This document shows, piece by piece, positions 1-64,000 of a stretch of 64,000 nucleotides of DNA. The notes under the pieces were generated by a model that saw only the letters and a list, made by a program, of their open reading frames with translations, was not told the origin of the DNA and ran no database searches. The position numbers and the translations under genes are program-made. The stretch lies in contig OZ241894.1 in NCBI GenBank assembly GCA_965203575.1, positions 3,818,841 to 3,882,840 of the forward strand, given 5' to 3'. Positions within the stretch are counted from its first letter, which is position 1. Each line of letters opens with the position of its first letter. Source of the stretch: Candidatus Aldehydirespirator sp. (GTDB lineage Bacteria; Actinomycetota; Acidimicrobiia; Acidimicrobiales; Aldehydirespiratoraceae).

Positions 1-777
1 GTCGTCGACGACGAGGGCTTCACCCGCATCCCGCCCGATATGCCCAATGTCGGCATCAACGTCGGCCCGATGCTGGCCGCGCTGGCGGTGCTGGCCGCGG
101 TCATCAAGGCCCGCGACACCGGCGAGGGCTGTGAGATCGAGGTGGCCCAGTCCGACGCCTCGGCCTACATGGACTGGTACCGCATCGAGTCCGAGCGGGC
201 CTACCTGCGACCGGAGGACGAGGTGACCGGCAACCCGTCCGACGACTACGAGCGCCGCCCCGCGGGCCTGGCCGGCATGTGGGAGGGCGTGCGCTACCAG
301 GCCTACGCCGCGGCCGACGGCCATGTGCTGTTCATGGCCTCGGAGCAGGCTTTCTGGCGCAACTTCTGCGAGGGCGTGGACCGCATGGACCTGTTCGAGC
401 GGTGGCCGGGGTCGACCTACGCCGACCACGCCCGGGGCAACACCGAACTGCAACACGAACTCAAGGCCATCTTCGCCACCAGGACCTGCGCCGAGTGGCT
501 CGACTTCAGCAACGAGGCCAACACCCCCATCGCGCCGTTCAACACCCCGGCCAACATCGGCGACGACCCCCAGTTCCAGGCCCGCATCGGCTTCCTGCCC
601 ACCGACGAGGTCGGCTGCGAGCAACTCCCGCTGCCCGTCTATGTCGACGGCGCCAAGCCCCCCAATCCCTCCATGGCCCCCACCGTCGGCCAGCACACCG
701 ACGAGGTAATCGGCCAGGTCCTGGGCCGCAGCCCCGACCAGATCGCCGACCTCAGATCCAACGGAGCCTTCGGCTAG
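1..777 (+). CDS. CoA-transferase family III (CaiB/BaiF type), 3' part; 5' end lies outside the window
   Basis: Frame 1 is open from the window edge to TAG 775-777. The C-terminal sequence (..GCEIEVAQSDASAYMDWYR..QHTDEVIGQVLG) resembles family III acyl-CoA transferases and parallels the full-length paralogue at 15455-16645. Confidence 0.7.
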   Translation, partial: VVDDEGFTRIPPDMPNVGINVGPMLAALAVLAAVIKARDTGEGCEIEVAQSDASAYMDWYRIESERAYLRPEDEVTGNPSDDYERRPAGLAGMWEGVRYQAYAAADGHVLFMASEQAFWRNFCEGVDRMDLFERWPGSTYADHARGNTELQHELKAIFATRTCAEWLDFSNEANTPIAPFNTPANIGDDPQFQARIGFLPTDEVGCEQLPLPVYVDGAKPPNPSMAPTVGQHTDEVIGQVLGRSPDQIADLRSNGAFG

Positions 778-1757
778 CCCCGGGAGACGATCACCTCGCG
801 GCCGGGGGCCTCGGGCTCGTCGTCGACCATCTCGGCCGGGAACCCGGGGGCCAGCACAGACACGCCGGTGGCCTCCTCCAGGCGCCGGACCACGTTGGGT
901 GACCACTCCCGGGGCCCGTAGCGGGCCGCTGCGTCATCGAAGATGTCGATGAGCACCGGCGACAGCTCCAGCGGAACCCCGGCCCGCTCGGCCACCGCGG
1001 CGAACAGTGACAGGTCCTTCTGCACCAGATCCATGGTGAAGTTGATGTCCCGGCTGCCGTTGAGCATCACCTGGCTCTCGGTCTCATGCACGAACGAGTT
1101 GCCCGACGAGATCCGGATGGCCTCATAGGCGGTGTTCAGGTCGATCCCGGCCTGCTTCGACGTGACCAGCGCCTCGCACAGCGACACCAGGTTGGCGGTG
1201 GCCAGGTAGTTGGTGACCACCTTCAGGATCGAGGCCGAACCGATGGGGCCGGCGTGCAGGATGTTGCGTCCCATGGCGGTGAGCACCGGCAGCGCTCGCT
1301 CGAAGGTGAGCCGGTCACAGCCCGCGAAGATCGAGATGTTGCCGGTGGCGGCCCGGTGGCAACCGCCCGACACCGGGCAGTCCACCGCCGCGCCGCCCGC
1401 CTCGGTCACCAGCGCAGCCAGGCGACGCACCTCCGCTTCGTCGGTGGTGCTCATCTCGGCCCAGATGGGGGGCTCGCCGCCAGTCCCGCGGCCCGCCCGG
1501 GCAGCCAGGCCGGCCAGGATTCCGTCATCGTCCTCCATGACCGCCGCGCTGGCCGCGGGGCTGGGCAGGCAGGTGATCACCATGTCGGCGGCAACAGCCA
1601 TCTCCGCGGGACTGTCGGCCCAGCCGGCTCCTTCCGCCTCCAGCGCGGCCGCCGCTGAGCGGTCCAGATCCCGCACCACCAGATCGAAGCCGTTGCGCAG
1701 CAGGCTGCCGGCCAGCTTCGACCCCACATTCCCCAATCCGATGAACCCCACTCTCAT
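774..1757 (-). CDS. NAD(P)-dependent 3-hydroxyisobutyrate / 6-phosphogluconate dehydrogenase-like oxidoreductase
   Basis: Rossmann motif MRVGFIGLGNVGSKLA at the N-terminus. A GGAGGAGG Shine-Dalgarno lies ~7 nt upstream of ATG 1757. The ORF-track start at 1820 is rejected. The ATG overlaps the stop of the upstream gene (ATGA). Confidence 0.8.
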   Translation of the reverse strand: MRVGFIGLGNVGSKLAGSLLRNGFDLVVRDLDRSAAAALEAEGAGWADSPAEMAVAADMVITCLPSPAASAAVMEDDDGILAGLAARAGRGTGGEPPIWAEMSTTDEAEVRRLAALVTEAGGAAVDCPVSGGCHRAATGNISIFAGCDRLTFERALPVLTAMGRNILHAGPIGSASILKVVTNYLATANLVSLCEALVTSKQAGIDLNTAYEAIRISSGNSFVHETESQVMLNGSRDINFTMDLVQKDLSLFAAVAERAGVPLELSPVLIDIFDDAAARYGPREWSPNVVRRLEEATGVSVLAPGFPAEMVDDEPEAPGREVIVSRG

Positions 1758-2596
1758 AGTTGGCCTCCTCCCCTCAAGCCGGCAATGAACGCCTCCACCG
1801 CCAACACGGCGTCGGCGCATGCTGTCACTCGATCAACATCAGGATGATCGAACACAATCTGCGAGGCGTATGCGTCGGAACCTTGAGCGTCCTTGTCGGC
1901 AAAGTTCGCGCCGAGGTCGGCTATCGCGGGCTGGAGCGCCTTCAGGTCATCCGAGAACTTCGCCAGCACTCCGTCCGCGGCAGCCTCAGGACCGCCGCGG
2001 TCGTTGTGGAGCAGCACGAACGCGATGTCGTACCAGTCCTTGGGTTGACGACGTGAGTAGGCCGCCTCGATCTTCGCGAGAAGGAACCCGGCGAGGCCGG
2101 TGACGTTCACCTCGGCATGCAGATGCTCGCCTTCGACGACCGTGAACAGCCGCTGCACCTCGATATCGCGGGTCGCGTAGCCGGTGCCGCGAAGATTGGC
2201 CGCCCCCAGTTTGCCGGATTGCACGAACGTGGCCGTCGCGCCGGCCGGCTGATCAGGGAGGTCCGCGAGAAACTCGAACTTGATGACCGCAGGGGGCGAC
2301 GGGCTTCGGGCCTTCCATCTCCAGATTCGCGTGGCGTCCGGCTCGAACTCGGCCTTCCGAAGGGCCTGCTCCAGCCGGGCGGCGTTGACGCTGCCCGCCG
2401 CGATCTCAAGGTCCACCTGGACATCGATGTCGATAGTGCCAGCATGGCCGTACGGGCTGGCAGCGCAAAGGAGTTCAGGTACCAGACCACCGATAAGCAC
2501 GAACTCGGGACGGGTGCCGTAGTGGTGGGCGACACGTACCAGGGCCCGCTCGACTGCCGTTCTTGCCTGCTGAGATCGGGGCTGCTCAGGGTCCAT
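1754..2596 (-). CDS. AbiEii/AbiGii-like nucleotidyltransferase toxin (type IV TA family)
   Basis: 280 aa. It carries an NTase-like GG..(x20)..TIDIDV motif and RQPKDWYDIAFVL, both as remembered for AbiEii. It overlaps the upstream partner by 11 nt. Confidence 0.65.
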   Translation of the reverse strand: MDPEQPRSQQARTAVERALVRVAHHYGTRPEFVLIGGLVPELLCAASPYGHAGTIDIDVQVDLEIAAGSVNAARLEQALRKAEFEPDATRIWRWKARSPSPPAVIKFEFLADLPDQPAGATATFVQSGKLGAANLRGTGYATRDIEVQRLFTVVEGEHLHAEVNVTGLAGFLLAKIEAAYSRRQPKDWYDIAFVLLHNDRGGPEAAADGVLAKFSDDLKALQPAIADLGANFADKDAQGSDAYASQIVFDHPDVDRVTACADAVLAVEAFIAGLRGGGQL

Positions 2597-3623
2597 CCAT
2601 GACCTCCCGGAGATGTTCGGCAGCCTCTTCGCCTCTCACGCCGGCCCTGCGGAGGTCGACAAAAACACGCGGCCACGGGGCGACGCGCAATCCGTTGACG
2701 GTGGAGGCCAAGTGTTCCGCTGCCACAGTCGGAAACGGCGAGAGCGTGAGCCGTCCGCCGTCGATGGGCCGCAACCCAGCCGCGCCAGCGACGGCTTCAA
2801 GGCCCGCCGGTGTGTTGGCATCGACATAGGCCTCGACGGAGGTGACGTTGGTGACGAGCGGCGCCATCACCGCAGCGGCAGCCAGACCGGTCGCGGCCCA
2901 CGACAGGTTCGCCCTATCCCAGCGGCGACCTGCCTCGACCATGCCATCAACCGGGTCCCGCCAAGTGATCCCGACGGACAGCGTGATGGTGTCGCCAGCC
3001 GCCTCCTCGGCCGCCGCGGCGTAAGCCTCGAGGAGCTTGTCTCGATCGGTGAGTCTTCGTGCTGAGCGCCGGCCCCTGGGAGCATCGGCGGTGAGCAGGC
3101 CGCAGGACATAAGGAAACGGAGCGCGTTCGTGCAGCTGCCGGTTGCGAGACCAGTCGCGGCTGCTGCATCCGCGACGGTCGGCCTGGATCCGACTAGGAG
3201 CGCCTCGGCTACAGCCAGAACCGAACGCGTCCAGCTCTGAGGTTTCGAGACCAGCGCGCGACCGCGGCCCGATTTCGAGACGATGAGCGAGCCCAACGCG
3301 ATCTCCGCGGCACCGGTCTCGTCGACCCACCCGATCCCGAGTTCAGACAGCATCTGCCGGGCGCCCGGCGAGAACTGCCGCGCGACGACGATGACCGGCT
3401 GCAGCATGGGCCTGCGAAGCAACTCCGTGACTCTGCCGAGCGTGCCTTCGCCGACCCACTTGACCTCGACCGGTTGTCCCCCAATGAGCAGGTCCGGCCT
3501 AGCACCGGAATCCTGGGGTACCTCCACCAGTGCCGCACGCGGCAGGACGTCCAAGATCGCTTGAATGGAGCGATGGTGCCCGCGACGGCTAGCGGTGAGT
3601 GTCTCGGGGGATGTCTCCGGCAT
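2586..3623 (-). CDS. AbiEi-like antitoxin / wHTH regulator (putative) with an extra N-terminal D..ExK-type domain
   Basis: ATG at 3623 (ORF-track start 3728 rejected). There is a wHTH-like stretch, SRPTVADAAAATGLATGSCTNALRFLMSCGLL. The gene sits directly upstream of, and overlaps, the AbiEii-like gene. The N-terminal part contains PDLLIGGQPVEVKW. Confidence 0.5.
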   Translation of the reverse strand: MPETSPETLTASRRGHHRSIQAILDVLPRAALVEVPQDSGARPDLLIGGQPVEVKWVGEGTLGRVTELLRRPMLQPVIVVARQFSPGARQMLSELGIGWVDETGAAEIALGSLIVSKSGRGRALVSKPQSWTRSVLAVAEALLVGSRPTVADAAAATGLATGSCTNALRFLMSCGLLTADAPRGRRSARRLTDRDKLLEAYAAAAEEAAGDTITLSVGITWRDPVDGMVEAGRRWDRANLSWAATGLAAAAVMAPLVTNVTSVEAYVDANTPAGLEAVAGAAGLRPIDGGRLTLSPFPTVAAEHLASTVNGLRVAPWPRVFVDLRRAGVRGEEAAEHLREVMDGP

Positions 3624-3757
3624 GGCTAATACCTCACCAAAACATGATACCTCAGTGTGAGACTGAAGTAAATGTCTCCGGCGCGACAACCCCGAAAATT
3701 GGGCGATGGGCGGCGGCTGCGCTTGCATTCGACCCTTGGTCCGGCGACGCTAGCGCT

Positions 3758-4789
3758 GTGGCCCGAGCACCGAAGGGAATCGATCCGGAGCCGGTCACGG
3801 CCTGGCTGGCCGGCGAGGTGGGGGTGGTCCCACCCCTCGACTTCGATCCCATCGCGGGAGGAGCCTCCAACCTGACATTCGTGGTGACCGACGCCAGCGG
3901 CCGCCGGGTGGTGCTGCGGCGCCCACCCACCGGCCATGTGCTGGCCAGCGCCCACGACATGACCCGCGAGCACCGGGTGATCTCCGCCCTGGCACCCACC
4001 GCGGTGCCGGTGCCGCCCGCTCTGGGCCTGTGCACTGACGCAGACATCAACGGCGCCGACTTCTACGTGATGGACTTCGTGGACGGCTCGGTCGTGTTCG
4101 ACCGCACCGACGCCATGAACGTGGCCGAGGCGGTGCGACCGGTGATGGCCCGATCGATCGTCGACACCCTCGCGGACCTTCACTCCCTCGACCCCGACGA
4201 CGTCGGGCTGGGCGATCTCGGCCGCCGCGAGGGTTACTGCGCCCGCCAGTTGCGGCGCTGGCAGCGCCAGGTGGACGAGGGCTCCGACCGCGACCTGCCC
4301 CTGGTGCGGGCCCTGCACGACCGGCTGGTGGCCACGATCCCCGAGCAGCAGGGGGTGGGGATCGTGCACGGCGACTACCGCCTCGACAACTGCATCATGG
4401 CCGCCGACGGATCGGTGGCCGCAGTGCTCGACTGGGAGCTGTGCACCCTCGGCGACGTGCTGATCGACGTGGCCGGGCTGGTGACGTGGTGGGGCGACAC
4501 GGAGAGGGGCAAGGGCCGGCTGGCCGAGATGCCCACCACCGTCGAAGGCTTCGGCAGCCCTGCTGATGTTCTGGAGCGCTACAGCCGGCGATCCGACCGG
4601 GACCTGTCGTCGCTGGACTGGTACGTCGCGCTGCAGTTCTGGCGGGTGGCCTGCATCATCGAGGGCGTGAGGGTGCGCCACACCGCGGGCGCCATGGGCG
4701 ACAACCAACACTACGACGACACCGGCGCCCGGATGTTCATCGACTACTCCCTGGCCCGCTGCACCGAAGCCCTCGATTCGGTGTCCTGA
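3758..4789 (+). CDS. Phosphotransferase-family (APH-fold) kinase, of the type found next to acyl-CoA dehydrogenases
   Basis: Motifs GGASNLTF, VVLRRPP, HDMTREHRV and HGDYRLDNCIM. The start is uncertain. GTG 3758 is chosen because codons 3644-3757 have poor GC3; the ORF track starts at 3599. Confidence 0.75.
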   Translation: MARAPKGIDPEPVTAWLAGEVGVVPPLDFDPIAGGASNLTFVVTDASGRRVVLRRPPTGHVLASAHDMTREHRVISALAPTAVPVPPALGLCTDADINGADFYVMDFVDGSVVFDRTDAMNVAEAVRPVMARSIVDTLADLHSLDPDDVGLGDLGRREGYCARQLRRWQRQVDEGSDRDLPLVRALHDRLVATIPEQQGVGIVHGDYRLDNCIMAADGSVAAVLDWELCTLGDVLIDVAGLVTWWGDTERGKGRLAEMPTTVEGFGSPADVLERYSRRSDRDLSSLDWYVALQFWRVACIIEGVRVRHTAGAMGDNQHYDDTGARMFIDYSLARCTEALDSVS

Positions 4790-4888
4790 CGGCATGCGCG
4801 ACCCCGCCTACGACGTCCTGTTCGAGCCGGTGCCGATCGGCCCGCTGGTGGCCAAGAACCGGTTCTTCCAGGTGCCCCATGCAACGGC

Positions 4889-6871
4889 ATGGGCTACCGG
4901 GACCCCAGAGCCTGCGCCGAGATGCGGGCGGTCAAAGCCCAGGGCGGCTGGGCGGTGGTGTGCACCGAGGAGGCCGAGATCCACTACACGTCCGAGGTCA
5001 CGCCCTACATCGAGGCCAGAATCTGGGACGACAGCGACATCCCTGCGCTAGCGGTGATGACCGAGCGGGTCCACGACTGCGGGGCGCTGGCCGGAATCGA
5101 GCTCGCCTACAACGGACTCGACGGAACCAACCTCCACTCCCGTGTGGTCCCGCAGGCGCCGTCGGCGCTGCCGGTGATCTCCGGTTCCTCCCACCCCGTC
5201 CAGGCCCGAGCCATGACCAAGCGCGACATCGCCAACCTGCGTCGCTGGCACCGCCAAGCCGTGGACCGGTCGCTGCGGGCCGGCTTCGACCTCGTGTACG
5301 TGTACTCCGGTCACGCCCTCGGCGCGGCCCATCACTTCCTGTCGCGCCGCTACAACCACCGCAGCGACGAGTACGGAGGAAGCCTCCGCAATCGGATGAG
5401 ACTGCTGCGCGAGCTGCTCGAGGACGCGGTCGAGGAGGTGGCCGGACGGGCTGCGGTGGCCTGCAGGGTGACCGTGGACGAGACCATGTACCGCGACGGC
5501 ATCGACCGGGCCGAGATCGAGGAGGTGATCGGCGAGCTGGGCGAGATCCCCGACCTGTGGGACTTCGTGCCGGGCACCTGGGAGGACGACAGCGTCACGT
5601 CTCGCTTCAGCGCCGAGGCCCACGAGGAGCAGTGGGTGCGGGGCCTGAAGGCCCTCACCTCCAAGCCGGTGGTCGGGGTCGGCCGCTTCACATCGCCGGA
5701 CACGATGGTCCGCATGATACGCCAGGGCGTTCTCGACTTCATCGGCGCGGCCCGGCCCTCCATCGCCGACCCGTACCTGCCCCTCAAGATCGAGGAGGGC
5801 CGGCCGGAAGACATCCGCGAGTGCATCGGCTGCAACATCTGCGTGACCGGCGACTACACGATGTCGCCCATCCGCTGCACCCAGAACCCGTCGATGGGCG
5901 AGGAGTGGCGCCGGGGCTGGCATCCCGAGCGCTACCGCGCCCGCCACGCCGACGAGCGGGTGCTGGTGGTCGGTGGCGGCCCGGCCGGCCTGGAGGCGGC
6001 CATGGCGCTGGGCAAGAGGGGCTACGAGGTGGTGCTGGTGGAGAGGTCGCGCACTCTCGGTGGCCGGGTGGCGGCGGAGGCCCGGCTGCCGGGGCTGGCC
6101 GAGTGGATCCGGGTGGTGGACTACCGCGTGGGCCAGATCTCCCGGCTCGACAACGTCGAGCACTACCTGGAGAGCGACATGGACGCGGACGAAGCTCTGT
6201 CCTACGGCTTCGACCACATCGCGGTGGCCACCGGCTCGGTGTGGCGACGTGACGGTGTGGCCCGCTGGCACACCCGGGCCGGCGCCATGGCCATCGGCGA
6301 CCTGCCGGTGTACACGCCCGACGACATCCTGGCCGGAGCCCGCCCGCCCGCCGGCGCTCGGGTGGCCGTCTACGACGACGACCACTACTACATGGGAGGC
6401 GTCCTGGCCGAGCTGCTGCAAGCCGAGGGCTTCGAGGTGGCGCTGGCCACGCCGGAGCCGCTGGTGTCGGCGTGGACGGTCAACACCATGGAGCAGCACC
6501 GTATCCAGGCCCGTCTCATGGAGGCCGGCGTCGAACTGCACACGTCGAGCGCAGTGTCGGCGGTGCTCGACGACGGTCTGGGGACCGAATGCGCCTTCAC
6601 CGGACGCGAGGGGCGGATCGATGCCGACGCGGCCCTGCTGGTAACCGCCCGCCTGCCCGACGACGGACTCGTCCAGGATCTGCTGGCCCGGCGCGACGAG
6701 TGGGACGACCTCGGCCTGCGCAGTGTCCGGGCCGTGGGAGACGCCCTGGCTCCGGGCACGATCGCGGCTGCGGTGTGGGACGGACGCCGCTACTCGGAGG
6801 AACTGGAAACCCCCGCCGACGACCACGACACCACCCCCTACCGCCGCGAGCTCACCGCCCTGGACGCCTGA
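4889..6871 (+). CDS. Trimethylamine/dimethylamine/histamine dehydrogenase-family flavoprotein (FMN barrel + 4Fe-4S + ADP-binding domains); N-terminal ~28 codons are in another frame
   Basis: Collinear with TMADH as I remember it: GGWAVVCTEEAEI, RSDEYGGSLRNR, the 4Fe-4S motif CIGCNICV..C and GGGPAGLEAA. The family N-terminus MRDPAYDVLFEPVPIGPLVAKNRFFQVPH is encoded at 4794-4880 in a different frame. Confidence 0.8.
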   Translation: MGYRDPRACAEMRAVKAQGGWAVVCTEEAEIHYTSEVTPYIEARIWDDSDIPALAVMTERVHDCGALAGIELAYNGLDGTNLHSRVVPQAPSALPVISGSSHPVQARAMTKRDIANLRRWHRQAVDRSLRAGFDLVYVYSGHALGAAHHFLSRRYNHRSDEYGGSLRNRMRLLRELLEDAVEEVAGRAAVACRVTVDETMYRDGIDRAEIEEVIGELGEIPDLWDFVPGTWEDDSVTSRFSAEAHEEQWVRGLKALTSKPVVGVGRFTSPDTMVRMIRQGVLDFIGAARPSIADPYLPLKIEEGRPEDIRECIGCNICVTGDYTMSPIRCTQNPSMGEEWRRGWHPERYRARHADERVLVVGGGPAGLEAAMALGKRGYEVVLVERSRTLGGRVAAEARLPGLAEWIRVVDYRVGQISRLDNVEHYLESDMDADEALSYGFDHIAVATGSVWRRDGVARWHTRAGAMAIGDLPVYTPDDILAGARPPAGARVAVYDDDHYYMGGVLAELLQAEGFEVALATPEPLVSAWTVNTMEQHRIQARLMEAGVELHTSSAVSAVLDDGLGTECAFTGREGRIDADAALLVTARLPDDGLVQDLLARRDEWDDLGLRSVRAVGDALAPGTIAAAVWDGRRYSEELETPADDHDTTPYRRELTALDA

Positions 6872-6879
6872 TTCGAGGT

Positions 6880-7668
6880 CTAGCCTGGCGAGGCCGACGA
6901 CCATCCGCAGTTGGGGCGCTCGGCACCGAGGGCGTCGAGGCGGGCGGAGTACACCACCAGAAGCTCGTCGCTGGAGAGGAACATCACATCGATGAGGCGG
7001 TAGTCGGGACCGACCTCCGCCAGTGCCACGCCGGAGGTGTAGGTGTAGTCGGCGTCGATCGTGTCGTAACGGATGCGGTCAGCCAAGCCAACGAGGCGTC
7101 CTCGAGCCTGCTGAGGTGACATCGCCCAGAGTTCGATGCAGACAGACGAGGTCACGGTGACATCGTAGCGCTCTCCGTCCCGGGCGTTGCGACCATAATG
7201 AACGGTGAGCAGCCCGTCTATCTCACGGGGCAGCACGATTCGCTCGCTGCGGCCGGTGTCATCGAAGACGACGCTGGCGGTCGTCATTCCGGTGCCCGCC
7301 ACAGCCACGACCTGCCCGACCAGCTCGGGAGGCGCCGGTCGGGCCAAGAACTCCACGGGGATTCCGAGTTCGTCACGCAGCTGACGCTCGGCAGTCCGAG
7401 GGGCGGTTACGAGGTCGACTATCTCCACGTGGACCTCCTGCTCCAAATACACAACCTTGAAGGGGCCTGCCACCGCGGCATCAGGCCCAAGCAGGGCGAA
7501 CACTGCCCACGCCACGGCGGCCGCAGCAGCCGCTCCCACGGCGACTAGCCCGATGCTCCTTCCGCGGCGAGTCATGGGGCCCGGTCGACGACCCTCGACT
7601 CGACGTGCGGCTGCTGCACGAAGTTCGCGGCCCAGTTGCTGTTCGAAGTCAGAAACGCTGTGTGTCAT
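6880..7668 (-). CDS. Putative anti-sigma factor / single-pass membrane protein
   Basis: Overlaps the ECF sigma gene by ATGA. It has a cytoplasmic N-terminus, one TM segment (IGLVAVGAAAAAAVAWAVFALL) and an extracytoplasmic C-terminal domain. No family was recognised. Confidence 0.55.
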   Translation of the reverse strand: MTHSVSDFEQQLGRELRAAAARRVEGRRPGPMTRRGRSIGLVAVGAAAAAAVAWAVFALLGPDAAVAGPFKVVYLEQEVHVEIVDLVTAPRTAERQLRDELGIPVEFLARPAPPELVGQVVAVAGTGMTTASVVFDDTGRSERIVLPREIDGLLTVHYGRNARDGERYDVTVTSSVCIELWAMSPQQARGRLVGLADRIRYDTIDADYTYTSGVALAEVGPDYRLIDVMFLSSDELLVVYSARLDALGAERPNCGWSSASPG

Positions 7669-8255
7669 GGCTCGCCATCTGAAGGCGCGTCGAATTCATC
7701 GCCCAGGCGGCGGAGCCCCCTGAAGACGAGGCTGCGCGCTGACCCGCGCGTGCAGCCCATCCTGCGGGCCACCTCGCCATAGTCCAACCGCTCGATGAAG
7801 CGCAAGCGCACCGCCTCACGGCTCTTGGCGGGCACTCGATTCAGCGCGGCCGCAAGCCGGTCGCTGTCGATCCGGGCTTCTATCGCCTCGATCTCCTCCC
7901 ATCCCGCATCAGGCGTCGCGGGCGTAACGATCTCCAGTCGGCGCCGCGCCCGCGAGGATACTCGATGTGACCGCCACATTGCCCTGAGCTGGTTGTTGGC
8001 GATCCCGAAGAGCCACTGCTGCGGCGTGCCCTTGGCGGGGTCGTAGCGGTCCACCCCGATGAGCGCTCCCGCGAAGGTCTCCGCCGCCAGGTCGGCGGAC
8101 ACCTCTCGATCGCGGGTCTGGGACCAGAAGTAGGACAGGACCGGCCGGAAGTTGCGCACATAGAAGACCGCGAAGGCTTCTGGATCGTGACGGACGTTGC
8201 CAAGGAGTTCGGCATCGCTGAAGCTGTCATACGCGCCCGACCCCTGTTTGATCAT
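7665..8255 (-). CDS. ECF-type RNA polymerase sigma-70 family factor
   Basis: 196 aa. Region 2 (FAVFYVRNFRPVLSYF..AAETFAGAL..YDP..QQWLFGIANN) and a region 4 HTH (REAVRLRFIERLDYGEVARRMGCTRGSARSLVFRGLRRL). Confidence 0.85.
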   Translation of the reverse strand: MIKQGSGAYDSFSDAELLGNVRHDPEAFAVFYVRNFRPVLSYFWSQTRDREVSADLAAETFAGALIGVDRYDPAKGTPQQWLFGIANNQLRAMWRSHRVSSRARRRLEIVTPATPDAGWEEIEAIEARIDSDRLAAALNRVPAKSREAVRLRFIERLDYGEVARRMGCTRGSARSLVFRGLRRLGDEFDAPSDGEP

Positions 8256-8317
8256 TGCCCGCGACGGTACGCATCAATCACTGCTCTTGCAATGGCCAGA
8301 ATAGAGGTTACTACGCG

Positions 8318-8833
8318 CTAGCCATAGCGGACGCAGGACGCCCTGTTGTTCATCGAGCCCAGCGATGTCGCTGCGCTGTAGATGCGATGAGGCCAGCCCA
8401 CACAGGTCGAGTAGTCGTAGAAGCTGGTGGGGCGCGCCCCGCAGTAGTGGCGCGACGACTCGATGTTGTTGTTCCATGTGCCGGTCGGGTACCACACGCC
8501 CCCGCCGCAGGTAGTCCCCACCACCCGAATCGACGAGCCGCTGTACCACCTCGACGAGTAGTGCAGGCCGATCGTGTTCGTGCCAGACGACTTGGCGGCC
8601 CGTTTCGACGCGGCTGCCGCGTGGCCCAACGACGCGGCATGGAGCGCGGCATCCGACTCCGCCGCGAAGCAGACCGCCGGACTTGTGAGAAGCACTCCGT
8701 CCGCCACTCCGGTCACCTCGACGACGCAGTGCCTTTCGATCTCCGGCCCCGCACTGGCGACTCCCGCAGTGGCGAGCCCCGAGGCGATGACCGCGACTGC
8801 GGCAGCGATTCGGCTCGGGCTGACGTTCCTCAT
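8318..8833 (-). CDS. Secreted Cys-containing protein, possibly beta/gamma-crystallin or I36-inhibitor-like C-terminal domain
   Basis: Signal peptide (RIAAAVAVIASGLATAGVASA). An SD rc(GGCCTCC)=GGAGGCC lies 3 nt upstream of the ATG. The C-terminal patterns WNNNIESS..C and MNNRASCVRY resemble Greek-key 'N-D/N-x-x-S-S' motifs. The functional call is tentative. Confidence 0.5.
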   Translation of the reverse strand: MRNVSPSRIAAAVAVIASGLATAGVASAGPEIERHCVVEVTGVADGVLLTSPAVCFAAESDAALHAASLGHAAAASKRAAKSSGTNTIGLHYSSRWYSGSSIRVVGTTCGGGVWYPTGTWNNNIESSRHYCGARPTSFYDYSTCVGWPHRIYSAATSLGSMNNRASCVRYG

Positions 8834-9026
8834 GACGGCCTCCTAAGGATGCGCGACCCCAGGAACCACCCCTGAGGTCCACTAACTACTTGTCGCCCGC
8901 CGGTCCAGCGTCGCGCGGACCGTCCCCAAGCAATTCGCCGCCCCCGCGCGACGCAACCGCCCCAGCCGACAAGTACCCGTCAAGGCGATCCAATTCGCCG
9001 ATCCTGTAACACAACCTACGCAATGA

Positions 9027-9899
9027 ATGGAGTGCCCAGTGGAGCGGTGGACCTTGACGATTAGACAACTTGCATCGCGCTGGATGGCGGTGCTGTTGGC
9101 GGTGGCGGTCACAGCGGCGCTGTTGGCGACTCCCGCCGCGGCTGCGCCCGGCGGACCTGCGCCCCCCGACGATGACACGCCAACGCATGGCACCGACGAC
9201 ATGAGTGACGCCGGCAATGGCAAATCCGTCGGGCCCGGCGGGCCGGCTGGGCCTGCCGAGCCGGTGGCAAGGACCGGCGCGGCAACCTACACGATGACGG
9301 CGGCAACCCCCGGCGGCACGGCCCCCGACGGTCTGGTCGCGAGCACCGGTGCTGACGGCGTGGAGGCCGTAGCGGCGACGCTCGATGACGGAGCGTTCTT
9401 GGCGGTGCTAATCATCGACGACGCCCACGACCCCACCGAGTTTCGCTTCGATGGAGCGATCCCGGACGGGCACAGCGCTGCAGTTCAGGAGGACGGATCG
9501 GTGACGATCTTCGACGCCCACGGCGAGCGTGCCGGAGGATGGGTAGCGCCATGGGCTGTTGACGCCGATGGAGAGACAGTGACGACCACCCTTGCCGTGG
9601 ACGGCACCACGCTGGTTCAGACGGTGAACCACACCGGCCACACGTACCCAGTCGTCGCTGACCCGTGCGGCGGATGGAACGGCTTCTTCAAGTGTCTGGC
9701 GGCGGCGACAGTGGTCGCGGTCGCGGTGTCGACGTGCACAGGCTCCGGCGGCGCCGCATGCGGACTGGCTGTCGCAGGGGCCGTCGCAACTCTCGGCGTT
9801 CTGGTCACGACCCCATCACCGCCTCCGCCGCCGCCTCCTCCGCCGCCACCTCCTCCGCCGCCGAGGCCGAGACCTTGCAATAGGCCCGGGTGCCGATAA
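9027..9899 (+). CDS. Secreted/membrane-anchored hypothetical protein with a C-terminal TM segment and a poly-proline tail
   Basis: N-terminal signal-like region (WMAVLLAVAVTAALLATPAAAAPG). The C-terminus has hydrophobic Cys/Ala/Val segments followed by PSPPPPPPPPPPPPPPPPRPRPC. The start is uncertain. Confidence 0.5.
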   Translation: MECPVERWTLTIRQLASRWMAVLLAVAVTAALLATPAAAAPGGPAPPDDDTPTHGTDDMSDAGNGKSVGPGGPAGPAEPVARTGAATYTMTAATPGGTAPDGLVASTGADGVEAVAATLDDGAFLAVLIIDDAHDPTEFRFDGAIPDGHSAAVQEDGSVTIFDAHGERAGGWVAPWAVDADGETVTTTLAVDGTTLVQTVNHTGHTYPVVADPCGGWNGFFKCLAAATVVAVAVSTCTGSGGAACGLAVAGAVATLGVLVTTPSPPPPPPPPPPPPPPPRPRPCNRPGCR

Positions 9900-9969
9900 G
9901 AGATGTCCGCGTGTCCGGGCTTGACGCCGCCAAGCCCGGTCAGCGACCAAGACCCTGCACTAGGATCGA

Positions 9970-10248
9970 GTGCCGATGAAGGCTCGAACGCTGATGAAAG
10001 ACATCCGCGTCTACGGGCTCGACGCCGCCGGCCGCGAGGGCACCATCTACCGGATCGTGTACGCAGTGATGATGACAGCGCTCGCAACGACCGCCGTGAT
10101 GGGTTTCACCGCGTGGTTCGTCCACGAACTGGCACCGTGGTTGGCGCCGCCCGCATGTGTCGCGGCGGCGACGTCCGTCGCCCTGCGGCTCCGGGCCCGG
10201 CGGCTGCGAGATGTCGTGACGTTCCCCAGCGCATACGAGAACAGCTAG
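9970..10248 (+). CDS. Small hypothetical membrane protein
   Basis: 92-aa ORF with two hydrophobic stretches (IVYAVMMTALATTAVMGFTAWFV; LAPPACVAAATSVAL). No homology recognised. Confidence 0.3.
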   Translation: MPMKARTLMKDIRVYGLDAAGREGTIYRIVYAVMMTALATTAVMGFTAWFVHELAPWLAPPACVAAATSVALRLRARRLRDVVTFPSAYENS

Positions 10249-10276
10249 CGACACTCGGGCGATTCGGCGACTCACT

Positions 10277-10304
10277 CAGACCGATAGGTCCAGACCGATA
10301 GGTC
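10277..10304. repeat. Perfect tandem 14-mer x2 (CAGACCGATAGGTC), each with GACC..GGTC inverted arms
   Basis: Read directly at 10277-10290 and 10291-10304, in the convergent intergenic region upstream of the tpx stop. Confidence 0.6.
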
Positions 10305-10417
10305 GAGCTTGGACGTATACCCCCTAGCTTCCAGGGCCGCAGCGGGCACTGTGATCCAAATTCTTCCGAGGCTCTCGGGACCACCACAGCGGAGCTGAAA
10401 TGCCGTTTGGGAGCCGT

Positions 10418-10918
10418 CTAACCCAGCGCGGCGATAGCGGCGTCGTAGTCGGGCTCGTCGGTGATCTCGCCCACGAGTTGGGAGTGCAGCACGTTGCCGT
10501 CGGCGCCGATCACCACCACCGCCCGGGCACACAGACCGACCAGAGGTCCGTCGGCGATGCCGACCCCGTAGTCGTCGAGAAACTCCGCGTTGCGGAAGGT
10601 CGAGGCAGTGGTCACGTTCTCGATGCCTTCAGCCTCACAGAACCGTCCCGCCGCGAAGGGCAGGTCGGCCGACACGCACACGACGGTGGTGTCCTCCATG
10701 CTGGCGGCGCGCTCATTGAAGGCGCGCACGCTCTGGGCGCAGACCGGCGTGTCGATCGATGGGAAGACGTTCAGCACCACTCGGCTGCCGAGCAGGCTCT
10801 CCGACGTCACGGCGCCGAGGTCGCCTCCGGTCAGGGTGAACGCGGGGGCCGCCGAACCGGCGGCCGGCAGATCGCCGCTTGTTTGGACGGGATTGCCCTT
10901 GAATGCGGTTGTGGCCAC
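10418..10918 (-). CDS. tpx: Thiol peroxidase (atypical 2-Cys peroxiredoxin, Tpx)
   Basis: Peroxidatic Cys in FPSIDTPVC and resolving Cys in SADLPFAAGRFC. A length of ~166 aa from GTG 10918 matches Tpx. The longer ORF-track start (11095) is rejected. Confidence 0.9.
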   Translation of the reverse strand: MATTAFKGNPVQTSGDLPAAGSAAPAFTLTGGDLGAVTSESLLGSRVVLNVFPSIDTPVCAQSVRAFNERAASMEDTTVVCVSADLPFAAGRFCEAEGIENVTTASTFRNAEFLDDYGVGIADGPLVGLCARAVVVIGADGNVLHSQLVGEITDEPDYDAAIAALG

Positions 10919-10924
10919 GGATGT

Positions 10925-10930
10925 CTCCTT
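10925..10930 (-). promoter_or_regulatory. Shine-Dalgarno (AAGGAG) for tpx
   Basis: The minus strand reads AAGGAGACATCC-GTG. The spacing to GTG 10918 is 6 nt. Confidence 0.7.
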
Positions 10931-11033
10931 CGAATCTGATCTCGGTCTTGCACTCGACGGGTCGCCACACCGGTGCGTGACGAATGATCTGTGTGCAGAT
11001 CGGAGGCTACCGGGACCCGCCGTTACCATCCCA

Positions 11034-12455
11034 ATGATGCAGCCGGAGCAGGTGCCGACGCCCGACCCGCTTGATCTCGAGGCCTTCCGCCGCAACGCCC
11101 ATGCTCTGGTGGACTGGGTGACCGACTATCTCGCCGGACTCGGCGCCAGGCCGGTCCGCGAGCCGGTGGAGCCCGGCGAGGTACGGGCCAAGCTCCCCGA
11201 CGACGCGCCCGAGCTGCCCGAGCCCTTCGATGCGGTGCTGGCCGACCTCGACCGGGTGGTCGTGCCGGGGCTGACCCACTGGCAGCATCCGGGCTGGTTC
11301 GCCTTCTTCCCGGCCCAGACCTCGCCGCCGGCCGTGCTCGGCGAGTTGGCCGCGGCCGGCATCGGCGTACAGGGGATGCTGTGGGCGACCTCGCCGGCGT
11401 CCACCGAGCTCGAGTCCCATGTGCTCGACTGGCTGGTCGACCTGCTGGACGTGCCCCAGTCGTGGAAGACGACCGGACCGGGCGGCGGGGTGCTCCAGGC
11501 CGGTGCCTCGACCGCCACCCACACCGCCATGGTGGTGGCCCGCGAGCTGTGCCGTGAGCGCACCGGAGCGCCGGCCGAGAAGATGGTGGCGTACACGTCC
11601 AAACAGGCCCACTCTTCGCTGGAGAAGGGAGCCAAGCTGACCGGGTTCGGTCACATCCGCCTGCTGGACGTCGACCCGGACTTCGCGGTCCGGCCCGAGA
11701 CACTGCTCGAGAGGATCATCGCTGATCGCAAGCACGGTCTGGTACCGGCCTTCCTGGGCTCCAACGTGGGCACGACCGGCACCGCCGCGGTCGATCCGCT
11801 GCGCCCTCTAGGCGAGATCGCCCGCTCGGAGCAGATGTGGCACCACGTCGACGCCGCCTACGGGGGCTCGGCCATGATCTGCGACGAGTTCCGCCACCAC
11901 CACGACGGCCTCGAACTGGTCGACAGCTACACCTTCAACCCCCACAAGTGGCTGGCCACCAACCTGGAGTGCTCGGTGATGTGGGTGGCCGACCGGAGGC
12001 CCCTGATCGACACGCTGAGCGTGGTGCCCCCCTACCTGCGCAACCCGGCGTCGGAGTCGGGCCAGGTGATCGACTACCGGGACTGGCACGCACCTCTGGG
12101 CCGGCCGTTCAGGGCCCTAAAGCTGTGGTTCGTGCTGCGCAGCTTCGGAGCCGAGGGCCTGCGGCGGATGATTCGCAGCCATGTCGGCTGGGCCCGAGGG
12201 CTGGCAGACCGCATCGACGGCCATCCCAGGCTGGAGCGCATCGCGCCGGTGCACTTCGCGCTGGTGTCGTTCGTGCACCGCGACGGCGACGGCGCCACCG
12301 ACGCCCTGGCCGAGGCCATCAACGCCGACGGCCGGTTCTACGTGACCCCCTCGGAGATCGACGGGAGGCGGTTCGTGCGGATCTCGGTCGGGTCGACATG
12401 GACCACCCGGCGCGACGTCGACGCGCTGTGGCACCTCGTCACCGCCCACGCCTGA
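11034..12455 (+). CDS. Pyridoxal-phosphate-dependent group II decarboxylase (aromatic-L-amino-acid/tyrosine decarboxylase-like)
   Basis: N-terminus LDLEAFRRNAHALVDWVTDYL..HWQHPGWFAFFP, and the PLP-lysine motif FNPHKWL. ATG 11034 gives 473 aa. The ORF-track start 10590 would run antisense through tpx. Confidence 0.85.
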   Translation: MMQPEQVPTPDPLDLEAFRRNAHALVDWVTDYLAGLGARPVREPVEPGEVRAKLPDDAPELPEPFDAVLADLDRVVVPGLTHWQHPGWFAFFPAQTSPPAVLGELAAAGIGVQGMLWATSPASTELESHVLDWLVDLLDVPQSWKTTGPGGGVLQAGASTATHTAMVVARELCRERTGAPAEKMVAYTSKQAHSSLEKGAKLTGFGHIRLLDVDPDFAVRPETLLERIIADRKHGLVPAFLGSNVGTTGTAAVDPLRPLGEIARSEQMWHHVDAAYGGSAMICDEFRHHHDGLELVDSYTFNPHKWLATNLECSVMWVADRRPLIDTLSVVPPYLRNPASESGQVIDYRDWHAPLGRPFRALKLWFVLRSFGAEGLRRMIRSHVGWARGLADRIDGHPRLERIAPVHFALVSFVHRDGDGATDALAEAINADGRFYVTPSEIDGRRFVRISVGSTWTTRRDVDALWHLVTAHA

Positions 12456-12583
12456 CCCGCGTGCAGGGGCCGGGCCGCGGGGAGCGCGGGAAGCCCACAC
12501 CGTCGTGTATGTGTGCGGTGAGGGGATCGTGGTCGGGCGCGGGGAGCGCGGGCAGCCGCTGGTCTAGGGCCGGCCGCCCAGCG

Positions 12584-13024
12584 TCACACGTCTCCCACGC
12601 GCAGCACGAGGACACGGTCGGGATCGTCGGTCAGGTCGGCGATCGACGTGTCGAAGGTCGCCAAGCAGCCGTGGTTGCGCACCGCCAGAGCAAGCAGGTG
12701 GGCGTCGGTGACCTGGCCGTGGCCGGTGAGGCGGGTTGTGTCGAGTTGCGGGCAGCGGGCGATCTCCACGTCGTCGGCCCAGAACTCGTGGCCGTCCAGT
12801 TCGGTCAGCCTGCGCAGCACCAGCGCCGCCTCCGCGGGCGTGCGAGCGTCGGGGATCACCCTGCGATTGGACGACACCCTCACGAATCCGGACTGTGTCG
12901 CCGGCGAGGTCGCCCATGCACCCCGACGGATCAAGTCCGTGAACCATCCGGCCGCGGCGTCGTGGTGCACATGGTTGGGCCAGGCCAGGGCGACGAGCAC
13001 ATTGACGTCGAGCAGCGGGGTCAC
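12584..13024 (-). CDS. vapC: PIN-domain ribonuclease toxin, VapC family
   Basis: 146 aa. MTPLLDVNVLVAL (first acidic residue), QVTDAHLLALAV and ATFD. It overlaps the upstream antitoxin gene by 4 nt. Confidence 0.8.
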   Translation of the reverse strand: MTPLLDVNVLVALAWPNHVHHDAAAGWFTDLIRRGAWATSPATQSGFVRVSSNRRVIPDARTPAEAALVLRRLTELDGHEFWADDVEIARCPQLDTTRLTGHGQVTDAHLLALAVRNHGCLATFDTSIADLTDDPDRVLVLRVGDV

Positions 13025-13242
13025 GGCTCCTCGCAGGCGTCTCGAACCATGTCCGGCGTGATCGGCGCGGCGTCAGGGGCGACCTCGAAGACGGGAAGTG
13101 TTCCGGAGGTCCCGACCCGCTGGGACTGCCAACCCCGGCGGGCCAGATCCGACACCACCGCCCCGACAGAGGTCGACCGCTCCATGGCCAGGATCCGGGC
13201 CCGGGCCAGCACATCGTCGTCCAGGTTCAACGTTGTTCGCAT
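13021..13242 (-). CDS. Type II antitoxin (VapB-like, MRTTLNLDDDL type)
   Basis: 73 aa from ATG 13242. MRTTLNLDDDVLARARILA is the typical N-terminus of antitoxins paired with this VapC subfamily. Confidence 0.7.
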   Translation of the reverse strand: MRTTLNLDDDVLARARILAMERSTSVGAVVSDLARRGWQSQRVGTSGTLPVFEVAPDAAPITPDMVRDACEEP

Positions 13243-13332
13243 TACAACATCATAGCATCGCATCACGGCTTCTTAGCATCACTGGACAACCGATGGCGGC
13301 TCGTCGGCAAACGCCTGATAGAAGGAACCGCC

Positions 13333-14121
13333 ATGAGAAGCAACCCCATGCGAGAGCGCTGGGCAGCAGGAGAACCCGCCATCGGCGGTTGGCTGGGCAT
13401 CCCCAGCTCCTACTCCGCGGAGATCGTGGCCCGCTGCGACTTCGACTACGTCTGCGTCGACATCCAGCACGGCCTGCTCGACTACGGCGACGCGTGGCAC
13501 ATGCTGCAAGCCATAAACCTGGGCTCGGCCACCCCTGTGGTGCGGGTGCCGTGGAACGAGCCGGGCATCATCGGCAGGAGCCTGGACTCCGGCGCCAGAG
13601 GGATAGTCGTTCCCATGGTCAACACCCGGGCCGAGGCCGAGGCCGCGGTGCAGTACTGCCGGTACGCCCCCGACGGCAGCCGCAGCTACGCCGGCACCCG
13701 GGTCGTGCGCCAGGAGGGCAGCGACTACTTCGCCAACGCCAACGCCGACGTGGCTGTGATCCCGATGGTGGAGACCGCGGAGGCGGTGGACAACCTCGAC
13801 GACATCCTGTCGGTGCCCGGCGTGGACGCGGTGTACGTGGGGCCCTCGGATCTGTCGGTGACCCTCGGCTTGAGCCCGGGCAACAACGACGGCGAGCCCG
13901 CCTTCGACGCGGCGGTGGCCCGGATCCTCGACGGCTGCGCCCGCCACGACGTGATCGCGGGGTGCCACACGGTGTCGGAGCTGTGCCAGCGCCGCATCGA
14001 ACAGGGCTTCCGGATGATCACGGTCACCGCCGACACGGTGGCCCTCACCAGAGGACTAGACGACGAACTGCGCCGGGCCCGTGGCCAGGGGCCGGTGATC
14101 CGCTCGGCCTCGATGTACTAG
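13333..14121 (+). CDS. HpcH/HpaI-family aldolase (2-keto-3-deoxy acid aldolase type)
   Basis: The pattern GGWLGIPSSYSAEIVARCDFDYVCVDIQHG..VVRVPWNEP..GIVVPMVNT..AEAVDN..GVDAVYVGPSDL matches the family. Confidence 0.8.
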   Translation: MRSNPMRERWAAGEPAIGGWLGIPSSYSAEIVARCDFDYVCVDIQHGLLDYGDAWHMLQAINLGSATPVVRVPWNEPGIIGRSLDSGARGIVVPMVNTRAEAEAAVQYCRYAPDGSRSYAGTRVVRQEGSDYFANANADVAVIPMVETAEAVDNLDDILSVPGVDAVYVGPSDLSVTLGLSPGNNDGEPAFDAAVARILDGCARHDVIAGCHTVSELCQRRIEQGFRMITVTADTVALTRGLDDELRRARGQGPVIRSASMY

Positions 14122-14220
14122 CCGGTCCTGCTGACCCGACGGCCGCGTAGCAGGTCACGGATACGCTGACGCCCCACCCGGCCGGCTCAAATCGCAGCCG
14201 GCAGCAGCCAGGAGCCGCCA

Positions 14221-15444
14221 ATGGACTTCGAGTTCTCCGACGAGCAGCGAGCCTTCGCAGCCGAGGTGGAGGCCTTCCTCGACGCCAACGACGATCCCGA
14301 GGTGTTCGACGTGACCAGGGAGAACATGGCGCAGCTGGTCGACACCCCCGAGCGCCGGGCCTTCATGAAGGAGATGGGCCGCAAGGGATGGCTGGGCATC
14401 ACCTGGCCCGCCGAGTACGGCGGCAGCGAGGGCGAGGGCGTCTACGAGTACCTGCTCAACGAGGCTCTCGCCGCCCGGGGCGGCCCCCAGATCGGCAAGG
14501 GGGTCGGCATCGTGGGCAAGACGATCATCGCACACGGCTCCGAGAGGCTGAAGGCCGAGTTCCTGCCCATGATCCTCGAGAACGACGTGGAGTTCGCGGT
14601 GGGATACTCGGAGCCCGACGCCGGGTCCGACGCCGCCTCCATGCGGCTAAGAGCCGAGCGGCACACCGCGGGGGACGGCACCGAGGGCTGGCTGCTCAAC
14701 GGCCAGAAGATCTGGACAACGTCCGCCCACTTCGCCGAGTGGTACTGGCTCGGCACCCGCACCGACCCAGACAACAAGCACATGGGCATCACGTTGATGC
14801 TGGTGCCACTGGACCAGCCCGGAATCACCGTCGACGGCATCTGGACCATGGGCGACGAGCGCACCAACTCGGTGTTCCTCGACAACGTGTTCGTGCCCGA
14901 CGACTACGTGGTGGGCGAGGTCAACCACGGGTTCCGCTACATCAGTCAGGCCCTCGACCTCGAGCGCTTCACGATGTTCACGTTCTCCCCCATCAAGCAG
15001 CGCCTCGACCTGCTCACCGATTGGGTCAAGGACGCGGAGCGCGACGGCGAGGCGGTGCGGTCCGATCCCCGGGTGCGGGCCCGTCTCGCCAACCTGCACG
15101 CCGAGGCCGAGGTGGCCCGGGTGCTCGGCCTGAAGTTCGTGGCCGAGGCGGTGAAGGTGGAGCAGGCGGTGCGCGACGGCAAGGAGGGTTTCCAGCCGCC
15201 GACGGTGGCCGCCTCGGAGTACAAGCTCTACGCCACCGAGCTGTCCAAGCGCCTGGCCGACGCCTCCATGGACATCGCCGGACCGGGGGCGCAGCTCCGG
15301 GTCCACACCGAAGACGCCCCCATGGCCGGCCGAGCGGAGTCGACCTACCGCTTCACCGTGATCGACACCATCGGCGGAGGCTCCTCGGAGATCCAGAAGA
15401 ACATCATCGCCCGCCGGGGTCTCGGACTCCCCAAGAACTTCTAG
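14221..15444 (+). CDS. Acyl-CoA dehydrogenase
   Basis: 407 aa with AGGAG upstream. It has the ACAD N/middle/C domains (GYSEPDAGSD, WTTSAH, IGGGSSEIQKNIIARRGLGLP). Confidence 0.85.
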   Translation: MDFEFSDEQRAFAAEVEAFLDANDDPEVFDVTRENMAQLVDTPERRAFMKEMGRKGWLGITWPAEYGGSEGEGVYEYLLNEALAARGGPQIGKGVGIVGKTIIAHGSERLKAEFLPMILENDVEFAVGYSEPDAGSDAASMRLRAERHTAGDGTEGWLLNGQKIWTTSAHFAEWYWLGTRTDPDNKHMGITLMLVPLDQPGITVDGIWTMGDERTNSVFLDNVFVPDDYVVGEVNHGFRYISQALDLERFTMFTFSPIKQRLDLLTDWVKDAERDGEAVRSDPRVRARLANLHAEAEVARVLGLKFVAEAVKVEQAVRDGKEGFQPPTVAASEYKLYATELSKRLADASMDIAGPGAQLRVHTEDAPMAGRAESTYRFTVIDTIGGGSSEIQKNIIARRGLGLPKNF

Positions 15445-15454
15445 ACGTGACGCT

Positions 15455-16645
15455 GTGACTCCAGGAGCTCAGACTTCGGAGCGCACTGCCGCGCTGGCAG
15501 GAGTCCGGTTGATCGACCTGGCTCCGGTGGGTCCGGCGGCCCGGGCCACCCGGCTGCTGGCCGACTACGGAGCGGACGTGATCAAGGTCGGCCCCGTGCC
15601 CCGCCACGCCTCCGTGGCGGTCGTGCCTCCCGCCTACGCGTACAGCGGCTATCGCGGCATGCGCCGTGCGCTGTTCGACCTCAAGAGCGACGAGGGACGC
15701 GACGCCTTCCTGGCCCTGACCCGCGACGCCGATGTGGTGGTCGAGAGCTTCCGGCCCGGCGTGGCCGACCGTCTCGGCATCGGGTACGAAGCCGTCCGGG
15801 CCCTCAACGAGCGGGTCGTCTACTGCTCCACCAGCGGCTACGGCCAGACCGGCCCCCGCCGGCACTGGGCCGGCCACGACCTCAACTACCTGTCGGTGTC
15901 GGGCTACGTGCATTGCAGCGGCCGCGGTGCCGACGGCATTCCCGCGTTGCCCGGCGCCACCGTGGCCGACATCGCCGCGGGCGGCATGCACGCCGCCATG
16001 GCGATGCTGGCCGCCCTGGTGCGCCGTGAGCGCACCGGAGGCGGCGAGTACCTCGACGTGTCGGTGGCCGACGGAGCGATTGGGATGATGTCGCTGTACG
16101 CCGACGAGCATCTGGCCACCGGGGCCGAGCCCGGACCCGGCCACTACATCCTCACCGGCCGCTACGCCTGCTACGGCGTCTACGCCTGCGGCGACGGCCG
16201 GCACCTGTCGGTGGCCGCCATCGAGCACGTCTTCTGGGCGAACCTGTGCCGGGAGCTGGGCCTCGAGCGCTACATCGACGCTCAGACCGACGATGCCGCC
16301 CAGGACGAGATCCGGGCCGCGATCGCAGCCGTGCTGGCGTCGGCCGATCGCGACGAGTGGGTGCGGCGGCTCGGCCCCGCCGACTGCTGCGTGGCCCCGG
16401 TGAACAGCGTGTCGGAGGCAGTGGCCGACGAGCAGTACCGGGACCGCGGCGTGGTCGTGAAGGCCGAGCATCCCACCGAGGGCACCATCGAGCAGGTCGC
16501 TCCGGTCTGGGCCGGGGCCGAGCCTGCCGGCTCGCCCTGCGAGCTGCCCGACCTGGCCCTCACCCACACGGCCGAGCTGCTGGCCGAGGCCGGCTACGAC
16601 GAATCCCGCATAGCGGAGATGGCGGCCGCAGGAGTGATCGCATGA
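15455..16645 (+). CDS. CoA-transferase family III (CaiB/BaiF)
   Basis: GVRLIDLAPVGPAARATRLLADYGADVIKV, GYGQTGP and the D in ATVADIAAG. GTG start at 15455. It overlaps the next gene by ATGA. Confidence 0.85.
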   Translation: MTPGAQTSERTAALAGVRLIDLAPVGPAARATRLLADYGADVIKVGPVPRHASVAVVPPAYAYSGYRGMRRALFDLKSDEGRDAFLALTRDADVVVESFRPGVADRLGIGYEAVRALNERVVYCSTSGYGQTGPRRHWAGHDLNYLSVSGYVHCSGRGADGIPALPGATVADIAAGGMHAAMAMLAALVRRERTGGGEYLDVSVADGAIGMMSLYADEHLATGAEPGPGHYILTGRYACYGVYACGDGRHLSVAAIEHVFWANLCRELGLERYIDAQTDDAAQDEIRAAIAAVLASADRDEWVRRLGPADCCVAPVNSVSEAVADEQYRDRGVVVKAEHPTEGTIEQVAPVWAGAEPAGSPCELPDLALTHTAELLAEAGYDESRIAEMAAAGVIA

Positions 16646-17712
16646 CCACCGAGACCGGCCAGGACGTGCCGGCCGACATAGCCGAGCTGATCGGACGCCC
16701 CCAGTACCCCGACACCGCCGACTTCCCGGCCGAGTTGGGCTACGGCTGGAACACGCTGGCCGCCACCGAGAACGGCAACCCGCTGTACTGGGACGACGGC
16801 GTGGCTCAGATGCTGACCGGCGGCAGGATCCTGCCCCTCAGCACCCTGTCGCTCTGGCTGCGCCCCCACCGCTGGTCGCCCGGGGCGACCACCGAGCAGC
16901 GCCCCATGCAGTCGCACTTCGATCTCAAGGACCGCCTGGGGCTTCCTGAGGGGATCATGAGCGACAACACGGTCGTGTTCCATGATCCGGTGCGCCCCGG
17001 AGACGTGATCAGCCATCGCCAGGTCGTGAAGTCGCTGAGCGGTCCCAAGACCACCTGGCTGGGCACGGGTCACTTCTGGGTGATCGATATCGAGTACCAC
17101 AACCAGGCCGGCACCCTCGTGGGCGTGGAGTCCTACACCGGTTTCGGCTACCGCCGCGCCGACAGTCCCGCCGCTGCGCCGTCGAGGGTTGCCGGCGAGC
17201 CGTCCGGCTCCGAGACGGACGAGCCCCGGCCGCAGGCCAAGCCGGACCCCACCCACGACCAGGTGTCGGTGGGCGACGCACCGCCCGACCTCATCCACGA
17301 CGTGACCTCCACCACCGTCGTTCTGGGTGCACTGGCCAGCCGCGACTGGCGGCCCATGCACCACGACTACCACTTCGCCACCGAGCGCAACGGAACCCGG
17401 GACATCTTCTTGAACACGCCCAACCAGCTCGCCTGGATCGAGCGGGCCGTCACCGACTGGACCGGGCCCCGGGGCCGCCTGGGGCGGGTCTCGTTCCGTA
17501 TGCAGGATCCGGTCTTCCCCGGCGACACCATGACCATCTCGTCGGTGGTCACGGCCATGCCCATCGACGACTCCGGCTGCGGGTGGGCCGAGTTGGAGCT
17601 GGTGCTGCGGGCCGGCGACCGCGTCTGCACGACCGGGAAGGCCCGGGTGGCCCTGCCGATGTCGGCCGCCGACAATCCGTGGCAGCGCCGCGGCGAGGAC
17701 TGGCAGCCATGA
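16642..17712 (+). CDS. Double hot-dog fold (MaoC-like / FAS1-like) enoyl-CoA hydratase-dehydratase
   Basis: ATG 16642 (ORF-track start 16246 rejected as an antisense-style extension). Two hot-dog-like halves are joined by a P/S/E-rich linker (SPAAAPSRVAGEPSGSETDEPRPQAKPDP). Confidence 0.65.
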   Translation: MTTETGQDVPADIAELIGRPQYPDTADFPAELGYGWNTLAATENGNPLYWDDGVAQMLTGGRILPLSTLSLWLRPHRWSPGATTEQRPMQSHFDLKDRLGLPEGIMSDNTVVFHDPVRPGDVISHRQVVKSLSGPKTTWLGTGHFWVIDIEYHNQAGTLVGVESYTGFGYRRADSPAAAPSRVAGEPSGSETDEPRPQAKPDPTHDQVSVGDAPPDLIHDVTSTTVVLGALASRDWRPMHHDYHFATERNGTRDIFLNTPNQLAWIERAVTDWTGPRGRLGRVSFRMQDPVFPGDTMTISSVVTAMPIDDSGCGWAELELVLRAGDRVCTTGKARVALPMSAADNPWQRRGEDWQP

Positions 17713-17729
17713 CGGCCCGTCGGCTCGGC

Positions 17730-17795
17730 CTCCCGCTCCTGTTCGCTGCGCTCACGGGCCGCTCAGGCCACGGCCTCGCTACCGCTCGGCCTCTG
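17730..17795. repeat. Copy A of a short dispersed repeat element (intergenic)
   Basis: The 50-nt core at 17730-17779 matches 34204-34253 with 2 mismatches. The 14-nt tail CCGCTCGGCCTCTG (17782-17795) matches 34281-34294. The element fills most of the 94-nt intergenic gap. Confidence 0.8.
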
Positions 17796-17806
17796 GGGAG
17801 GCACTG

Positions 17807-18952
17807 ATGCTGGACCTCGACTTCACCCAGGAACAGGAGATGCTGCGCGACATGGTGCGGGGCCTGTGCACCGAGCTCTCGCCGCTGGAGCGAGTGCGAG
17901 AGTTCGAGGACGACCCCGACGGCATAGCACGAGATCTCTGGCAGCGTTTCGGGGAGCTGGGCCTGTGCGGCCTAATGGTCCCCGAGAGCGCCGGCGGCTC
18001 CGGCATGAGCCTTCTCGACGGCGTTGTGGTCTACGAGGAACTCGGGCGGTCGCTGGCTCCGGTGCCCCATTTCGTCAGTTGCGTGCTGTCCGCCGCGGCG
18101 ATCGCCGAGGCAGGATCGCCTGCCCAGCAGGCCGAAATGTTGGGCGGCATCGCATCGGGCGAGACCATCGCCACCGTCGGGTGGTTGGAGCCGGGCGGGG
18201 GCTACAAACCCCGAGGCGTGCAGCTGGCCGCCCGCGCCAACGGCGACGGCTTCGTGCTGGACGGCTCCAAGGAGCATGTCCAGTTCGCGGCGGCCGCCGA
18301 TCTCATCGTCGTGCTGGCCCGCAGCGGCGACCGTGACACCGACATCGACCTGTTCGTCGTGGAGGCGGACGCCTCGGGCCTGAGCCTCGATCAGCGGATG
18401 TCGATCTCGTCCGACACCCAGTACCTGGCCACCCTCGACGGCGTGACCGTGCCGGGCACTGCCCGTCTGGGCGGGTCCGATGCGCCCGCAGGCGCGGGCT
18501 GGGAGGCCTGGCAGCGGGTCATGCACTCCGGTGCGATCCTGGCCGCGGCCCAGGCCGTTGGCGGCGCCTCAGCCGCCCTGGAGATGACCGTCGAGTACGC
18601 CAAGACGCGACAGCAGTTCAACAAGGCCCTGGCCGAGTTCCAGGCCATCTCTCACTACCTGGCCGACGCCCGCACCGCGCTCGACGGTGCCCGGCTCCTG
18701 GTGTACGAGGCGGCGTGGGCCCGCAGCACGGACCGCTCCACCGATCAACTGGCCCCCATGGCCAAGCTGTTCGCCTGCCGCACCTACCGGGAAATCACTG
18801 CGATGTGCCAGCAGGTGTTCGGCGGTATCGGCTTCACTGTGGAGTACGACATCCAGCTCTACTTCCGCCGAGCCAAGCAGCTCCAGCTCTCCTGGTGGGA
18901 CCAGGCCACCTGCGAGGACCGTATCGCCGACGCCGTCCTCGGCTCGGCCTAA
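17807..18952 (+). CDS. Acyl-CoA dehydrogenase family protein (no obvious C-terminal catalytic Glu motif)
   Basis: 381 aa with a GGGGAGG SD. ACAD-like throughout (LDFTQEQEMLRDMVRG.., GGIGFTVEYDIQLYFRRAK). Confidence 0.8.
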   Translation: MLDLDFTQEQEMLRDMVRGLCTELSPLERVREFEDDPDGIARDLWQRFGELGLCGLMVPESAGGSGMSLLDGVVVYEELGRSLAPVPHFVSCVLSAAAIAEAGSPAQQAEMLGGIASGETIATVGWLEPGGGYKPRGVQLAARANGDGFVLDGSKEHVQFAAAADLIVVLARSGDRDTDIDLFVVEADASGLSLDQRMSISSDTQYLATLDGVTVPGTARLGGSDAPAGAGWEAWQRVMHSGAILAAAQAVGGASAALEMTVEYAKTRQQFNKALAEFQAISHYLADARTALDGARLLVYEAAWARSTDRSTDQLAPMAKLFACRTYREITAMCQQVFGGIGFTVEYDIQLYFRRAKQLQLSWWDQATCEDRIADAVLGSA

Positions 18953-19185
18953 CCGGCCCCGGCTGCGCCCTCCAGCGCGGCGATCCGCTCGCCGTGACCC
19001 ATCATCTGAGCGAGCAGACGGCCGTGCTCGGCCTGGGTCGCCTCTATCCCGGCCAGAGTCACCTCGACCCGATCCAGGCGCGTGGCGAGGGCGCGGATGT
19101 CGGACCGTATCGCTTGCAGAAAGATGCCGAGCAAGCCCAGCAGTCCCACTCCCAAGACGCCGATGATCGCTTCTGCCACCGTCAT
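18949..19185 (-). CDS. Small membrane-anchored coiled-coil protein (hypothetical)
   Basis: ATG 19185 is preceded by GGGAGG. One TM segment (AIIGVLGVGLLGLLGIFL) is followed by a helical repeat-like tail. Confidence 0.4.
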   Translation of the reverse strand: MTVAEAIIGVLGVGLLGLLGIFLQAIRSDIRALATRLDRVEVTLAGIEATQAEHGRLLAQMMGHGERIAALEGAAGAG

Positions 19186-19252
19186 GTCCTCCCAAGTATA
19201 GCATGTCCAACCGTCGAGGCCATTAGGCAATAGTCATATAGAACAAAATAAC

Positions 19253-20248
19253 ATGATACTTACCAAATGGCTCACTTCTCGCCGGGTGGATCTGCTGCTG
19301 GGCGTGACGGTGACGGTGGCCGCGGTGAGCGGGCTGACATCGTGGGCCGTGGGCTCGGGCTGGGCCCGCTGGGTGACGGTCGTCCATGCGCTGGCCGGCC
19401 TGAGCGTTCTGGCCCTCGCCCCGGCCAAGCTCAGAGGCTCGGTGCGGATCGGACTGAAGCGTCGGCGGGCCACCCGATGGCTGTCGATCCTGCTGGGCCT
19501 GCTCGTCGTCGCAACCATCACGCTCGGGATCCTGCACGCCACCGGACTGTGGCACGGTGTGGGCTACTGGACGGCGCTGTGGACCCATGTGCTGCTGGCC
19601 GCACTCCTGGCCCCTCTGGTGGTGTGGCACATCGTCAGCCGCCCGGGTCGTCCCGGCATCGCTGATCTCGACCGCAGGACCCTCATCGGCGGCGGCGCCG
19701 CGGTGGCGGCCGCCGGCATCGCCTACGGGGTCCAGCAGCTGGTGGTGGGCGACAACCGGCGCTTCACGGGGTCCCATGAGATCGCCTCGTTCAACCCGTC
19801 GGAGATGCCGACGACCATGTGGCTCAACGACCGGTCGCCCCGGGTGCCGGCCTCGGGCTGGCAGTTGACCATCGCGGAGGAGCCGGTGTCGCTGGAGGAT
19901 CTGCGGGCCCGGGCCGTGCCGTTGCAGGCCGACCTCGACTGCACCGGCGGGTGGTGGAGCCGGCAGTCGTGGGACGCGGTACCGCTGGCCGAGCTGATGC
20001 CTCCGCTGGACGCGCCCACCCTGGAAGTCACCTCGCTGACCGGTTACAGCCGCCTGTTCCCGGCTCGCGACGCCGCCAACCTGTACTTGGCCGTCGGCTA
20101 CAACGGTGAGCCCCTCCGTCGGGGACATGGCGCGCCCGTCCGGCTGGTGGCGCCGGGGCGGCGGGGCTTCTGGTGGGTCAAGTGGGTGAGCCGCATCGAC
20201 CCCGTCAACCGCCCCTGGTGGCTGCAGCTGCCGTTCCCGCTGGAGTAG
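19253..20248 (+). CDS. Membrane-anchored molybdopterin-dependent oxidoreductase (sulfite-oxidase/YedY fold) with an N-terminal His-rich 4-5 TM domain
   Basis: The C-terminal part has ..TGSHEIASFNP..LDCTGGWWS..GYNGEPL..HGAPVRLVAPGRRGFWWVKWV, typical of the Mo-co binding domain. The N-terminal TM helices carry conserved-looking His residues (VVHALAG, ILHATGLWHG, VVWHIV). Confidence 0.75.
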   Translation: MILTKWLTSRRVDLLLGVTVTVAAVSGLTSWAVGSGWARWVTVVHALAGLSVLALAPAKLRGSVRIGLKRRRATRWLSILLGLLVVATITLGILHATGLWHGVGYWTALWTHVLLAALLAPLVVWHIVSRPGRPGIADLDRRTLIGGGAAVAAAGIAYGVQQLVVGDNRRFTGSHEIASFNPSEMPTTMWLNDRSPRVPASGWQLTIAEEPVSLEDLRARAVPLQADLDCTGGWWSRQSWDAVPLAELMPPLDAPTLEVTSLTGYSRLFPARDAANLYLAVGYNGEPLRRGHGAPVRLVAPGRRGFWWVKWVSRIDPVNRPWWLQLPFPLE

Positions 20249-20331
20249 ATGCCGCCGTGCCGGCGTAGCGGACCGTCTCGGAAACCTCGGTGAAGAACTC
20301 AGCCACGGCGCGATACTAGGCACCACCACCG

Positions 20332-22209
20332 ATGCGACCGAAGGGGATGTCGGTGCCCCAGGCCCGCGACACTGGCTCAGCCGGACACTGCAGTAGTCCT
20401 GCTCGAAATCTGAGCACAACCGCTGCAACGTCGGATTCTGGTAGCCGGGGACGGCATGCGGCCGCGGCGCTGCTGCCATTTGTGCTCATGGCCGCGTCGT
20501 GCTCGGGCACCCCGAACATCGAGCCGGCAGCTACCGACGGTGAGCCGGAAGCCGCGGCCGGGGCTGCACCATTGTCTCCCGCACCCATGCCGACTGAAGG
20601 GCCCTTCTCGGCGGTGTCCACTGGTCGCCGTCACACCTGCGCCATTCGTGCCGACGGCATGATCGAATGCTGGGGCGACAACCGACTCGGGCAAAGCGAC
20701 CCGCCAGCGGGCGAATACGTGGCAGTGTCGGCCGGGCACGAACACAACTGCGCAATCCGCGCCGACAGCACTATCGCGTGCTGGGGCGGTGGCCCTCAAG
20801 GGCTCCTGTATCCCCCTGACGGCAAGTACGTGGCGGTGTCAGCCGGGCACGAACACAACTGCGCATTGCGAGTCGACGGCGACATCCAATGCTGGGGCAG
20901 CTTTTACGCCGCGCCGCTGATTCCTCCCGGCGGGCACTTCACGGCAGTCGCCACCAGCGGATCGCATTCCTGTGCTCTCCGCGAGGTCGGCACCGTCCAA
21001 TGCTGGGGCCCTAAGGGCTCAGAGAGCATCGATGTACCAAGCGGCCGGTTCGAAGCGATCGCGGTCGGTGACCAGTTGACCTGCGGAGTGCGACCCGACG
21101 AGCGGATCGAGTGCTTCGACTATGAGGGAACACCGAGGTTCGAGGGAATCCTCGAAGGGCGTTTCCGGTCTGTTTCCCTTGGTCGGGCCAACCACTGCGG
21201 GCTGCACGCGGACGGCACCGTCGAGTGCTGGGGACAATGGCCGTTCGCCGATGCCGGCTACGTCCACGCGCCGAAAGGGCGGTTCACCGCAGTGGACGCC
21301 GGCGCCGATCACTCATGCGGACTCCGCGTCGAGGGCACCATCGAGTGCTGGGGCCGGCCGATCGGAGCAGAGGTGCTGCCGCCAGGCGGAGAGTTCAGTG
21401 CTGTCGCCGCGGGCTCGCGCCACTCGTGCGGCTTGCGTCGCAGCGGTCACGTGGAGTGCTGGGGCCACAACCACTCCTCGCAAGTCGACGCGCCGCAAGG
21501 CAAGTTCGCCGCGGTGTCGGCGGGTGGCAACCAGACTTGCGGGCTGCGACTCGACGGCTCCATCGAGTGCTGGGGCGCCGACTACGGCCTGCGGTCGGTC
21601 GAGGGCGTGTGGCGGTTCAACAGCATCCCCGACGACGAGTACACCGCAGTGGCGGCAGGCACGCACCACGCGTGCGCGCTGACCGTGGAGGGCTGGACGA
21701 CTTGCTGGGCCGCGGAGTTTCACGGGCGCGACAGCATGGTGCTCCGATGGCCCGGCCATACTCCCGGTGATATCGCCGTCGGCACCGACTATGCCTGCGG
21801 ACTGCGAATCGACGGATCCATCGTCTGCTGGGGAGACCAAGTGGCCGTCATGGAGGATCCACCCACCGGACAATTCGCCGCGATCTCAGCCGGCCGTGCT
21901 CACGCCTGCGCGGTAGCGATCGACGGAACCGTCGCCTGCTGGGGACTGTCCGGCGGTAGGACGGCCGCACCCGAGGGGCGGTTCAAATCCGTGTCGGTAG
22001 GAAGCAGCCATTCATGCGGGCTCCGCGTCGACGGAACGGTGGAGTGCTGGGGCCCGGACGACCTCGAAGGGCGCCTCGATACTCCCGACGGGCGGTTCGC
22101 CGCAGTGGCCGCGGGCGGTGCGCATACCTGCGGCCTGCGAAGCGACAGCACGATCGAGTGCTGGGGCACGATGCGACCACCCCCGGACGGCGTCATCATG
22201 ACGGATTGA
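20332..22209 (+). CDS. RCC1-like repeat lipoprotein (14 repeats)
   Basis: Lipobox LMAASC. There are 14 repeats of ~37-40 aa with the H-x-C-[AG]-[LI]-R-x-D-G-x-[IV]-x-C-W-G signature. The start is uncertain (20332 or 20347). Confidence 0.8.
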   Translation: MRPKGMSVPQARDTGSAGHCSSPARNLSTTAATSDSGSRGRHAAAALLPFVLMAASCSGTPNIEPAATDGEPEAAAGAAPLSPAPMPTEGPFSAVSTGRRHTCAIRADGMIECWGDNRLGQSDPPAGEYVAVSAGHEHNCAIRADSTIACWGGGPQGLLYPPDGKYVAVSAGHEHNCALRVDGDIQCWGSFYAAPLIPPGGHFTAVATSGSHSCALREVGTVQCWGPKGSESIDVPSGRFEAIAVGDQLTCGVRPDERIECFDYEGTPRFEGILEGRFRSVSLGRANHCGLHADGTVECWGQWPFADAGYVHAPKGRFTAVDAGADHSCGLRVEGTIECWGRPIGAEVLPPGGEFSAVAAGSRHSCGLRRSGHVECWGHNHSSQVDAPQGKFAAVSAGGNQTCGLRLDGSIECWGADYGLRSVEGVWRFNSIPDDEYTAVAAGTHHACALTVEGWTTCWAAEFHGRDSMVLRWPGHTPGDIAVGTDYACGLRIDGSIVCWGDQVAVMEDPPTGQFAAISAGRAHACAVAIDGTVACWGLSGGRTAAPEGRFKSVSVGSSHSCGLRVDGTVECWGPDDLEGRLDTPDGRFAAVAAGGAHTCGLRSDSTIECWGTMRPPPDGVIMTD

Positions 22210-22210
22210 C

Positions 22211-23980
22211 ATGCCGCTTCGACGGGTCGCTCATCTTCTGTTTGTGGCCGGGCTCATGGCAACGGCGTGCTCGGACGAACCGTCCGCGCCCGATGGCCCG
22301 GCTGGAGAAGGCGATCACGCCGAGGCAGCCGCCACCGACGACCGCTCCCGTGCCGAAGCATCGATCACGTCTCCGCCTGCGCCGGTCGAGGGTAAATACA
22401 CGGCGGTGGCGGCCGGGTACTGGCACACCTGCGCGATCCGGTCCGACGGCGGGATCGAGTGCTGGGGCGTCAACCAGAACGGAGTACTCGATGCGCCTGA
22501 AGGACAGTTCAAAGCCATCGCGGCCGGCTACGGGCACAATTGCGCCGTCCGGGTAGACGGCGGGATCGAGTGCTGGAGCTCGGAACGTGATCGTTGGAGT
22601 GACACACCCGAAGGCCGTTTCGCGGCCGTCTCCGCAGCCGGCGACAACACGTGTGCTCTACGTGACGACGGCGATGTCGAGTGTTGGGGCAGTTACAACG
22701 ACCAACTCTCGACGCCGCCCGGAGGACACTTCGAAGCGGTGGCCACCGGCGCAGGGCACGCCTGCGTGCTGCGCAGCGGCGGCACCGTCCAGTGCTGGGG
22801 CGCTAACGAGGCGGGCCAGGCCGATCGTCCCGCGGCCCGTTTCGGCACCATCGCAGCAGGACGCGACCACAACTGCGGAATACGCACCGACGGCACCGTC
22901 GAATGCTGGGGATCGGACTTCCTGGGCAAGACGGATGCGCCCGAAGGCAGTTTCAGCACCCTCTCCGCCGGAGTGGACCACACGTGCGGGGTGCTCACGG
23001 ACGGGACAGCCCGCTGCTGGGGCTCGAACGCCCACGGTGCCGTGCCCGCTCCTGACGGCCGGTTCCGGACGGTCGCCGCTGGCGCCGATCACAGCTGCGG
23101 TCTACGAACCGACGGCACGATCCAATGCTGGGGCCGGCGCTTCGGCGCGGGTGCCGACCCTCCCGGCGACCGGTTCGCATCGCTGGTTGCGAGCGGCAAC
23201 CACACGTGCGGGCTGCGCACCGACGGCACCGTCGAATGCTGGGGAACAGACCTCGTAGGTCAGATGGAACCGCTCGACGGACACTTCAACAAGATCGCCA
23301 CCGGGAACTACTTCGCCTGCGGCCTGCGCACTGACGGGACCATCGAATGTTGGGGTTTCGACCGTTTCGGCGTGCTGGACAGCCCGGACGGACAGTTCAT
23401 CGACGTCACCGCCGCCGTCGGACACGCCTGCGGCCTGCGAGATGACGACACCGTCGAATGCTGGGGCTCCAACTCGCACGGACAGACCGACGCCCCCGCC
23501 GCCACCTTCTGGGCCATCTCGGCAGGGAGCTCCCACACCTGCGGCATCCTCTTGACGGGCGAGGTCGAGTGCTGGGGGAACCCGTACGCGGGGCGGCTGA
23601 ACCCCCCGCAGGGGTCCTTCGTTACCTTCGCGACTCCGGAGCGCAAACCCCGCCACCCGAAAGGGTTCATCGCGGCCGGTGAGAGCCACACCTGCGCGCT
23701 GCGAAGGGACGGCGAGGTCGAATGCTGGGGCTCCAACTCGCACGGACAACTCAACGTGCCCGACCGTGAGTTCGTTGCCATCTCCTCCGGGGTGCACTCG
23801 TGCGGGCTGCGCAAGAACGGCGACATCGAATGCTGGGGCTGGACAGAGGCGACGCCCCCCGGGCCGTTCGCTGACGTGGAAGTCGGCCAGGGATACACCT
23901 GCGGACTGCGCCCTGACGGCACCATCGAGTGCTGGGGAACGCTGCGGGCCCCGCCCGAGGGAGTGACCTACACCGGCTAA
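22211..23980 (+). CDS. RCC1-like repeat lipoprotein (14 repeats), tandem paralogue
   Basis: Canonical lipoprotein signal MPLRRVAHLLFVAGLMATAC. There are 14 C-W-[GS]-type repeats. The ATG lies 1 nt after the stop of the upstream paralogue. Confidence 0.85.
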   Translation: MPLRRVAHLLFVAGLMATACSDEPSAPDGPAGEGDHAEAAATDDRSRAEASITSPPAPVEGKYTAVAAGYWHTCAIRSDGGIECWGVNQNGVLDAPEGQFKAIAAGYGHNCAVRVDGGIECWSSERDRWSDTPEGRFAAVSAAGDNTCALRDDGDVECWGSYNDQLSTPPGGHFEAVATGAGHACVLRSGGTVQCWGANEAGQADRPAARFGTIAAGRDHNCGIRTDGTVECWGSDFLGKTDAPEGSFSTLSAGVDHTCGVLTDGTARCWGSNAHGAVPAPDGRFRTVAAGADHSCGLRTDGTIQCWGRRFGAGADPPGDRFASLVASGNHTCGLRTDGTVECWGTDLVGQMEPLDGHFNKIATGNYFACGLRTDGTIECWGFDRFGVLDSPDGQFIDVTAAVGHACGLRDDDTVECWGSNSHGQTDAPAATFWAISAGSSHTCGILLTGEVECWGNPYAGRLNPPQGSFVTFATPERKPRHPKGFIAAGESHTCALRRDGEVECWGSNSHGQLNVPDREFVAISSGVHSCGLRKNGDIECWGWTEATPPGPFADVEVGQGYTCGLRPDGTIECWGTLRAPPEGVTYTG

Positions 23981-24076
23981 CACTCGAATTGGCAGCCGCC
24001 GATGCCGAAAATGGACCTCACCGCTGCCACTTCCCAGCAGTCCGGGGGAGCCGGTGAGTTGGGGGCATACTGAGGC

Positions 24077-26329
24077 GTGTCCTGGTGGCGGAGGCTCGAC
24101 GCGGGCCGGATCGCGATTTTGGCGGTGCTGGTGCTGGGAGTGGCCGCGTTCTTGACCCGGGGCCAGTGGCTCGGAACCGTCGAGACTGCCGTGGATGTGG
24201 CCGTAGACGCGGTGGACATCGCAGTGGACGGGGAGATCGGGGAGGATCTGGTGACCGGCGGTGAGGTGGTCGCTCCCCCGGTGGTGGACGTTGAGGACCC
24301 CGAGGACTTCGACGTCGAGACCGAGCGGCTGTACCGGATCGTGCCCGGGGCCGGCTCACTGGCCAGCTACCACATCGAGGAGCGCCTCGGCGGGCTGTCA
24401 CGCACCACGGTGGGCACCACCAACGTCATGGCCGGCGAGATCGCGGTGAACCTCGTCGATCTGGCGTCGAGCAGGGTCGGCGAGATCGTGGTGAACGTGG
24501 AGATGTTCCAGTCCGACTCCGTCCTGCGGGACAAGCGCATCCGCCACGACTTCCTGGAGTCGAGCCACTGGCCCTTCGTGCGGTTCCGGCCTTCGCAGAT
24601 CGAGGGCCTCGACGCCGACTTCGCCGACAGCCTGTCCTACGAGATCGCCATCACCGGCGAACTCACCGTCAAGGAGACCACCCGCACCGAGACCTTCGCC
24701 GGCACCGTCACCGTCACCCCCGACGCGCTTGTCGCGACGATGTCAACCACCGTGCTGACCAGCCACTACGACGTAGGCCCCATCAACATCGCCCGCCTCG
24801 TCCACACCTCCGACGAGGTGATCCTGACCTTCGAGCTGGTCGCCGGCCGCGTCGAGTTCGGCTCCGAGCCGACCGGCGACCTGCGCCGCGGGATCCCGGC
24901 AACCGAGTTCGCCAGCGGCCGGTTCGCGGCCACGGTGCAGCCCATCCTCGAGACCCGCTGCGTGAGCTGCCACACCTCGAACGGCCCGGCCTGGACCACT
25001 CTGGCCCTCGACACCGCCGGCGACGCGGCCGCCATCGCCGACGACATCGCCTTCGTCACCGGGATCAGCTTCATGCCGCCGTGGCTGCCCTCCGACCTGA
25101 GCCCCCAGTTCGTGCACGACTGGTCGCTCAGCGACGCCGAGAAGGCCGCCATCAGGGAGTGGGCCGCCGCCGGTGGCGGCCTCGATGTGCGGCCCGACAC
25201 GCCGCTGGTGGCCCGCGTCCAGGCCATCATCCCGGTGGAGGAGGACCAGAAGATCGGGCCCCGCGACGGCCTCTATGCCGGCTACTCGCGGCCCGACGGC
25301 TGGCCGGTCAAGAAGGACGACTACCGCTGCCAGGTCCACGAGGTGGCCGATCCCGAGGGCGACGGCACATGGGTCAAGGGCTTCGAGTTCCGGCCCGACC
25401 AGGTGGAGGTGGTGCACCACGCCATCGTCTACCGGGTTCCGGCTGCGGCCGCGGAGGAGGTTGCGTCCAGGATCGAGGCCGAGGACCGCATTGAGGCAGC
25501 CCAGGGCTTCTCCGACGAGCCGGGCTGGACCTGCTTCGGGCTGTCGGGGCTCTTCTCCCAGGGCGTGTACTCGATCCAGGGCTGGGCGCCGGGCCAGTCG
25601 CCGACCATCTACCCGGAGGGGTACGGCATCTACCTGTGGCCCGGCGACATGATCGTCAACCAGATCCACTACCACTACGACCACGACACCCCGGCCGACG
25701 GCTCGTGGATCATCCTCGACACCGCCACCGACGCCGAGGTGGCCGCGGGCATGACCCACATCACCGGCGACAGCTACCTCACCCCGGCCGAGGTGCCCTG
25801 CACGCCCGAGGAGGCTGCCGTCGCGGCCGAGCGGGCGGCCACCATCGACGGCTATGTCAACCTGTGCGAGCGGTCCAACGTGCTGGCCGAGATCGGCGAG
25901 AAGTACGACGACTTCGCCCCGCTCATCCCCGGCTTGCTGCTGGCGCAGTGCGGCGGCACCGTCGACGACTACGACGACCTCGACGGCAGCATCGGCTACA
26001 GCTCCTGCGATCTACCGGCCCGCGACACCGGCACCATCCACACGGTGCTGGGCCACATGCACGAGTTCGGCGCGGCCTACCGGATGACCCTGCATCCCGA
26101 CACGCCGGAGGAGCGGATCCTGCTCGACATCCCGGTGTGGGACTTCGAGTGGCAGCTCAACTACGAGCCGGTGGAGAATATCCGCATCGAGCGGGGCGAC
26201 ACGGTTCGCTTCGAGTGCTGGTGGGACCGCACGCTGCAGTTCATGCCCGAGCCCCGCTACATCACCTGGAACGAGGGCACCGTCGACGAGATGTGCTTCT
26301 CCAGCATCGCGGTGATCCCGGACGCCTAG
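24077..26329 (+). CDS. Membrane-anchored fusion: YceI-like domain + CXXCH haem-c motif + copper type II ascorbate-dependent monooxygenase-like (PHM/DBH) domains
   Basis: N-terminal TM segment (IAILAVLVLGVAAFL) and a YceI-like block (YRIVPGAGSLASYHIEE..SVLRDKRIRHDFLESSHWPFVRF..GELTV). The CVSCH motif is at 24959-24973. The copper-site motifs are VVHHAIVY (HH), GHMHEFG (HxH) and DEMCF (Met). Confidence 0.7.
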   Translation: MSWWRRLDAGRIAILAVLVLGVAAFLTRGQWLGTVETAVDVAVDAVDIAVDGEIGEDLVTGGEVVAPPVVDVEDPEDFDVETERLYRIVPGAGSLASYHIEERLGGLSRTTVGTTNVMAGEIAVNLVDLASSRVGEIVVNVEMFQSDSVLRDKRIRHDFLESSHWPFVRFRPSQIEGLDADFADSLSYEIAITGELTVKETTRTETFAGTVTVTPDALVATMSTTVLTSHYDVGPINIARLVHTSDEVILTFELVAGRVEFGSEPTGDLRRGIPATEFASGRFAATVQPILETRCVSCHTSNGPAWTTLALDTAGDAAAIADDIAFVTGISFMPPWLPSDLSPQFVHDWSLSDAEKAAIREWAAAGGGLDVRPDTPLVARVQAIIPVEEDQKIGPRDGLYAGYSRPDGWPVKKDDYRCQVHEVADPEGDGTWVKGFEFRPDQVEVVHHAIVYRVPAAAAEEVASRIEAEDRIEAAQGFSDEPGWTCFGLSGLFSQGVYSIQGWAPGQSPTIYPEGYGIYLWPGDMIVNQIHYHYDHDTPADGSWIILDTATDAEVAAGMTHITGDSYLTPAEVPCTPEEAAVAAERAATIDGYVNLCERSNVLAEIGEKYDDFAPLIPGLLLAQCGGTVDDYDDLDGSIGYSSCDLPARDTGTIHTVLGHMHEFGAAYRMTLHPDTPEERILLDIPVWDFEWQLNYEPVENIRIERGDTVRFECWWDRTLQFMPEPRYITWNEGTVDEMCFSSIAVIPDA

Positions 26330-26339
26330 AGACCAAGAG

Positions 26340-27218
26340 ATGACGGACCGGCTGTTGGGGGCGGTGGAGGCCGGCGGGACCAAGTTCCGGTGTGCGGTGG
26401 TGTCGTCGGACCTGACGATCGTCGACTCCTGCCATGTGCTGACAACGGACCCCGACACGACGCTGTCAACCGTTGTGGAGTTCCTCGAGCGGTCCGGGCC
26501 GGTGTCCGCGCTGGGAATCGCCTCGTTCGGTCCCGTCGATCTTGATCCCGACTCGCCCGGCTACGGGTCGATCGCGGACACGCCGAAACCTGGGTGGTCG
26601 GGTGCCCCGATCCTGAGCCGGCTCTCGGAGGCCCTCGGGGCGCCGGCCGGCATCCAGACCGACGTGGAGGCGGCCGCCGTGGCCGAGCAGACCCTGGGGC
26701 CCGAGCCCAGGCCGCGGTCACTCGCCTACGTCACCGTCGGCACCGGGATCGGGGCCGCGGTCGCGGTCGACGGCCTGCCCTGGCGGGGGCGACACCACAG
26801 CGAGCTGGGGCACATCCCGGTTCGCCGTGTGGCCGGCGACGACTATCCGGGCCGCTGCCCGTTCCACCGCGACTGCCTGGAGGGGATGGCCTGCGGACCG
26901 GCCATAGCCGAACGCTGGGGTGTCGACCCGTCCGAGGCTGAAGGTCGCGACGACATCTGGCAGTTGGAGGCCTCGTATCTGGCCCAGCTCGTGCGGGTGC
27001 TCGCTTACTCGTTCTCCCCCGACCGGGTGGTGTTCGGAGGTGGCGTCGGCAGCCGGCCCGGTCTGGCTGAGATGATCCGGGCCGCGGCCCGCACAGAGCT
27101 CGCCGGCTATGCCGACTACAGCTCAGGAGATGACGGGTTCGTGACCGCCCCCGCGCTGGGCAACGACTCCGGCCTGCTGGGCGCCGCCCTCCTCGCCCGA
27201 TCGCTCTTGGGAGACTGA
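26340..27218 (+). CDS. ROK-family sugar kinase (fructokinase/glucokinase-like)
   Basis: GAVEAGGTKFRCAVV at the N-terminus, and the ROK zinc motif GRCPFHRDCLEGMACGPA. Confidence 0.85.
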   Translation: MTDRLLGAVEAGGTKFRCAVVSSDLTIVDSCHVLTTDPDTTLSTVVEFLERSGPVSALGIASFGPVDLDPDSPGYGSIADTPKPGWSGAPILSRLSEALGAPAGIQTDVEAAAVAEQTLGPEPRPRSLAYVTVGTGIGAAVAVDGLPWRGRHHSELGHIPVRRVAGDDYPGRCPFHRDCLEGMACGPAIAERWGVDPSEAEGRDDIWQLEASYLAQLVRVLAYSFSPDRVVFGGGVGSRPGLAEMIRAAARTELAGYADYSSGDDGFVTAPALGNDSGLLGAALLARSLLGD

Positions 27219-27223
27219 CGCGG

Positions 27224-28342
27224 TCAGGGGGCGGCGATAAGGCGGCCCAGGTCGGCCAACTGTTCCTCGGCATGGCCGAGAGTGAGCTCCATGTGGCGGG
27301 CGGCCAGGAAGTGGCGGTGCAGGGGGTAGTCGCGGTCGACCCCGACTCCGCCGTGGACGTGGACCGCGGCGTGCACCACCCGGAAGCCGCCCTCCGAGGC
27401 CCAGTACTTGGCTATGGCGATCTCGCGGTCGGCGGGCAGGCCGGCCGACAGGCGCCACGCGGCCTGGTAGGCGGTCAGCCAGATGGCCTCGGCGTCGATG
27501 TAGGAGTCGCCCGCCCGCTGGCTCACGGCCTGGAAGGTGGCGATCGGGCGGTCGAACTGGTGGCGCTGCTTGGTGTAGTCGGCGGCCAGTTCGATGGCGG
27601 CCCGGGCCGCTCCGGACATCGTCATGCACAGCCCGACGTTGGCGTGCCGCTCGATGAACCGCACGATCTCGGTGCCGTCGACTGTGCCTGCGCCGAGCAG
27701 GGCGCCGGCGTCCACGGGCACGCCCGACAACTCGAAGCGGGCCTCGGGACGGCCCGTCGTCACCCCCACGGGGATGCGCTCCAGGCCCTCGGCGCCGGTC
27801 GGCACGATGAACACACCCACTGCCCCGTCGTCGAGACGGGCGGGCACCAGCGAGACGTCGGCGTCCAGGCCGCCCGCTACCAGCACCTTGGTGCCGTCGA
27901 GAACGAACCCGCCGTTGTCCGAGCGGGCCGCCGTCGTCGGCTCGACGGGAGAGGTGCCGTCCTCGGCCAGCGCCGCGCAGGCCAATACCGAGCCGTCGGC
28001 CATTCCGGGAAGCCAGGCCTCCCGCTGATCCTCGGTGCCGAAGGCAGCCACCGGCATGGCCCCCATCACCGCGGTGGTCAGCAGCGGCACCGGCGACGCC
28101 CGCCGGCCGACCTCCTCCAACGCCACCGCGGTGGCCAGGAAGCCCAGGCCGAGCCCGCCGTGGGCCTCCGGGATCGACGCGCCCACCACTCCGGTGGCGG
28201 CCAGCGCGGCCCACGCCTTGCGGTCCACGTGGTCGCCCTCGGCGGCCAGTGCCTTGAGGCGCTCATGCGACGACATGTCGTCGAGCACCTGCGCGGTCAG
28301 GTCCCGGATGGCCTGCTCTTCCTCGCCCAGCTCGAAGTCCAC
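27224..28342 (-). CDS. Acyl-CoA dehydrogenase family protein (beta-like partner)
   Basis: GTG 28342 (VDFELGEEEQAIRDL..), 372 aa, ACAD-like to the C-terminus (GGVGVDRDYPLHRHFLAARHMELTLG). The 624-aa ORF-track entry fuses it with an out-of-frame shadow of the next gene. Confidence 0.8.
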   Translation of the reverse strand: MDFELGEEEQAIRDLTAQVLDDMSSHERLKALAAEGDHVDRKAWAALAATGVVGASIPEAHGGLGLGFLATAVALEEVGRRASPVPLLTTAVMGAMPVAAFGTEDQREAWLPGMADGSVLACAALAEDGTSPVEPTTAARSDNGGFVLDGTKVLVAGGLDADVSLVPARLDDGAVGVFIVPTGAEGLERIPVGVTTGRPEARFELSGVPVDAGALLGAGTVDGTEIVRFIERHANVGLCMTMSGAARAAIELAADYTKQRHQFDRPIATFQAVSQRAGDSYIDAEAIWLTAYQAAWRLSAGLPADREIAIAKYWASEGGFRVVHAAVHVHGGVGVDRDYPLHRHFLAARHMELTLGHAEEQLADLGRLIAAP

Positions 28343-28362
28343 CGCTCGCCGCTCCGTCCGTC

Positions 28363-29565
28363 CTAGCGGGAGGCTCGGGGGTAGCCCAGGCCGAACTGTG
28401 AGATCAGGTCGCGCTGCATCTCGTTGGTGCCGCCGCCGAAGGTGAGGATCACCGTCGAGCGGTACATCATCTCCAGCCGGGACAGGTACCCGGGCGAGCC
28501 CTCCGCCACGTAGGCCCGCTGGCCGTACACCTGCATCAGCCTGCGGTAGGCGTCGACGTAGAACTCGGTGCCCGAGACCTTCACTGCCGAGGAGTCGGCC
28601 ACGAAGGCGGCGATGGTGGCCTTGTCGGGCTCGGCCCCGTCGATCCGGTTGGCCACCGTCCAGGCCACCTTCCAGTTGGCCAGGCGCAGGAACTCCAGCC
28701 GGGCGGCCACCTCGGCCAGGTTGCGCTGCACCCACGGCTCGTCGATCACGTAGGAGTCGTCGGCCCGCTTGGCCGACTTGGCCCACTCGACGCACTCCTC
28801 CAAGCGCTTGGTGACCATCCCCGACGAGCAGATCGTCACCCGCTCCCGGTTGAGCTGGCTGGTGATCAGGCCCCAGCCCCGGTTCTCCTCGCCGATCAGG
28901 GTCGAAGCCGGCACCCGGCAGTCGTCGAAGAAGGTGTGGTTGATGTTGTGCGACGACAGCAGGTCGAGGGGCTCGATGCTGATGCCGGGCGTGTCCATGG
29001 GGATGCAGAACAGCGAGATGCCCTTGTGCTTGGGGACCTCGGGGTCGGTGCGGGCCGCCAGCCAGATGTAGTCGGCGTCCTTGGCCAGCGACGTCCACGT
29101 CTTCTGGCCGTTGATCACGTAGGTCTCGCCGTCGCGCACCGCCCGGGTGGTGAGCGAGGCCAGGTCGGTGCCGGCGTCGGGCTCGGAGTAGCCGATACAG
29201 AAGGTGAGCTCGCCGCCGGCGATGCGGGGCAGGAAGAAGTCCTTCTGCTCGTCGGTGCCGTACTGCATGATGGTCGGGCCGACGGTGTTGATGGTGAGCA
29301 TGGGGATGGGCGCGCCGAGCGCCACGGACTCGTCGAACACGATGAACTGCTCCACCGCCGACATTCCGCGGCCGCCGTACTCGGTGGGCCAGCCGACCGC
29401 CAGCCAGCCGTCGGCCCCCATCTGGCGCACGATGCGGCGGTGCACCGGCCCGGTGCCGTCCTCGGCGCCCAACTCGGCCCGCACGTCGTCGGTGAGCAGA
29501 TCGGCGTAGTAGGCCCGCAGCTCGCCCCGCAGCGCCTCCTGCTCAGCCGTGTACCCGATGTGCAT
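28363..29565 (-). CDS. Acyl-CoA dehydrogenase (alpha-like partner)
   Basis: 400 aa. MHIGYTAEQEALRGELRAYY.., GYSEPDAGTDLAS, QKTWTSLA and FGGGTNEMQRDLISQFGLG. Confidence 0.85.
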   Translation of the reverse strand: MHIGYTAEQEALRGELRAYYADLLTDDVRAELGAEDGTGPVHRRIVRQMGADGWLAVGWPTEYGGRGMSAVEQFIVFDESVALGAPIPMLTINTVGPTIMQYGTDEQKDFFLPRIAGGELTFCIGYSEPDAGTDLASLTTRAVRDGETYVINGQKTWTSLAKDADYIWLAARTDPEVPKHKGISLFCIPMDTPGISIEPLDLLSSHNINHTFFDDCRVPASTLIGEENRGWGLITSQLNRERVTICSSGMVTKRLEECVEWAKSAKRADDSYVIDEPWVQRNLAEVAARLEFLRLANWKVAWTVANRIDGAEPDKATIAAFVADSSAVKVSGTEFYVDAYRRLMQVYGQRAYVAEGSPGYLSRLEMMYRSTVILTFGGGTNEMQRDLISQFGLGYPRASR

Positions 29566-29728
29566 GGCGTGCCCTCCCCGCAGCTAATCGTCGCGGGCAC
29601 CTCTTGTCCATGATCCTAATCAGGCGTCATACAACCGGACGCTTGACCTACGGCTGAACCGTGGCAGCCACGGCCCTGCCCGGGACAGCCGCGGCGCGTA
29701 GAACTAGGCGCCCGACTAACGGGGCGAG

Positions 29729-29980
29729 TCAAAGGTCGCGTAGATCGACGAGATCAAACCAGCCCTGGCCTTCATACACGTGAATGACCACAACCGTCGA
29801 CTCAATCAGCATCCATCTGCTCATGGGCGAGCGGCCCGCGGATCGGATGCCGGGCAACTCCGTCAAAGGCCGGTCGGCTAGATCAATAAGGCCCTCCAGC
29901 AGGCTCGACCGTTGCAGGTCGTCCTTCCCCTCGGCCCACGCATCGAAGCAGCCGCGCGGATCGGCCATCCGCCATGGCAC
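29729..29980 (-). CDS. Hypothetical small protein, possible RelE/ParE-like toxin
   Basis: 83 aa, 4 nt downstream of another small ORF. The C-terminal beta-like stretch STVVVIHVYEGQGWFDLVDL is vaguely ParE/RelE-like. There is no firm motif. Confidence 0.3.
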   Translation of the reverse strand: MPWRMADPRGCFDAWAEGKDDLQRSSLLEGLIDLADRPLTELPGIRSAGRSPMSRWMLIESTVVVIHVYEGQGWFDLVDLRDL

Positions 29981-29983
29981 GCC

Positions 29984-30223
29984 TCAGGTCTTCTTCAGCG
30001 AGACGTGCTCGCCGCGACGAGCCCGGTCCGCGAGTTCGCGAAGGTCGCCAATGTCGAGTGCGCTCTCCCGGGCCGCTTGGTCGCTCATGCGGCTGGGCGC
30101 GGCGGTCTCGGCTTCCGTCTGCGCGCGTTCGACCTCGGCGAGAGCATCTGATTCGAGCACATCCTCAAGGCGGAGACCGTCACGCGGCGGGGATTCCTTT
30201 GCAGTGTCGCGGGCTCGGGTCAC
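29984..30223 (-). CDS. Hypothetical small acidic protein, possible antitoxin partner
   Basis: 79 aa, E/D/A-rich, directly upstream of 29729-29980 on the same strand. Confidence 0.3.
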   Translation of the reverse strand: MTRARDTAKESPPRDGLRLEDVLESDALAEVERAQTEAETAAPSRMSDQAARESALDIGDLRELADRARRGEHVSLKKT

Positions 30224-30254
30224 GAAGCCAGCCTAGTGGGCTGTCCACTAGAGT

Positions 30255-30461
30255 TTGCGTCCCATGCCCTTCTGGCTCATCGACGTTCCCAAACTGATTG
30301 CCGGGGGTGCGGTGGTGGCGTTCGCGATGTATCTCGTGTGGTCCATGGGCTCAGATCACGGACAGGACAAAGCCCGCCGCGAGGGCGGATACAGCGAGGG
30401 GTACAAAGACGGCTACCGCGACGGATTGCGCTCTCTCGACGAACCACCAGGAGACGCCTAG
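30255..30461 (+). CDS. Small membrane protein with a GY-rich tail
   Basis: 68 aa with one TM segment (LIAGGAVVAFAMYLVW) followed by EGGYSEGYKDGYRDG. Confidence 0.3.
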   Translation: MRPMPFWLIDVPKLIAGGAVVAFAMYLVWSMGSDHGQDKARREGGYSEGYKDGYRDGLRSLDEPPGDA

Positions 30462-30478
30462 CGGCGGGCGACTCCATC

Positions 30479-31651
30479 TCAGGATTCGTAGTTGCATGCT
30501 TCTTGTGTCACGGCGAGTGCGGGCGAGTCCCCGAGATCGAATTCCACCTGCACAATGTCGCGCTGAGTGTGCTCGATCCGCAGAAATAGTCTGTCCGCTC
30601 CCTGGAACCGACCCACCAGGCTGGATGCATCGCGTTCGGGCCAGAGGGCCATGGTCAGGTTCTCGTCGGTCATCCACCGCCTGTCCGACAGATATTCTTC
30701 GTCCGAGAACCGGTAGCGGATACGTACCTGATAGTCGGGCGCTGCTCGACGGAGCCTTCTGCCGTGTTCCAGGAACAAGATTGCCTCGAGTTGCCTCGCA
30801 GGCTCTCCCGACTGCTCGTAGTTGGTCACGCACATGATCCGCAACGTGTGATTCGACTCCGGGTCTGTGACCTGTGCCGCACTATGGATCACGCCCCACT
30901 CAGACTCATCCGGTGCAAGGAGTTGCCAGTCGCCGGGATCCAGGTCCGGGGCCTGGCCGCACACTCCCGCCGTATCCAGTCCCGCGTATCTGACGTAGAG
31001 GTCGTCCGCGACGCAACGGAACAGGTTTCCGTGGCCGCACACTGACTGGCGATGCGTCCAGTCGTCAGCGCAGGCCGCCATCTCGTCGCTGTCAGAAATT
31101 AGGGCGTGGGCCAACTCGTGGAGGAGCACTTGCAATGTGAAGTTCTCGGAGCGTCCGCTGACGACCTCAATGGCATGACTGGCGGGTTCATAGCAGCCAG
31201 CAACATCAAGTAGCCACCCGCAGGGACCCTCCTCAAGATCCGGGGGCCAACTCGGCTTGCCGGGAGTGTCCGTCTCGCGCCAGACTCTCGCTATGAGTGC
31301 TTGCATTTCAGGCTTGCTCATCTCCGGGTCGCGTGTCCCGAGCCAGGCGCAGGACTCCCAGTCGTAGACGCCCAGCACGATCGCTGGCGCGCAGCGACCA
31401 GAGGCGATTTCCTTCTCCGCTCTGCTGCTGAGTTCCGCCGCTTGGATTGTGTCGGGCATGTCGCCAGCCACCGTCGCCGTCTCCCTTTCCGATCTGGCGC
31501 TGATCTCCACCCGGCCATCTGTCGGCTGAGGTCTGTCGTCCTCCCACAGCAACCTAGTGAAGTCGGACGGCTCTAGCCCTAGCCCTACCGCTACCGCGAG
31601 GCAGACCACCAAAAAGACCCACCATCCAAGGAACTTGACCCCCTCACTCAA
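30479..31651 (-). CDS. Membrane-anchored putative zinc metalloprotease-like protein (HExxH)
   Basis: N-terminal TM segment (FLGWWVFLVVCLAVAVGLGL), then QVLLHELAHAL (HExxH), several Cys residues and a C-terminal domain of unknown type. GC content is lower than in the flanking genes. Confidence 0.55.
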   Translation of the reverse strand: MSEGVKFLGWWVFLVVCLAVAVGLGLEPSDFTRLLWEDDRPQPTDGRVEISARSERETATVAGDMPDTIQAAELSSRAEKEIASGRCAPAIVLGVYDWESCAWLGTRDPEMSKPEMQALIARVWRETDTPGKPSWPPDLEEGPCGWLLDVAGCYEPASHAIEVVSGRSENFTLQVLLHELAHALISDSDEMAACADDWTHRQSVCGHGNLFRCVADDLYVRYAGLDTAGVCGQAPDLDPGDWQLLAPDESEWGVIHSAAQVTDPESNHTLRIMCVTNYEQSGEPARQLEAILFLEHGRRLRRAAPDYQVRIRYRFSDEEYLSDRRWMTDENLTMALWPERDASSLVGRFQGADRLFLRIEHTQRDIVQVEFDLGDSPALAVTQEACNYES

Positions 31652-31723
31652 GCCACTACCTCACGGTATGGCTGACAGAGACCGTGATATGCACGCGGAA
31701 AGAGAACAATGGCCGGACACAAC

Positions 31724-31998
31724 GCTATTCGTAGCGGGTTCCGTTGGCCTCTATGTAGTCGAGCCACAGGGCGCCCGCGTCGGGGGCCAACTCGCCCGGG
31801 CGGTAGGTGACAGGCCGTGGCACTCGTAGACGTCCCAGCTGACTGGAGACCGGCGGTTCATGCCGACGCCCATGTCCTCGAAGGGGACCATCGCCTCTCC
31901 TGTCGGTCTGCGGTCCACGCTGAGGCTGGCGTTCCAAACCAGGCTGCCGAGGTGCCCCATGCTCAGGCTCGCACGGGAAGTGCAGTCGGCCAGCAGCC
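31724..31998 (-). pseudogene. Decayed duplicate of the 3' end of the arylsulfatase gene
   Basis: Aligns with 33124-33450 at an exact 1400-nt offset at the stop-codon end (GCTATTCGTAGCGGGTTCCGTTGGC identical). It has substitutions plus ~50 nt of deletions, so it is split over two frames (..TYRPGELAPDAGALWLDYIEANGTRYE). Confidence 0.8.
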
Positions 31999-32479
31999 TA
32001 AGCCGTGTAACCGATGTGCATACTTCAGGGCCCGCTCCTCACTGTTGGCGAACTCTACTGCCGCCCATTCCGGCCACGCCCCGCCGGTAGCCGCTCGGCT
32101 CTTGCTCAGAGCCCACCGCCTCGATCCACGTATCGAGCCAGACAAGAGGTCACGCGGCGTATCGATGTCACACGCCCGTGGGATCATGGAGGAACCAGTA
32201 GCTGAAGAGCCGATCATATAGAGGGACGCCGATGTGCCGTGGCGAGAGTTGGCGATGACGGGACGGCCGCGTAGGCGCCCGTATCTTCAACCGCCGCCTC
32301 GGTGGCAACTACGGTTGGGGCGACCGATCAGAAGGGGGCCACCAGATGCCATCTGAAGCCGATCTGTCGCCTGTTTTTTGCCTGACGACGAGCCGCCGGT
32401 TGATCTCGACGGCTTCGAACGGGCTGGTCGCGCCGCCGACGCGACGGTGCCCCGAAGGCGCTGACTCGCACCCGAAGCG

Positions 32480-33061
32480 ATGACGGTTACCGAACCCAAC
32501 CCACTCACGTTGTTCCCCCCGTTACCGGAGAGCCGTTTCGACATCATCTATGCCGACCCACCCTGGGACTACAAGGGCCAGCTACAACACGCTGGCGCAG
32601 GTAACGGCGACAGCGGCGGCGCAGTACGCCACTACCCGACCGTCCCGCTGCGAACCCTGCGCCGGCTGCCAGTGCTGGACGTGGCATCGGACAACGCGTT
32701 GCTGTTTCTGTGGGCCACCAGTCCGCATCTGGACCAAGCCATCGACTTGGGCACGTCATGGGGCTTCAACTGGGCAACAGTGGCGTTCGTGTGGGACAAG
32801 TGCAAGGTCAATCCTGGCTTCTACACGATGTCACAGTGCGAACTGTGCCTTGTCTTCAAACACGGCAAGATCCCGTGGCCTCGCGGTGCCCGCAATGTTC
32901 GCCAACTGGTACGCGAACCGCGGCGCGACCACAGCCGCAAGCCTGACGAGGTGCGCCGCCGGATCGAGGCGATGTTCCCGGCCATGTCCAAGATCGAGCT
33001 GTTCGCTCGCACCCGTGTGCGCGGATGGCACTCGTGGGGCTTGGACGTCAGCGGTGGCTAG
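32480..33061 (+). CDS. MT-A70-family N6-adenine methyltransferase (no restriction partner visible)
   Basis: 193 aa. Catalytic DPPW motif in IIYADPPWDY, LFLWAT and a C-terminal SRKPDE, typical of MT-A70. Confidence 0.8.
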   Translation: MTVTEPNPLTLFPPLPESRFDIIYADPPWDYKGQLQHAGAGNGDSGGAVRHYPTVPLRTLRRLPVLDVASDNALLFLWATSPHLDQAIDLGTSWGFNWATVAFVWDKCKVNPGFYTMSQCELCLVFKHGKIPWPRGARNVRQLVREPRRDHSRKPDEVRRRIEAMFPAMSKIELFARTRVRGWHSWGLDVSGG

Positions 33062-33124
33062 CCACGCTGGTAGGCGCCTCGTCGCAGCCGGGCCGGCTGG
33101 CGGCGTTCGCCGAGTGACGAGGTG

Positions 33125-35626
33125 CTATTCGTAGCGGGTTCCGTTGGCTTTGATGTAGTCGAGCCACAGGGAGCCGGCGTCGGGGGCCAGCTCGCCCGGG
33201 CGGTAGGTGACAGCGTGCAGGTCTCCCGTGTATGGGAACGGACCGTGGCGCTTGTAGACGTCCCAACTGACCGGCGAGCGGCGGTCCACGCCGACGTCGA
33301 TGCCCTCGAAGGGGGCCATCGCCATCAGCGACACCAGACCGGGCGCCTCCCCCACCGCTTCGCCGTCCACGCTGAGGTTGGCGTTCCACACCAGGTTGCC
33401 GGGATTCTCCATGGCCAGGCTCACACTCGATGCGCCGTCGGCCAGCGGCCCGCAGTCCAGGACGGTCATGTCTCCGTAGGCGTTGTGAGCGAGGAACAGC
33501 CGGTCGTCCTCCACGTACAGCATGTAGCCACCGCCCTGGTCGCCGTGAGCCACCAGCACCCCCGCGTCGCCGGGCCGCCATCGCAGCGACACGTCGATGT
33601 CGAAGCTCTTCTGGAAGATGAGCTGCTGGGACCGCCACCGCTCCAGGGTGGGGGTGCCGGGCCTCAGCGTCGTGTCGTCCGCCAGCTCGTCGTACCACGG
33701 CGGGCGCAGGATCCTGACCAGCTGGTTGCCCTCGTCGAGGGGGTACACCTGGTTGGCCCAGGCGGCCCGGTCCCAGGCCTGCTGCATCTCCTCGAGCCTG
33801 TCGGGATGCTCGTCGGCGAGGTCGCAGCACTCCGTCGGATCCTCGGCCAGGTTGTGCAGCTCCCAGCGGTCTGCGCTGAACGGGCGCCGGGGCCGGTGGC
33901 AGGTCACCACCGACCAGCCGTCGCGGTAGAAGCCGCGGTGACCGAAGTTCTCGTAGTACTGCTCGGGATGGGTCGAGGGCGCGGCCGGGTCGGTGAAGGT
34001 GGCTGCGAAGCTGGCCCCGGCCGGCTCCGGTGCGGGCACGCCGTGGCGCGACGCCGGCACGGCCACGCCGCAGATCTCGGCGAGGGTCGGGAATACGTCG
34101 GTGACGTGCTGGTACTGGCCCCGGACGCCTCCGGCCTCCGCGCCGTCGGCGGCCCAGAGAACGCGTGCAGGTGAGTGCAAGTCCGCCGCGTTGCCAGGGA
34201 GTGTCTCCCGCTCTTGTTCGCTGCGCTCACGGGCCGCTCGGGCCACGGCCTCGCCCGTATGAACCGGATTCGCTCGCCCACCCGCTCGGCCTCTGAACCC
34301 TGCCGGCCAGTTGACGATGAACGGGACGCTGTGGCCGCCCCGGTGGGTGTTGATCTTGTAGAGGCGGAACGGCGTGCACGACACCATGGCCCAGCCCATC
34401 GGGTAGTGGGCCAGGGTCCGGGGGCCGCCCAGCAGGCCGAGGCGGGCGTAGTCGGTGTCGACGACCTCCAGATCGGTGGGCCGCACCTGGGAGAGCAGGG
34501 TGCGGAAGTACGCCGACGTGCCGGTGTACTGGCCCTCCCGGGAGCCGCCGTTGTCGCTGGTGAACAGCACGATGGTGTTGTCCCACTCACCGATGGCCTC
34601 GAGGTGGCGGCGCAACCTCCCGAAGTTGCGGTCGACGTTGTGGACCATGCCCGCGTACACCTCCATGTAGCGGGCGAACAGCTCCTTGGACCGGTCGTCC
34701 AGATCTTCCCAGGGGCCTACCTCGTGGAGCTCCTCGGTGTTGCGGGCCGGCAGCACCGCGTTGGGCGGCACCACCCCCAGCTCCTGCTGGCGCTCGAAGC
34801 GCTCGGCCCGCAACGCGTCCCAGCCCGCGGCGTAACGGCCGCGGAAGCGCTCGATGTCGGTTTCGGGGGCCTGCAGCGGGGCGTGCACCGCGCCGTGCGA
34901 GAAGTACATGAAGAACGGCCGGCTCGGGTGCGACGACCGCAGCTCGTCCACCATCCGGATCGCCTGGTCGGTCAGGTCGTCGGTGAAGTAGTAGCCGTCG
35001 GGGTAGCGCTCGACGTCGATGTGGTGGTTGTCCTCGTAGAGCCGGTGGGGATGATGGAAGTTGGTGAAGGCGTCGAGGATCCCGTAGTAGCGGTCGAAGC
35101 CCCGCTGCAGCGGCCAGCTCGCTTTGGGGGCTCCGTCGCTGAGGTGGGCGTCCTTGGTGAGATGCCACTTCCCGAGCATGAACGTGGCCCAGCCGGCGTC
35201 GCGGAACGTCTCGGACATGGTCACCGCGTTGTCCCGCAGCTCGTGGCTGTAGCCGGGGAAACCGGGGTCGCTGTGGGCCACCTGAGCCATGCCGGCCATG
35301 TGATGGTTGAGCCCGGTCAGCAGCGACGCCCGGGTGGGCGAGCACATGGGGTTCACATGGAAGTCGGTGTAGCGCAGTCCCTCGCCGGCCAGACGGTCGA
35401 GCTCCGGGGTGTCGATCTCGGAGCCGTAGCAGCCCAGGTCGGAGTAGCCGAGGTCGTCGGCCATCATCACGATCACGTTGGGGGCGCCCTCCGGGGCGGT
35501 CGGCGGCTTCGGCCAGTGCGGCTCGGAGGTGGAGAAGATCTTGCCGACGGTGCCCTCGAAGCCGGCGTAGGGCGCGGTCGGGTCGATGGGCGCGGGGCTC
35601 TCGGCCCCGGAGGAGGCGCCCGTCAC
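33125..35626 (-). CDS. Arylsulfatase (formylglycine-dependent) carrying an in-frame ~50-aa insertion
   Basis: Sulfatase signature MCSPTRASLLTGLNHH, DDLGYSDLGCYG, GKWHL and FTSDNGG. GTG start overlaps the upstream gene's stop (GTGA). 833 aa. Confidence 0.85.
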   Translation of the reverse strand: MTGASSGAESPAPIDPTAPYAGFEGTVGKIFSTSEPHWPKPPTAPEGAPNVIVMMADDLGYSDLGCYGSEIDTPELDRLAGEGLRYTDFHVNPMCSPTRASLLTGLNHHMAGMAQVAHSDPGFPGYSHELRDNAVTMSETFRDAGWATFMLGKWHLTKDAHLSDGAPKASWPLQRGFDRYYGILDAFTNFHHPHRLYEDNHHIDVERYPDGYYFTDDLTDQAIRMVDELRSSHPSRPFFMYFSHGAVHAPLQAPETDIERFRGRYAAGWDALRAERFERQQELGVVPPNAVLPARNTEELHEVGPWEDLDDRSKELFARYMEVYAGMVHNVDRNFGRLRRHLEAIGEWDNTIVLFTSDNGGSREGQYTGTSAYFRTLLSQVRPTDLEVVDTDYARLGLLGGPRTLAHYPMGWAMVSCTPFRLYKINTHRGGHSVPFIVNWPAGFRGRAGGRANPVHTGEAVARAARERSEQERETLPGNAADLHSPARVLWAADGAEAGGVRGQYQHVTDVFPTLAEICGVAVPASRHGVPAPEPAGASFAATFTDPAAPSTHPEQYYENFGHRGFYRDGWSVVTCHRPRRPFSADRWELHNLAEDPTECCDLADEHPDRLEEMQQAWDRAAWANQVYPLDEGNQLVRILRPPWYDELADDTTLRPGTPTLERWRSQQLIFQKSFDIDVSLRWRPGDAGVLVAHGDQGGGYMLYVEDDRLFLAHNAYGDMTVLDCGPLADGASSVSLAMENPGNLVWNANLSVDGEAVGEAPGLVSLMAMAPFEGIDVGVDRRSPVSWDVYKRHGPFPYTGDLHAVTYRPGELAPDAGSLWLDYIKANGTRYE
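34204..34294. repeat. Copy B of the dispersed repeat element, inside the arylsulfatase coding region
   Basis: The 50-nt core matches 17730-17779 (2 mismatches). It has a 27-nt extra segment, then the shared CCGCTCGGCCTCTG tail. Confidence 0.8.
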
Positions 35627-36855
35627 GGCTTGAAGAAGGCGGGGCTGGTGGCTTTGGCCGGGATCTCCGCCAGCGGGGTGGCGACCTGCTCCACGCTGGG
35701 ACCGTGCTCGGCGGCCAGCGGGGCCAGCCGGTCGAGGTCGAAGCCGTACAGGTCGGCCGCGTTGCCGCCCAGCAGCGCCCTCATCTCGCCGGCGTCCCAG
35801 TCGCTGAACGCCCGCTGGAGGCTCTCCAGCGAGTAGGGGTAGGTGCCCTCGTGGTGGGGGTAGTCACTGCCCCACATCACCCGGTGCACGCCCACCTTTC
35901 GGATGGCGGCCGCCTCGCCCGGCGACGGGAAGCTGGCCCCGATCCACACGTTGCGGTCGAAGTACTCCGACGGCTTCAGCGGCAGCACGATGTCGGCCGC
36001 GAAGCCGAGCTCGCCGACACGGCCGTGGCGCATCTGGCGGTGGTAGCCGTCCATGCGGCGCAGCTCCTCGACCAGCCAGGCCACCCCCTGCTCGGTCATC
36101 ACGTAGCGCAGGCTCGGGAACCGCTCGAACACGCCCGACATGATCAGGTGGGCCAGGTTGCGGTGCGAGTAGAACGGCACCTCCATCAGGAAGATCACCC
36201 CGGCGGCCGGCGCCTTGCCGTAGTCGGGTCCGCCGTTCCCGCCGTGCTGGGTCATGATCAGGTCGAGGTCGGCGGCCGCGGCCCAGAGCCGGTCCCAGCG
36301 GGGATCCCAGTAGCCGGGGAGCTCGCTGTCGGGCGGGACGTGGGGCAGCAGGAAGCTGCGGAACCCCTCGGCCGCGGCCCACTCCAGGGTGGCCACCGCG
36401 TCGTCGAGGTCCTCGGCGAAGACCTGGGGAAGCCCGCAGCGCTGGTCGGGGTAGCGGGCGCACCAGTCCCGCAGCCAGCGGTTGTGGGCGGTGATCCCCG
36501 CGAAGCGGCGCTCGTAGTCGGCCCGGTCCGACGGGGGCCGGGCGATCAGGGAACCGGTCGGGTAGAAGGGAGGGACGGTGTTGGGGAAGGTGATCTCGGC
36601 CACGACGCCGTCGGCGTACTGCTCGCTCAGGCGCCGGTCGTCGTCCCAGTTGCGGGAGCGCCCGTCGTCCTGGAGGTCGCGGTACGGGTTGCGGTAGGCG
36701 CCCCTCCATTCGAGGAACTCGTCGCGCCACGCCGGGTCGAGGTACTCCTCGTAGGCGGCCATGTTGCCGCCCGCATGGCAGTCCGCCGAGATGATCGTGT
36801 ACCGCTCGGTCGCGTCGCTGTGTGGCCCGCCCATCGGTTGGTGCTCCTCGTTCAT
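35623..36855 (-). CDS. Amidohydrolase-2 family metal-dependent hydrolase/decarboxylase (ACMSD-like)
   Basis: ATG 36855. YTIISADCHAG near the N-terminus and MWGSDYPHHEGTYPY near the C-terminus. Confidence 0.8.
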   Translation of the reverse strand: MNEEHQPMGGPHSDATERYTIISADCHAGGNMAAYEEYLDPAWRDEFLEWRGAYRNPYRDLQDDGRSRNWDDDRRLSEQYADGVVAEITFPNTVPPFYPTGSLIARPPSDRADYERRFAGITAHNRWLRDWCARYPDQRCGLPQVFAEDLDDAVATLEWAAAEGFRSFLLPHVPPDSELPGYWDPRWDRLWAAAADLDLIMTQHGGNGGPDYGKAPAAGVIFLMEVPFYSHRNLAHLIMSGVFERFPSLRYVMTEQGVAWLVEELRRMDGYHRQMRHGRVGELGFAADIVLPLKPSEYFDRNVWIGASFPSPGEAAAIRKVGVHRVMWGSDYPHHEGTYPYSLESLQRAFSDWDAGEMRALLGGNAADLYGFDLDRLAPLAAEHGPSVEQVATPLAEIPAKATSPAFFKP

Positions 36856-36974
36856 GGTCCCGGCAGGCGGGCGGCCGCCGGCTCGACCTGGTGCCGCATG
36901 CTCCGGAGTCACCGTCGCACTCGCCTGTGGCTCGAAGTGTACGCTGGCGGCCCCGCAGATAGTTCGGAGCCGCG

Positions 36975-38207
36975 ATGGTCTCGGTCGACATGCGCACCCG
37001 GCTCGACGCCGACGTGGTCCTCATCGATCCGATCACGTTCGTGGCCGACGAGTTGCCCGACCTGATCCGCCGCAACGGCCGGCTCGCAGCCCGGGGAGCG
37101 GCCCTGGTGGGAGCCAAGGCTCTCGGGATCGACGTGGAGGGCACGCGCTTCACGCTCGCGCCGACCGAACACACCATCGAGATGCACGGCGGCACCGCCG
37201 GCGCCCGGGTTGTCGTGGAGCTGGACCGGAATTCCTTCAGCGACCTGGTCCAGGACCTGCAGACGCCCCAGACCCTGGCTACCTCCCTCGTCACCCGCCT
37301 GCCCATGGCCGACCACTTCCGCTGGCTGAAGTGGTGGCCGGTGCTGCGGGCCATCATCGACGGGCGAGCGGTCCACGAACCCGGCGACATCGGATTCTGC
37401 GACCGCGACGGCCGGCCCCTCGATCTCGGCCGCAGCTTCACGCCCGGCGACGAAGATGCCGAGATGGCCCATTTCCTGGGCGAGGCCGGCTTCCTGCACC
37501 TCGAGGGCTGGTGGCCCGCCGAGATGATGGCCGAGATCTCGGCCGACATGGACCGGGCGCTGCCCGGCTACCAGCCCGACGACGGCCGCAGCTGGTGGGC
37601 GACGACCGGCGACGGTTCGAACCGCTGCGTGAGGATGCGCTTCTTCCAGGAGCACTCGCCGGCGGCCGACGAGCTCCTCGCCGATCCCCGACACGCCCGC
37701 ATCGGCGCCCTCACCGACGACGGCCATGTCCCCCGCACCCGGGTCCACGGCGAGAACGCCATCGAGGCGCTGGTGAAGCCGCTCGACGTGGTGTCGGGCA
37801 TCTCCGATCTCCCGTGGCACAAGGACTGCAGCCTGGGACGCCACAGCTACGACTGCTGCGCGATGACGACGGGGATCTCGGTCACGGGCGCCGACGACCG
37901 CTCGGGCCAGCTGGCGGTGGTGGCCGGCTCGCACCGGGCCAACGTGCAGCCCAACTTCATCCACCCCTACCTGGATCTTCCCGTCGTGCCGCTGCCGACA
38001 CGGGCCGGGGACGTCACCGTGCATCTGAGCTGCACGCTCCACATGAGCTACGCGCCCGTCGACCGCGAGCGCCGGGTGATGTACACCGGCTTCTCGCTGC
38101 CGGGCGAGCGGGGCAACACGATCGGCGCCGACCTCGGATCGGTACGCGAGAACGCCCACCACAACGTGAGCCAGACGCCGGCCGCCCTCCAGCACGCGAA
38201 CGTCTAG
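36975..38207 (+). CDS. Phytanoyl-CoA dioxygenase (PhyH)-family Fe(II)/2-oxoglutarate oxygenase with an N-terminal extra domain
   Basis: An HxD in DLPWHKDCS and a distal His in VTVHLSCTLHMS. 410 aa. Confidence 0.65.
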   Translation: MVSVDMRTRLDADVVLIDPITFVADELPDLIRRNGRLAARGAALVGAKALGIDVEGTRFTLAPTEHTIEMHGGTAGARVVVELDRNSFSDLVQDLQTPQTLATSLVTRLPMADHFRWLKWWPVLRAIIDGRAVHEPGDIGFCDRDGRPLDLGRSFTPGDEDAEMAHFLGEAGFLHLEGWWPAEMMAEISADMDRALPGYQPDDGRSWWATTGDGSNRCVRMRFFQEHSPAADELLADPRHARIGALTDDGHVPRTRVHGENAIEALVKPLDVVSGISDLPWHKDCSLGRHSYDCCAMTTGISVTGADDRSGQLAVVAGSHRANVQPNFIHPYLDLPVVPLPTRAGDVTVHLSCTLHMSYAPVDRERRVMYTGFSLPGERGNTIGADLGSVRENAHHNVSQTPAALQHANV

Positions 38208-38244
38208 ATGGCCGCGCAACGCTGCCCGAGCGGCGAGGACTGAG

Positions 38245-38451
38245 ATGATCAACGCAGAGGTCGTGCACGCCGCTGAGGCCGCCCTGGGCGAGGGCTGCGT
38301 GTGGTCGCCGGTCGAGAACCTGCTCGTCTGGGTCGACATCAACGGCCAGGCCGTGCATCGCTTCGATCATGGGCACATCGCGGCCTCTTGGCCCGCGCCA
38401 CTGCGTATATTCGGGTTCGCCCCCGGTTGCCTTCGGAAAGTCCGCGCCTGA
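38245..38451 (+). pseudogene. N-terminal fragment of an SMP-30/gluconolactonase/LRE-like gene
   Basis: LGEGCVWSPVENLLVWVDINGQAVHRFD matches the first blade of the family. The ORF ends after 68 aa, directly in front of the SOD gene. Confidence 0.5.
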
Positions 38452-38452
38452 A

Positions 38453-39046
38453 ATGACGATCGAGCATGCCCCCCTCCCCTATCCGCTCGACGGGCTCGCG
38501 CCCCACATCTCCGAGCGCACGATGAGCTTCCACTACGGCCGCCACCACGCCGGCTACGTCGCCAGCGTCAACCGCACGATCGCGGGAACGGCCCACGAGA
38601 ACGCCTCCCTGGAGGACATCGTGGCCGCGGCCGACGTGCCGTCGGCACTGTTCAACTGCTCGGCCCAGGCCTGGAACCACGCCTTCTACTGGGACTCGAT
38701 GAGTCCGGGGGGCGTCGAGGCGCCCTCGGGCGAGCTGCTGGCCGCGCTGGAGCGCAGCTTCGGCTCGCTGGACGCCTTCAACACCGAGTTCGCGGCGGCC
38801 GCGGTGGGGAACTTCGCGTCGGGGTGGACCTGGCTGGTGGCCGGAGCCGATGGCCTGAGCATTGTCAACACCGACGACGCCGACACCCCGCTGCGCCACG
38901 GCCAGCGGGCCCTGCTGACCATCGACGTGTGGGAGCACGCCTACTACCTCGACTACCAGAACGCCCGACCCGCCTACGTGGACGCCTTCATCGAGCAGCT
39001 AGTCAACTGGGAGTTCGCCTCCGCCAACTACGCCGCAGCCGGCTAG
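38453..39046 (+). CDS. Fe/Mn superoxide dismutase (Fe-type features)
   Basis: LPYPLDGLAPHIS, FHYGRHHAGY, AQAWNHAFYW and DVWEHAYYLDYQN. 197 aa from ATG 38453. Confidence 0.9.
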   Translation: MTIEHAPLPYPLDGLAPHISERTMSFHYGRHHAGYVASVNRTIAGTAHENASLEDIVAAADVPSALFNCSAQAWNHAFYWDSMSPGGVEAPSGELLAALERSFGSLDAFNTEFAAAAVGNFASGWTWLVAGADGLSIVNTDDADTPLRHGQRALLTIDVWEHAYYLDYQNARPAYVDAFIEQLVNWEFASANYAAAG

Positions 39047-39094
39047 CCGAGGCCGGGCTGACGGCAGGGGTGCAGCGCTCCGTAGCATGCGAGA

Positions 39095-39146
39095 GCCGGA
39101 GCGGCTCCCTCACGTCGTTAGCAGGGAAGCGGGGAATCGCTCCGGC
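39095..39146. other. Long imperfect hairpin downstream of the SOD gene (possible terminator or structured RNA)
   Basis: GCCGGAGCG (39095-39103) pairs with CGCTCCGGC (39138-39146). An inner GCTCCCT / AGGGAAGC partial pairing is also present. There is no U-tract. Confidence 0.3.
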
Positions 39147-39225
39147 ACCGGATCACATTGTACCTACTCCCAGAGCGCGATCACAAGTTCATAGCGAGAG
39201 TGAGTGCAAGTGCTGATCGCTGCCT

Positions 39226-39627
39226 CTAGGTCGGCGCGGCCGGTGTGGGCCGTCGAGCCAGCGGGACCAAGAGTTCCAGTAGTTCCGCGATGCTCTCAAG
39301 GTCTCTGCCGATCTCGGCGGCATCGAGATGGCGCTTGCGCCGGTAGTAGTTGCTGTGCAATTCGTTGGCGATGGCGCGCAGGCCCCGCAGCCGGTCCTCG
39401 CCGGTCGCTGCCGTGGCCCTGTTCAACACGAGGCTGAAGTCTGCGTGAGTGTCGTAGGGCCACCCCTGGGCGACCGCGACGGCTTTTGCCATGTGGGCGG
39501 CCGCGCCCCAGCCCTTCTCGGAGGCTTGATGCAGGTGACCAGCGGCAAGATAAGCGCGGCCCCGGTTCAGGAAGTCGCGAGCTTGAGCCTCAAAGTCGGC
39601 TATCGCAACGAGATCTTCGGCTGCCAT
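39226..39627 (-). CDS. HEPN-like / PaREP1-like helical protein
   Basis: 133 aa. The pattern ..LAAGHLHQASEKGWGAAAHMAKAVA..YDTHADF..ELHSNYYRR resembles the PaREP1/HEPN family. No partner gene is evident. Confidence 0.45.
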   Translation of the reverse strand: MAAEDLVAIADFEAQARDFLNRGRAYLAAGHLHQASEKGWGAAAHMAKAVAVAQGWPYDTHADFSLVLNRATAATGEDRLRGLRAIANELHSNYYRRKRHLDAAEIGRDLESIAELLELLVPLARRPTPAAPT

Positions 39628-39761
39628 CGACGTCCTCCTCCAGCCTCGGTCTGACCCGGCTACAAGATCAGCATAGCTTCATATCTTGGATTGCTCCATA
39701 TGTAGCTGAAAATCATTATAAATGCTTGACAAGTGTCACACCGGTGTGGGATGATGTCTTC
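39628..39761. promoter_or_regulatory. AT-rich divergent intergenic region with promoter-like hexamers and a 12-bp perfect palindrome
   Basis: TTGACA on the plus strand at 39726-39731. A perfect TATAAT on the minus strand at 39720-39715. The palindrome CACACCGGTGTG is at 39737-39748. Full promoter geometry (matching -35/-10 pairs) was not found. Confidence 0.35.
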
Positions 39762-39786
39762 ATGCTGATCGACGACGCCCGACAGG

Positions 39787-40083
39787 TTGAGGCCGCGGCC
39801 AGGAGGGTCTTGGCAGAGGTGCCACCACCGGATCCACCACGACAACTGGCAGATCCACAAGAGCCCCGACGGATGGCACACCCTTCACCCACCCGACCGA
39901 GTGAGCTACGGACCCGCCCACGCCCCCGAAGAGGCCGCACTGTTCAAGCCGGGGCCCAGGCCAGAACCGGATCCGAACCAAGCCAGAGCAGGACCCGACA
40001 CGACCCGGGCTGGACTTGCGGCAGCCCGAGCCACTCTCCGCGAGGCCAAGCCACAGCGGGAGGCCGTCGCGGCAGGGGCGTGA
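39787..40083 (+). pseudogene. Possible C-terminal remnant of an actinobacterial HNH endonuclease (DUF222/13E12-type)
   Basis: This frame has the best GC3 in the region. CHHRIHHDNWQIHKSPDGWHTLHPPDRVSYGP fits the C..HH..[KH]..W..PDG..W..P.[GD]R.Y tail of those nucleases. The upstream nuclease body is absent. Confidence 0.3.
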
Positions 40084-40225
40084 TACCACTGCTGGCAGGG
40101 TTCGTTCACGAGGGGACCAGCAGCCGCAACCGGAAACTGGCCGGACGCTGGCCGAGTGCCCTCACTGGCTGGCCGGTTGGCCCCGCGTCGTGGGATCTCA
40201 TCGCGAGATCGTTCCGCCTGGTTGT

Positions 40226-41095
40226 TCAGTCGTCGACGAGTAGTTCGATGAGGGAGCTGGTGTCCCAGCGGCCGCGGCCTTGGCGCTGGAGGCGGGCGTA
40301 GTACTGGTCGATCACCGCGGTGAGCGGCAGGGTGGCTCCGATGCGCTCCGCCTCCGCGAAGCAGATGGCCAGGTCCTTGCGCATCCAGTCGAGGGCGAAG
40401 CCGAAGTCGAACTCGCGGCGGGCCATGGTCACGCCCCGGTTGGCCATCTGCCACGACCCGGCCGCTCCCTGGGAGATGGTCGCCACCACCTGCTCGATGT
40501 CGAGCCCGGCCCGGCGGGCGAAGTCGATCCCCTCGGCCAGACCCTGAACCAGCCCCGCGATGCAGATCTGGTTCACCATCTTGGTGCGCTGGCCGCTTCC
40601 CGGACCGCCCAGCAGGGTGACCGCCTTGGCGTAGGCGTCGATCACCGGCTGGGCCCGGTCGAAGTCGGCCTGGTCGCCACCGCACATGACGGTGAGCACT
40701 CCGTTCTCGGCGCCGGCCTGGCCCCCGGAGATGGGAGCGTCCACGAAGCCGACGCCCCGCTCGCCCGCCGCGGCGTGCAGCTCCTGGGCCAGGTCGGCCG
40801 ACGCGGTGGTGTGGTCGACCAGGACCGACCCAGATGCCATCGACTCCAACACCCCCCCTGCGGCCAGCGTCACCGAGCGGACGTCACCGTCGTTGCCGAC
40901 GCACACGAAGACGAACTCGGCATCAGCGGCTGCACCCGCGGGCGTCGGCGCGGCCGTGCCGCCGTGCTCGGCCACCCAGGCCTCGGCCCGGGAAGCCGTC
41001 CGGTTGTAGACGGTGACGTCGTGGCCTGCCGATACCAGGTGACCGGCCATGGGATAGCCCATGACCCCGAGCCCGACGAATGCGCAACCGGCCAT
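40226..41095 (-). CDS. NAD(P)-dependent 3-hydroxyisobutyrate dehydrogenase-like oxidoreductase
   Basis: ATG 41095 is preceded by AAGGAGG (6-nt spacer). MAGCAFVGLGVMGYPMAGHL Rossmann motif. It is a paralogue of 774-1757. Confidence 0.85.
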   Translation of the reverse strand: MAGCAFVGLGVMGYPMAGHLVSAGHDVTVYNRTASRAEAWVAEHGGTAAPTPAGAAADAEFVFVCVGNDGDVRSVTLAAGGVLESMASGSVLVDHTTASADLAQELHAAAGERGVGFVDAPISGGQAGAENGVLTVMCGGDQADFDRAQPVIDAYAKAVTLLGGPGSGQRTKMVNQICIAGLVQGLAEGIDFARRAGLDIEQVVATISQGAAGSWQMANRGVTMARREFDFGFALDWMRKDLAICFAEAERIGATLPLTAVIDQYYARLQRQGRGRWDTSSLIELLVDD

Positions 41096-41226
41096 TGGTG
41101 CCTCCTTCATGCCTTCACGAACCATGAACGCAACATGCGTACCTGCAGCACGGGTACGTCCGGATAAGTACCTTACGCGGCTGCATCGTGCATATTGAGC
41201 CGGGCCGGAGCGTCGGCCGGCGCCGG

Positions 41227-42789
41227 TCAGGCATCAATCGAGCGGGAAGCTCCGGGGTCCGGGGATGGAGCGGGCTCACGGATGGTCAGATGCTGGCGTG
41301 CCAACGACCTGACGTTGGCGCGGCGAGCCAGCAGCCGCTCTTCCGGAGGCATTCCCGATGTCTTGCGCAACGCGCCCGCGACGGCGTTGACCAGCATCTC
41401 GGAGGTCTCTGTCACTGTGGGTCCTTCGGGCACGATGGAGTCGATGAGTCCCTCGTCTCGCAGCGCCTCGACGTCGGCTGCCTGCCCCCTCACCATGTGG
41501 GCCGCCCTCTCGGTGCTGCGGAAGAGAATGGCTGAGGCCGCCTCCGGGGCGATGGGCGCCAGCCACGCATTCTCGAGGGCGATCACCGAGTCGGCAGCCA
41601 CCAGGGAGATCGCTCCGGCCCCCGAGCCCTCGCCCATCAGGACTGAGACGGTGGGTATCCGCACCCCTAGGAGTTCGCGAATGAGAGAGCCGACGGAATG
41701 GGCGAGGCCTTCGGACTCCTCTTCGATGCCGGCCCCTGCGCCCTTGGTGTCAATGAAGGAAACGAGGGGCAGACCCAGCTCCTCCGCAATGGCTATCGCC
41801 CGCTGCGCCTTGCGGTAGCCACCGGGAGAGACCTCCGCCCCGCGGCCCTGCGGCCTGCGGAAGCCGACCGCGACCGCGGCCTCGCCCCCGAAACGAGTGA
41901 ATCCCGTGAGCAGGTTGCGATCGTCCGAGCCGGCGCGGTCGCCGCGGATCTCTATCAGGGGCACGCCCGATGCCTCGATCACCGATTCGATCGAGGGGCG
42001 ATGCTGCGCCCTGGATCGAGTCACGCTGCGCCACACGTCGGGCCGTCGCCGGGCTCGAGTCTCAACCGGCGCCGGAGCTGACCGGCCTGCCGAGATCACC
42101 GGGGCCGCGACCTTGGGACTGACGATGTCGAGCCACTCAGTGATTCGCAGCGCCAGCTCGTCAGGTTGAACGATGTCGTCCACCAGTCCCCGCCGCAGAC
42201 TGGCTTCGGCGCTGATCTCGTCGCGGGGAAAGGCGCGTCCGGTGACCGCCTCCACGACACGGGGACCCGTGAGCGAGATCGAAGCACCCGGCGCAGCCCA
42301 CACAAGATGGCCCTGCGTGCCCAGCGCCGCGAGGGTTCCGCCCATCGTGGGATCCATCAAGTAGCTCAGGTAGGGAAGCCCGGCCTCGCGATGCTCCGAG
42401 ATGGCCGCGCCGATGGACAGCATCTTGATGAAGGCGGGCGTGCCCTCCTGCATCCGAGTCCCGCCCGATTGGCAGATGCTGATGACCGGCCTTCGGGCGA
42501 CCGTCGCGATCCCGAAGGCTCGGGTTACCCGTTCGGCCGCGGCGATGCCCAGCGTGCCTGCTACGAACTCGTAGTCGCTGCAGATCAACGCGACCGCGTG
42601 GCTGCCGATGGTGCAGAATCCGACTCTGGACGCCTCGGCCAGCGGGTCGTCAGCCTGTAGTTGTGCCAGCCGGGCGGCGTAGGCCTGATTCTCGCCGAAC
42701 GCCAGCGGGTCGGCTGTCACCACCTCCTGGGACCACTCCCGAAAGGTCCCCCCGGTCAGCTCCGCCAGAAAGCTCTCAGCTCCTGTCAT
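41227..42789 (-). CDS. Fused carboxyltransferase (AccD-like beta + AccA-like alpha halves) of an acyl-CoA carboxylase
   Basis: N-terminal half: SICQSGGTRMQEGTPAF..MGGTLA. C-terminal half: GGYRKAQRAIAIAEELGLPLVSFIDTKGA..VLMGEGSGAGA. The start is either ATG 42789 or GTG 42843. Confidence 0.8.
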   Translation of the reverse strand: MTGAESFLAELTGGTFREWSQEVVTADPLAFGENQAYAARLAQLQADDPLAEASRVGFCTIGSHAVALICSDYEFVAGTLGIAAAERVTRAFGIATVARRPVISICQSGGTRMQEGTPAFIKMLSIGAAISEHREAGLPYLSYLMDPTMGGTLAALGTQGHLVWAAPGASISLTGPRVVEAVTGRAFPRDEISAEASLRRGLVDDIVQPDELALRITEWLDIVSPKVAAPVISAGRSAPAPVETRARRRPDVWRSVTRSRAQHRPSIESVIEASGVPLIEIRGDRAGSDDRNLLTGFTRFGGEAAVAVGFRRPQGRGAEVSPGGYRKAQRAIAIAEELGLPLVSFIDTKGAGAGIEEESEGLAHSVGSLIRELLGVRIPTVSVLMGEGSGAGAISLVAADSVIALENAWLAPIAPEAASAILFRSTERAAHMVRGQAADVEALRDEGLIDSIVPEGPTVTETSEMLVNAVAGALRKTSGMPPEERLLARRANVRSLARQHLTIREPAPSPDPGASRSIDA

Positions 42790-42895
42790 CGAAGCGGACG
42801 GTACTCGTTGGCCCTCCGGGTCGTGGATGGCTGGCCTCGGCACCGCCGCGTGACATTGCGACTAGTTGCAGCACATTGCAGCCGATGCCGGGCGG

Positions 42896-43378
42896 CTACG
42901 GGGCGGGACCCTCGGTCCACAGGCGGAGGGCCACCACCGCGGCGGTGCCGGCGACGAGTCCCGGCGCCCATCTCACCTTGGCGTCGCGGCCGTGGCGGGC
43001 CAGCGCCACCGCGGCCGCCGGCCATGCGGCCAGCGCTCCCGCTGTGAGGGCCCACAGTGCCCAGGCGGGGCCCCACCAGCCTGCCAGCAGGCTGTTGACC
43101 ACTATGAGGCGCACGTCGCCGAAGCCCATCCACTGCGGCCGCAGCCGCCAGACGACCTCCAGCGACACCGCGACCGCGGCGGCGGTGGCGGCGGCCCACC
43201 CCAGACGGCCCCAGCCTGCCCCGGTTCCGGCGGCCGCGCCGAGCAGCGCGGCGACCGCCGCCCCGGCCGGCCACACCGCCCGGCGGGGGATCACGGCGCG
43301 GCGCAGGTCGGTGACAGAGACGTAGGCGCCCATCGCGGCCCACACCGCTACCGCGGCCCAGACCAGCCCCGTACTCAC
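42896..43378 (-). CDS. A24-family prepilin peptidase (TadV/CpaA-like)
   Basis: Polytopic, 160 aa. The first catalytic Asp is in VTDLRRAVIP and the second in MGFGDVRL. GTG 43378 is preceded by GAGGAGGAA. It lies 45 nt downstream of the giant ORF. Confidence 0.75.
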   Translation of the reverse strand: MSTGLVWAAVAVWAAMGAYVSVTDLRRAVIPRRAVWPAGAAVAALLGAAAGTGAGWGRLGWAAATAAAVAVSLEVVWRLRPQWMGFGDVRLIVVNSLLAGWWGPAWALWALTAGALAAWPAAAVALARHGRDAKVRWAPGLVAGTAAVVALRLWTEGPAP

Positions 43379-43423
43379 GTCTGTTTCCTCCTCTGCGTTC
43401 AACCGGTCGTCGCGAGCCTGCGG

Positions 43424-46400
43424 TCAGTCGTTGTCGGTGATCGTGATCTTGACCAGGACCTCGCCGTCGTTGTCGGTGTCGCCGTGCAGGGTGGCGTGGC
43501 TGGGGCGGCTGAGGCGCACGTAGAACACCTCGTTGCCCTCGCGCGCGGAGTCGGAGCAGATCCCTATCCGGATTCGCTGGGATCTGGTGCCCCGCCAGTT
43601 GTAGTTGTCGGCGGGCGGGTAGGTGAGGGTGCCCGAGCCCGATACGTAGTCGCGGCCGCGGGTGCAGCTCGTGCCGCCGGTGGCCGCGCCGGCGCCGGCG
43701 CCGTCCTCGGTGGCCCAGTCCACCACCACCGTCCGCTCGCTGACGGGTCCGCTGAGGCTCGCCTCCAGCGTCAGGGTGTGCTCGACCTCGGCGACGGTCA
43801 GGTTCTCGACCCCGATCCGGGGTGGGCTCTCGTCCTCGGTGACCGTCAGGGTGGCCGACCCGTCACCGACCACGGCATGGTCGGTCGGCACGACACAAGT
43901 GCTCGGATCATCAGACACACTGCGACATTCCCGACGGGAGTTCAGGATCAGCACGACCTCGGCGGTCTCGGCGCCCTCGTAGCTACCGTCGTCGACGGTG
44001 ACGATCTCGCAGCGGAACAGCGTCGTCCCAGCCGGAATCCAGTTGCTGCACCTTTCAAAGAAGTCGGAGAACAGGTTGTGTCCAGCGGTCCAGATCCTAC
44101 TGAAGCCGTATAGGAGCGTCTCGGAGTTGTATCTGAGACCGAACGGCAGGTCGACTTCGAGGGCGCGGTCGAGGCGCACCTCGATGTGTCCGCCGATAGG
44201 GCTGTGGGATCTGGTGGAGTCTGTCTCCTCGTCCACTACGGCGTCGTGCACGCTGATGGTCGCCTTCTCGCCGATGATGGTGCCCTCGCCGGAGCCGCCG
44301 ACGATCGAGGCGTCGCCGCTCACCACCCGGACCAGCTCCAGCCGCAGCGTCTCGTCCACCTCGATGACCTCGTCGTCGATGGTCTGCACGTCGACGGTCT
44401 CCGAGGCGTCGCGGGCGGCGAAAGTCAGCGTGCCCCGGGAGGAGGTGTAGTCGTCGGGGGCGACCGCGGTGCCGTCGACGGTTCGGTACTGCACGGTCAC
44501 CTCCGACTGCGGCGCCGGGTCGAGCTTCACCTCGAAGGCGAGCCGGCCGCCCTCGCGCACCCCCTTGGCGTCGGAGACGCTGAGCTCGGGGGTGCCGATG
44601 GCCGGGCCGTCGCGGATGGTGCCGGTCGGCGCCCGGGTCGGGGCTGTGGCGTTGGTCGCGGTCCCGAACGACAGGATGATCGTCTCGTCGCCCTCGCCGG
44701 CGTCGGCGTCGCGGGCGGTGGGCACCGAGATGGTCGCCGACAGGGACCGGGGGTCGATCACCAGGCTCCGCGACGCCGCGGTGTAGTCCGCTCCGGCGGT
44801 GGCGGTGCCGTCGACGGTGCTGTAGGGCAGCGTCACCTGCCGCAGGCTGGGGTTGTCCAGCGTCACCGCGAACTCCAGCGGCTCGCCCTCGGCGGCGTAG
44901 GCGCCGGCCACCGACAGGCTCACCGGCGGGGGGTTCTCGTCGTCGTAGACGGTGACCGAGGTCACCCGGTCGGCCGCGGCGACCCGTGCGTTGGCCTCGT
45001 TCACCAGCCGCAGCCCGAACTGCTCGGTGCTCTCCGCGGCGCCGTCGTTGACGGTGGCCACCGTTACGGTCTTGGAGGTCTCGCTGGGCTGGAACGTCAG
45101 CGTTCCCTCGGTGTGGGTGTAGTCGCTGCCTGCCGAAGCGGTGCCGGGCTCGGTGCGGTAGCCCACCGTCACCACCCGGCTGCTCTCCGCGGAGAGGGTC
45201 ACGGTGAAGGTCACGCTGTCGCCCTCGAACACCCCGTCGGGCTCGGGCGCCGACAACTCCGGCAGCGGGGTGTCGTCGTCGAGGATCGTGCCCTGCGCGG
45301 TGGGGTCGGCCATCCTGAGCCCGCTCACGGCCTGCAGCCGCAGCAGGAACGTCTCGTCGGGCTCCGTCAGCTCGTCGTCCACGAGGGGCACCGGGATCAG
45401 GGCCCGGCCCTCGCCGGGGTCGATGGAGAGCGTGTCCCCGACGTGGGTGTAGTCGAGCCCGCGGGTGGCGGCCCGCCGGCCCGCTGAGGGCGTGGCCGCG
45501 GTCACGTAGCGCACCGTCGCCTCCTGCTTGGGCGGCGGGTCCAGGTTCATCACGAAGACCATCTCGCCGGCGTCCTCGGCCGCCTCCACCGCGGCGACGT
45601 TGGCCACCGTGACCTCCGAGTCGTCGTCGTCGATGATCGTTCCGGTCAGCCACAGTCTGGCGTCGTACCAGGCCTCGCTCAACTGGATCGTCCCGTGATG
45701 TCCGCCTCCTCCGCGGCAGAGGTACTCACTTGTGCGGCACCACCACACCTCCACGATGACGGTCTCGTTCTCCTCGATCTCGGCGTCCTCGAATGTATCG
45801 ACAGCGAATCCGGTCGGGTCCACGGTATGCCAGGGTTCGAACCAACTGCTGCCAGAGGGGGCGACCTGGAAGTCCCGTCTCACGAGAGCCGTGCCCCCCG
45901 CGATCACTCTGGTCTTGTAGCGCAGGCCCTGGCAGAGCGGCCGGTCGATCTCGATCCCGAACCAGATGGGGTTGCCCTCCTCCGCGGCGTGCCACTGGGA
46001 GATCCGGTGGTCGTTGGGGAAGCCGGTGGCGGCCTTCCACTGCGGAGGGCCGTCGACGGCGGGGTCGATGCACCGGTCGTTGTCGACGATGGTGACCTGC
46101 GCGTCGGTGTCGCCGCCCAGCCTGAGCCCGCCCAGGGGATCGCTGAGCCGCACCAGGAACGTCTCGTCGTCCTCCTCGTCGTCGTCGTCGACGATGGGCA
46201 CCGAGATCGTGGCCCGGTCGGCGCCGGCGACGATGGTCAGCCGTTGCGCGGTGTGGGTGTAGTCGGCGCCGGCGGCAGCGGCGCCGTCCCCGGACTGGGC
46301 GAGCGTGGTGTAGGCCACGCTGACGGCCTCGGTGGCCGGGGCGGCGAGTTCCACGGTGAGGACGGCCGATCCGTCGCCCTCGCTCACCCGCACGTCGTTG

Positions 46401-49400
46401 AAGGCCACCACCTCCGGGTCGTCGTCGTCGACCACGGTGACGGTGAAGTCCCAGTGCCGCGAGCCCCAGTGCGACGGGAGGTCGCCGACCCAGACAGCCC
46501 GTACCCGCAGCGTCTCGTCGCGTTCGTGGCGGTCGTCGTCGTTGACGGCCAGACGGCCGGTGATCGAGGCGGGCGCCGCCGCGGCGAAGGTCTCGAGCCG
46601 GTCGGCCGCGGCCACGTCGGCGGTGGCGCCGTCGGCGAAGGTGTAGCCCGTGCCGACGTCGGTGCTCTCGGGGGCGACGGTGGCGGTGACGCCGGAGAAC
46701 TCCAGCCGCCAGGTCGCGGCGGTGGTGGTGCAGCCGGCGACGAGCGCGAACGACGGCGTCCCCGCGTCCTCGGCCACCCTCAGCGGAGTGAACGACACCT
46801 CGGGCCGGCCGTGGGTCGAGTCGCCCGGGTCGACGCAGCCGCTGCCGATCGTGCCCGTCCCGACCCGGTTGCGCAGCAGGGCGTTGGACGACGGGTTCAC
46901 GAACCGCAGCTGGAAGTGCTCGTCACCCTCGTCGCGGCTGTCGGTGAAGGTGGCCACCGTCACGGTCTTGGACGTCACGCCGGCCGCGAAGTCCAGCCGG
47001 TCCGGCGACGCGGCCAGCACCCGGCGGTAGTCGGCGCCGGGGTCGGTCCTGGAGTCGCCGCCGGTGGCGGTGAGATCCTGGGTGTGGTACCGGACGCTGA
47101 CCGGCTCGCCGCTGGCCGTCGGGCTGCCGCCGGCGTTCACCAGGCTCACCGTGAACACCAGGTCCTCGCCCTCGTCGACCGGTCCGGCGTCGGACACCTG
47201 CAGGAACACCTCGGAGTCGTTGTCGGTGATGGTGCCCGTCGCCGACACGGCGGACGCGCTGCGGTAGCGCGCCGGCGCTCCCGCCCCCCAGCCGGCCTCG
47301 AAGCTGAAGGTCTCGTCGCCCTCGCCGATGTCGTCGTCGATGAGGGCGACCTCCACCGACACGCTCTGCCGGCCCGCGGCCAGGGTCGTCTCGCCGCTCG
47401 CGGCGGTGTAGTCGCTGCCCGACTCCGCGGTGCCGTCGGCGGTGCGGTAGCTGACGGGCAGGCTGGCGCCCTCGCACACCGGCTGGTCGATCTCGACGGT
47501 GAAGCTCATCGTCGCCTCGTCCTCCCGCGCCGTCCGGTCGAGCACGGTGATCGCCGGCGCCGGAGCGTTGTCGTCGCCGGGGTCGACGCAGGCGGCGTCG
47601 TCGTTCAGGATCGTGCCCGCCACGTAGCGCTCCGCGAAGGTGAGACTCACCGACGGGTTGTTGCGCTCGGTCACCGTGGCGGCCGACACGAGGTACAGCA
47701 GCAGCGTCTCGTCTTCCTCGGGGCCGGTGTCGCCGCACAGTTGCACCGTGGCCGTCGCCCACCGGTGCCCCTTGGGGATGTTCACCGACGCCCTCGTGGC
47801 CGGGATGACGAAGTCGGCGTCGCCGGAGCAGGACCGTCCCCCGGTCGCCCCGTTCGCGGGGCCGACGGGCCTGTAGATCACGGTCACCTCGCGGCTGTTG
47901 GCATAGGTCAGCCTCACCGGGAACCTCAGGACCCCGCTGGGAACCGTGACGGTGCCGTCGCCCTCGGCAACGGAGGCTCTGTCCACTCTCACCTTCGACG
48001 TGTCGTCGTCGACGATAGTGACCACCGTCTCCACCGGGTCGGCGCTGTTCCAGTTCGCGGGGTTGCCCGATCCGAAGAAGTCCCAGGAGAGCCTGAAGGT
48101 CTCGTCGGGCTCGTCGACATTGTCCTCGATGAGCGAGAAGTAGTGAGTCCAGACAGAATCGAACGCGGGCTGATTGTGTACAGCCTCCATTGAATAGAAG
48201 TCTTCACCTTGGACGGCGGTGATAGGGCTTGCCCGGATTCGGAGGCCGACCGTCTCGCACGGCCGGGGATCCATTCTTACGATCGCTACCACATCCCCGC
48301 CCTCCTCGACGGAACGGTCGGTCGCCGCGACTAAGCGGGGCGGGGAATGGTCGTCGGAGACCGGGAGGCACGGGGCGCGGATCACGCCCAGCGCGCTGGA
48401 GTCGCCGAGCCGGACGTTGGCGTCGACGTCGGGGGCGACGGGGACCGACAGCCTCAGCAGCAGCCGCTCGTCGCCCTCGGTCTCGTCGTCGGTGAGGGTG
48501 GGCACGGCCACGGTCTGCTCCAGCGGATCGCCGGGGTTGAAGGTCAATCGGCGGGATACCGCGGTGTAGTCGGCGCTCTCTCCCTCGGGGACGTCGTCGT
48601 GGGGCACCGCGGCCAGGTTGGGGGTGCCGCTGAAGGTCCTCGCGTCGACGGTCACCACCTTGGCGCTGGCCGCCGACAGGCGCACCGTGAAGGCCAGGTC
48701 CTCGCCCTCGCCGGCGGAGGCGCCGACCCCGTCGGGGCACGGCTCCAGCTTCAGGTCCTCGTCGGGGCAGTCGACGACCTCCACTGTGGGCTCGTCGTCG
48801 TTGTCGGCGATCTGGGCCTGGGCGAGGCTGGCGCCGACGGTGGCGTTCTGCACGCTGTCGGCGTCGAGCCGCACGGTGAACGTCTCTTCGTCCTCCTCGT
48901 CGAGGCTGTCGTCGCAGATCACCACGTCGAAGGTCTCGGTGGCCGGGTCGGCGTCGGCGGGGTCGAACTCGATCCAGGCGCCGGCGGCGGCCTGGTAGTC
49001 GGGCGCCGGGTCGGCCCCGCAGTCGCTGCCGCCGGTCGCGGTGTCGCTCTCCTGCCCGAAGGCGACCTGCGCTCTCACCACCCGGCCGCTGGGGTTGTCG
49101 AGCCTGGCGGTGAAGGTGGCCGTGGCGGACTCGGCCACCGCCGCGGCGGGGGCCTCGAGGCTCAGGGTCGGCAGGGGGTCGTCGTCGGTGATCGTGCCCA
49201 CCGCGCAGTCGTCGTCGTCGTTGGCCGACTCGTCGGCCGGGGTGTTCGGATCGTCGGGCACCTCCGCCGGGCACGGCGACGACGCGCCCGACGACGCGTC
49301 GATGCCGTCGAAGCCGCTGAGCTTGAGGGTGAGCATCTCGTCGTCGTCCTCGTCGAGGGTGTCCTCGCAGGTCTCCACGGTGACCGTCACGGTGTCGGTG

Positions 49401-52400
49401 CCGGGGCCGAAGCTCGCGGGAGTGCTCGGCAGAGACACGAAGTCCGGCGGCGAGTCCCCGCTGCAGGCGGTCCCGCCCGTCGCAGCCCCCTCGGCCGCGG
49501 TCTGGTAGTCGACGCTGACCGTGCGGCCCGCCTCAGGGGTCAGGTTGAGGGTGAACTGCAGGTCCTCGCCCTCGCCCGCGGCGGCGTCGGACACCGTGAG
49601 CTGCGGCTCGTCGTCGTCGTCGACGATGACCGCGATGGCGGTGCCGCCGCCGGCGAGGCTGCCGTAGTCCGGCGCTCCCAGCCGCAGCAGGAAGGTCTCG
49701 TCGTGCTCGTAGAGACCGTCGTCGGAGACCGCCACGGACACGGTGGTGCTGTCCGAGCCGGCCGGGATCGTCAGCGAGCTGTTGGGCGCCGCCGAGGTGA
49801 AGTCGGCGCCGGCGGTGGCGGCCTCCTCGCCCTCTGAGGGGCGCTCGGCGGTCCAGTAGGGCGCGGTCACCGCCTGGCTGGCCTCCAGCGGGGTGGCGGT
49901 GCCGGCGATGAACAGCCCCACCGTGAACACCGCCTGGCCGTCGTCCTCGCCGACGCACACCTCGTAGTCCGGGAAGCTGTCGTCGGTGCAGGTGTCCAGC
50001 AGGCGCAGCTCGTGCTCGTCGTCGTCGACGATCCTGCCGTCGGCCCGGTAGTCGCTGGGGTGGCGGCGGTAGGTGGGATCCGGTCCCGACGGAGTGTCCA
50101 GCCACACCTCGAACAGCTCGTCGCGCTCGCCCACCGGGGCGTGCGGGGCGCGGCCGTCGTCGACGGACTGCACATCGAGTGTCGCGCTGGTGCTGCCCTC
50201 GTCGATCGTCACGGTGCCGCTTGCGACGTTGACGTAGTCGGCGCCGGTGTCGGTGGCAAGGTCCGCGCCGGTGGCGGTGCCGTAGGGCAGGTCCGCCGAG
50301 GACTTCTGCCCTGTTCGCCACCCCACCACCACGTCGCGGCCGCTCTCCTGGCCGAGCCGCACCGTGAACCTCAACGTCCCGCCCTCGACGGCAGACGACC
50401 CCACCCCGTCGGGGCAGGGATCCAGCCCCAATGCAGCGTCAGGACAGACGACGATCTCCGCTGCGGGCGGATCATCGTCGTCGGCCACGGTGCCCGTGCC
50501 CGCCGTGTCGGCGTCGACGGTCGCCTCCGGGTCGGCGGGATCCCCCGGCACCAGCCTCAGGACCACATCGAAGGTCTCCTCCGCGTCCTCGTCGAGACTG
50601 TCGTCGAAGGTGGGCACCACGAAGGACGCCGTGCGGTGGCCGACCCCGAAGACGACCTCGCCGGTGAGCTGCGTCGCCGGAGGCGGCGGCGGCACCACGA
50701 GGTCGCCGTCGACGGTGGTGCCGTGCACCACGCTCCACTCCGCGGTGACGGGCCGCTGCGCGGCCACCGGCGATGTCCCGTCGGTCGCGCTGACCAGACT
50801 CACCTCGAACCTCAGCGGCGTGCCCTCGGTGCCGCGGGCGTCGCCGACTCGCAACAGCGGCGGGGCGTCGTCGTTGACGATCACGCCCACCGCGCACCTG
50901 TCGTCGGCGTAGTCAGACTCGTCGGCCGGGGTGTTCGGATCGTTGGGCACCTCCGCCGGGCACGGACCGGTCTCGCCGCCGGGATCCGCGAAGCCCGCGT
51001 TGGAGGCCCCCAGCCGCAGCACCACCGTCTCGTCCTCCTCGTCCAGGTCGTCGTCGATGATGGTGACCCCTGCCTGCTTGGGCCCGGTCTCGCCGGGTCC
51101 GAACCGCACCTCGCCCTGCGGCGACGGCGTGCACGCCACCCCGGTGTAGTCGTCGGGCTCGGCGGCCGTGCCGTCCTCGGTGCAGTACTCGACGGTAACC
51201 CCCGTCGCCCTGCCGCTCGGGGCGCTCAGTGCCACGTCGAAGCTCAGCACGGCACTGTCGGCCTCGGTCACGGAGGCGTCCGAGACGAGCACGTCCGGCG
51301 GATCATCGTCGTCGATGATGGTGCCCCTGCCGGGGCTCGTGTCGATCCAGGCGCTGTCGCTCGGGTTGCACAACTCCACCAGGAACGTCTCGTCGTCCTC
51401 GTCGAGACCATCGTCGTCAACCTGCACGGTGAGCGTCGTGCGGCCGGTGCCGTCCCTCGGGATGACCACCTCGGGCGAGCCGGCCGGGCAGGGGCCGGGC
51501 TCGCCGGTGTAGTCCGCCCCGGCTGTGGCGCGGCGGGCGGTCGGGTTGTCGTCGTCTCTGGTGAAGTAGCGCACGGTCACTTCGGGCGTCTTGGGTCCCA
51601 CGCGCGTCACCGTGAACACCAGCGACCCGGCCGGGTCGCCCGGGTTCGACCCGCACTCGGTGGGATCGGCGTTCTCACAGGCGCGGGCGTCGCCGACCGA
51701 CAGCCCCGGCTCGTCGTCGAGGATCGTGCCCACCGCACAGTCGTCGCGGTCGGTTCCAGCTTCGGCCTCGGCCGGGCAAGGGGTGCCTCGACCGACGGTG
51801 CCGGAAAACTGGGCACCGGAGGCTTGCAGGCGCAACTCGACCGTCTCGGGGCCCTCGCCGCAGCGGTCGTCGTCGATCGTCACCGTGACGTCCCGCGGCC
51901 CGGTCTCTCCCGGCCCGAAGGTCAACGTGTCCCCCGCTTTGACGTAGTCGCGGTCGGTGGTGTCTCGGCAGGTGTTGAGCAACGTGGCCGTGCCGTCGGC
52001 GGTCTCGTAGTCGACCGTCACCTCCACTCCGGCCGCGGCGGCCAGCCCCACCTGGAATGTCAGCTGGACGCCGTCGCCCTCGGTCACGGGCGCCGCGTCG
52101 GACACGGTGACGGTCGGCGGATCGTCGTCGTCGCGAATGGTGCCGATGGCGCTGCGCCGGGCCTGGTCCAGGTTCAGCAGGGCAGGATCGGGCGGCTCGC
52201 CCAGCACCAGTTCCAGGGTCTCGTCGGCCTCGAAGAGGTCGTCCCGGACGACCTCCACCTCGATGGTCGCCCCGGTATTACCGACTTGGATCGTCACCGT
52301 GGACGGCGCCGGCAGCGTGTAGTCGGAGACTTCAGTCGCAGGGTTAGGGCCGGTGCCGGTGATGGTGTAGGGCAGCACCACCTCGGCGGTGGCCGGCGCG

Positions 52401-53053
52401 TCAAGGGTCAACGTGAAGATGAGCTTCGGCGGGTCGCCGGGGTCTGCCAGGTCGCCCTCGACCACCACAGCGCCGCTCACGCCTGCCTTGGGCGCGCCCT
52501 GCAGGACGGCCACCTCCGACGCCTGCCCGCGGAACTCGACGGTGGGGAACACCCCCCGCAGCGGCGCCACCGCCCCGTCGGTCTCGCACACGAAGCTCAC
52601 CCCCAGCACCCCGATCCCGCTCACCTCGGTGTTGGCCGCCGTCACCCCGCTGGAAGGGTCCGGGACCAGGTCGTCGCGGACCAGCCACTCCTCCTCCAGG
52701 ATCCCGGTCTCGCCCGGCACCGGCCGCGGGCCGCCGATGCACAGGAAGTCCAGCCCGGGCCGGGCCGACAGCACGTCGGTCACCAGGTCCTCGCATTCCG
52801 CCTCCCGGTCCTCCTCGCAGGTCAGCGCGGCCGCGGTGGCCGCCTCCTCCGCGGCCAGGTCGGTCATCAGCGCGGCCCGGCCGCCCCGGCCCGCCCACAG
52901 CACGAACAGCGCCAGCAGCATCAGGACCGGCACCAGCAGCACCACCTCCAACGAGGTCGAGCCCGCCTCCCCCCGCCGCGTCCGGCGGGCCTGCAAGGCC
53001 TCCCCGCCCACCGGCGCCGACCGCGTCACGCCAGCCCGGCCCCGGCGCGTCAT
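43424..53053 (-). CDS. Giant (~3,200 aa) protein: TadE-like pseudopilin N-terminus fused to ~23 Calx-beta-like modules
   Basis: An uninterrupted ORF runs 43424-53311. The class-III-like signal RRGEAG/STSLEVVLLVPVLMLLALFVLW has Glu at +5. About 23 modules end in D-rich motifs (e.g. IIDDDLDEEDETVVLRL, IVDDDDEEDDETFLVRL) with ..Y.T.DGTA..G.DY.. cores. ATG 53053 is chosen; ATG 53137 and the ORF-track start codon at 53311 are alternatives. Confidence 0.8.
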   Translation of the reverse strand: MTRRGRAGVTRSAPVGGEALQARRTRRGEAGSTSLEVVLLVPVLMLLALFVLWAGRGGRAALMTDLAAEEAATAAALTCEEDREAECEDLVTDVLSARPGLDFLCIGGPRPVPGETGILEEEWLVRDDLVPDPSSGVTAANTEVSGIGVLGVSFVCETDGAVAPLRGVFPTVEFRGQASEVAVLQGAPKAGVSGAVVVEGDLADPGDPPKLIFTLTLDAPATAEVVLPYTITGTGPNPATEVSDYTLPAPSTVTIQVGNTGATIEVEVVRDDLFEADETLELVLGEPPDPALLNLDQARRSAIGTIRDDDDPPTVTVSDAAPVTEGDGVQLTFQVGLAAAAGVEVTVDYETADGTATLLNTCRDTTDRDYVKAGDTLTFGPGETGPRDVTVTIDDDRCGEGPETVELRLQASGAQFSGTVGRGTPCPAEAEAGTDRDDCAVGTILDDEPGLSVGDARACENADPTECGSNPGDPAGSLVFTVTRVGPKTPEVTVRYFTRDDDNPTARRATAGADYTGEPGPCPAGSPEVVIPRDGTGRTTLTVQVDDDGLDEDDETFLVELCNPSDSAWIDTSPGRGTIIDDDDPPDVLVSDASVTEADSAVLSFDVALSAPSGRATGVTVEYCTEDGTAAEPDDYTGVACTPSPQGEVRFGPGETGPKQAGVTIIDDDLDEEDETVVLRLGASNAGFADPGGETGPCPAEVPNDPNTPADESDYADDRCAVGVIVNDDAPPLLRVGDARGTEGTPLRFEVSLVSATDGTSPVAAQRPVTAEWSVVHGTTVDGDLVVPPPPPATQLTGEVVFGVGHRTASFVVPTFDDSLDEDAEETFDVVLRLVPGDPADPEATVDADTAGTGTVADDDDPPAAEIVVCPDAALGLDPCPDGVGSSAVEGGTLRFTVRLGQESGRDVVVGWRTGQKSSADLPYGTATGADLATDTGADYVNVASGTVTIDEGSTSATLDVQSVDDGRAPHAPVGERDELFEVWLDTPSGPDPTYRRHPSDYRADGRIVDDDEHELRLLDTCTDDSFPDYEVCVGEDDGQAVFTVGLFIAGTATPLEASQAVTAPYWTAERPSEGEEAATAGADFTSAAPNSSLTIPAGSDSTTVSVAVSDDGLYEHDETFLLRLGAPDYGSLAGGGTAIAVIVDDDDEPQLTVSDAAAGEGEDLQFTLNLTPEAGRTVSVDYQTAAEGAATGGTACSGDSPPDFVSLPSTPASFGPGTDTVTVTVETCEDTLDEDDDEMLTLKLSGFDGIDASSGASSPCPAEVPDDPNTPADESANDDDDCAVGTITDDDPLPTLSLEAPAAAVAESATATFTARLDNPSGRVVRAQVAFGQESDTATGGSDCGADPAPDYQAAAGAWIEFDPADADPATETFDVVICDDSLDEEDEETFTVRLDADSVQNATVGASLAQAQIADNDDEPTVEVVDCPDEDLKLEPCPDGVGASAGEGEDLAFTVRLSAASAKVVTVDARTFSGTPNLAAVPHDDVPEGESADYTAVSRRLTFNPGDPLEQTVAVPTLTDDETEGDERLLLRLSVPVAPDVDANVRLGDSSALGVIRAPCLPVSDDHSPPRLVAATDRSVEEGGDVVAIVRMDPRPCETVGLRIRASPITAVQGEDFYSMEAVHNQPAFDSVWTHYFSLIEDNVDEPDETFRLSWDFFGSGNPANWNSADPVETVVTIVDDDTSKVRVDRASVAEGDGTVTVPSGVLRFPVRLTYANSREVTVIYRPVGPANGATGGRSCSGDADFVIPATRASVNIPKGHRWATATVQLCGDTGPEEDETLLLYLVSAATVTERNNPSVSLTFAERYVAGTILNDDAACVDPGDDNAPAPAITVLDRTAREDEATMSFTVEIDQPVCEGASLPVSYRTADGTAESGSDYTAASGETTLAAGRQSVSVEVALIDDDIGEGDETFSFEAGWGAGAPARYRSASAVSATGTITDNDSEVFLQVSDAGPVDEGEDLVFTVSLVNAGGSPTASGEPVSVRYHTQDLTATGGDSRTDPGADYRRVLAASPDRLDFAAGVTSKTVTVATFTDSRDEGDEHFQLRFVNPSSNALLRNRVGTGTIGSGCVDPGDSTHGRPEVSFTPLRVAEDAGTPSFALVAGCTTTAATWRLEFSGVTATVAPESTDVGTGYTFADGATADVAAADRLETFAAAAPASITGRLAVNDDDRHERDETLRVRAVWVGDLPSHWGSRHWDFTVTVVDDDDPEVVAFNDVRVSEGDGSAVLTVELAAPATEAVSVAYTTLAQSGDGAAAAGADYTHTAQRLTIVAGADRATISVPIVDDDDEEDDETFLVRLSDPLGGLRLGGDTDAQVTIVDNDRCIDPAVDGPPQWKAATGFPNDHRISQWHAAEEGNPIWFGIEIDRPLCQGLRYKTRVIAGGTALVRRDFQVAPSGSSWFEPWHTVDPTGFAVDTFEDAEIEENETVIVEVWWCRTSEYLCRGGGGHHGTIQLSEAWYDARLWLTGTIIDDDDSEVTVANVAAVEAAEDAGEMVFVMNLDPPPKQEATVRYVTAATPSAGRRAATRGLDYTHVGDTLSIDPGEGRALIPVPLVDDELTEPDETFLLRLQAVSGLRMADPTAQGTILDDDTPLPELSAPEPDGVFEGDSVTFTVTLSAESSRVVTVGYRTEPGTASAGSDYTHTEGTLTFQPSETSKTVTVATVNDGAAESTEQFGLRLVNEANARVAAADRVTSVTVYDDENPPPVSLSVAGAYAAEGEPLEFAVTLDNPSLRQVTLPYSTVDGTATAGADYTAASRSLVIDPRSLSATISVPTARDADAGEGDETIILSFGTATNATAPTRAPTGTIRDGPAIGTPELSVSDAKGVREGGRLAFEVKLDPAPQSEVTVQYRTVDGTAVAPDDYTSSRGTLTFAARDASETVDVQTIDDEVIEVDETLRLELVRVVSGDASIVGGSGEGTIIGEKATISVHDAVVDEETDSTRSHSPIGGHIEVRLDRALEVDLPFGLRYNSETLLYGFSRIWTAGHNLFSDFFERCSNWIPAGTTLFRCEIVTVDDGSYEGAETAEVVLILNSRRECRSVSDDPSTCVVPTDHAVVGDGSATLTVTEDESPPRIGVENLTVAEVEHTLTLEASLSGPVSERTVVVDWATEDGAGAGAATGGTSCTRGRDYVSGSGTLTYPPADNYNWRGTRSQRIRIGICSDSAREGNEVFYVRLSRPSHATLHGDTDNDGEVLVKITITDND

Positions 53054-53220
53054 GCCGCCCCGCCCACCGGCGCCGACAGCGTCACGCCGGCCCCGACCCC
53101 ACGGCCACACGCCGTATCGGCCGGTGAGGCGCCGCATCGCGCCCCCACGGCCCTGCCCCGGGCCCGGCCGACCGGGACCACCGGGTGCGCCGCCGCATCG
53201 CGCCCCCACGGCCCTGCCCC
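53002..53220. repeat. Short direct repeats in the 5' leader region of the giant ORF
   Basis: CCCCGCCCACCGGCGCCGAC[C/A]GCGTCACGCC occurs at 53002 and 53058. GCCGCATCGCGCCCCCACGGCCCTGCCCC occurs at 53131 and 53192. Confidence 0.7.
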
Positions 53221-53324
53221 GCCGCCGGCGGCCCGCCAGTCCCCGCGTCAACGGGCCGGACCGGCCCGCGACCGCCGCACCGGGGGGCGTGCTCACCGGT
53301 CCGGTCCCCAACCTGGCCGCCCGC

Positions 53325-54155
53325 TCAGCCCGACAGCGCCGTCCGGCGCTGCGACGAGTCCGACAACTGCCTTGAGTTGGCGCTGGGGTTCTGTAGCACG
53401 ACCGGCCGGCCCTGGTCGTCGAGCACGTCCAGACGGTCGGTGCAGCGTTCCATGAGTGTTGAACTGTCGACCGCCCGGCTGCGGCGCCCTATCGACTCGG
53501 CCCCCAGCCGCCTCCCGTCGGGCCACACCTGCGCCGCGGCCCAGCCCGCTGCGTCCCAGTCGGCGACCAGGGCCACGTGCACCGCGTCCTTCACGTCGAT
53601 CTTCGGGGAGATCTGGCAGGGCACGTTCGACGACTGTTCTTCGAGCGAGTCGCTGTAGAAGCCCCTCAGCGACCCCACGTCCACGCCCAGATTGCCCAGG
53701 TCGCGCACCACCGACTCGAACAGGGCGTCGCAGGCCTTCCTCCAATTCTTCAGCTTGGACCGGTAGGCGTCGATCCTGTCCTGCTCGGCCTTGCGGAGAT
53801 CGTCCAGGCGACTCCATTCAGCCGGGTCGACGTTGCGGTCCACGGCGTCCCGGTCGGTTTGGAACCGGTCCCGTTCGCTCTCGTAGCCGTCCAGCGTCTC
53901 CTGCTGCTTCGATTCGCGGTAGTCGCACTCCGGGGGGAACGCCGGGATCGGCCCGGTGGGCTGCTGGTGGGTGTAGCGCCAGGCGACCGCCATGGTGGCC
54001 ATGTCGTCGGCCGCCTCGCGCATGGAGGACTCGGCCGCCAGACGCTGGGGGCCGGCCATGGCCACCACCGCCGCGAAGGCCGAGATCGGCACCATCAGCA
54101 CCACCCACAGGCTCACCGCGCCGCCCGACTCGCCACGCCCGACCGGCCGCCGCAT
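53325..54155 (-). CDS. TadE/TadG-like pseudopilin-type protein
   Basis: The N-terminus MRRPVGRGESGGAVSLWVVLMVPISAFAAVVAMAG fits the Tad 'TadE/G-like' hydrophobic N-terminal pattern. The remainder is unrecognised. The alternative start at 54356 adds 67 aa. Confidence 0.55.
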   Translation of the reverse strand: MRRPVGRGESGGAVSLWVVLMVPISAFAAVVAMAGPQRLAAESSMREAADDMATMAVAWRYTHQQPTGPIPAFPPECDYRESKQQETLDGYESERDRFQTDRDAVDRNVDPAEWSRLDDLRKAEQDRIDAYRSKLKNWRKACDALFESVVRDLGNLGVDVGSLRGFYSDSLEEQSSNVPCQISPKIDVKDAVHVALVADWDAAGWAAAQVWPDGRRLGAESIGRRSRAVDSSTLMERCTDRLDVLDDQGRPVVLQNPSANSRQLSDSSQRRTALSG

Positions 54156-54377
54156 CCACCGCACGGCCGCGCCCGCACGGCCGCGCCCGCACGCTTCGGC
54201 GGACCGCCCCCAACGGCTCACCACAGGTCCCACCATCGGCATCGCCGTGCCCCGTCGGACACCGTCCGGCGGCTCCGACGGGGCCTCAGAGGCACCGGCG
54301 CGTCGTTGGGCCTCCCCGGCGACCCTTCCCCGTCCGAACCGTGTCATCGCGGACACCCTCCGTCAGCGGGCCGGCCG

Positions 54378-55745
54378 CTAACGGCTCTCCGGGGCCGTCC
54401 AGTTCCGCTCCTCGAGGTTCTGCTCGGTCACCGCGGTGGGGTCCATGGCCACGTGGCCGGTGTCGTAGGCGCCCGCGAGCAGGAAGTCGCCGCAGGCGTC
54501 GGCCGCGGCCGCGGCCTGGTTGGCCAGGCCCGGCACCATGGCCGCCACCACCACGCCCTCGTAGACGTAGTTGACCAGCGAGTCGCTCATGTGGAAGCCC
54601 GCGGTGGACACCTCGCCGTATAGGGCCTGCGCCGCTATGAACCTCGACGCCTGCTCCAGGCTGGGGTCGGGGTGGAAGATGATGTCCACGTCGGGGTGGG
54701 CCTCGATCCACTCGCCGGCCGCCTCGTAGGCCGCCTCGGGGTCGGCGCCGAGCGACGCCGCGGTGTCGGCGCCGTTGACGAACTCCAGGTCGGGCAGCTC
54801 CTCTCCGATGCCGTCGATGAAGCCCTCCATGAGCACGCGGGACCGCTCGTCGGCGGCGTCGGCGGCCAGCACCGCCCCCTTGCGCAGCAGGATCCGGCCG
54901 TCCAGGGCCCAGCGGCCCACCAGCCTGCCGGTGTGGACGCCCGCGCCGCGGTCGTCGAGGCCGTAGAAGGCGAAGCGCTTGGAGCCGGGGCTGTCGGCGC
55001 CCACCGTGAACACCGGCACGCCCGAGTTGGCGGCCCGGTCGATCACCCTGGCCAGCTCGCCGCCGGCCGCGGCCTCCACCACCAGGCAGTCGACCTCGCC
55101 CGCCACCACCAGCTCGTCGATCTCCGCGGCCTGCGCGTCGGGGTCGTCGCCCCATGGGCCAACCACCCGGGCCTCGACGGCGCCGCCGTAGCGGGCCGCG
55201 ACCTCCTCGGCGCCCCGGGCCCAGCCCTCTCCCATGGCCGGGCCCGAGCCTCCGTCGCTGGTCGCCCCCACCGACAGGACCAGGCTCAACGTCTGGTCGA
55301 GGGTTAGCAGCTTGTGGGCCGTCCGGTCGGCCAGCAGGAACGAGCCCCAGGGCAGTTCCGCCCGGTATGGCGGGCTCTGGGGCCGCGGCGGCACCGTGGT
55401 GGCGGGCGGCCCCGGGTCGGCGGGCGCCGTGGTCGCGGGAGGCTCCGGGTCCGGCGGCGCCTCGGTCGTGGCCGGCGGCTCCGGGTCGGTGTCGGGCGGC
55501 TCCGGGTCGGCGGGCGCCTCGGTGGGGTCGGGCTGCTCCGGGTCGGCGGGCGCCGCCTGGTCCGGCGCGGCCGTCGACGTGGGCGCGGCGACAGGCTGGG
55601 GCCCGTCATCGCCGCCGTCCCCGCCGCAGGCCGATGCCAGCAGGGCCCCGAGGGCGACAAGGCAGCCCGCACGCCGGATGCCGAGCGCTGCCCGCGTGCG
55701 CAGGTCCGGGCCGCGCCCGCCGGGTGGTGTGTCACGTTGCTTCAT
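54378..55745 (-). CDS. Lipoprotein with a type I periplasmic-binding-protein (sugar-binding-like) domain and a P/E/T-rich linker
   Basis: Lipobox LLASAC. The linker is PDPTEAPADPEPPDTDPEPPATTEAPPDPEPPATT. The PBP-like core includes EIDELVVAGEVDCLVVEAAAGGELARVIDRAANSGVPVFTVGAD. Confidence 0.55.
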   Translation of the reverse strand: MKQRDTPPGGRGPDLRTRAALGIRRAGCLVALGALLASACGGDGGDDGPQPVAAPTSTAAPDQAAPADPEQPDPTEAPADPEPPDTDPEPPATTEAPPDPEPPATTAPADPGPPATTVPPRPQSPPYRAELPWGSFLLADRTAHKLLTLDQTLSLVLSVGATSDGGSGPAMGEGWARGAEEVAARYGGAVEARVVGPWGDDPDAQAAEIDELVVAGEVDCLVVEAAAGGELARVIDRAANSGVPVFTVGADSPGSKRFAFYGLDDRGAGVHTGRLVGRWALDGRILLRKGAVLAADAADERSRVLMEGFIDGIGEELPDLEFVNGADTAASLGADPEAAYEAAGEWIEAHPDVDIIFHPDPSLEQASRFIAAQALYGEVSTAGFHMSDSLVNYVYEGVVVAAMVPGLANQAAAAADACGDFLLAGAYDTGHVAMDPTAVTEQNLEERNWTAPESR

Positions 55746-55934
55746 GGATCCGCCTTCCTATGGACTTGGTTTGGTTTGATTGCCTGCCGTCCGGGGCCAG
55801 CCGCCCGCAGACGGACGAAGGTCCGCGCCCCCTCGAACCTGCCGAACGGCCCGAACCGCCGCAGGAGGCCGGGCCGGGCCCGACGCACGGCGCCGCCGAC
55901 TCGGGGACAGGCCGCCCGGCGGCTGTTGGATAGG

Positions 55935-56693
55935 GTGAGCGGCATCCGCCGCCCGACCTGCCTCCTGCCGCGCCGACGGGAACAGCCCCAGTCCGCCGCG
56001 CATCGCCTCACCCGCCGCGGACGATCCAGGCCGCAGGCAGCCCGACCCCCCACCGGCGCCGCCGCGAGGATCGCGGCCGCGTCGAGGCGCTTCGGGGCCG
56101 CGCGGCGCGACGAGCGGGGCGAGACGCTGGCGCTGCTGGTGCTGTGGCCGATGCTGCTGGTGGCCGTCCTGTTGCTGCTGGTGCACGCCTTCATCGTCGC
56201 CAACGCCCAGTCCGAGGCCGAGGTGGCCGCGTCGGCGGGCCTGAGGGCGGCGTGGCGCTCAGCAGCCAACGAGGACTTCCTGAGCGTCCGCCAATCCGAC
56301 GGCACGTACACGGCGGACAAGTACACGGACGACCCGAGTACGCAGGGGGTAGTAGAACACGCGGCCACGCACCCGGCGGTGCTGGAGATGGCCTCGGCCG
56401 CGCAGGACGCCGCAGCCCGGGCGGCGGCCACCAAGACCGGCTGGCGGTGGTGGACGCCGGGCGCGACGGTGGTGCACAGCGACTGGTGCGAGCCCGCGGG
56501 GGCCCGGCCGGGCCAGGGCCAGTCGGGCTGGGTGCGGGTGGTGGTGTCGGGAGAGGTGTTCGGGCCGCTGGCCGCGCTGTGGCCCGACCGGCTCGACCGC
56601 GTGTACGCGGCCGCGACCGGCCCCGCGGTGCTGCTCTCGCCCCAGCAGGGCCAGCAGGCTCCAGTGGTCCCCGCCGACCTGCCCGAGTGCTGA
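55935..56693 (+). CDS. TadE-like protein on the opposite strand
   Basis: RDERGETLALLVLWPMLLVAVLLLLVHAFIVANAQSEAEVAASAGLRAA resembles the TadE N-terminal domain. The start is uncertain: GTG 55935 is the nearest in-frame start to the motif and gives a long Arg-rich leader. Confidence 0.45.
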   Translation: MSGIRRPTCLLPRRREQPQSAAHRLTRRGRSRPQAARPPTGAAARIAAASRRFGAARRDERGETLALLVLWPMLLVAVLLLLVHAFIVANAQSEAEVAASAGLRAAWRSAANEDFLSVRQSDGTYTADKYTDDPSTQGVVEHAATHPAVLEMASAAQDAAARAAATKTGWRWWTPGATVVHSDWCEPAGARPGQGQSGWVRVVVSGEVFGPLAALWPDRLDRVYAAATGPAVLLSPQQGQQAPVVPADLPEC

Positions 56694-56709
56694 CCCGCCC
56701 CGCCCGCCT

Positions 56710-56824
56710 CCCGGCCCCCGATGCCGCGGCCGGCGCCAGCGGCAGCCAACTCGGCCACCATGCCGCCCCCCTTCGCGCAAGCTGCACCCCGGCCCCCGAT
56801 GCCGCAGCCGGCGCCAGCGGCAGC
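56710..56824. repeat. 37-bp direct repeat x2, 78-bp period, in a convergent intergenic region
   Basis: CCCGGCCCCCGATGCCGC[G/A]GCCGGCGCCAGCGGCAGC occurs at 56710-56746 and 56788-56824. Confidence 0.75.
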
Positions 56825-56899
56825 ACACGGCCCGTCGGGCGCGCTCCGGGTCGCCTTCTGCCGGCCGCTGTCCGCGCCTGCGGGGCAAGGGGCCATCGT

Positions 56900-57304
56900 C
56901 TAACCCCCAAGGCCCGATCTCGGCGTGACCACGCACCTCGCCGGGACGTCATCGGCGAGGTCGCCCGGCGTATTGTCGCCTGTGGGCGGGGACCAGACCG
57001 CTCTCGAAACGACATCGCCGAAGTCGTCCTGGATGCCGGGGTCGCAGCGACTAGAGAAGCCCGAGTCCACGTACAGGTTCCCGTCTCTGACCGCCGCGTC
57101 GAAGGCGGCCTGGGCGTCGGAGGCCACGAAGGCGGCGGCTATGTCGGCGTCTATCAGCCGGACCGCGGGGTCGGCGGGCACCTCGGCGGTGTCGTCGATC
57201 ACCCGCTGCACGGCCAGCACCGAGACCGCGGCCAGGCCCGCGACGGCGCCCACGATCAGCAGCCACTCCAGGGTGATCAGCCCGGCGTCGGCGGCGGCGC
57301 TCAC
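56900..57304 (-). CDS. Flp-type (class III signal) pilin-like protein, unusually long (134 aa)
   Basis: The GTG start gives MSAAADAG/LITLEWLLIVGAVAGLAAVSVLAV. This is a G/xxxxE[WY] processing motif plus a hydrophobic helix, as in Flp/DUF4244-type pilins. A ~90-aa C-terminal extension follows. Confidence 0.65.
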   Translation of the reverse strand: MSAAADAGLITLEWLLIVGAVAGLAAVSVLAVQRVIDDTAEVPADPAVRLIDADIAAAFVASDAQAAFDAAVRDGNLYVDSGFSSRCDPGIQDDFGDVVSRAVWSPPTGDNTPGDLADDVPARCVVTPRSGLGG

Positions 57305-57343
57305 GGTGCGGGCCTCACGGCAGGCTGGTGATGCCGCCGCCGG
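57260..57343. repeat. 84-bp direct repeat, copy 1 (tadC 3' end / pilin 5' end junction)
   Basis: Matches 58135-58218 with 2 mismatches at an offset of exactly 875 nt. Confidence 0.9.
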
Positions 57344-57431
57344 CGGGGGGAGATCTCGGCCGTGGGTTGTCGAGCACTGTCTCGGCGCGGTTCAATGGTT
57401 CTGTGGCCGGACACCTCCGAGAGGGACGCGC

Positions 57432-57722
57432 ATGACCAACGCACATACACCGTCCCGCTCACGCCGTCCCCGAGACGAGACGCACCGGCTCGGCGACGAG
57501 ATCTATGAGCGCGGCATCCGGGCGCAGGTCGAGGGCGCCCACCGCGGGCAGATAGTCGCGATCGATGTGGACAGCGAAGACTGGGCCATCGCGGACAGCG
57601 CACGGGTCGCAGCCCAGCGCCTGCGGGCGCGGCAGCCGGACGCCGAGGATGTCTGGTTGGTCCGGGTCGGGTACCGGGCGCTGCGCAGCTTCGGGGCTGG
57701 AGCCCTGAGGAGCACAGAGTGA
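57432..57722 (+). CDS. Small partner protein of the retropepsin-like protease (antitoxin-like position)
   Basis: 96 aa from ATG 57432. The core is HRGQIVAIDVDSEDWAIADSARVAAQRLRARQPDAEDVWLVRVGY. Its stop overlaps the GTG of the next gene (GTGA). Confidence 0.55.
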   Translation: MTNAHTPSRSRRPRDETHRLGDEIYERGIRAQVEGAHRGQIVAIDVDSEDWAIADSARVAAQRLRARQPDAEDVWLVRVGYRALRSFGAGALRSTE

Positions 57723-58090
57723 TCGAGGGGGCCGTGAACGCCGGCCGCGAAGCAGTTGTGACCCTCGCGCTACGAGGACCGGCGGGGCAGGCCAGCGAGG
57801 TCGAAGCCGTCATAGACACGGGATACAGCGGGTACCTGACCCTGCCGCCGGAACTGCCGGCGGAACTGGGGCTCGCCTTCGTCGGCAATGGCCACGCGTA
57901 CTTGGCCAACGACGCCGAGGTCGAGTTCGACGTCTTCGACGTGACGGTCCTCTGGGACGGCCGGCCCAGAGAAATCGAGGCCGACGCGACGGGAAGCACG
58001 CCGCTCGCGGGCATGCTGCTACTGGACATGCATGACCTGAGCATCGAGGTGCGGCCCGGCGGGCGGGTGCTGATACAGGCCGCGGCATAG
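57719..58090 (+). CDS. Clan AA (retropepsin-like) aspartic protease
   Basis: 123 aa. The catalytic motif AVIDTGYSGYLTLP (D-T-G) and the single-lobe size match bacterial/archaeal retropepsin-like proteases. Confidence 0.7.
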   Translation: MIEGAVNAGREAVVTLALRGPAGQASEVEAVIDTGYSGYLTLPPELPAELGLAFVGNGHAYLANDAEVEFDVFDVTVLWDGRPREIEADATGSTPLAGMLLLDMHDLSIEVRPGGRVLIQAAA

Positions 58091-58134
58091 CACGGCACAG
58101 AACGGCCGGGCTGTCGCGGTCGTCCGGCGGCCGG

Positions 58135-58218
58135 CAGCCACTCCGGGGTGATGAGCCCGGCGTCGGCGGCGGCGCTCACGGTGCGGGCCTCACGGCAGGC
58201 TGGTGATGCCGCCGCCGG
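58135..58218. repeat. 84-bp direct repeat, copy 2 (contains the true tadC stop and a 15-codon remnant of the pilin 5' end)
   Basis: See 57260-57343. The minus strand reads GTG AGC GCC GCC GCC GAC GCC GGG CTC ATC ACC CCG GAG TGG CTG, i.e. MSAAADAGLITPEWL. Confidence 0.9.
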
Positions 58219-59011
58219 TGAGCGACGTGAACGGCGGGTAGACGAGGATGCCGGCCAGGGCGAGGGCCACGCCGGTGGCGGGCACCACGATGATCTGGGC
58301 CCGCCGGGCCGCCTTCTCGCGCTCGCGGCTGGTGCTGTCGCGCCACAGCGTGTCGGCGGCCACCAGGATGGCCTCGGCCATGCGGGTGCCCCGCTCGGCG
58401 GCCAGGCCCAGCGCGGAGACCGCCGGGGCCAGGCTGTGGATGCCGTAGCGGCTGACTACGTCGCCCAGGCCCTCCCAGACGGGGCGGCGGTCCTGCTGCG
58501 CGGCGAGCAGGAACCGGTGCAGCAGCCGCCAGCTGCTGCGCTCCCCCGCCCGGGCCGCGGCCAGCATCGCCACCGACGGGTCCACCCCGGCCGCCACCTG
58601 CTGGGCCACCAGCGCGATCCACACCCTTATGACCTGGTCGATCTCGGTGCGGGCCTTCTTGGCGGTGTCGCGCACGCCCAGCATGGGAAGCAGCCAGCCG
58701 GCCGCTCCGGCGGCGACGGCCAGCAGCGCCGCCCCCACCGGGCCCCGTCCCGTCACCACGCTGACGACCGCGCCGACGGCCAGGCCGGCCACGAGGCCGC
58801 CGAAGCGCTGCAGCGAGTAGGACTCCGGGGTGATGCCGGCCAGGCGCAGGTTCTGCTCCTCGCCCTCCTTGATGGTGGGCAGCAGGTCGCGCAGCGTCTC
58901 GCCGGGCGTCTGCGAGCTGCGGCTGCGCGTCGGCGGCCCCACCACGCCCACCGCGATCAGTACGACGCCGGCGAAGAACACCAGCGCGGCCCCCAGCACC
59001 AGCGGGCTCAT
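58190..59011 (-). CDS. tadC: Type II secretion system F-domain protein, TadC-like
   Basis: 273 aa. N-terminal TM segment, central cytoplasmic T2SSF-like domain, and C-terminal TM segments (AQIIVVPATGVALALAGILVYPPF). Confidence 0.75.
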   Translation of the reverse strand: MSPLVLGAALVFFAGVVLIAVGVVGPPTRSRSSQTPGETLRDLLPTIKEGEEQNLRLAGITPESYSLQRFGGLVAGLAVGAVVSVVTGRGPVGAALLAVAAGAAGWLLPMLGVRDTAKKARTEIDQVIRVWIALVAQQVAAGVDPSVAMLAAARAGERSSWRLLHRFLLAAQQDRRPVWEGLGDVVSRYGIHSLAPAVSALGLAAERGTRMAEAILVAADTLWRDSTSREREKAARRAQIIVVPATGVALALAGILVYPPFTSLTGGGITSLP

Positions 59012-59030
59012 GCCGGGTCCTGCCAGCGGC

Positions 59031-59161
59031 GCGGCGGCCGTCCGGGCGCCGGCGGGCTCGCCGGGGACCCCCGTGCGGGGCGCGGCGGCCGTCCGGGCGC
59101 CGGCGGGCTCGCCGGGGACCCCCGTGCGGGGCGGGGCGGCCGTCCGGGCGCCGGCGGGCTC
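59031..59161. repeat. 51-bp tandem repeat, ~2.6 copies, filling the tadB-tadC intergenic space
   Basis: The unit GCGGCGGCCGTCCGGGCGCCGGCGGGCTCGCCGGGGACCCCCGTGCGGGGC starts at 59031, 59082 and 59133 (1 mismatch). The last copy runs into the tadB stop codon. Confidence 0.85.
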
Positions 59162-60062
59162 ATATCGGGTCCTTGGCCCGGCTGCGGCGGCGGGGCGGCA
59201 CCAGCACCGAGTTCTCCGTGCGGACCACCGAGTGGTACACCAGGAACGACGTCGACAGCAGCAGCAGGCCCGCGATGCCTACGAACACCAGCTGGCCGGT
59301 GCCCTGCTCGTAGGGCTCGAAGTAGGCCGGGTTGTTGCGGTACATCATCAGCACCACCCCGCCGGCCAGTCCCAGCAGAGCGATGGTCTGGGTCCAAAGC
59401 TGAACCACAGCTTCAGTCTTGGAGCGGTGCAGGTCGACCACGTCGCCGATGCGGCCGCACAGGTCGAACAGCGGGTCGGCCACCGCGCCGCCTGAGGTGG
59501 CGGCCATGCGCAGACCGGCGGCCACCTCGGGCTCCCACACCGTGCCCGCGGCGGCGAGGGCGTCGAGGGCCTCCTCGAGGCCCTCGAGCTCGGCCGTGAC
59601 CGCGACGTGCTCGACGATGGCCCTGATCTCGGCGGGGGCGTGCTCGACGCTGCCGCGCAGCGACTCGACCAAACTCGAGCCGGCCCGGGCCAGCTCGGCC
59701 AGCTGGCGGCTCCACAGCGACCACGCCAGCGCCTGGCGGGTCTGGCGGCGCCGGCGGGCGGGCGCGGCCATGAACGGCGGCAGCAGCGCGCCCAGCCCGC
59801 CCAGCAGGACCATCATCCCCAGCAGGCCCGTCGCGGTCCAGCCCAGGATCCCGCCGGCGACGGCCGCCACCAGCTGCACCGCCACCAGCGGGCTGACCCG
59901 CCGGGCGCCCGCGGCCCGAGCCGACGCGCGCCGCGCCGCGGCCCGCTCCGCCCGGCCGTCCTGGTCCTTGCGCCGCACCCGGAGGCGGCTCAGCGCACCC
60001 GACAGCGCCACCAGGGCCACCCCGGCGGTGGCCAGCACGCCGAAGATCAGGCCTTCAAGCAT
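59160..60062 (-). CDS. tadB: Type II secretion system F-domain protein, TadB-like
   Basis: ATG 60062 (MLEGLIFGVLATAGVALVAL..). T2SSF-like topology. It overlaps the cpaF stop by 8 nt. The longer ORF-track start is created by the 75-bp repeat. Confidence 0.75.
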   Translation of the reverse strand: MLEGLIFGVLATAGVALVALSGALSRLRVRRKDQDGRAERAAARRASARAAGARRVSPLVAVQLVAAVAGGILGWTATGLLGMMVLLGGLGALLPPFMAAPARRRRQTRQALAWSLWSRQLAELARAGSSLVESLRGSVEHAPAEIRAIVEHVAVTAELEGLEEALDALAAAGTVWEPEVAAGLRMAATSGGAVADPLFDLCGRIGDVVDLHRSKTEAVVQLWTQTIALLGLAGGVVLMMYRNNPAYFEPYEQGTGQLVFVGIAGLLLLSTSFLVYHSVVRTENSVLVPPRRRSRAKDPI

Positions 60063-61518
60063 CCCGGCCCCCCGCGTCGGCGCCGTCGCCGAGATCATCA
60101 CCGAAACCGTCGCCGGGAACCGCCCACGGCTCCGCGGACCGGCCCCCCGCGTCGGCGCCGTCGCCGAGATCATCACCGAAACCGTCGCCGGGAACCGCCC
60201 ACGGCTCCGCGGACCGGCCCCCCGCGTCGGCGCCGTCGCCGTGCTCGGGCCAGTCGGAGACGTCGAGGCCGCCCTCGGCGAGGCGCTCGATCACCTCGGG
60301 GCTGCGGGGCCGGCCGAGCAGGGTCATGGGGCCGCCCCGCTGGCGGCGCCCGAACACGTCGTGCATCTCGAAGCGGTCGCCGTCGGAGCTGAGCACCTCC
60401 GAGATGGTGTTCACGCCCCGGAACCCGGTGCGGGGGTCGCCCCGCAGGTGCGCCACCAGATGGATCACCTCGGAGGCCTCCTGCACCAGCGCCGACTGGG
60501 CGGGCGCGCCGATCGCGCCCAGGCAGTAGCGCACCAGCCGGGCCATGGCCTGGCGGGGCGACGAGGCGTGGATCGTGGCCATCGAGCCGTCGGACCCGGT
60601 GCCGCACGCGGAGAGGAACGTGGCCGCCTCCGGGCCTCTCAGCTCGCCCACGATCACCCGGTCGGCGCCCGAGCGCAGCGACCGCTTGGCCAGCTCCTCC
60701 ATGGTGATCTCGCCTGAGCCGTCGCTGTTGGCCTCGCGGGTCTCCACCGCGAAGGTCAGCGGATGGGACTGGTCCAGGAACAACTCGAAGGTCTGCTCGA
60801 GGGTGCACACGATCTCGCTGGGGCCTATCTCGGCCAAGAGCGCCCGCAGCAGGGTGGTCTTGCCCGCGCCGAGGGCGCCGCACACCAGCATGTTGACCGG
60901 CGCCGGGGGGCGCACCGCGGCCCGCAGGAAGTCCGCGGCCTGCTGCGACAGCGACCCGCTGTCCACCAGGTCCTCCAGCCGGATGGCCCGGTGACGGTGA
61001 CAGCGCACCGTCAAGAACGGCGTCCCGCACACCGCCATCGCCGCGAAGATCCGCTCACCGGTGCGCAGCCGCAGATCCAAGAGCGGCGCCGACTGGTCGA
61101 AGCGGCGCCCGGTCTGGCCGTGGGTGGTGGCCAGATGCGCGATGTAGCGGACCATGTCGTCCTCGTCGGCGAACACCGGCTCGCGCACATGCTCCTGACG
61201 GCCGCCGGTCAGGCCCAGCACCGCATAGTCCGGCCCGAACACGTAGATGTTCTCCACGTCGCGGCGGCGCAGGAACCGCTGCATGGGGCCGGCCCCCAAC
61301 AGGGCCGCCAACTCGTCGAACACCCACTCCAGGTCCTCGTCTTCGAGCATCCGGCCCGTGGAGTCGAGCGCATGGGCCTCCCGAACCCGTATAGCCTCAG
61401 CGGCCATGGCATGACAAGCCTCCGACACGCCCTCAGCGTCGGCGGAAGCACCCAACCGGAACTCCCGGACCTCCGGCAGCACCGCCTCCCAGATCTCCTC
61501 GCGCAACGCCACCGTCAC
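60055..61518 (-). CDS. cpaF: CpaF/TadA-type secretion ATPase with a duplicated acidic C-terminal tail
   Basis: Walker A VCGALGAGKTTLL, Walker B/Asp box DRVIVGELRG and His box GSMATIHA. GTG 61518 overlaps the TadZ-like stop (GTGA). The 814-aa ORF-track version adds a G/F/C low-complexity artefact. Confidence 0.85.
   Translation of the reverse strand: MTVALREEIWEAVLPEVREFRLGASADAEGVSEACHAMAAEAIRVREAHALDSTGRMLEDEDLEWVFDELAALLGAGPMQRFLRRRDVENIYVFGPDYAVLGLTGGRQEHVREPVFADEDDMVRYIAHLATTHGQTGRRFDQSAPLLDLRLRTGERIFAAMAVCGTPFLTVRCHRHRAIRLEDLVDSGSLSQQAADFLRAAVRPPAPVNMLVCGALGAGKTTLLRALLAEIGPSEIVCTLEQTFELFLDQSHPLTFAVETREANSDGSGEITMEELAKRSLRSGADRVIVGELRGPEAATFLSACGTGSDGSMATIHASSPRQAMARLVRYCLGAIGAPAQSALVQEASEVIHLVAHLRGDPRTGFRGVNTISEVLSSDGDRFEMHDVFGRRQRGGPMTLLGRPRSPEVIERLAEGGLDVSDWPEHGDGADAGGRSAEPWAVPGDGFGDDLGDGADAGGRSAEPWAVPGDGFGDDLGDGADAGGRDA
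60066..60240. repeat. Perfect 75-bp tandem repeat, 2.33 copies, in frame in the cpaF 3' end
   Basis: Units start at 60066, 60141 and 60216. Copies 1 and 2 are identical by eye. They encode GDGADAGGRSAEPWAVPGDGFGDDL x2.3. Confidence 0.9.
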
Positions 61519-62774
61519 AACCCCCTGCGACGACCCCGACGGCGCCGGCCCGAAGACTCGCGCCCCCGCTCCCCAGCCCGGCGCCCCGACGCCCCGCCAG
61601 CGGACGACTGCTCCTGTGGACCCGCCCCCGAACCCGGCACGGGACCCGGCCCCTCCCGCGCCGGCACCGAACCCGGCGCCTCCCCCACCGGCACAGAACC
61701 CGCCACAACCGAACCAGAGGACAAGACCGAACCCGGCGCCTCCCCCACCGGCACAGAACCAGCCGCCACAGAACCAGCCGCCACAGAACCCGCCACAACC
61801 GAACCAGAGGACAAGACCGAACCCGGCGCCTCCCCCACCGGCACAGAACCAGCCGGCACAGAACCCGGCACGGCCGAACCCGACAAGACCGAACCCGGCG
61901 CCTCCCCCGCCGACACAGAACCAGCGGGCACAGAGCCAGCGGACAAGGCCTGGAGGTGGCGTGCGGGCTCGGGCTGTGCCGGGGCCTCTGCGGCCGGCTC
62001 GCGGCCGCGCCCGGGTCCGGCCCCTTGGGCCGCGTCGATCCTGGACGCTTCCAGCAGCCGGGAGGAGATCCTGTCGAGGCTCTTGATGAACGCCCGGTCG
62101 CGGCGCCCGCCCTGCAGGCGCAGCAACCTGTCGTCGGCCACCACCGGCAGCCTCCCGGCCACCAGCATGCCCGTCTCCGCTCTGAGGTCGTCGTCGCCGA
62201 GGGGCGAGTCGCCCTCCACGACCAGCACCCGCAGGCCGCGGTCGAAACCGTGCAGCCCGGCGCCCCTGCACGCCCTCCACAGCGCCTTGGCGGCGTCGGC
62301 GGACTCCACGGGGGCCAGCACCGCCACTATCCGCGCCGCCCTCAGCAGCGCCACGACCGGGTCCGCGGCGGCCGGCAGGGACGACGACACCACCACGCGG
62401 CGCTCGACGTCCACAGCCCTCAAGCCGGCCGCGCTCTCGCCGAGCCACGCGCCGGCGCGCCTCGCGCCGGCGGGGTGCGACGGCGCCAGCAGCGCCCACA
62501 GCGACCCCTGGGCGGTGTCGAGGCTGTAGCAGTGGTCCGCCAGCAGCCTGAGAGTGACCGGCTCGCGGGCCACCATCAGCGACGGCAGGCCCCGCACCGC
62601 GGGCGAGTACTCGGCGCGGTCCGCCTCGCCGAGGCGCTGCGCCAGGCCCGAGCCGGCCGCGTCGGCGTCCACGAACAGCACCCCCTCGCCGGAGTCGCTC
62701 CAGCGGCGGGCCACCGCCAGCCCGACCGACCCGGCGTCGAGCTGCGCGCCTTCCGCCGAGACCAGCGCTAGCAC
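61515..62774 (-). CDS. TadZ/CpaE-position protein with no recognisable Walker A, and a repetitive GSV-rich C-terminus
   Basis: It sits between cpaB and cpaF. AVLALVSAEGAQLDAGSVGLAVARRW..GVLFVDAD resembles ParA/MinD-like TadZ but lacks a GxxGxGK[ST] motif. The start is GTG 62774 or TTG 62852. Confidence 0.5.
   Translation of the reverse strand: MLALVSAEGAQLDAGSVGLAVARRWSDSGEGVLFVDADAAGSGLAQRLGEADRAEYSPAVRGLPSLMVAREPVTLRLLADHCYSLDTAQGSLWALLAPSHPAGARRAGAWLGESAAGLRAVDVERRVVVSSSLPAAADPVVALLRAARIVAVLAPVESADAAKALWRACRGAGLHGFDRGLRVLVVEGDSPLGDDDLRAETGMLVAGRLPVVADDRLLRLQGGRRDRAFIKSLDRISSRLLEASRIDAAQGAGPGRGREPAAEAPAQPEPARHLQALSAGSVPAGSVSAGEAPGSVLSGSAVPGSVPAGSVPVGEAPGSVLSSGSVVAGSVAAGSVAAGSVPVGEAPGSVLSSGSVVAGSVPVGEAPGSVPAREGPGPVPGSGAGPQEQSSAGGASGRRAGERGRESSGRRRRGRRRGL
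61620..61945. repeat. Compound imperfect tandem repeats (60/90/70-nt spacing built on ~15-nt subunits)
   Basis: CGAACCCGGCGCCTCCCCCACCGGCACAGAACC recurs at 61669, 61729 and 61819, with a variant at 61889. All three minus-strand frames and the plus strand are open across it. Confidence 0.8.
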
Positions 62775-62775
62775 T

Positions 62776-62890
62776 GCGCCTCTCCCACCCCGCGGGCGGC
62801 CGTCACTGCAGCCTGCCCAATGCCCCCGGCACGGTCGACACGGTCGGCACAAAGCGCCTCCCCCACCCCGCGGGCGGCCGTCACTGCGGC
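62776..62890. repeat. 37-bp direct repeat x2, 78-bp period, at the cpaB / tadZ-like junction
   Basis: GCGCCTC[T/C]CCCACCCCGCGGGCGGCCGTCACTGC[A/G]GC occurs at 62776-62812 and 62854-62890. The second copy holds the cpaB stop codon. Confidence 0.8.
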
Positions 62891-64000
62891 TCCGGCGCCA
62901 GGGCCGCGGCCGCGAAGGCCTCCCAGGCGGCCCGCCACTCGGCGTTGAGGCGGGCAGCCATGTCGTCCACGTCGGTGCCCACGGGCACCGGCAGCACCAG
63001 CGGGTCGGCGCCGAGCAGCACCGGCAGGGTGAGCCAGTAGTGCCACTCCTCGGGCGGCACGAACATCTGGATCACACCGTCGGCGTAGTTGTCGAGTTCC
63101 AGCAGGCCGATCACCTCCATGGGCCGGCCCGAGTCGTTGCCCTCGGGCGCCCGGCCGGGGTCGACCAGCAGCACGGTGTCGCCCTCGGACACGCCCGAGG
63201 GCACCAGGCCGTCGTCGAGGGCCACGATTATCTCGAGCTCGCCCGGCCCGGCCGAGGGCGCCGCGTCGGCCAGCAGCTCGGCCAGCTCGGCCACCGCCTC
63301 GTCCCACTGGGCCTGCCACACCGCGTTGAGCCGCTCCTCGGCGTCGTCGGCGTCGTCGCCCAGCTCGAGGTCGACGATCATCAGCGTGCCGCCCGCCTCC
63401 TCGACCAGCTCCTCCCACTCGGCCCACTCCTCGGGCGCCAGGAACAGCTGCATCCGCGAGCCGTCGAAGTTGGTGAGCTCGAACTGGCGCACCACCTTCC
63501 GGGGCCGGCCGTCGTCGCCGGGCACGGGCGGCGCGCCGGGATCGACCAGCAGCACCGGGTCGCCCTCGGCCACCGCGTCGGTGGCCATGATCAGGTCGAG
63601 GGGTATGTCCAGCTCCAGCACGACGCCGTCGGTGGGGGTCTCGTCCAGTTTGACCATCTCGTAGCTGACGAGCGCGCCCTGCGGGATCGGCTGGGTGGCC
63701 ACCATGCCCTCGAACGCGAACGGCGCGTCCGGCGTCCAGGCGATGTGGGGGACCGACCCGGCCAGCACCCGGTCCGAGGTCAGGTCGGCCGCGCTCAGCG
63801 CCTCGCCGGCCTCGATGCGCCTGGCCGACACCAGCACCGCCACCCGGTCGTCGAAGGCGTCGGAGGTGTAGTAGAAGCCGTAGACGCTGCCCGCGAGCAC
63901 CGCCACGCCCGCGAGGATCAGCAGGATCCGCTTGGTCGAGTCCGGCAGGCCGCGCCGGGCCTTCTCGGCGGTCGCCGCCTCCGGCGCGGCCGCGGCCTGG
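62881..64000 (-). CDS. CpaB/RcpC-like Flp pilus assembly protein (SAF domain) with an internally duplicated C-terminal module; 5' end outside the window
   Basis: The frame is open to the window edge. It reads ..KRILLILAGVAVLAGSVYGFYY (TM) and then the SAF-like VAVLVSARRIEAGEALSAADL. Two ~95-aa paralogous modules follow. Confidence 0.7.
   Translation of the reverse strand, partial: QAAAAPEAATAEKARRGLPDSTKRILLILAGVAVLAGSVYGFYYTSDAFDDRVAVLVSARRIEAGEALSAADLTSDRVLAGSVPHIAWTPDAPFAFEGMVATQPIPQGALVSYEMVKLDETPTDGVVLELDIPLDLIMATDAVAEGDPVLLVDPGAPPVPGDDGRPRKVVRQFELTNFDGSRMQLFLAPEEWAEWEELVEEAGGTLMIVDLELGDDADDAEERLNAVWQAQWDEAVAELAELLADAAPSAGPGELEIIVALDDGLVPSGVSEGDTVLLVDPGRAPEGNDSGRPMEVIGLLELDNYADGVIQMFVPPEEWHYWLTLPVLLGADPLVLPVPVGTDVDDMAARLNAEWRAAWEAFAAAALAPEPQ

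Follow-up and report, generated by a model that had tools for sequence, protein, structure and literature searches.

Introduction

The classical TadE and TadF proteins of Tad pilus systems comprise approximately 120–200 residues and contain no additional domain. Their prepilin peptidase sites, like those of Flp, have a Tyr or Phe residue directly after the Glu at position +5, and Tad-class pilins normally lack the N-methylation motif (IPR012902). In A. actinomycetemcomitans, TadV carries out the processing of TadE and TadF (Tomich et al. 2006, as cited in PMC12075869). Myxococcus has interchangeable Tad tip complexes, built from TadE/F/G-like minor pilins whose C-terminal domains are modular (Herrou et al. 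2025, PMC12075869). Modular type IV pilins, such as PilB (pilin plus vWA) and PilC (pilin plus lectin) of S. sanguinis, are thought to be displayed at the pilus tip (Raynaud et al. 2021, PMC8179133). The survey in which they were described made use of the IPR012902 N-methylation motif of type IVa-like pilins, and Tad is never mentioned in its text (PMC8179133).

The stretch of DNA analysed here, called the window, has a length of 64,000 nucleotides. An earlier note had read part of it as an uninterrupted 9.6–9.9 kb open reading frame inside a tad locus, encoding a TadE-type N-terminus with Glu at +5 and about 23 Calx-beta modules, with an A24 peptidase gene 45 nt downstream.

Organization of the Tad operon

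Among the pilin-type genes of a Tad operon the giant gene comes last, directly before the prepilin peptidase gene. The features of the operon are as follows.

42896..43402, minus strand: TadV/CpaA-type A24 prepilin peptidase, 168 aa (Peptidase_A24, 32.6 bits versus a cutoff of 26.5)
43424..53053, minus strand: giant TadE-(Calx-beta)x23 gene (GC3, Pfam, end-to-end colinear orthologues)
53325..54356, minus strand: second pseudopilin-like gene, at most 343 aa (motif ...GESGGAVSLWVVLMVP...; synteny)
54378..55745, minus strand: Peripla_BP_4 binding protein (Pfam, 90.3 bits)
55935..56693, plus strand: opposite-strand pseudopilin-like gene (motif ...DERGETLALLVLWPMLLV...; GC3 0.88; start uncertain)
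56900..57304, minus strand: Flp-like candidate major pilin, 134 aa (motif DAG/LITLEWLLIV)
58190..59011, minus strand: TadC-like platform protein, T2SSF (20.7 bits, just under the cutoff of 25.2)
59160..60176, minus strand: TadB-like platform protein, T2SSF (28.4 bits versus a cutoff of 25.2)
60055..61518, minus strand: TadA/CpaF-type secretion ATPase (T2SSE 91 bits, TIGR03819 198 bits, Walker A GALGAGKTT)
61515..62852, minus strand: protein at the TadZ position (no HMM match; conserved synteny; repetitive C-terminal tail)
62881..63906, minus strand: SAF-domain CpaB/RcpC-like protein, first gene of the operon (SAF, 37 bits)

This order is conserved in ∼35 loci. The peptidase lacks a methyltransferase domain and has candidate catalytic Asp residues in the segments ...VTDLR... 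and ...GFGDVRL...; its distance from the stop codon of the giant gene is indeed 45 nt if GTG 43378 is used as the start, and 21 nt if TTG 43402 is used. Orthologues of the TadC-like protein in synteny are 60–94% identical, the true start of the TadB-like gene is probably near 60060, and the CpaB/RcpC-like protein also matches TIGR03177 with 26 bits, which is under the cutoff. The site of the Flp-like pilin, G/LITLEW, has Glu at +5 followed by Trp and shows the same shape as the site of the giant protein. DUF4244 matches this pilin with 13.4 bits, under the cutoff, and the orthologue in the closest metagenomic relative (L001) has a faint DUF4244 match. In the motif of the second pseudopilin-like gene a Trp takes the place of the Glu of the giant protein; this gene is kept directly upstream of the giant gene, or of the small gene in its slot, in ∼35 loci. 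The gene at 55935..56693 is conserved as well, with the opposite orientation in most loci. Neither of these pseudopilin-like neighbours has an HMM match, and they align with the giant protein over the N-terminal motif only, with an hhalign probability below 10%.

The binding protein carries, as judged by eye, a lipoprotein-like signal (...LLASAC) and a Pro/Thr/Glu-rich linker of ∼100 residues. Its presence would fit a Tad machine that serves mainly for display or secretion. In such a device a short pseudopilus containing the giant protein, comparable to the piston of type II secretion or to an archaeal 'bindosome', would push or organise both the Calx-beta protein and the co-encoded lipoprotein within the wall zone, and no long adhesive pili would be built. 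Of the 20 giant alleles, 14 have a Peripla_BP_4 gene in the 3 kb upstream, compared with 2 of the 18 small ones, a count that ignores phylogeny, and three pseudopilin-like genes are present per single Flp-like gene. In addition, the many generic matches of the secretion ATPase include a weak one to the model of the bindosome ATPase. However, this match is itself generic (62.9 bits versus a cutoff of 1000), the signal of the binding protein is by eye of the lipoprotein type and not class III, and a Flp-like pilin gene is a conserved member of the operon. Such a device is considered improbable.

The giant gene lies in a stop-to-stop span of 43424..53488 on the minus strand, and from the first ATG at 53053 a single unbroken frame runs to 43424, encoding 3,209 aa. 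The start codon, and hence the length of the leader, is uncertain: in-frame candidates are present at 52996, 53011, 53029 and 53137, and up to the earliest start, TTG 53311, which would give 3,295 aa. Depending on the start used, the gene measures 9.63–9.89 kb, in agreement with the uninterrupted frame noted earlier. Its codon-position GC content of 0.69/0.54/0.93 is as in real genes of the window, which has a GC content of ∼70%.

Spurious long open reading frames are frequent in high-GC DNA, and in L001 the gene is called in three pieces of 219, 88 and 2,852 aa, caused by two compensating frameshifts ∼315 nt apart. Both observations could point to an artefact or pseudogene, i.e., a mis-assembly or chimera of a small TadE gene and a Calx-beta gene, or a chance GC-rich frame. 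The three pieces in L001 align colinearly to the window protein, however, and their frameshifts are plausibly sequencing indels, because the coverage of the contig is low (23x by its name). Intact end-to-end orthologues are present in independent assemblies (P0098, L005, L003, L011, L012 and dozens more), and a GC3 of 0.93 is maintained over 9.6 kb, both of which argue against an artefact. Repeat collapse in the assembly is unlikely, because the gene contains only two short tandem DNA repeats (24-bp unit x2, at 48977 and 53022). The protein repeats, moreover, are ∼30% identical and almost without counterpart at the DNA level, which makes collapse or chimerism unlikely as well. An artefactual origin is thus highly improbable and, judged from its sequence, the giant gene is real, neither an assembly artefact nor a pseudogene.

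The N-terminal TadE-like module

The giant protein consists of a TadE-like pseudopilin module of ∼200 residues and 23 C-terminal Calx-beta domains, encoded as follows.

52961..53053, minus strand: Arg/Gly-rich leader, residues 1–31, with predicted prepilin-peptidase site G31/S32 (sequence; motif recurrence in relatives)
52838..52963, minus strand: TadE (PF07811) match, residues 31–72, a hydrophobic α1 segment (Pfam HMM)
52454..52960, minus strand: mature pilin-like N-module, residues 32 to ∼200 (AlphaFold2; N-terminal in 138 relatives)
43427..52447, minus strand: 23 Calx-beta domains, residues 203–3209 (Pfam; self-trained HMM)

Residues 26–53 read RRGEAG/STSLEVVLLVPVLMLLALFVLW, in which G31 is followed by S-T-S-L-E36, placing Glu36 at +5 counted from G31. 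The G-x4-E motif is present in almost all of the 51 listed motif-bearing copies (50 relatives and the window); exceptions are G-x5-E in three of them and a Tyr preceding the Glu in one. The residues before the site Gly are likewise translated and conserved in the relatives. Whereas classical sites have Phe or Tyr after the Glu, residue +6 is Val in the giant protein, and V, L or M in the giant and its relatives as a group.

The TadE profile matches the isolated N-domain with 27.3 bits (E = 4e-6, profile positions 1–42 of 43) and the full 3,209-aa protein with 21.1 bits, under the Pfam gathering threshold of 22.9 bits; 53 of 96 small homologues match TadE at E < 0.001. TIGR03816 (NCBIfam) matches the giant protein weakly, with 16.9 bits versus a cutoff of 50.95. 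The profile matches and the G/xxxxE site bear out the TadE-type N-terminus that had been claimed. Of the three profiles suggested in the earlier note, PF07811 and PF03160 (Calx-beta) match the giant protein, and PF13400 does not. PF13400 (Tad), the domain of TadG-type minor pilins, and vWA, which often accompanies it there, are both absent from its Pfam matches at E ≤ 0.01, and no Pfam N_methyl match is reported at E ≤ 0.01.

AlphaFold2 predicts the N-module to consist of a 46-residue helix α1 (residues 33–78), a second helix and a three-stranded antiparallel sheet (residues 119–125, 144–158 and 172–185), followed by a Calx-beta sandwich, with pLDDT values of 86–89. This prediction, a kind of check proposed in the earlier note, shows a long helix and then a β-sheet, a pilin-like topology. 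Three cysteines of the module, Cys79, Cys105 and Cys156, are near-invariant. A Foldseek comparison of the N-domain with the PDB gave a best E-value of 0.46, with no pilin among the matches, and the pilin fold is therefore tentative, suggested by topology alone.

The lack of a pilin match in the PDB and the marginal TadE score of the full-length protein are compatible with a membrane-anchored giant adhesin, whose TadE-like N-terminus would be only a signal anchor in the cytoplasmic membrane, either uncleaved or cleaved but non-polymerised. The array would then cross the wall and project without a Tad filament, and the gene would be linked to the operon through co-regulation or because a pseudopilus-like base is used. 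The hydrophobic helix would suffice as a signal anchor regardless, the N-terminus is the sole visible attachment, as no C-terminal anchor or secretion signal is observed, and a stalk of ∼100 nm would clear a monoderm wall even without a pilus. However, a plain anchor needs neither the G-x4-E motif nor the residues preceding it, both of which are kept in almost all listed copies, and the continuous predicted helix α1 far exceeds a membrane span. In addition, the globular module of ∼170 aa is 40–80% identical among relatives while the stalk falls to 29%, and the slot ahead of the prepilin peptidase is constant. A membrane-anchored adhesin is possible, and appears rather unlikely.

The Calx-beta array

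Pfam detects Calx-beta (PF03160) in the giant protein with E = 6e-165 and 15 passing stretches, and a self-trained HMM resolves exactly 23 domains, the number estimated earlier, which cover residues 203–3209 up to the last residue. The mean pairwise identity among these domains is 30%, with a maximum of 51%. Most of them show in the alignment an acidic DDD..E.DE.F cluster, which is putatively Ca2+-coordinating, and the interdomain linkers are acidic, of the G.I.DDD type. The first domain matches Calx-beta by sequence profile and is structurally similar to CBD1 of NCX1/CALX (PDB entries 2dpk and 3ead; Foldseek E = 1e-8, TM 0.76–0.82); this β-sandwich also gives a marginal match to a LapA domain (PF20579, 28 bits versus a cutoff of 27). 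The array closes with another Calx-beta domain rather than with a distinct binding domain.

The C-terminus, ...GEVLVKITITDND, contains no LPXTG motif, hydrophobic tail or other anchor, the first two of which mark sortase-anchored proteins. LapA/MpIBP-type RTX adhesins, which use type 1 secretion, share with the giant protein a multi-thousand-residue chain of β-sandwiches and acidic linkers of the Ca2+-binding type. The giant protein differs from them in its N-terminal anchoring via a pilin module, its Tad operon and its monoderm host. No RTX family is among its Pfam matches and no retention module was seen; the former, together with the Calx-beta domain at the C-terminus, does not fit a type 1-secreted RTX adhesin.

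Proposed assembly and comparison with known pilins

The giant protein is probably, with some reservation, a modular Tad (type IVc) minor pilin that is processed by the peptidase and displays its Calx-beta stalk at the pilus tip; we infer the cleavage of the leader and the display on a pilus from the sequence. Helix α1 would target the protein to the membrane, with the Calx-beta array being exported and folding outside the cell, and the adjacent A24 peptidase would cut off the leader behind G31. The mature N-module and the two neighbouring pseudopilin-like proteins may then prime the filament that the TadA/TadB/TadC machine assembles from the Flp-like pilin. The giant subunit would be located at the tip, because an appendage of 3,000 residues cannot pack into the body of the filament. 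From there the stalk would extend ∼80–100 nm, at an assumed ∼4 nm per β-sandwich; Ca2+ bound at the acidic motifs may stiffen it, and it could function as a variable adhesin for host matrix or cells.

With TadE and TadF the giant protein shares the TadE HMM match, the Gly-x4-Glu shape of the site, and a tad operon with a TadV-type A24 peptidase. An α1 helix with a small β-sheet is also predicted, as in these proteins, but the giant protein has ∼3,000 extra residues. Its host has no secretin gene, since it is a monoderm actinobacterium. Like the large modular TadG/KilN tip proteins (PMC12075869), it combines a Tad minor pilin with a C-terminal graft and has two minor-pilin-like genes beside it, and a specificity-giving role at the pilus tip is proposed for both. 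Variable versions occur on both sides, as four tips in Myxococcus (PMC12075869) and as swapped cassettes and tandem arrays here. Unlike TadG and KilN, the giant protein lacks PF13400 and vWA, and its graft of 23 tandem β-sandwiches exceeds the length of either of them several-fold. The design is the same as that of modular type IV pilins, in which a small pilin module bears a functional module for display, in monoderms too (PMC8179133); in the giant protein the Calx-beta array likewise follows without a gap on the TadE module (residues 32 to ∼200). The extreme of the survey has 860 aa and 12 repeats (PMC8179133), compared with 3,209 aa in the giant protein and up to 5,321 aa in its relatives.

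Relatives and allelic variability

An exhaustive search with the N-domain yields 138 relatives, and the module is N-terminal in the giants seen. The pooled set of 209 relatives includes 50 proteins longer than 1,000 aa and 28 longer than 3,000 aa, with up to 34 Calx-beta domains and, in some, fn3 arrays behind these. The TadE-(Calx-beta)n proteins, with n ranging from 0–1 to 34, make up a family in Acidimicrobiia MAGs, of which many are sponge-associated. The earlier note had called for a comparison of orthologues; the fusion is conserved, with intact orthologues colinear from end to end (69.5% identity over 3,196 aa in P0098, 56.6% in L005). The sole name found in public records of the relatives is 'Calx-beta domain-containing protein', and the family, conserved as it is, is unrecognised in annotation. 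The possibility raised in the note that the fusion is already an annotated family did not materialize; with a whole family in Acidimicrobiia MAGs, however, the fusion is not unique to the window.

In seven loci (L002, L004, L023, L026, L034, L035, L045) the slot of the giant gene is occupied by a small relative of ∼190–340 aa, with the peptidase gene 3–48 nt behind it or overlapping. The small relative (∼300 aa) consists of the TadE module and one β-sandwich, which in some homologues is Calx-beta by Pfam. L011 contains a 3,507-aa version with the peptidase 58 nt downstream. The window and L011 share 89–95% nucleotide identity in their core tad genes and peptidase gene (peptidase 94.6%), whereas their giant genes are different alleles with 29% amino acid identity. 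Operons that are otherwise nearly identical differ in the cassette containing the giant gene, which is hypervariable. Three tandem giants are present in OZ220743.1, and three also in NZ_OZ241965.1.

Relation to sponge Aggregation Factors

Tandem Calx-beta arrays are also found in the sponge Aggregation Factors, with 3–15 domains in MAFp4 and 2–14 in the AqAFs (Grice et al. 2017, PMC5400394). These domains are ∼23–30% mutually identical, the proteins mediate Ca2+-dependent adhesion, and their loci are highly polymorphic (PMC5400394). The arrays of the Aggregation Factors are extracellular, as predicted for the giant protein, and the shared domain type is the sole basis of the comparison; a functional link between the two is speculative. 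A tentative and rather doubtful idea is that the Tad pili of sponge-symbiotic Acidimicrobiia are interchangeable masts, displaying 'eukaryotic-like' Calx-beta arrays, with or without fn3, of up to 5,300 residues. Their hypervariable tip stalks might engage or mimic sponge adhesion and allorecognition, because the Aggregation Factors are polymorphic, Ca2+-dependently adhesive Calx-beta arrays. If true, the tip stalks would decide which symbiont strains stay rather than get eaten, which would account for Calx-beta and fn3 domains being enriched in these symbionts, as has been reported, and they would represent by far the largest pilin class known. Unlike the giant protein, the Aggregation Factors are eukaryotic and contain Wreath, VWA and VWD domains and a Sec signal peptide.

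The giant gene and its operon

The giant, a minus-strand protein of 3,209 aa with a TadE-like N-module followed by 23 Calx-beta domains, is encoded in a frame that stays open between 53488 and its stop codon at 43424-43426, so that the single uninterrupted ORF described in the earlier note holds. Start candidates begin with a TTG at 53311 (3,295 aa); the first ATG lies at 53053 (3,209 aa), with more in-frame GTG/TTG candidates at 53029, 53011 and 52996; the start codon is provisional and residues are counted here from the ATG. The GC contents of the three codon positions, 0.69/0.54/0.93, are the signature of genuine genes in a window of ~70% GC. The genes of the operon, in order along the minus strand from 63906, are:

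1. Minus strand: SAF-domain, CpaB-like protein
2. Minus strand: protein at the TadZ position, no HMM match
3. Minus strand: TadA/CpaF ATPase (T2SSE 91 bits; TIGR03819 198 bits)
4. Minus strand: two platform proteins (T2SSF)
5. Minus strand: Flp-like protein, 134 aa (DAG/LITLEW; DUF4244 under cutoff)
6. 55935-56693, opposite (plus) strand: ORF with a TadE-like hydrophobic start
7. 54378-55745, minus strand: Peripla_BP_4 lipoprotein-like binding protein
8. 53325-54356, minus strand: 343-aa protein (start motif ...GESGGAVSLWVVLMVP...)
9. Minus strand: the giant
10. 42896-43402, minus strand: A24 prepilin peptidase (Peptidase_A24 32.6 bits, cutoff 26.5)

In this order, from the SAF-like gene to the peptidase, the giant comes last among the pilin-type genes, and the Tad operon is of the monoderm type, with no secretin gene. 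The adjoining A24 peptidase reported earlier is borne out by its score, and it starts 45 nt past the giant's stop codon if GTG is used or 21 nt past it if TTG is used; unrelated metabolic genes, a carboxyltransferase and a dehydrogenase, lie beyond. In NCBIfam neither the peptidase nor the neighbouring pseudopilin-like genes gave a match.

The 343-aa protein and the product of the plus-strand ORF are tentatively regarded as pseudopilins. HMM searches gave no support for either, and hhalign comparison of the N-domain family with the families of these two proteins and of the Flp-like protein aligned the N-terminal motif only (probability 2-8%), which makes the neighbours no more than putative pseudopilins. 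The 343-aa protein and its orthologues carry a conserved Trp (...GGAVSLWVV...) at the position that is Glu+5 in the giant and in the Flp-like protein, and thereby recall tip-most minor pilins such as GspK, which lack Glu5. The plus-strand ORF sits mid-operon and is read against its neighbours, an orientation shared by most related loci and unusual for a pilin gene cluster. By eye, the product of the binding-protein gene, which lies inside the pilin gene block, has a signal resembling those of lipoproteins and a long linker rich in Pro, Thr and Glu.

The N-terminal module and predicted cleavage site

Residues 26-53 of the giant read RRGEAG/STSLEVVLLVPVLMLLALFVLW, and cleavage after G31 would place Glu at +5, matching the Tad prepilin rule. 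The TadE-type N-terminus that had been read from the sequence was recovered by Pfam: the isolated N-domain scores 27.3 bits (E = 4e-6) against a cutoff of 22.9, and the full-length scan gives 21.1 bits, slightly under that cutoff, with the match spanning residues 31-72 and profile positions 1-42 of 43. TadE is also matched by 53 of 96 small homologues, and in NCBIfam the giant shows a weak, sub-threshold match to TIGR03816, 'Rv3654c family TadE-like protein'. Of 51 copies that carry the conserved hydrophobic motif, the window's own and 50 in related loci, almost all show the pattern G-[ST]-x-[SAP]-L-E-[LVM]. Protein-level conservation extends to the few residues preceding the Gly, also in loci where gene callers chose an internal Met as the start, which supports translation of the Arg/Gly-rich leader. 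By HMM, motif and context the giant is a member of the TadE-like family. A Tat signal peptide was considered because of the RR pair and rejected, since by eye the following sequence departs from the twin-arginine consensus and the site has the form G/xxxxE.

AlphaFold2 models of the N-terminus, based on a 95-sequence alignment (pLDDT 86 and 89), predict a single continuous helix at residues 33-78, a second helix, a three-stranded antiparallel sheet (strands 119-125, 144-158 and 172-185) and a separate beta-sandwich from ~189 to 308. TadE/F/G-like proteins have been described with the same topology as that predicted for the N-module (PMC12075869). A Foldseek search of the PDB with the N-domain model returned nothing significant (best E-value 0.46), so that a pilin-like fold is supported by the topology of the models only. 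The main rival explanation starts from this module: it would act merely as an N-terminal membrane anchor, with the stalk projecting from the cell body. It is a possible but distinctly less likely reading than cleavage and assembly into a pilus.

The Calx-beta array

With Pfam, Calx-beta matches the giant at E = 6e-165 and 15 stretches pass; an HMM trained on the giant itself resolves exactly 23 domains over residues 203-3209, nearly spacer-free and extending to the last residue, in agreement with the ~23 modules first counted by eye. Pairwise identities among the domains are 15-51% (mean 30%), and the acidic DDD..E.DE.F motif and the acidic G.I.DDD linker are kept in most of them. At the DNA level, the tandem repeats within the gene amount to just two trivial 24-bp duplications. 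The first beta-sandwich, which has a marginal LapA-domain match in Pfam, is similar to the CBD1 structures of NCX1/CALX (Foldseek E = 1e-8, TM 0.76-0.82). Calx-beta structures were the only Foldseek matches of a 320-residue model, and a profile search of PDB sequences matched solely Calx-beta. A T1SS RTX adhesin was ruled out, as no RTX family matched in the giant, and a sortase-anchored protein was ruled out, as the giant has no LPXTG motif.

Three of the domains share a recurring Cys-bracketed acidic insert (residues ~420-445, 700-730 and 1265-1292), which may form a disulfide-closed loop; two copies read CPAEVP(N/D)DPNTPADES...C-AVG and the third CPAEAEAGTDRDDC-AVG.

A family of giants in Acidimicrobiia

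With the 195-aa N-domain as query, a word-indexed search recovered small proteins only (108-342 aa), many with a TadE and/or a single Calx-beta match and, where named, from Acidimicrobiaceae and Ca. Poriferisodalis. The resulting hint that the giant was unique or chimeric was overturned by an exhaustive phmmer search, which found 138 relatives. Pooling these with the word-index matches and cluster members gave 209 relatives. Of these, 50 are longer than 1,000 aa, 34 longer than 2,000 aa and 28 longer than 3,000 aa, with a maximum of 5,321 aa; the number of Calx-beta domains per protein reaches 34. The TadE-like module is N-terminal in the giants inspected, and some members carry fn3 arrays behind the Calx-beta domains. 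One candidate, P0202, is an HYR-repeat protein with weak, scattered matches and probably lies outside the family.

Among GTDB species representatives 46 loci were found, all in Acidimicrobiia MAGs; the named genera are Ca. Poriferisodalis, Ca. Poriferisocius and Ca. Aldehydirespirator, and the other MAGs are labelled just Acidimicrobiaceae, Acidimicrobiales or Acidimicrobiia. An open frame of >1,000 aa past the TadE module is present in ~30 of the 46, and operon synteny is kept in ~35. Conservation of the fusion in relatives is shown by colinear orthologues from independent assemblies: P0098 (3,196 aa, also 23 domains) is 69.5% identical to the giant end to end, and the full-length orthologue in locus L005 is 56.6% identical. 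In locus L003 the version is intact, has 2,585 aa and shares the N-terminus; in L011 it has 3,507 aa and is followed by the peptidase 58 nt later. In L001, the closest metagenomic relative (23x coverage by its contig name), the orthologue is split by two compensating frameshifts ~315 nt apart (10650-10975), and its pieces are colinear with the window protein. These frameshifts put the first Calx-beta domain out of frame and could be a sequencing error or a genuine disruption.

An assembly artefact, whether chimera, repeat collapse or chance ORF, is therefore very improbable: the domains are only ~30% identical to one another, the gene is essentially without DNA repeats, and intact colinear orthologues occur in independent assemblies. 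Together with the colinear L001 pieces, the intact orthologues exclude it for practical purposes. The giant belongs to a sizeable unannotated family and is not a one-off. Its link to TadE has been missed by word-index searches and gene callers; the giants are named just 'Calx-beta domain-containing protein' (one of ten looked up had a name, WP_419847676.1 of Ca. Poriferisocius), and many gene calls begin past the leader peptide.

Two genomes, OZ220743.1 (L007-L009) and NZ_OZ241965.1 (L015/L017/L019), each carry three TadE-Calx-beta giants in tandem, which suggests arrays of alternative tip subunits. At least some of these tandem giants have their own binding-protein gene ahead.

A variable cassette with giant and small alleles

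In loci L002 and L004 the same operon has a 328-342-aa protein in the giant's slot, with the peptidase directly after; these two proteins have no recorded Pfam match, whereas other small homologues in the slot do match Calx-beta. The window was compared with L011 of Ca. Aldehydirespirator sp. (OZ242033.1). In nucleotide sequence the two loci are 89-95% identical over the peptidase and the core tad genes (from the SAF-like gene to TadC) and 84% identical over the Flp-like gene. The ~13 kb in between (window 43424-56700, L011 6770-20660), a hypervariable cassette with the opposite-strand ORF, the genes of the binding protein and the 343-aa protein, and the giant, drops to 64-80% or is unalignable, and the two giants share only 29% amino-acid identity. 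The stalk allele thus differs between close relatives whose operons are otherwise conserved, which suggests allele swapping or diversifying selection. Small (module plus one domain) and giant versions in the same slot, and alleles swapped between operons otherwise 89-95% identical, constitute a natural experiment.

Of 20 giant alleles, 14 have the binding-protein gene no more than 3 kb upstream, versus 2 of 18 small alleles (Fisher's test p = 3e-4, not corrected for phylogeny); one of the two small-allele cases is the frameshifted L001 giant.

Proposed mechanism and comparison with known pilins

Module-bearing minor pilins are a recent explanation of the way in which simple type IV filaments acquire specialised roles, and the giant's family takes this idea to an extreme. 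The giant is probably a Tad minor pilin that is cleaved, carried at the pilus tip and displays a Ca2+-stiffened Calx-beta stalk. The hydrophobic helix would enter the membrane with the array outside, and the A24 peptidase would cut after G31. Probably in concert with its two pseudopilin-like neighbours, the mature N-module would then prime the Flp-like pilin to polymerise, and is therefore proposed to be carried at the tip. The array would form a stalk of about 80-100 nm, estimated at an assumed ~4 nm per domain. For the earlier interpretation of a pseudopilin fused to Calx-beta modules, the architecture and the family are supported, and the function is what we infer from the established biology of type IV filaments. 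TadV processes Flp, TadE and TadF (Tomich 2006, as cited in PMC12075869), modular pilins are probably located at the tip (PMC8179133), and TadE/F/G-like pilins form Tad 'Tip' complexes (PMC12075869). A place for the giant within a display device or a bindosome-like variant of a pseudopilus is improbable.

In its proposed mode of action the giant resembles other modular minor pilins, PilB and PilC of S. sanguinis and TadG and KilN of Tad systems; it is not itself a TadG, as it has no PF13400 or vWA match. In scale it differs from every described pilin. The most extreme case in a 2021 survey of modular pilins, which never mentions Tad, has 860 aa (PMC8179133); family subunits with 20-34 beta-sandwiches are four to six times that size. 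The first functional evidence for module-grafted minor pilins in Tad pili dates from 2025 (PMC12075869). Full-text literature searches turned up no paper on TadE together with Calx-beta, and none on 'Poriferisodalis'.

'Eukaryotic-like proteins' with Calx-beta and fn3 are statistically enriched in the sponge-symbiont lineages TK06 (now Poriferisodalaceae) and UBA11606 within Aldehydirespiratoraceae, the same two families as here; the text never mentions pili and does not connect the enrichment to any surface machinery (PMC11706023). Tethering to a Tad pilus offers a concrete, testable mechanism for showing such proteins to the sponge host. Since sponge Aggregation Factors are likewise polymorphic Calx-beta arrays that mediate Ca2+-dependent adhesion (PMC5400394), it is an attractive hypothesis that the stalk may mimic or engage host adhesion.

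Other features of the operon

Perfect or near-perfect tandem repeats occur at gene junctions or tails of the tad operon (60064-60241, 59028-59161 and 61634-61934). At the TadA C-terminus/TadB start a 75-bp unit is repeated 2.4 times (100% match), between TadB and TadC a 51-bp unit is repeated 2.6 times (98%), and the tail of the TadZ-position protein contains units of 72-90 bp. Between the TadC-like and Flp-like genes (the latter 56900-57304, minus strand) lies a ~790-bp insertion (57344-58135) that is missing from the closely related L011. It is flanked by an 83-bp direct duplication of the Flp-like gene start (57261-57343 and 58136-58218, 81/83 identical) and carries two plus-strand ORFs without a Pfam match, at ~57399-57722 and 57719-58090 (123 aa, DTGYSG motif). 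The insertion looks like a small mobile two-gene cassette.

Follow-up and report, generated by a model that had tools for sequence, protein, structure and literature searches.

A 790-bp cassette encoding a predicted retropepsin-like protease, inserted between tadC and a pilin gene with duplication of the target

In Candidatus Aldehydirespirator sp., a self-contained unit of 790 bp was inserted between tadC and the adjacent pilin gene, and some 85-100 bp of target sequence became duplicated in the event. The window analyzed here, a stretch of 64,000 nt from contig OZ241894.1, carries the inserted DNA at positions 57344-58133 (plus strand), and this DNA is missing from the empty sites of the congeners G002 and G010. 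Since the duplicated target spans the junction of the tadC stop and the pilin start, both host genes and the translation start of the pilin gene survived. As an explanation for the whole we favor, as moderately probable, that a horizontally acquired unit was captured at a chromosome break with duplication of the target, and that its two genes form a toxin-antitoxin (TA)-like addiction pair. To our knowledge, no way of moving is known for most small TA-like cassettes. Here a polarized event is preserved, with empty, filled and decayed sites together.

The insert is flanked by two copies of a direct repeat of 85 nt (57259-57343 and 58134-58218, spacing 875), which were 98% identical in a repeat search. 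The earlier note on this DNA had reported the two copies, their 2 mismatches and the offset of 875 correctly, but gave a length of 84 bp, one base too few. Reading of the minus strand bore out its description of the repeat content as the end codons of tadC, a 10-nt spacer and the first 15 pilin codons: the final 8 full codons and the stop of tadC (29 nt) are followed by the 10-nt spacer GGCCCGCACC and by GTG plus 14 more codons of a pilin-like gene (+1 nt). In the left copy, the tadC tail (8 codons and stop) is the duplicate, and the 15 pilin codons after the spacer are the functional ones that begin the gene. The only private change of this copy compared to the congeners is synonymous (CTC to CTG). 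The right copy comprises the functional tail and stop of tadC, the spacer and a 15-codon remnant of the pilin 5' end (58135-58179) with a change of L to P. This remnant is not fused after tadC, as had been assumed, since it has its own GTG and lies behind the tadC stop and the spacer. The remnant GTG opens a spurious frame of 292 codons (57301-58179), which is antisense to the cassette.

In two related loci with the same insertion, L134 and L136, the repeat homology extends about 9-17 bp beyond the right copy of the window (ACGAT[G/C]AGCAGCC), and the original duplication would therefore have comprised about 94-102 bp. As a background, a 20-mer common to both 300-bp flanks was found for only 0.5% of 700-bp segments in this genome, which argues against a chance match of the flanks. 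A genome search with positions 57200-58300 returned the locus itself, a paralogous cassette and three short matches of 72-102 bp (75-78% identity) to the pilin gene part of the query, and nothing else. The 85-bp repeat does not belong to a dispersed repeat family.

Alignment to cassette-free relatives, a check that had been suggested for this locus, recovered the empty site. G002 and G010 both showed the uninterrupted sequence of tadC stop, 10 nt and pilin start with one repeat copy and no insert, and more distant congeners also lacked the cassette at this site. The insertion junctions of the window were present in L136 (ENA ERZ23495321) and also in L134 (ENA ERZ23495174) and L135 (Logan SRR13587046), the last two of which appear to be one NGUY21-1 contig assembled twice. 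In the L134 allele the protease was lost by a 348-bp deletion and the partner gene was kept.

Both neighbors of the insert are intact. The pilin gene (56900-57304, minus strand) has a GTG start and encodes a Flp/DUF4244-like protein of 134 aa with the motif G/LITLEWLLIVGAVAGL; its match to DUF4244 was weak (E 0.054). Orthologs of this gene come after tadC in the congeners, and it is fast evolving (dN/dS 0.81 vs L136). The tadC-like gene (58190-59011, minus strand, 273 aa) has 93% aa identity to its orthologs in G002 and G010, and its match to T2SSF (E 4.2e-4) was below the cut-off. Its operon also includes a T2SSE ATPase gene and a tadB-like gene (T2SSF). The pilin gene had been considered as cut off from this operon. 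The insertion did push it 875 bp away from tadC, yet it kept its native 39 nt of upstream sequence and its start codon. A convergently oriented unit with a predicted promoter splits the pilus operon, yet leaves both flanking genes intact.

The insert holds two ORFs on the plus strand, opposite to the tad genes, and also the upstream promoter region. The partner gene (57432-57722; ATG at 57432, stop at 57720-57722) encodes 96 aa, and the protease gene (57719-58090; stop at 58088-58090) encodes 123 aa and uses a GTG start within a GTGA overlap. This layout agreed with the first description of the cassette when the sequence was read again. Neither ORF matched a mobility family in Pfam, NCBIfam and PHROG searches, and no recombinase, terminal repeats or att-like core were found in the 790-bp unit. 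A compositional anomaly of the insert was rejected at the level of GC content (69.9% compared to a genome mean of 68.8%), and GC3 was only modestly lower than in the adjoining genes (0.83-0.85 vs 0.90-0.97).

The region upstream of the cassette genes (57366-57431, plus strand) is conserved with Chloroflexota cassettes. By eye it contains a likely -35/-10 pair, TTGTCG ... TTCAAT, with TAGAAT in relatives; a scan of 56700-58400 for consensus promoters and terminators found none. DNA homology to the loci L054, L056 and L059 begins at 57366, and homology with other cassettes is confined to positions 57366-58091, from promoter to stop. This leaves filler ends of 22 bp and 43 bp, and no source for these was found in the genome itself. 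We rejected a duplication reaching as far as the protease stop, as the similarity of the 43-bp right filler to the pilin gene was not significant in the window (z 0.8). In the filler of L134 only the final 13-17 bp adjoining the repeat resemble the pilin gene (z 3.8).

Sequence comparison indicates that the cassette was acquired by horizontal transfer, since its nearest full-length relatives were found in Dehalococcoidia/Chloroflexota MAGs, with 78-83% aa identity of the protease and 77-81% DNA identity from promoter to stop. Cassette copies in the congeners were at most 70% identical. The partner was located directly upstream of the protease in 90 of 92 protease matches, and the 4-nt overlap recurred in most loci read, with the partner frame ending at the start of the protease frame. 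The distribution of the cassette is multi-copy and patchy and includes tandem arrays. Among 25 congeners we counted 26 partner genes, of which 15 were accompanied by a full protease and 4 by a truncated one, while 7 stood alone. Hence 11 of the 26 partners had no intact protease, and no protease (0 of 18) was found without a partner. An independent function of the orphan partners is also conceivable.

The second protein carries VIDTGYSGYLTLP and matched the TIGR03698 profile (clan_AA_DTGF) with an E value of 1.9e-15 and 57.1 bits, 0.25 bits short of the curated cut-off of 57.35; a six-frame search of the genome with the same profile gave 56.7 bits. Within the catalytic motif D33-T34-G35, D33 was invariant among 75 homologs and T34 and G35 were at least 90% conserved. 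The predicted structure (pLDDT 95.3) showed the single-lobe beta-barrel fold of retropepsins. The top Foldseek matches were 2b7f (HTLV-1 PR), 5c9b (APRc) and 1fmb (EIAV PR) with a probability of 1.00 and TM values of 0.6-0.7, so that the predicted fold superposes on these viral proteases and on APRc. The DTG motif and the fold model, together with a profile match just under the cut-off, supported the former assignment to the clan AA aspartic proteases.

In its single lobe, its length of about 120 aa and its DTG motif, the protein resembles the TIGR03698 proteases (DTGF/AF_0612-type) and APRc from Rickettsia. Unlike these, it has no membrane anchor in its sequence, and inspection of the sequences also revealed no N-terminal hydrophobic segment in either cassette protein. 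The genome contains 8 stand-alone TIGR03698-like genes; the cassette-type protease instead follows a dedicated partner gene. Judged from a dN/dS of 0.155 vs L136, the protease is under purifying selection.

The partner was modeled with lower confidence (pLDDT 81). Its model combines a helix at the N-terminus with a small beta-beta-alpha-beta unit and ends in a conserved, disordered C-terminal tail (..GYRALRSFGAGALR..). In the model the tail comprises residues 85-96, and in the alignment a conserved GYRAL..SFGxG motif leads into it. Searches against Pfam, NCBIfam, PADLOC and PHROG assigned the partner to no family, and there was no significant match among PDB sequences, PDB folds or viral folds. 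The fold and family searches also revealed no recognizable DNA-binding antitoxin fold. Pfam DUF5678 is a small protein of similar size, but its profile did not match the partner of the window up to an E value of 10; a weak match was obtained for 2 of 77 partner homologs (best E 0.0097), and a literature search on DUF5678 found nothing related. The partner family is large (3,422 representatives), and the partner/retropepsin pair is thus very widespread and so far uncharacterized.

From these sequence data, the pair most likely works like a type II TA or addiction module. Like VapBC, HigBA and MazEF, it consists of two small operon genes with a 4-nt overlap and a predicted promoter of their own, it occurs in many copies per genome and in tandem arrays, and it has spread horizontally. 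Orphan copies of the first gene are frequent, as for type II modules, and the second gene never occurred alone in the congeners. The known type II toxins are RNases, kinases or gyrase poisons, whereas the putative toxin of the cassette is a predicted dimeric aspartic protease. The antitoxins of that type have RHH, HTH or AbrB DNA-binding folds, and the searches matched the partner to none of them. Searches of the cassette against PADLOC (defence/TA) and PHROGs returned nothing.

The protease dimer would be the harmful component and candidate toxin. The partner would be translated first from the shared mRNA and would restrain the protease as a candidate antitoxin. The C-terminal tail of the partner may occupy the substrate groove or block dimerization. 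The one-sided loss, the purifying selection on the protease and the retropepsin-fold model together provide circumstantial support for this arrangement of protease toxin and partner antitoxin. The one-sided loss, together with an allele of the very same locus from which the protease was naturally deleted, leads to a concrete hypothesis on which gene is the toxin.

We regard it as rather unlikely, though worth serious consideration, that the pair is not an addiction module at all and represents an ordinary cellular protease with its substrate, pro-peptide donor, chaperone or regulator, which recombination moved passively. Characterized bacterial retropepsin-like proteases are not called toxins in the respective titles and abstracts, neither APRc of Rickettsia (PMC4140852) nor the enzymes that Pseudomonas secretes and requires to tolerate stress (PMC11957051). 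The model of the partner matched no antitoxin-type fold, and purifying selection on the protease is also expected of a useful gene. An ordinary protease is, however, difficult to reconcile with the multi-copy and patchy distribution in tandem arrays, with nearest relatives in another phylum, and with a loss that is strongly one-sided, the protease being gone and the partner retained. The missing N-terminal hydrophobic segment, as judged by inspection of both sequences, and a footprint common to selfish restriction-modification genes and Uma2 also speak against it. The asymmetry, the L134 allele, the multiple copies, the cross-phylum relatives and the shared footprint strengthened the TA-like or selfish reading that the earlier note had put forward, but did not prove it.

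Kobayashi's group reportedly tied this rare footprint to restriction-modification modules. In our genome it was not restricted to the tadC-pilin site. A second cassette copy lies at the hsdR-hsdS junction, flanked by a 51-bp repeat across the hsdR stop and the hsdS start, and this site is empty in the congeners G018, G010, G003 and G024. The insertion of a gene for a Uma2 endonuclease duplicated 58 bp, and G010 has the corresponding empty site. For restriction-modification gene complexes, such events were described as insertion with long target duplication (Nobusato et al. 2000, Gene 259:99; Furuta et al. 2010, NAR 38:2428, PMC2853133). The repeats in that study were 46 to about 420 bp long and often lay across a start or stop codon, in which case the target genes stayed intact, and the DNA-breaking activity of the cargo was proposed as the driver (PMC2853133).

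Furuta et al. (2010) defined the class by a repeat of more than 30 bp whose copies can each be aligned with one unduplicated counterpart where a relative has the empty site, and further by an insert of less than 20 kb without transposase, integrase or mobile-element genes and a repeat that is not dispersed (PMC2853133). The repeats at tadC-pilin (85 bp), hsdR-hsdS (51 bp) and Uma2 (58 bp) all exceeded this length and had a single counterpart at an empty site, and the 790-bp insert was well within the size limit and free of mobility genes. The cassette thus resembles the restriction-modification insertions as a small unit without transposase, integrase or terminal repeats that produced a long target duplication of variable length. 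It differs in its much smaller insert (0.79 kb) and in its cargo, which is not a restriction-modification system but a partner and an aspartic protease in two of the events and a lone Uma2 nuclease gene in the third. The class of footprint is already known and the kind of cargo is new.

Two extensions of this pattern were rejected. A vapBC locus was considered as a fourth event, but the 99-bp repeat on its flanks is dispersed in the genome, and the search for an empty site was negative. Long flanking repeats were also not a trait of the whole cassette family, as they occurred for 3 of 73 non-tandem Chloroflexota cassettes compared to 9 of 292 control segments. The flanking repeats of L086 (160 bp) and L095 (59 bp) sit in repeat-rich non-coding DNA and are candidate duplications only. 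Documentation of the footprint is limited to the events in this genome, and it may be a property of the host and not of the cassette. Its association with the protease pair (twice) and with Uma2 argues that the duplication was made by break repair of the host and not by a cargo nuclease, and a protease cargo, unlike the nuclease cargo of the restriction-modification insertions, points to a pathway of the host that does not depend on the cargo.

Capture would start when the chromosome is broken in a staggered way at the target or when replication switches its template there. A foreign DNA fragment would be captured between the broken ends, and both ends would then be filled in and repaired, for example by Ku-dependent end joining. 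The same process without captured DNA would yield simple tandem duplications of 40-130 bp. The genome contains 37 tandem duplications of this kind, and Ku is present. Only tentatively do we propose the combination of two further claims, namely that long target duplication results from a host pathway independent of the cargo, the one that also makes the many tandem duplications, and that the pair represents a new class of TA or addiction modules with a dimeric aspartic protease as toxin and inhibition by the conserved C-terminal tail of the partner. Small selfish cassettes would then use this pathway to land at the gene junctions of operons and would harm neither neighbor.

The same tandem duplications would also fit an origin in two steps, which we consider unlikely: a tandem duplication across the junction, about 100 bp long, would have arisen as a neutral spacer, and the cassette would have landed there later by illegitimate recombination. 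Young tandem duplications are present at the two other tad junctions (51 nt at tadB-tadC, 75 nt at ATPase-tadB) and at 37 sites genome-wide. Tandem repeats also occur in the pilin leaders of congeners, and in G003 a stretch of 33 bp from the pilin 5' end is duplicated without any cargo. However, the insert of each of the three verified events lies at the join of two full repeat copies and never inside one, and none of the 5 related sequences compared had the duplication without the cassette. Capture at a break in a single step is the more probable course, although the sequences are compatible with both.

Site-specific integration, with the 85-bp repeats as attL and attR of a non-autonomous element served by an integrase in trans, seems very improbable. 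Long direct end repeats that restore the ends of the target gene are typical of integrase insertions, as discussed in PMC2853133, but neither the insert nor the adjoining tad genes contain an integrase. Related cassettes elsewhere share no flank or core beyond the segment from promoter to stop, and the two cassette copies of this genome entered unrelated targets with repeats of different length (85-100 vs 51 bp).

An assembly artefact by collapsed or chimeric reads can practically be dismissed, since the genome was assembled into one contig of 3.93 Mb, there are 2 differences between the repeat copies, and the junctions recur with lineage-specific substitutions in three further assemblies, which cover two samples and two assemblers. 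The same insertion in two independent metagenome assemblies confirmed it as real.

The window (GC content of 70%; C1:3818841-3882840 of a single-contig 3.93-Mb genome, G000) carries a tad-type pilus operon on the minus strand. It comprises a SAF-domain CpaB-like gene, a T2SSE ATPase gene, a tadB-like gene (59160-60176), a tadC-like gene (58190-59011) and a pilin-like gene for 134 aa (56900-57304; motif G/LITLEWLLIVGAVAGL). The repeat search, verified base by base, revealed an 85-nt direct repeat (57259-57343 and 58134-58218, 98% identity, spacing 875). On the minus strand each copy consists of the tadC tail and stop (CC + GGC GGC GGC ATC ACC AGC CTG CCG TGA), the spacer GGCCCGCACC and the pilin start GTG with 14 more codons. 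The 790 bp of inserted DNA between the copies (57344-58133) harbor two ORFs on the plus strand: a partner of 96 aa (57432-57722) and a retropepsin-like protease of 123 aa (57719-58090), which starts within a GTGA overlap and carries VIDTGYSGYLTLP. An earlier note had described this repeat and cassette correctly to within one base (84 instead of 85 nt). Its view that a pilin remnant was fused to tadC did not hold, as the remnant's own start follows the tadC stop and the spacer. From this start a spurious frame of 292 codons opens, which lies antisense to the cassette.

The identity of the two copies is not an assembly artefact, which the earlier note had considered. The insertion allele was present in independent assemblies: L136 (ENA ERZ23495321) with a complete cassette, and L134 (ENA ERZ23495174) and L135 (Logan SRR13587046) with a 348-bp internal deletion. 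The latter two appear to be one NGUY21-1 contig from two assembly pipelines. Their deletion, equivalent to 57697-58044 of the window, takes out the final partner codons together with almost the entire protease, and a 97-aa partner remains.

Alignment to cassette-free relatives, as proposed in the earlier note, recovered the empty site. In the congeneric genomes G002 and G010 (tadC product 93% identical) the tadC stop, spacer and pilin gene are contiguous and the 85-bp sequence is single-copy. The cassette was also absent from this site in the more distant congeners G024, G003, G019, G018, G020 and G005, and the empty state is therefore ancestral. Compared to the empty sites, each window copy has one private substitution, which is synonymous (CTC to CTG) in the left copy with the working pilin gene and changes Leu to Pro in the right copy with the remnant. 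Since the right-hand repeat runs 9-17 bp further in L134 and L136 (ACGAT[G/C]AGCAGCC, GCCC before it), the original duplication measured about 94-102 bp, and the window edge has since decayed by A-to-G and T-to-C changes. The tadB-tadC side of L136 is 98.7% identical to cassette-free G002 and its far side is window-like. L136 is a recombinant, and the insertion allele is thus a presence/absence polymorphism within a species complex. Either the allele is moved via homologous recombination or it is lost via recombination between the repeats.

L134 4357-4650 (NGUY21-1 scaffold_9348) and window 57366-57696 share 99% identity in the partner coding sequence over about 265 bp (263/265), rising to 100% between codon 4 and the deletion. 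There are 12 mismatches in the 66 bp upstream, and identity of the flanking tad genes is about 95%, a pattern suggestive of recent cassette exchange or unusually fast change of the 5' region.

The insertion left tadC intact, and the start, the native 39-nt upstream region and the class-III-type leader of the pilin gene are all preserved. By its coordinates the intact pilin gene is indeed separated from its operon, being now 875 bp away from tadC, and the unit between them is convergently oriented and brings a putative promoter of its own. A consensus scan of the locus detected neither a promoter nor a terminator. The pilin-like gene evolves very fast compared to its neighbors (dN/dS 0.81 and dS 0.375 against L136; tadC dS 0.067). 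Part of it has three short matches elsewhere in the genome (C1:2377975, 2872235 and 3884782; 72-102 bp, 75%-78% identity), possibly paralogous pilin genes. The ORF list also contains a 3,295-aa ORF (43424-53311, minus strand) downstream of the tad genes, with many repeated acidic modules (..DDD..ETF..L..).

When one genome per species was scanned, 120 relatives of the insert turned up. Nearly all of the best 80 were Dehalococcoidia/Chloroflexota MAGs, and a few came from Gemmatimonadota, Latescibacterota and Acidimicrobiia; protease identity reached 78%-83%. The closest relatives of the insert are outside its own genus; identity to congeneric copies does not exceed 70%. DNA similarity to relatives (77%-81%) spans 57366-58091, between an upstream block that is conserved (GTTGTC... 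GGTAGAATGG in relatives, GGTTCAATGG in the window) and the stop codon, and nothing is shared beyond these positions. No match was found for the insert ends (22 bp left, 43 bp right), and the insert has no terminal repeats or recombinase. Its GC content is unremarkable, with a slightly low GC3.

The protease scored 57.1 bits (E 1.9e-15) against TIGR03698 (clan_AA_DTGF; cut-off 57.35) and had no Pfam match, and the protease-family similarity of the DTG protein was thereby found. D33 is invariant among 75 aligned homologues. The structural model (pLDDT 95.3) best matched HTLV-1 protease, Rickettsia APRc and EIAV protease. The partner belongs to no family in Pfam, NCBIfam, PADLOC or PHROGs, and DUF5678 gave a weak match in only 2 of 77 homologues. 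Its model (pLDDT 81) comprises a helix (14-33), strands (41-45 and 51-54), a helix (57-67), a strand (74-78) and a disordered tail (85-96), preceded by a GYRAL..SFGxG motif conserved in the alignment. It resembled no solved or viral fold. The partner family has 3,422 representatives at E ≤1e-3, including some two-domain fusions, and the pair is very widespread and uncharacterized.

Partner and protease form a tight unit. The partner was directly upstream in 90 of 92 protease matches, and in most loci with extracted coordinates its frame ends where the protease frame starts. Among 25 congeners, 26 partner genes were found, of which 15 are accompanied by a full protease, 4 by a truncated one and 7 by none at all, and all 18 congener protease matches (fragments included) adjoin a partner. 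Loss is one-sided, with the partner being kept, and synteny suggests about ten independent losses. The L134 allele is one further loss, at the window's own locus. Where both genes are kept, the protease is under purifying selection (dN/dS window versus L136: protease 0.155, partner 0.47, tadC 0.58, pilin 0.81). The one-sided loss, the L134 allele, this selection and the distribution of the cassette (multiple copies, tandem arrays, cross-phylum relatives) are the pattern expected, which is not proof, if the danger came from the protease and the partner acted as its antidote. The window locus yields a directional toxin/antidote hypothesis for an uncharacterized pair.

In G016 (C1:3961130-3963039; L037/L050) three partner genes and two proteases are arranged divergently within 1.9 kb; the partner at the center is an orphan. 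G000 has ten TIGR03698-like genes, only one of which, besides the window protease, has a partner. The eight without a partner gene (C1:43878-48803, 1889218-1889969 and other sites), several of them adjacent tandem pairs, are ALVDTGS-type and belong to another subfamily than the DTGY-type cassette protease.

The second cassette of G000 (C1:975264-976199; L051 1299-2233) lies between hsdR-like and hsdS-like genes. On either side of it is a copy of a 51-bp repeat (94% identity, spacing 884) holding the last 14 hsdR-like codons, the ATGA stop/start overlap and the first hsdS-like codons. This junction is uninterrupted in G018, G010, G003 and G024. The insertion is common to G005, G020, G013, G007 and G009, and in G005 the right repeat is down to 13 bp. 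A genome-wide search found matching flanks in only 0.5% of 700-bp segments and revealed a third event, a Uma2 (PF05685) putative endonuclease gene (C1:311224-312227). Its 58-bp target duplication corresponds to the last 17 codons and the stop of the neighboring gene, with a clean empty site at G010:C1:1896614-1897371. A FitA-like RHH + PIN (vapBC) pair (G000:C1:2278498-2279581) between 99-bp copies of 91% identity was rejected as a further event; the 99-bp sequence also occurs elsewhere in G000 and in several congeners and is a dispersed intergenic element. Because long flanking repeats were not enriched around Chloroflexota cassettes (3/73 versus 9/292 controls), the long-duplication footprint is established for G000 and not for the whole cassette family.

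For restriction-modification complexes, a class termed 'insertion with long target duplication' has been described (Nobusato et al. 2000; Furuta et al. 2010, PMC2853133), in which small selfish units lacking mobility genes are flanked by long target duplications of variable length. It is defined by a repeat >30 bp, an insert <20 kb and a related genome with the empty site. In many cases a start or stop codon falls within the repeats, which spares the target gene, and the authors suggested that DNA-breaking activity of the cargo is involved (PMC2853133). The window insertion agrees with this class in all three respects, and its repeat likewise spans start and stop codons and spares the target genes. 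Its cargo is a protease pair, however, which does not fit with DNA-breaking cargo. The footprint therefore belongs to a known but obscure class, for which the cargo is new; the earlier finding is confirmed and extended.

Two young cargo-free tandem duplications lie at the other gene junctions of this operon in the window, one of 51 nt x 2.6 copies (59028-59161, 98% identity) at the tadB-stop/tadC-start junction and one of 75 nt x 2.4 copies (60064-60241, 100% identity) at the ATPase-stop/tadB-start junction. Relatives have at most one recognizable copy of either unit. G000 contains 37 young duplications of 40-130 bp and encodes Ku. A staggered chromosome break with filled-in ends might be rejoined with a captured DNA fragment, giving an insertion, or without one, giving a cargo-free tandem duplication, and selection would retain events that leave both neighboring genes whole. 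Such a single process would explain the insertions, the tandem duplications and their common length scale. Alternatively, a two-step history, with the duplication preceding the insertion of the cassette, or replication template switching may account for the footprint.

Two of the 37 duplications are less than 1.2 kb apart, beside the window cassette. Downstream of tadC in G003 (C1, L018), about 33 bp of the pilin 5' end (GCAACGACAGCGGGTTGGTCACC[C]TGGAGTGGC) are duplicated without cargo; the duplicate lies about 60 bp upstream of the genuine start, and one copy has a 1-nt deletion. Tandemly repeated segments also occur in the pilin leader of G024, G019 and G021.
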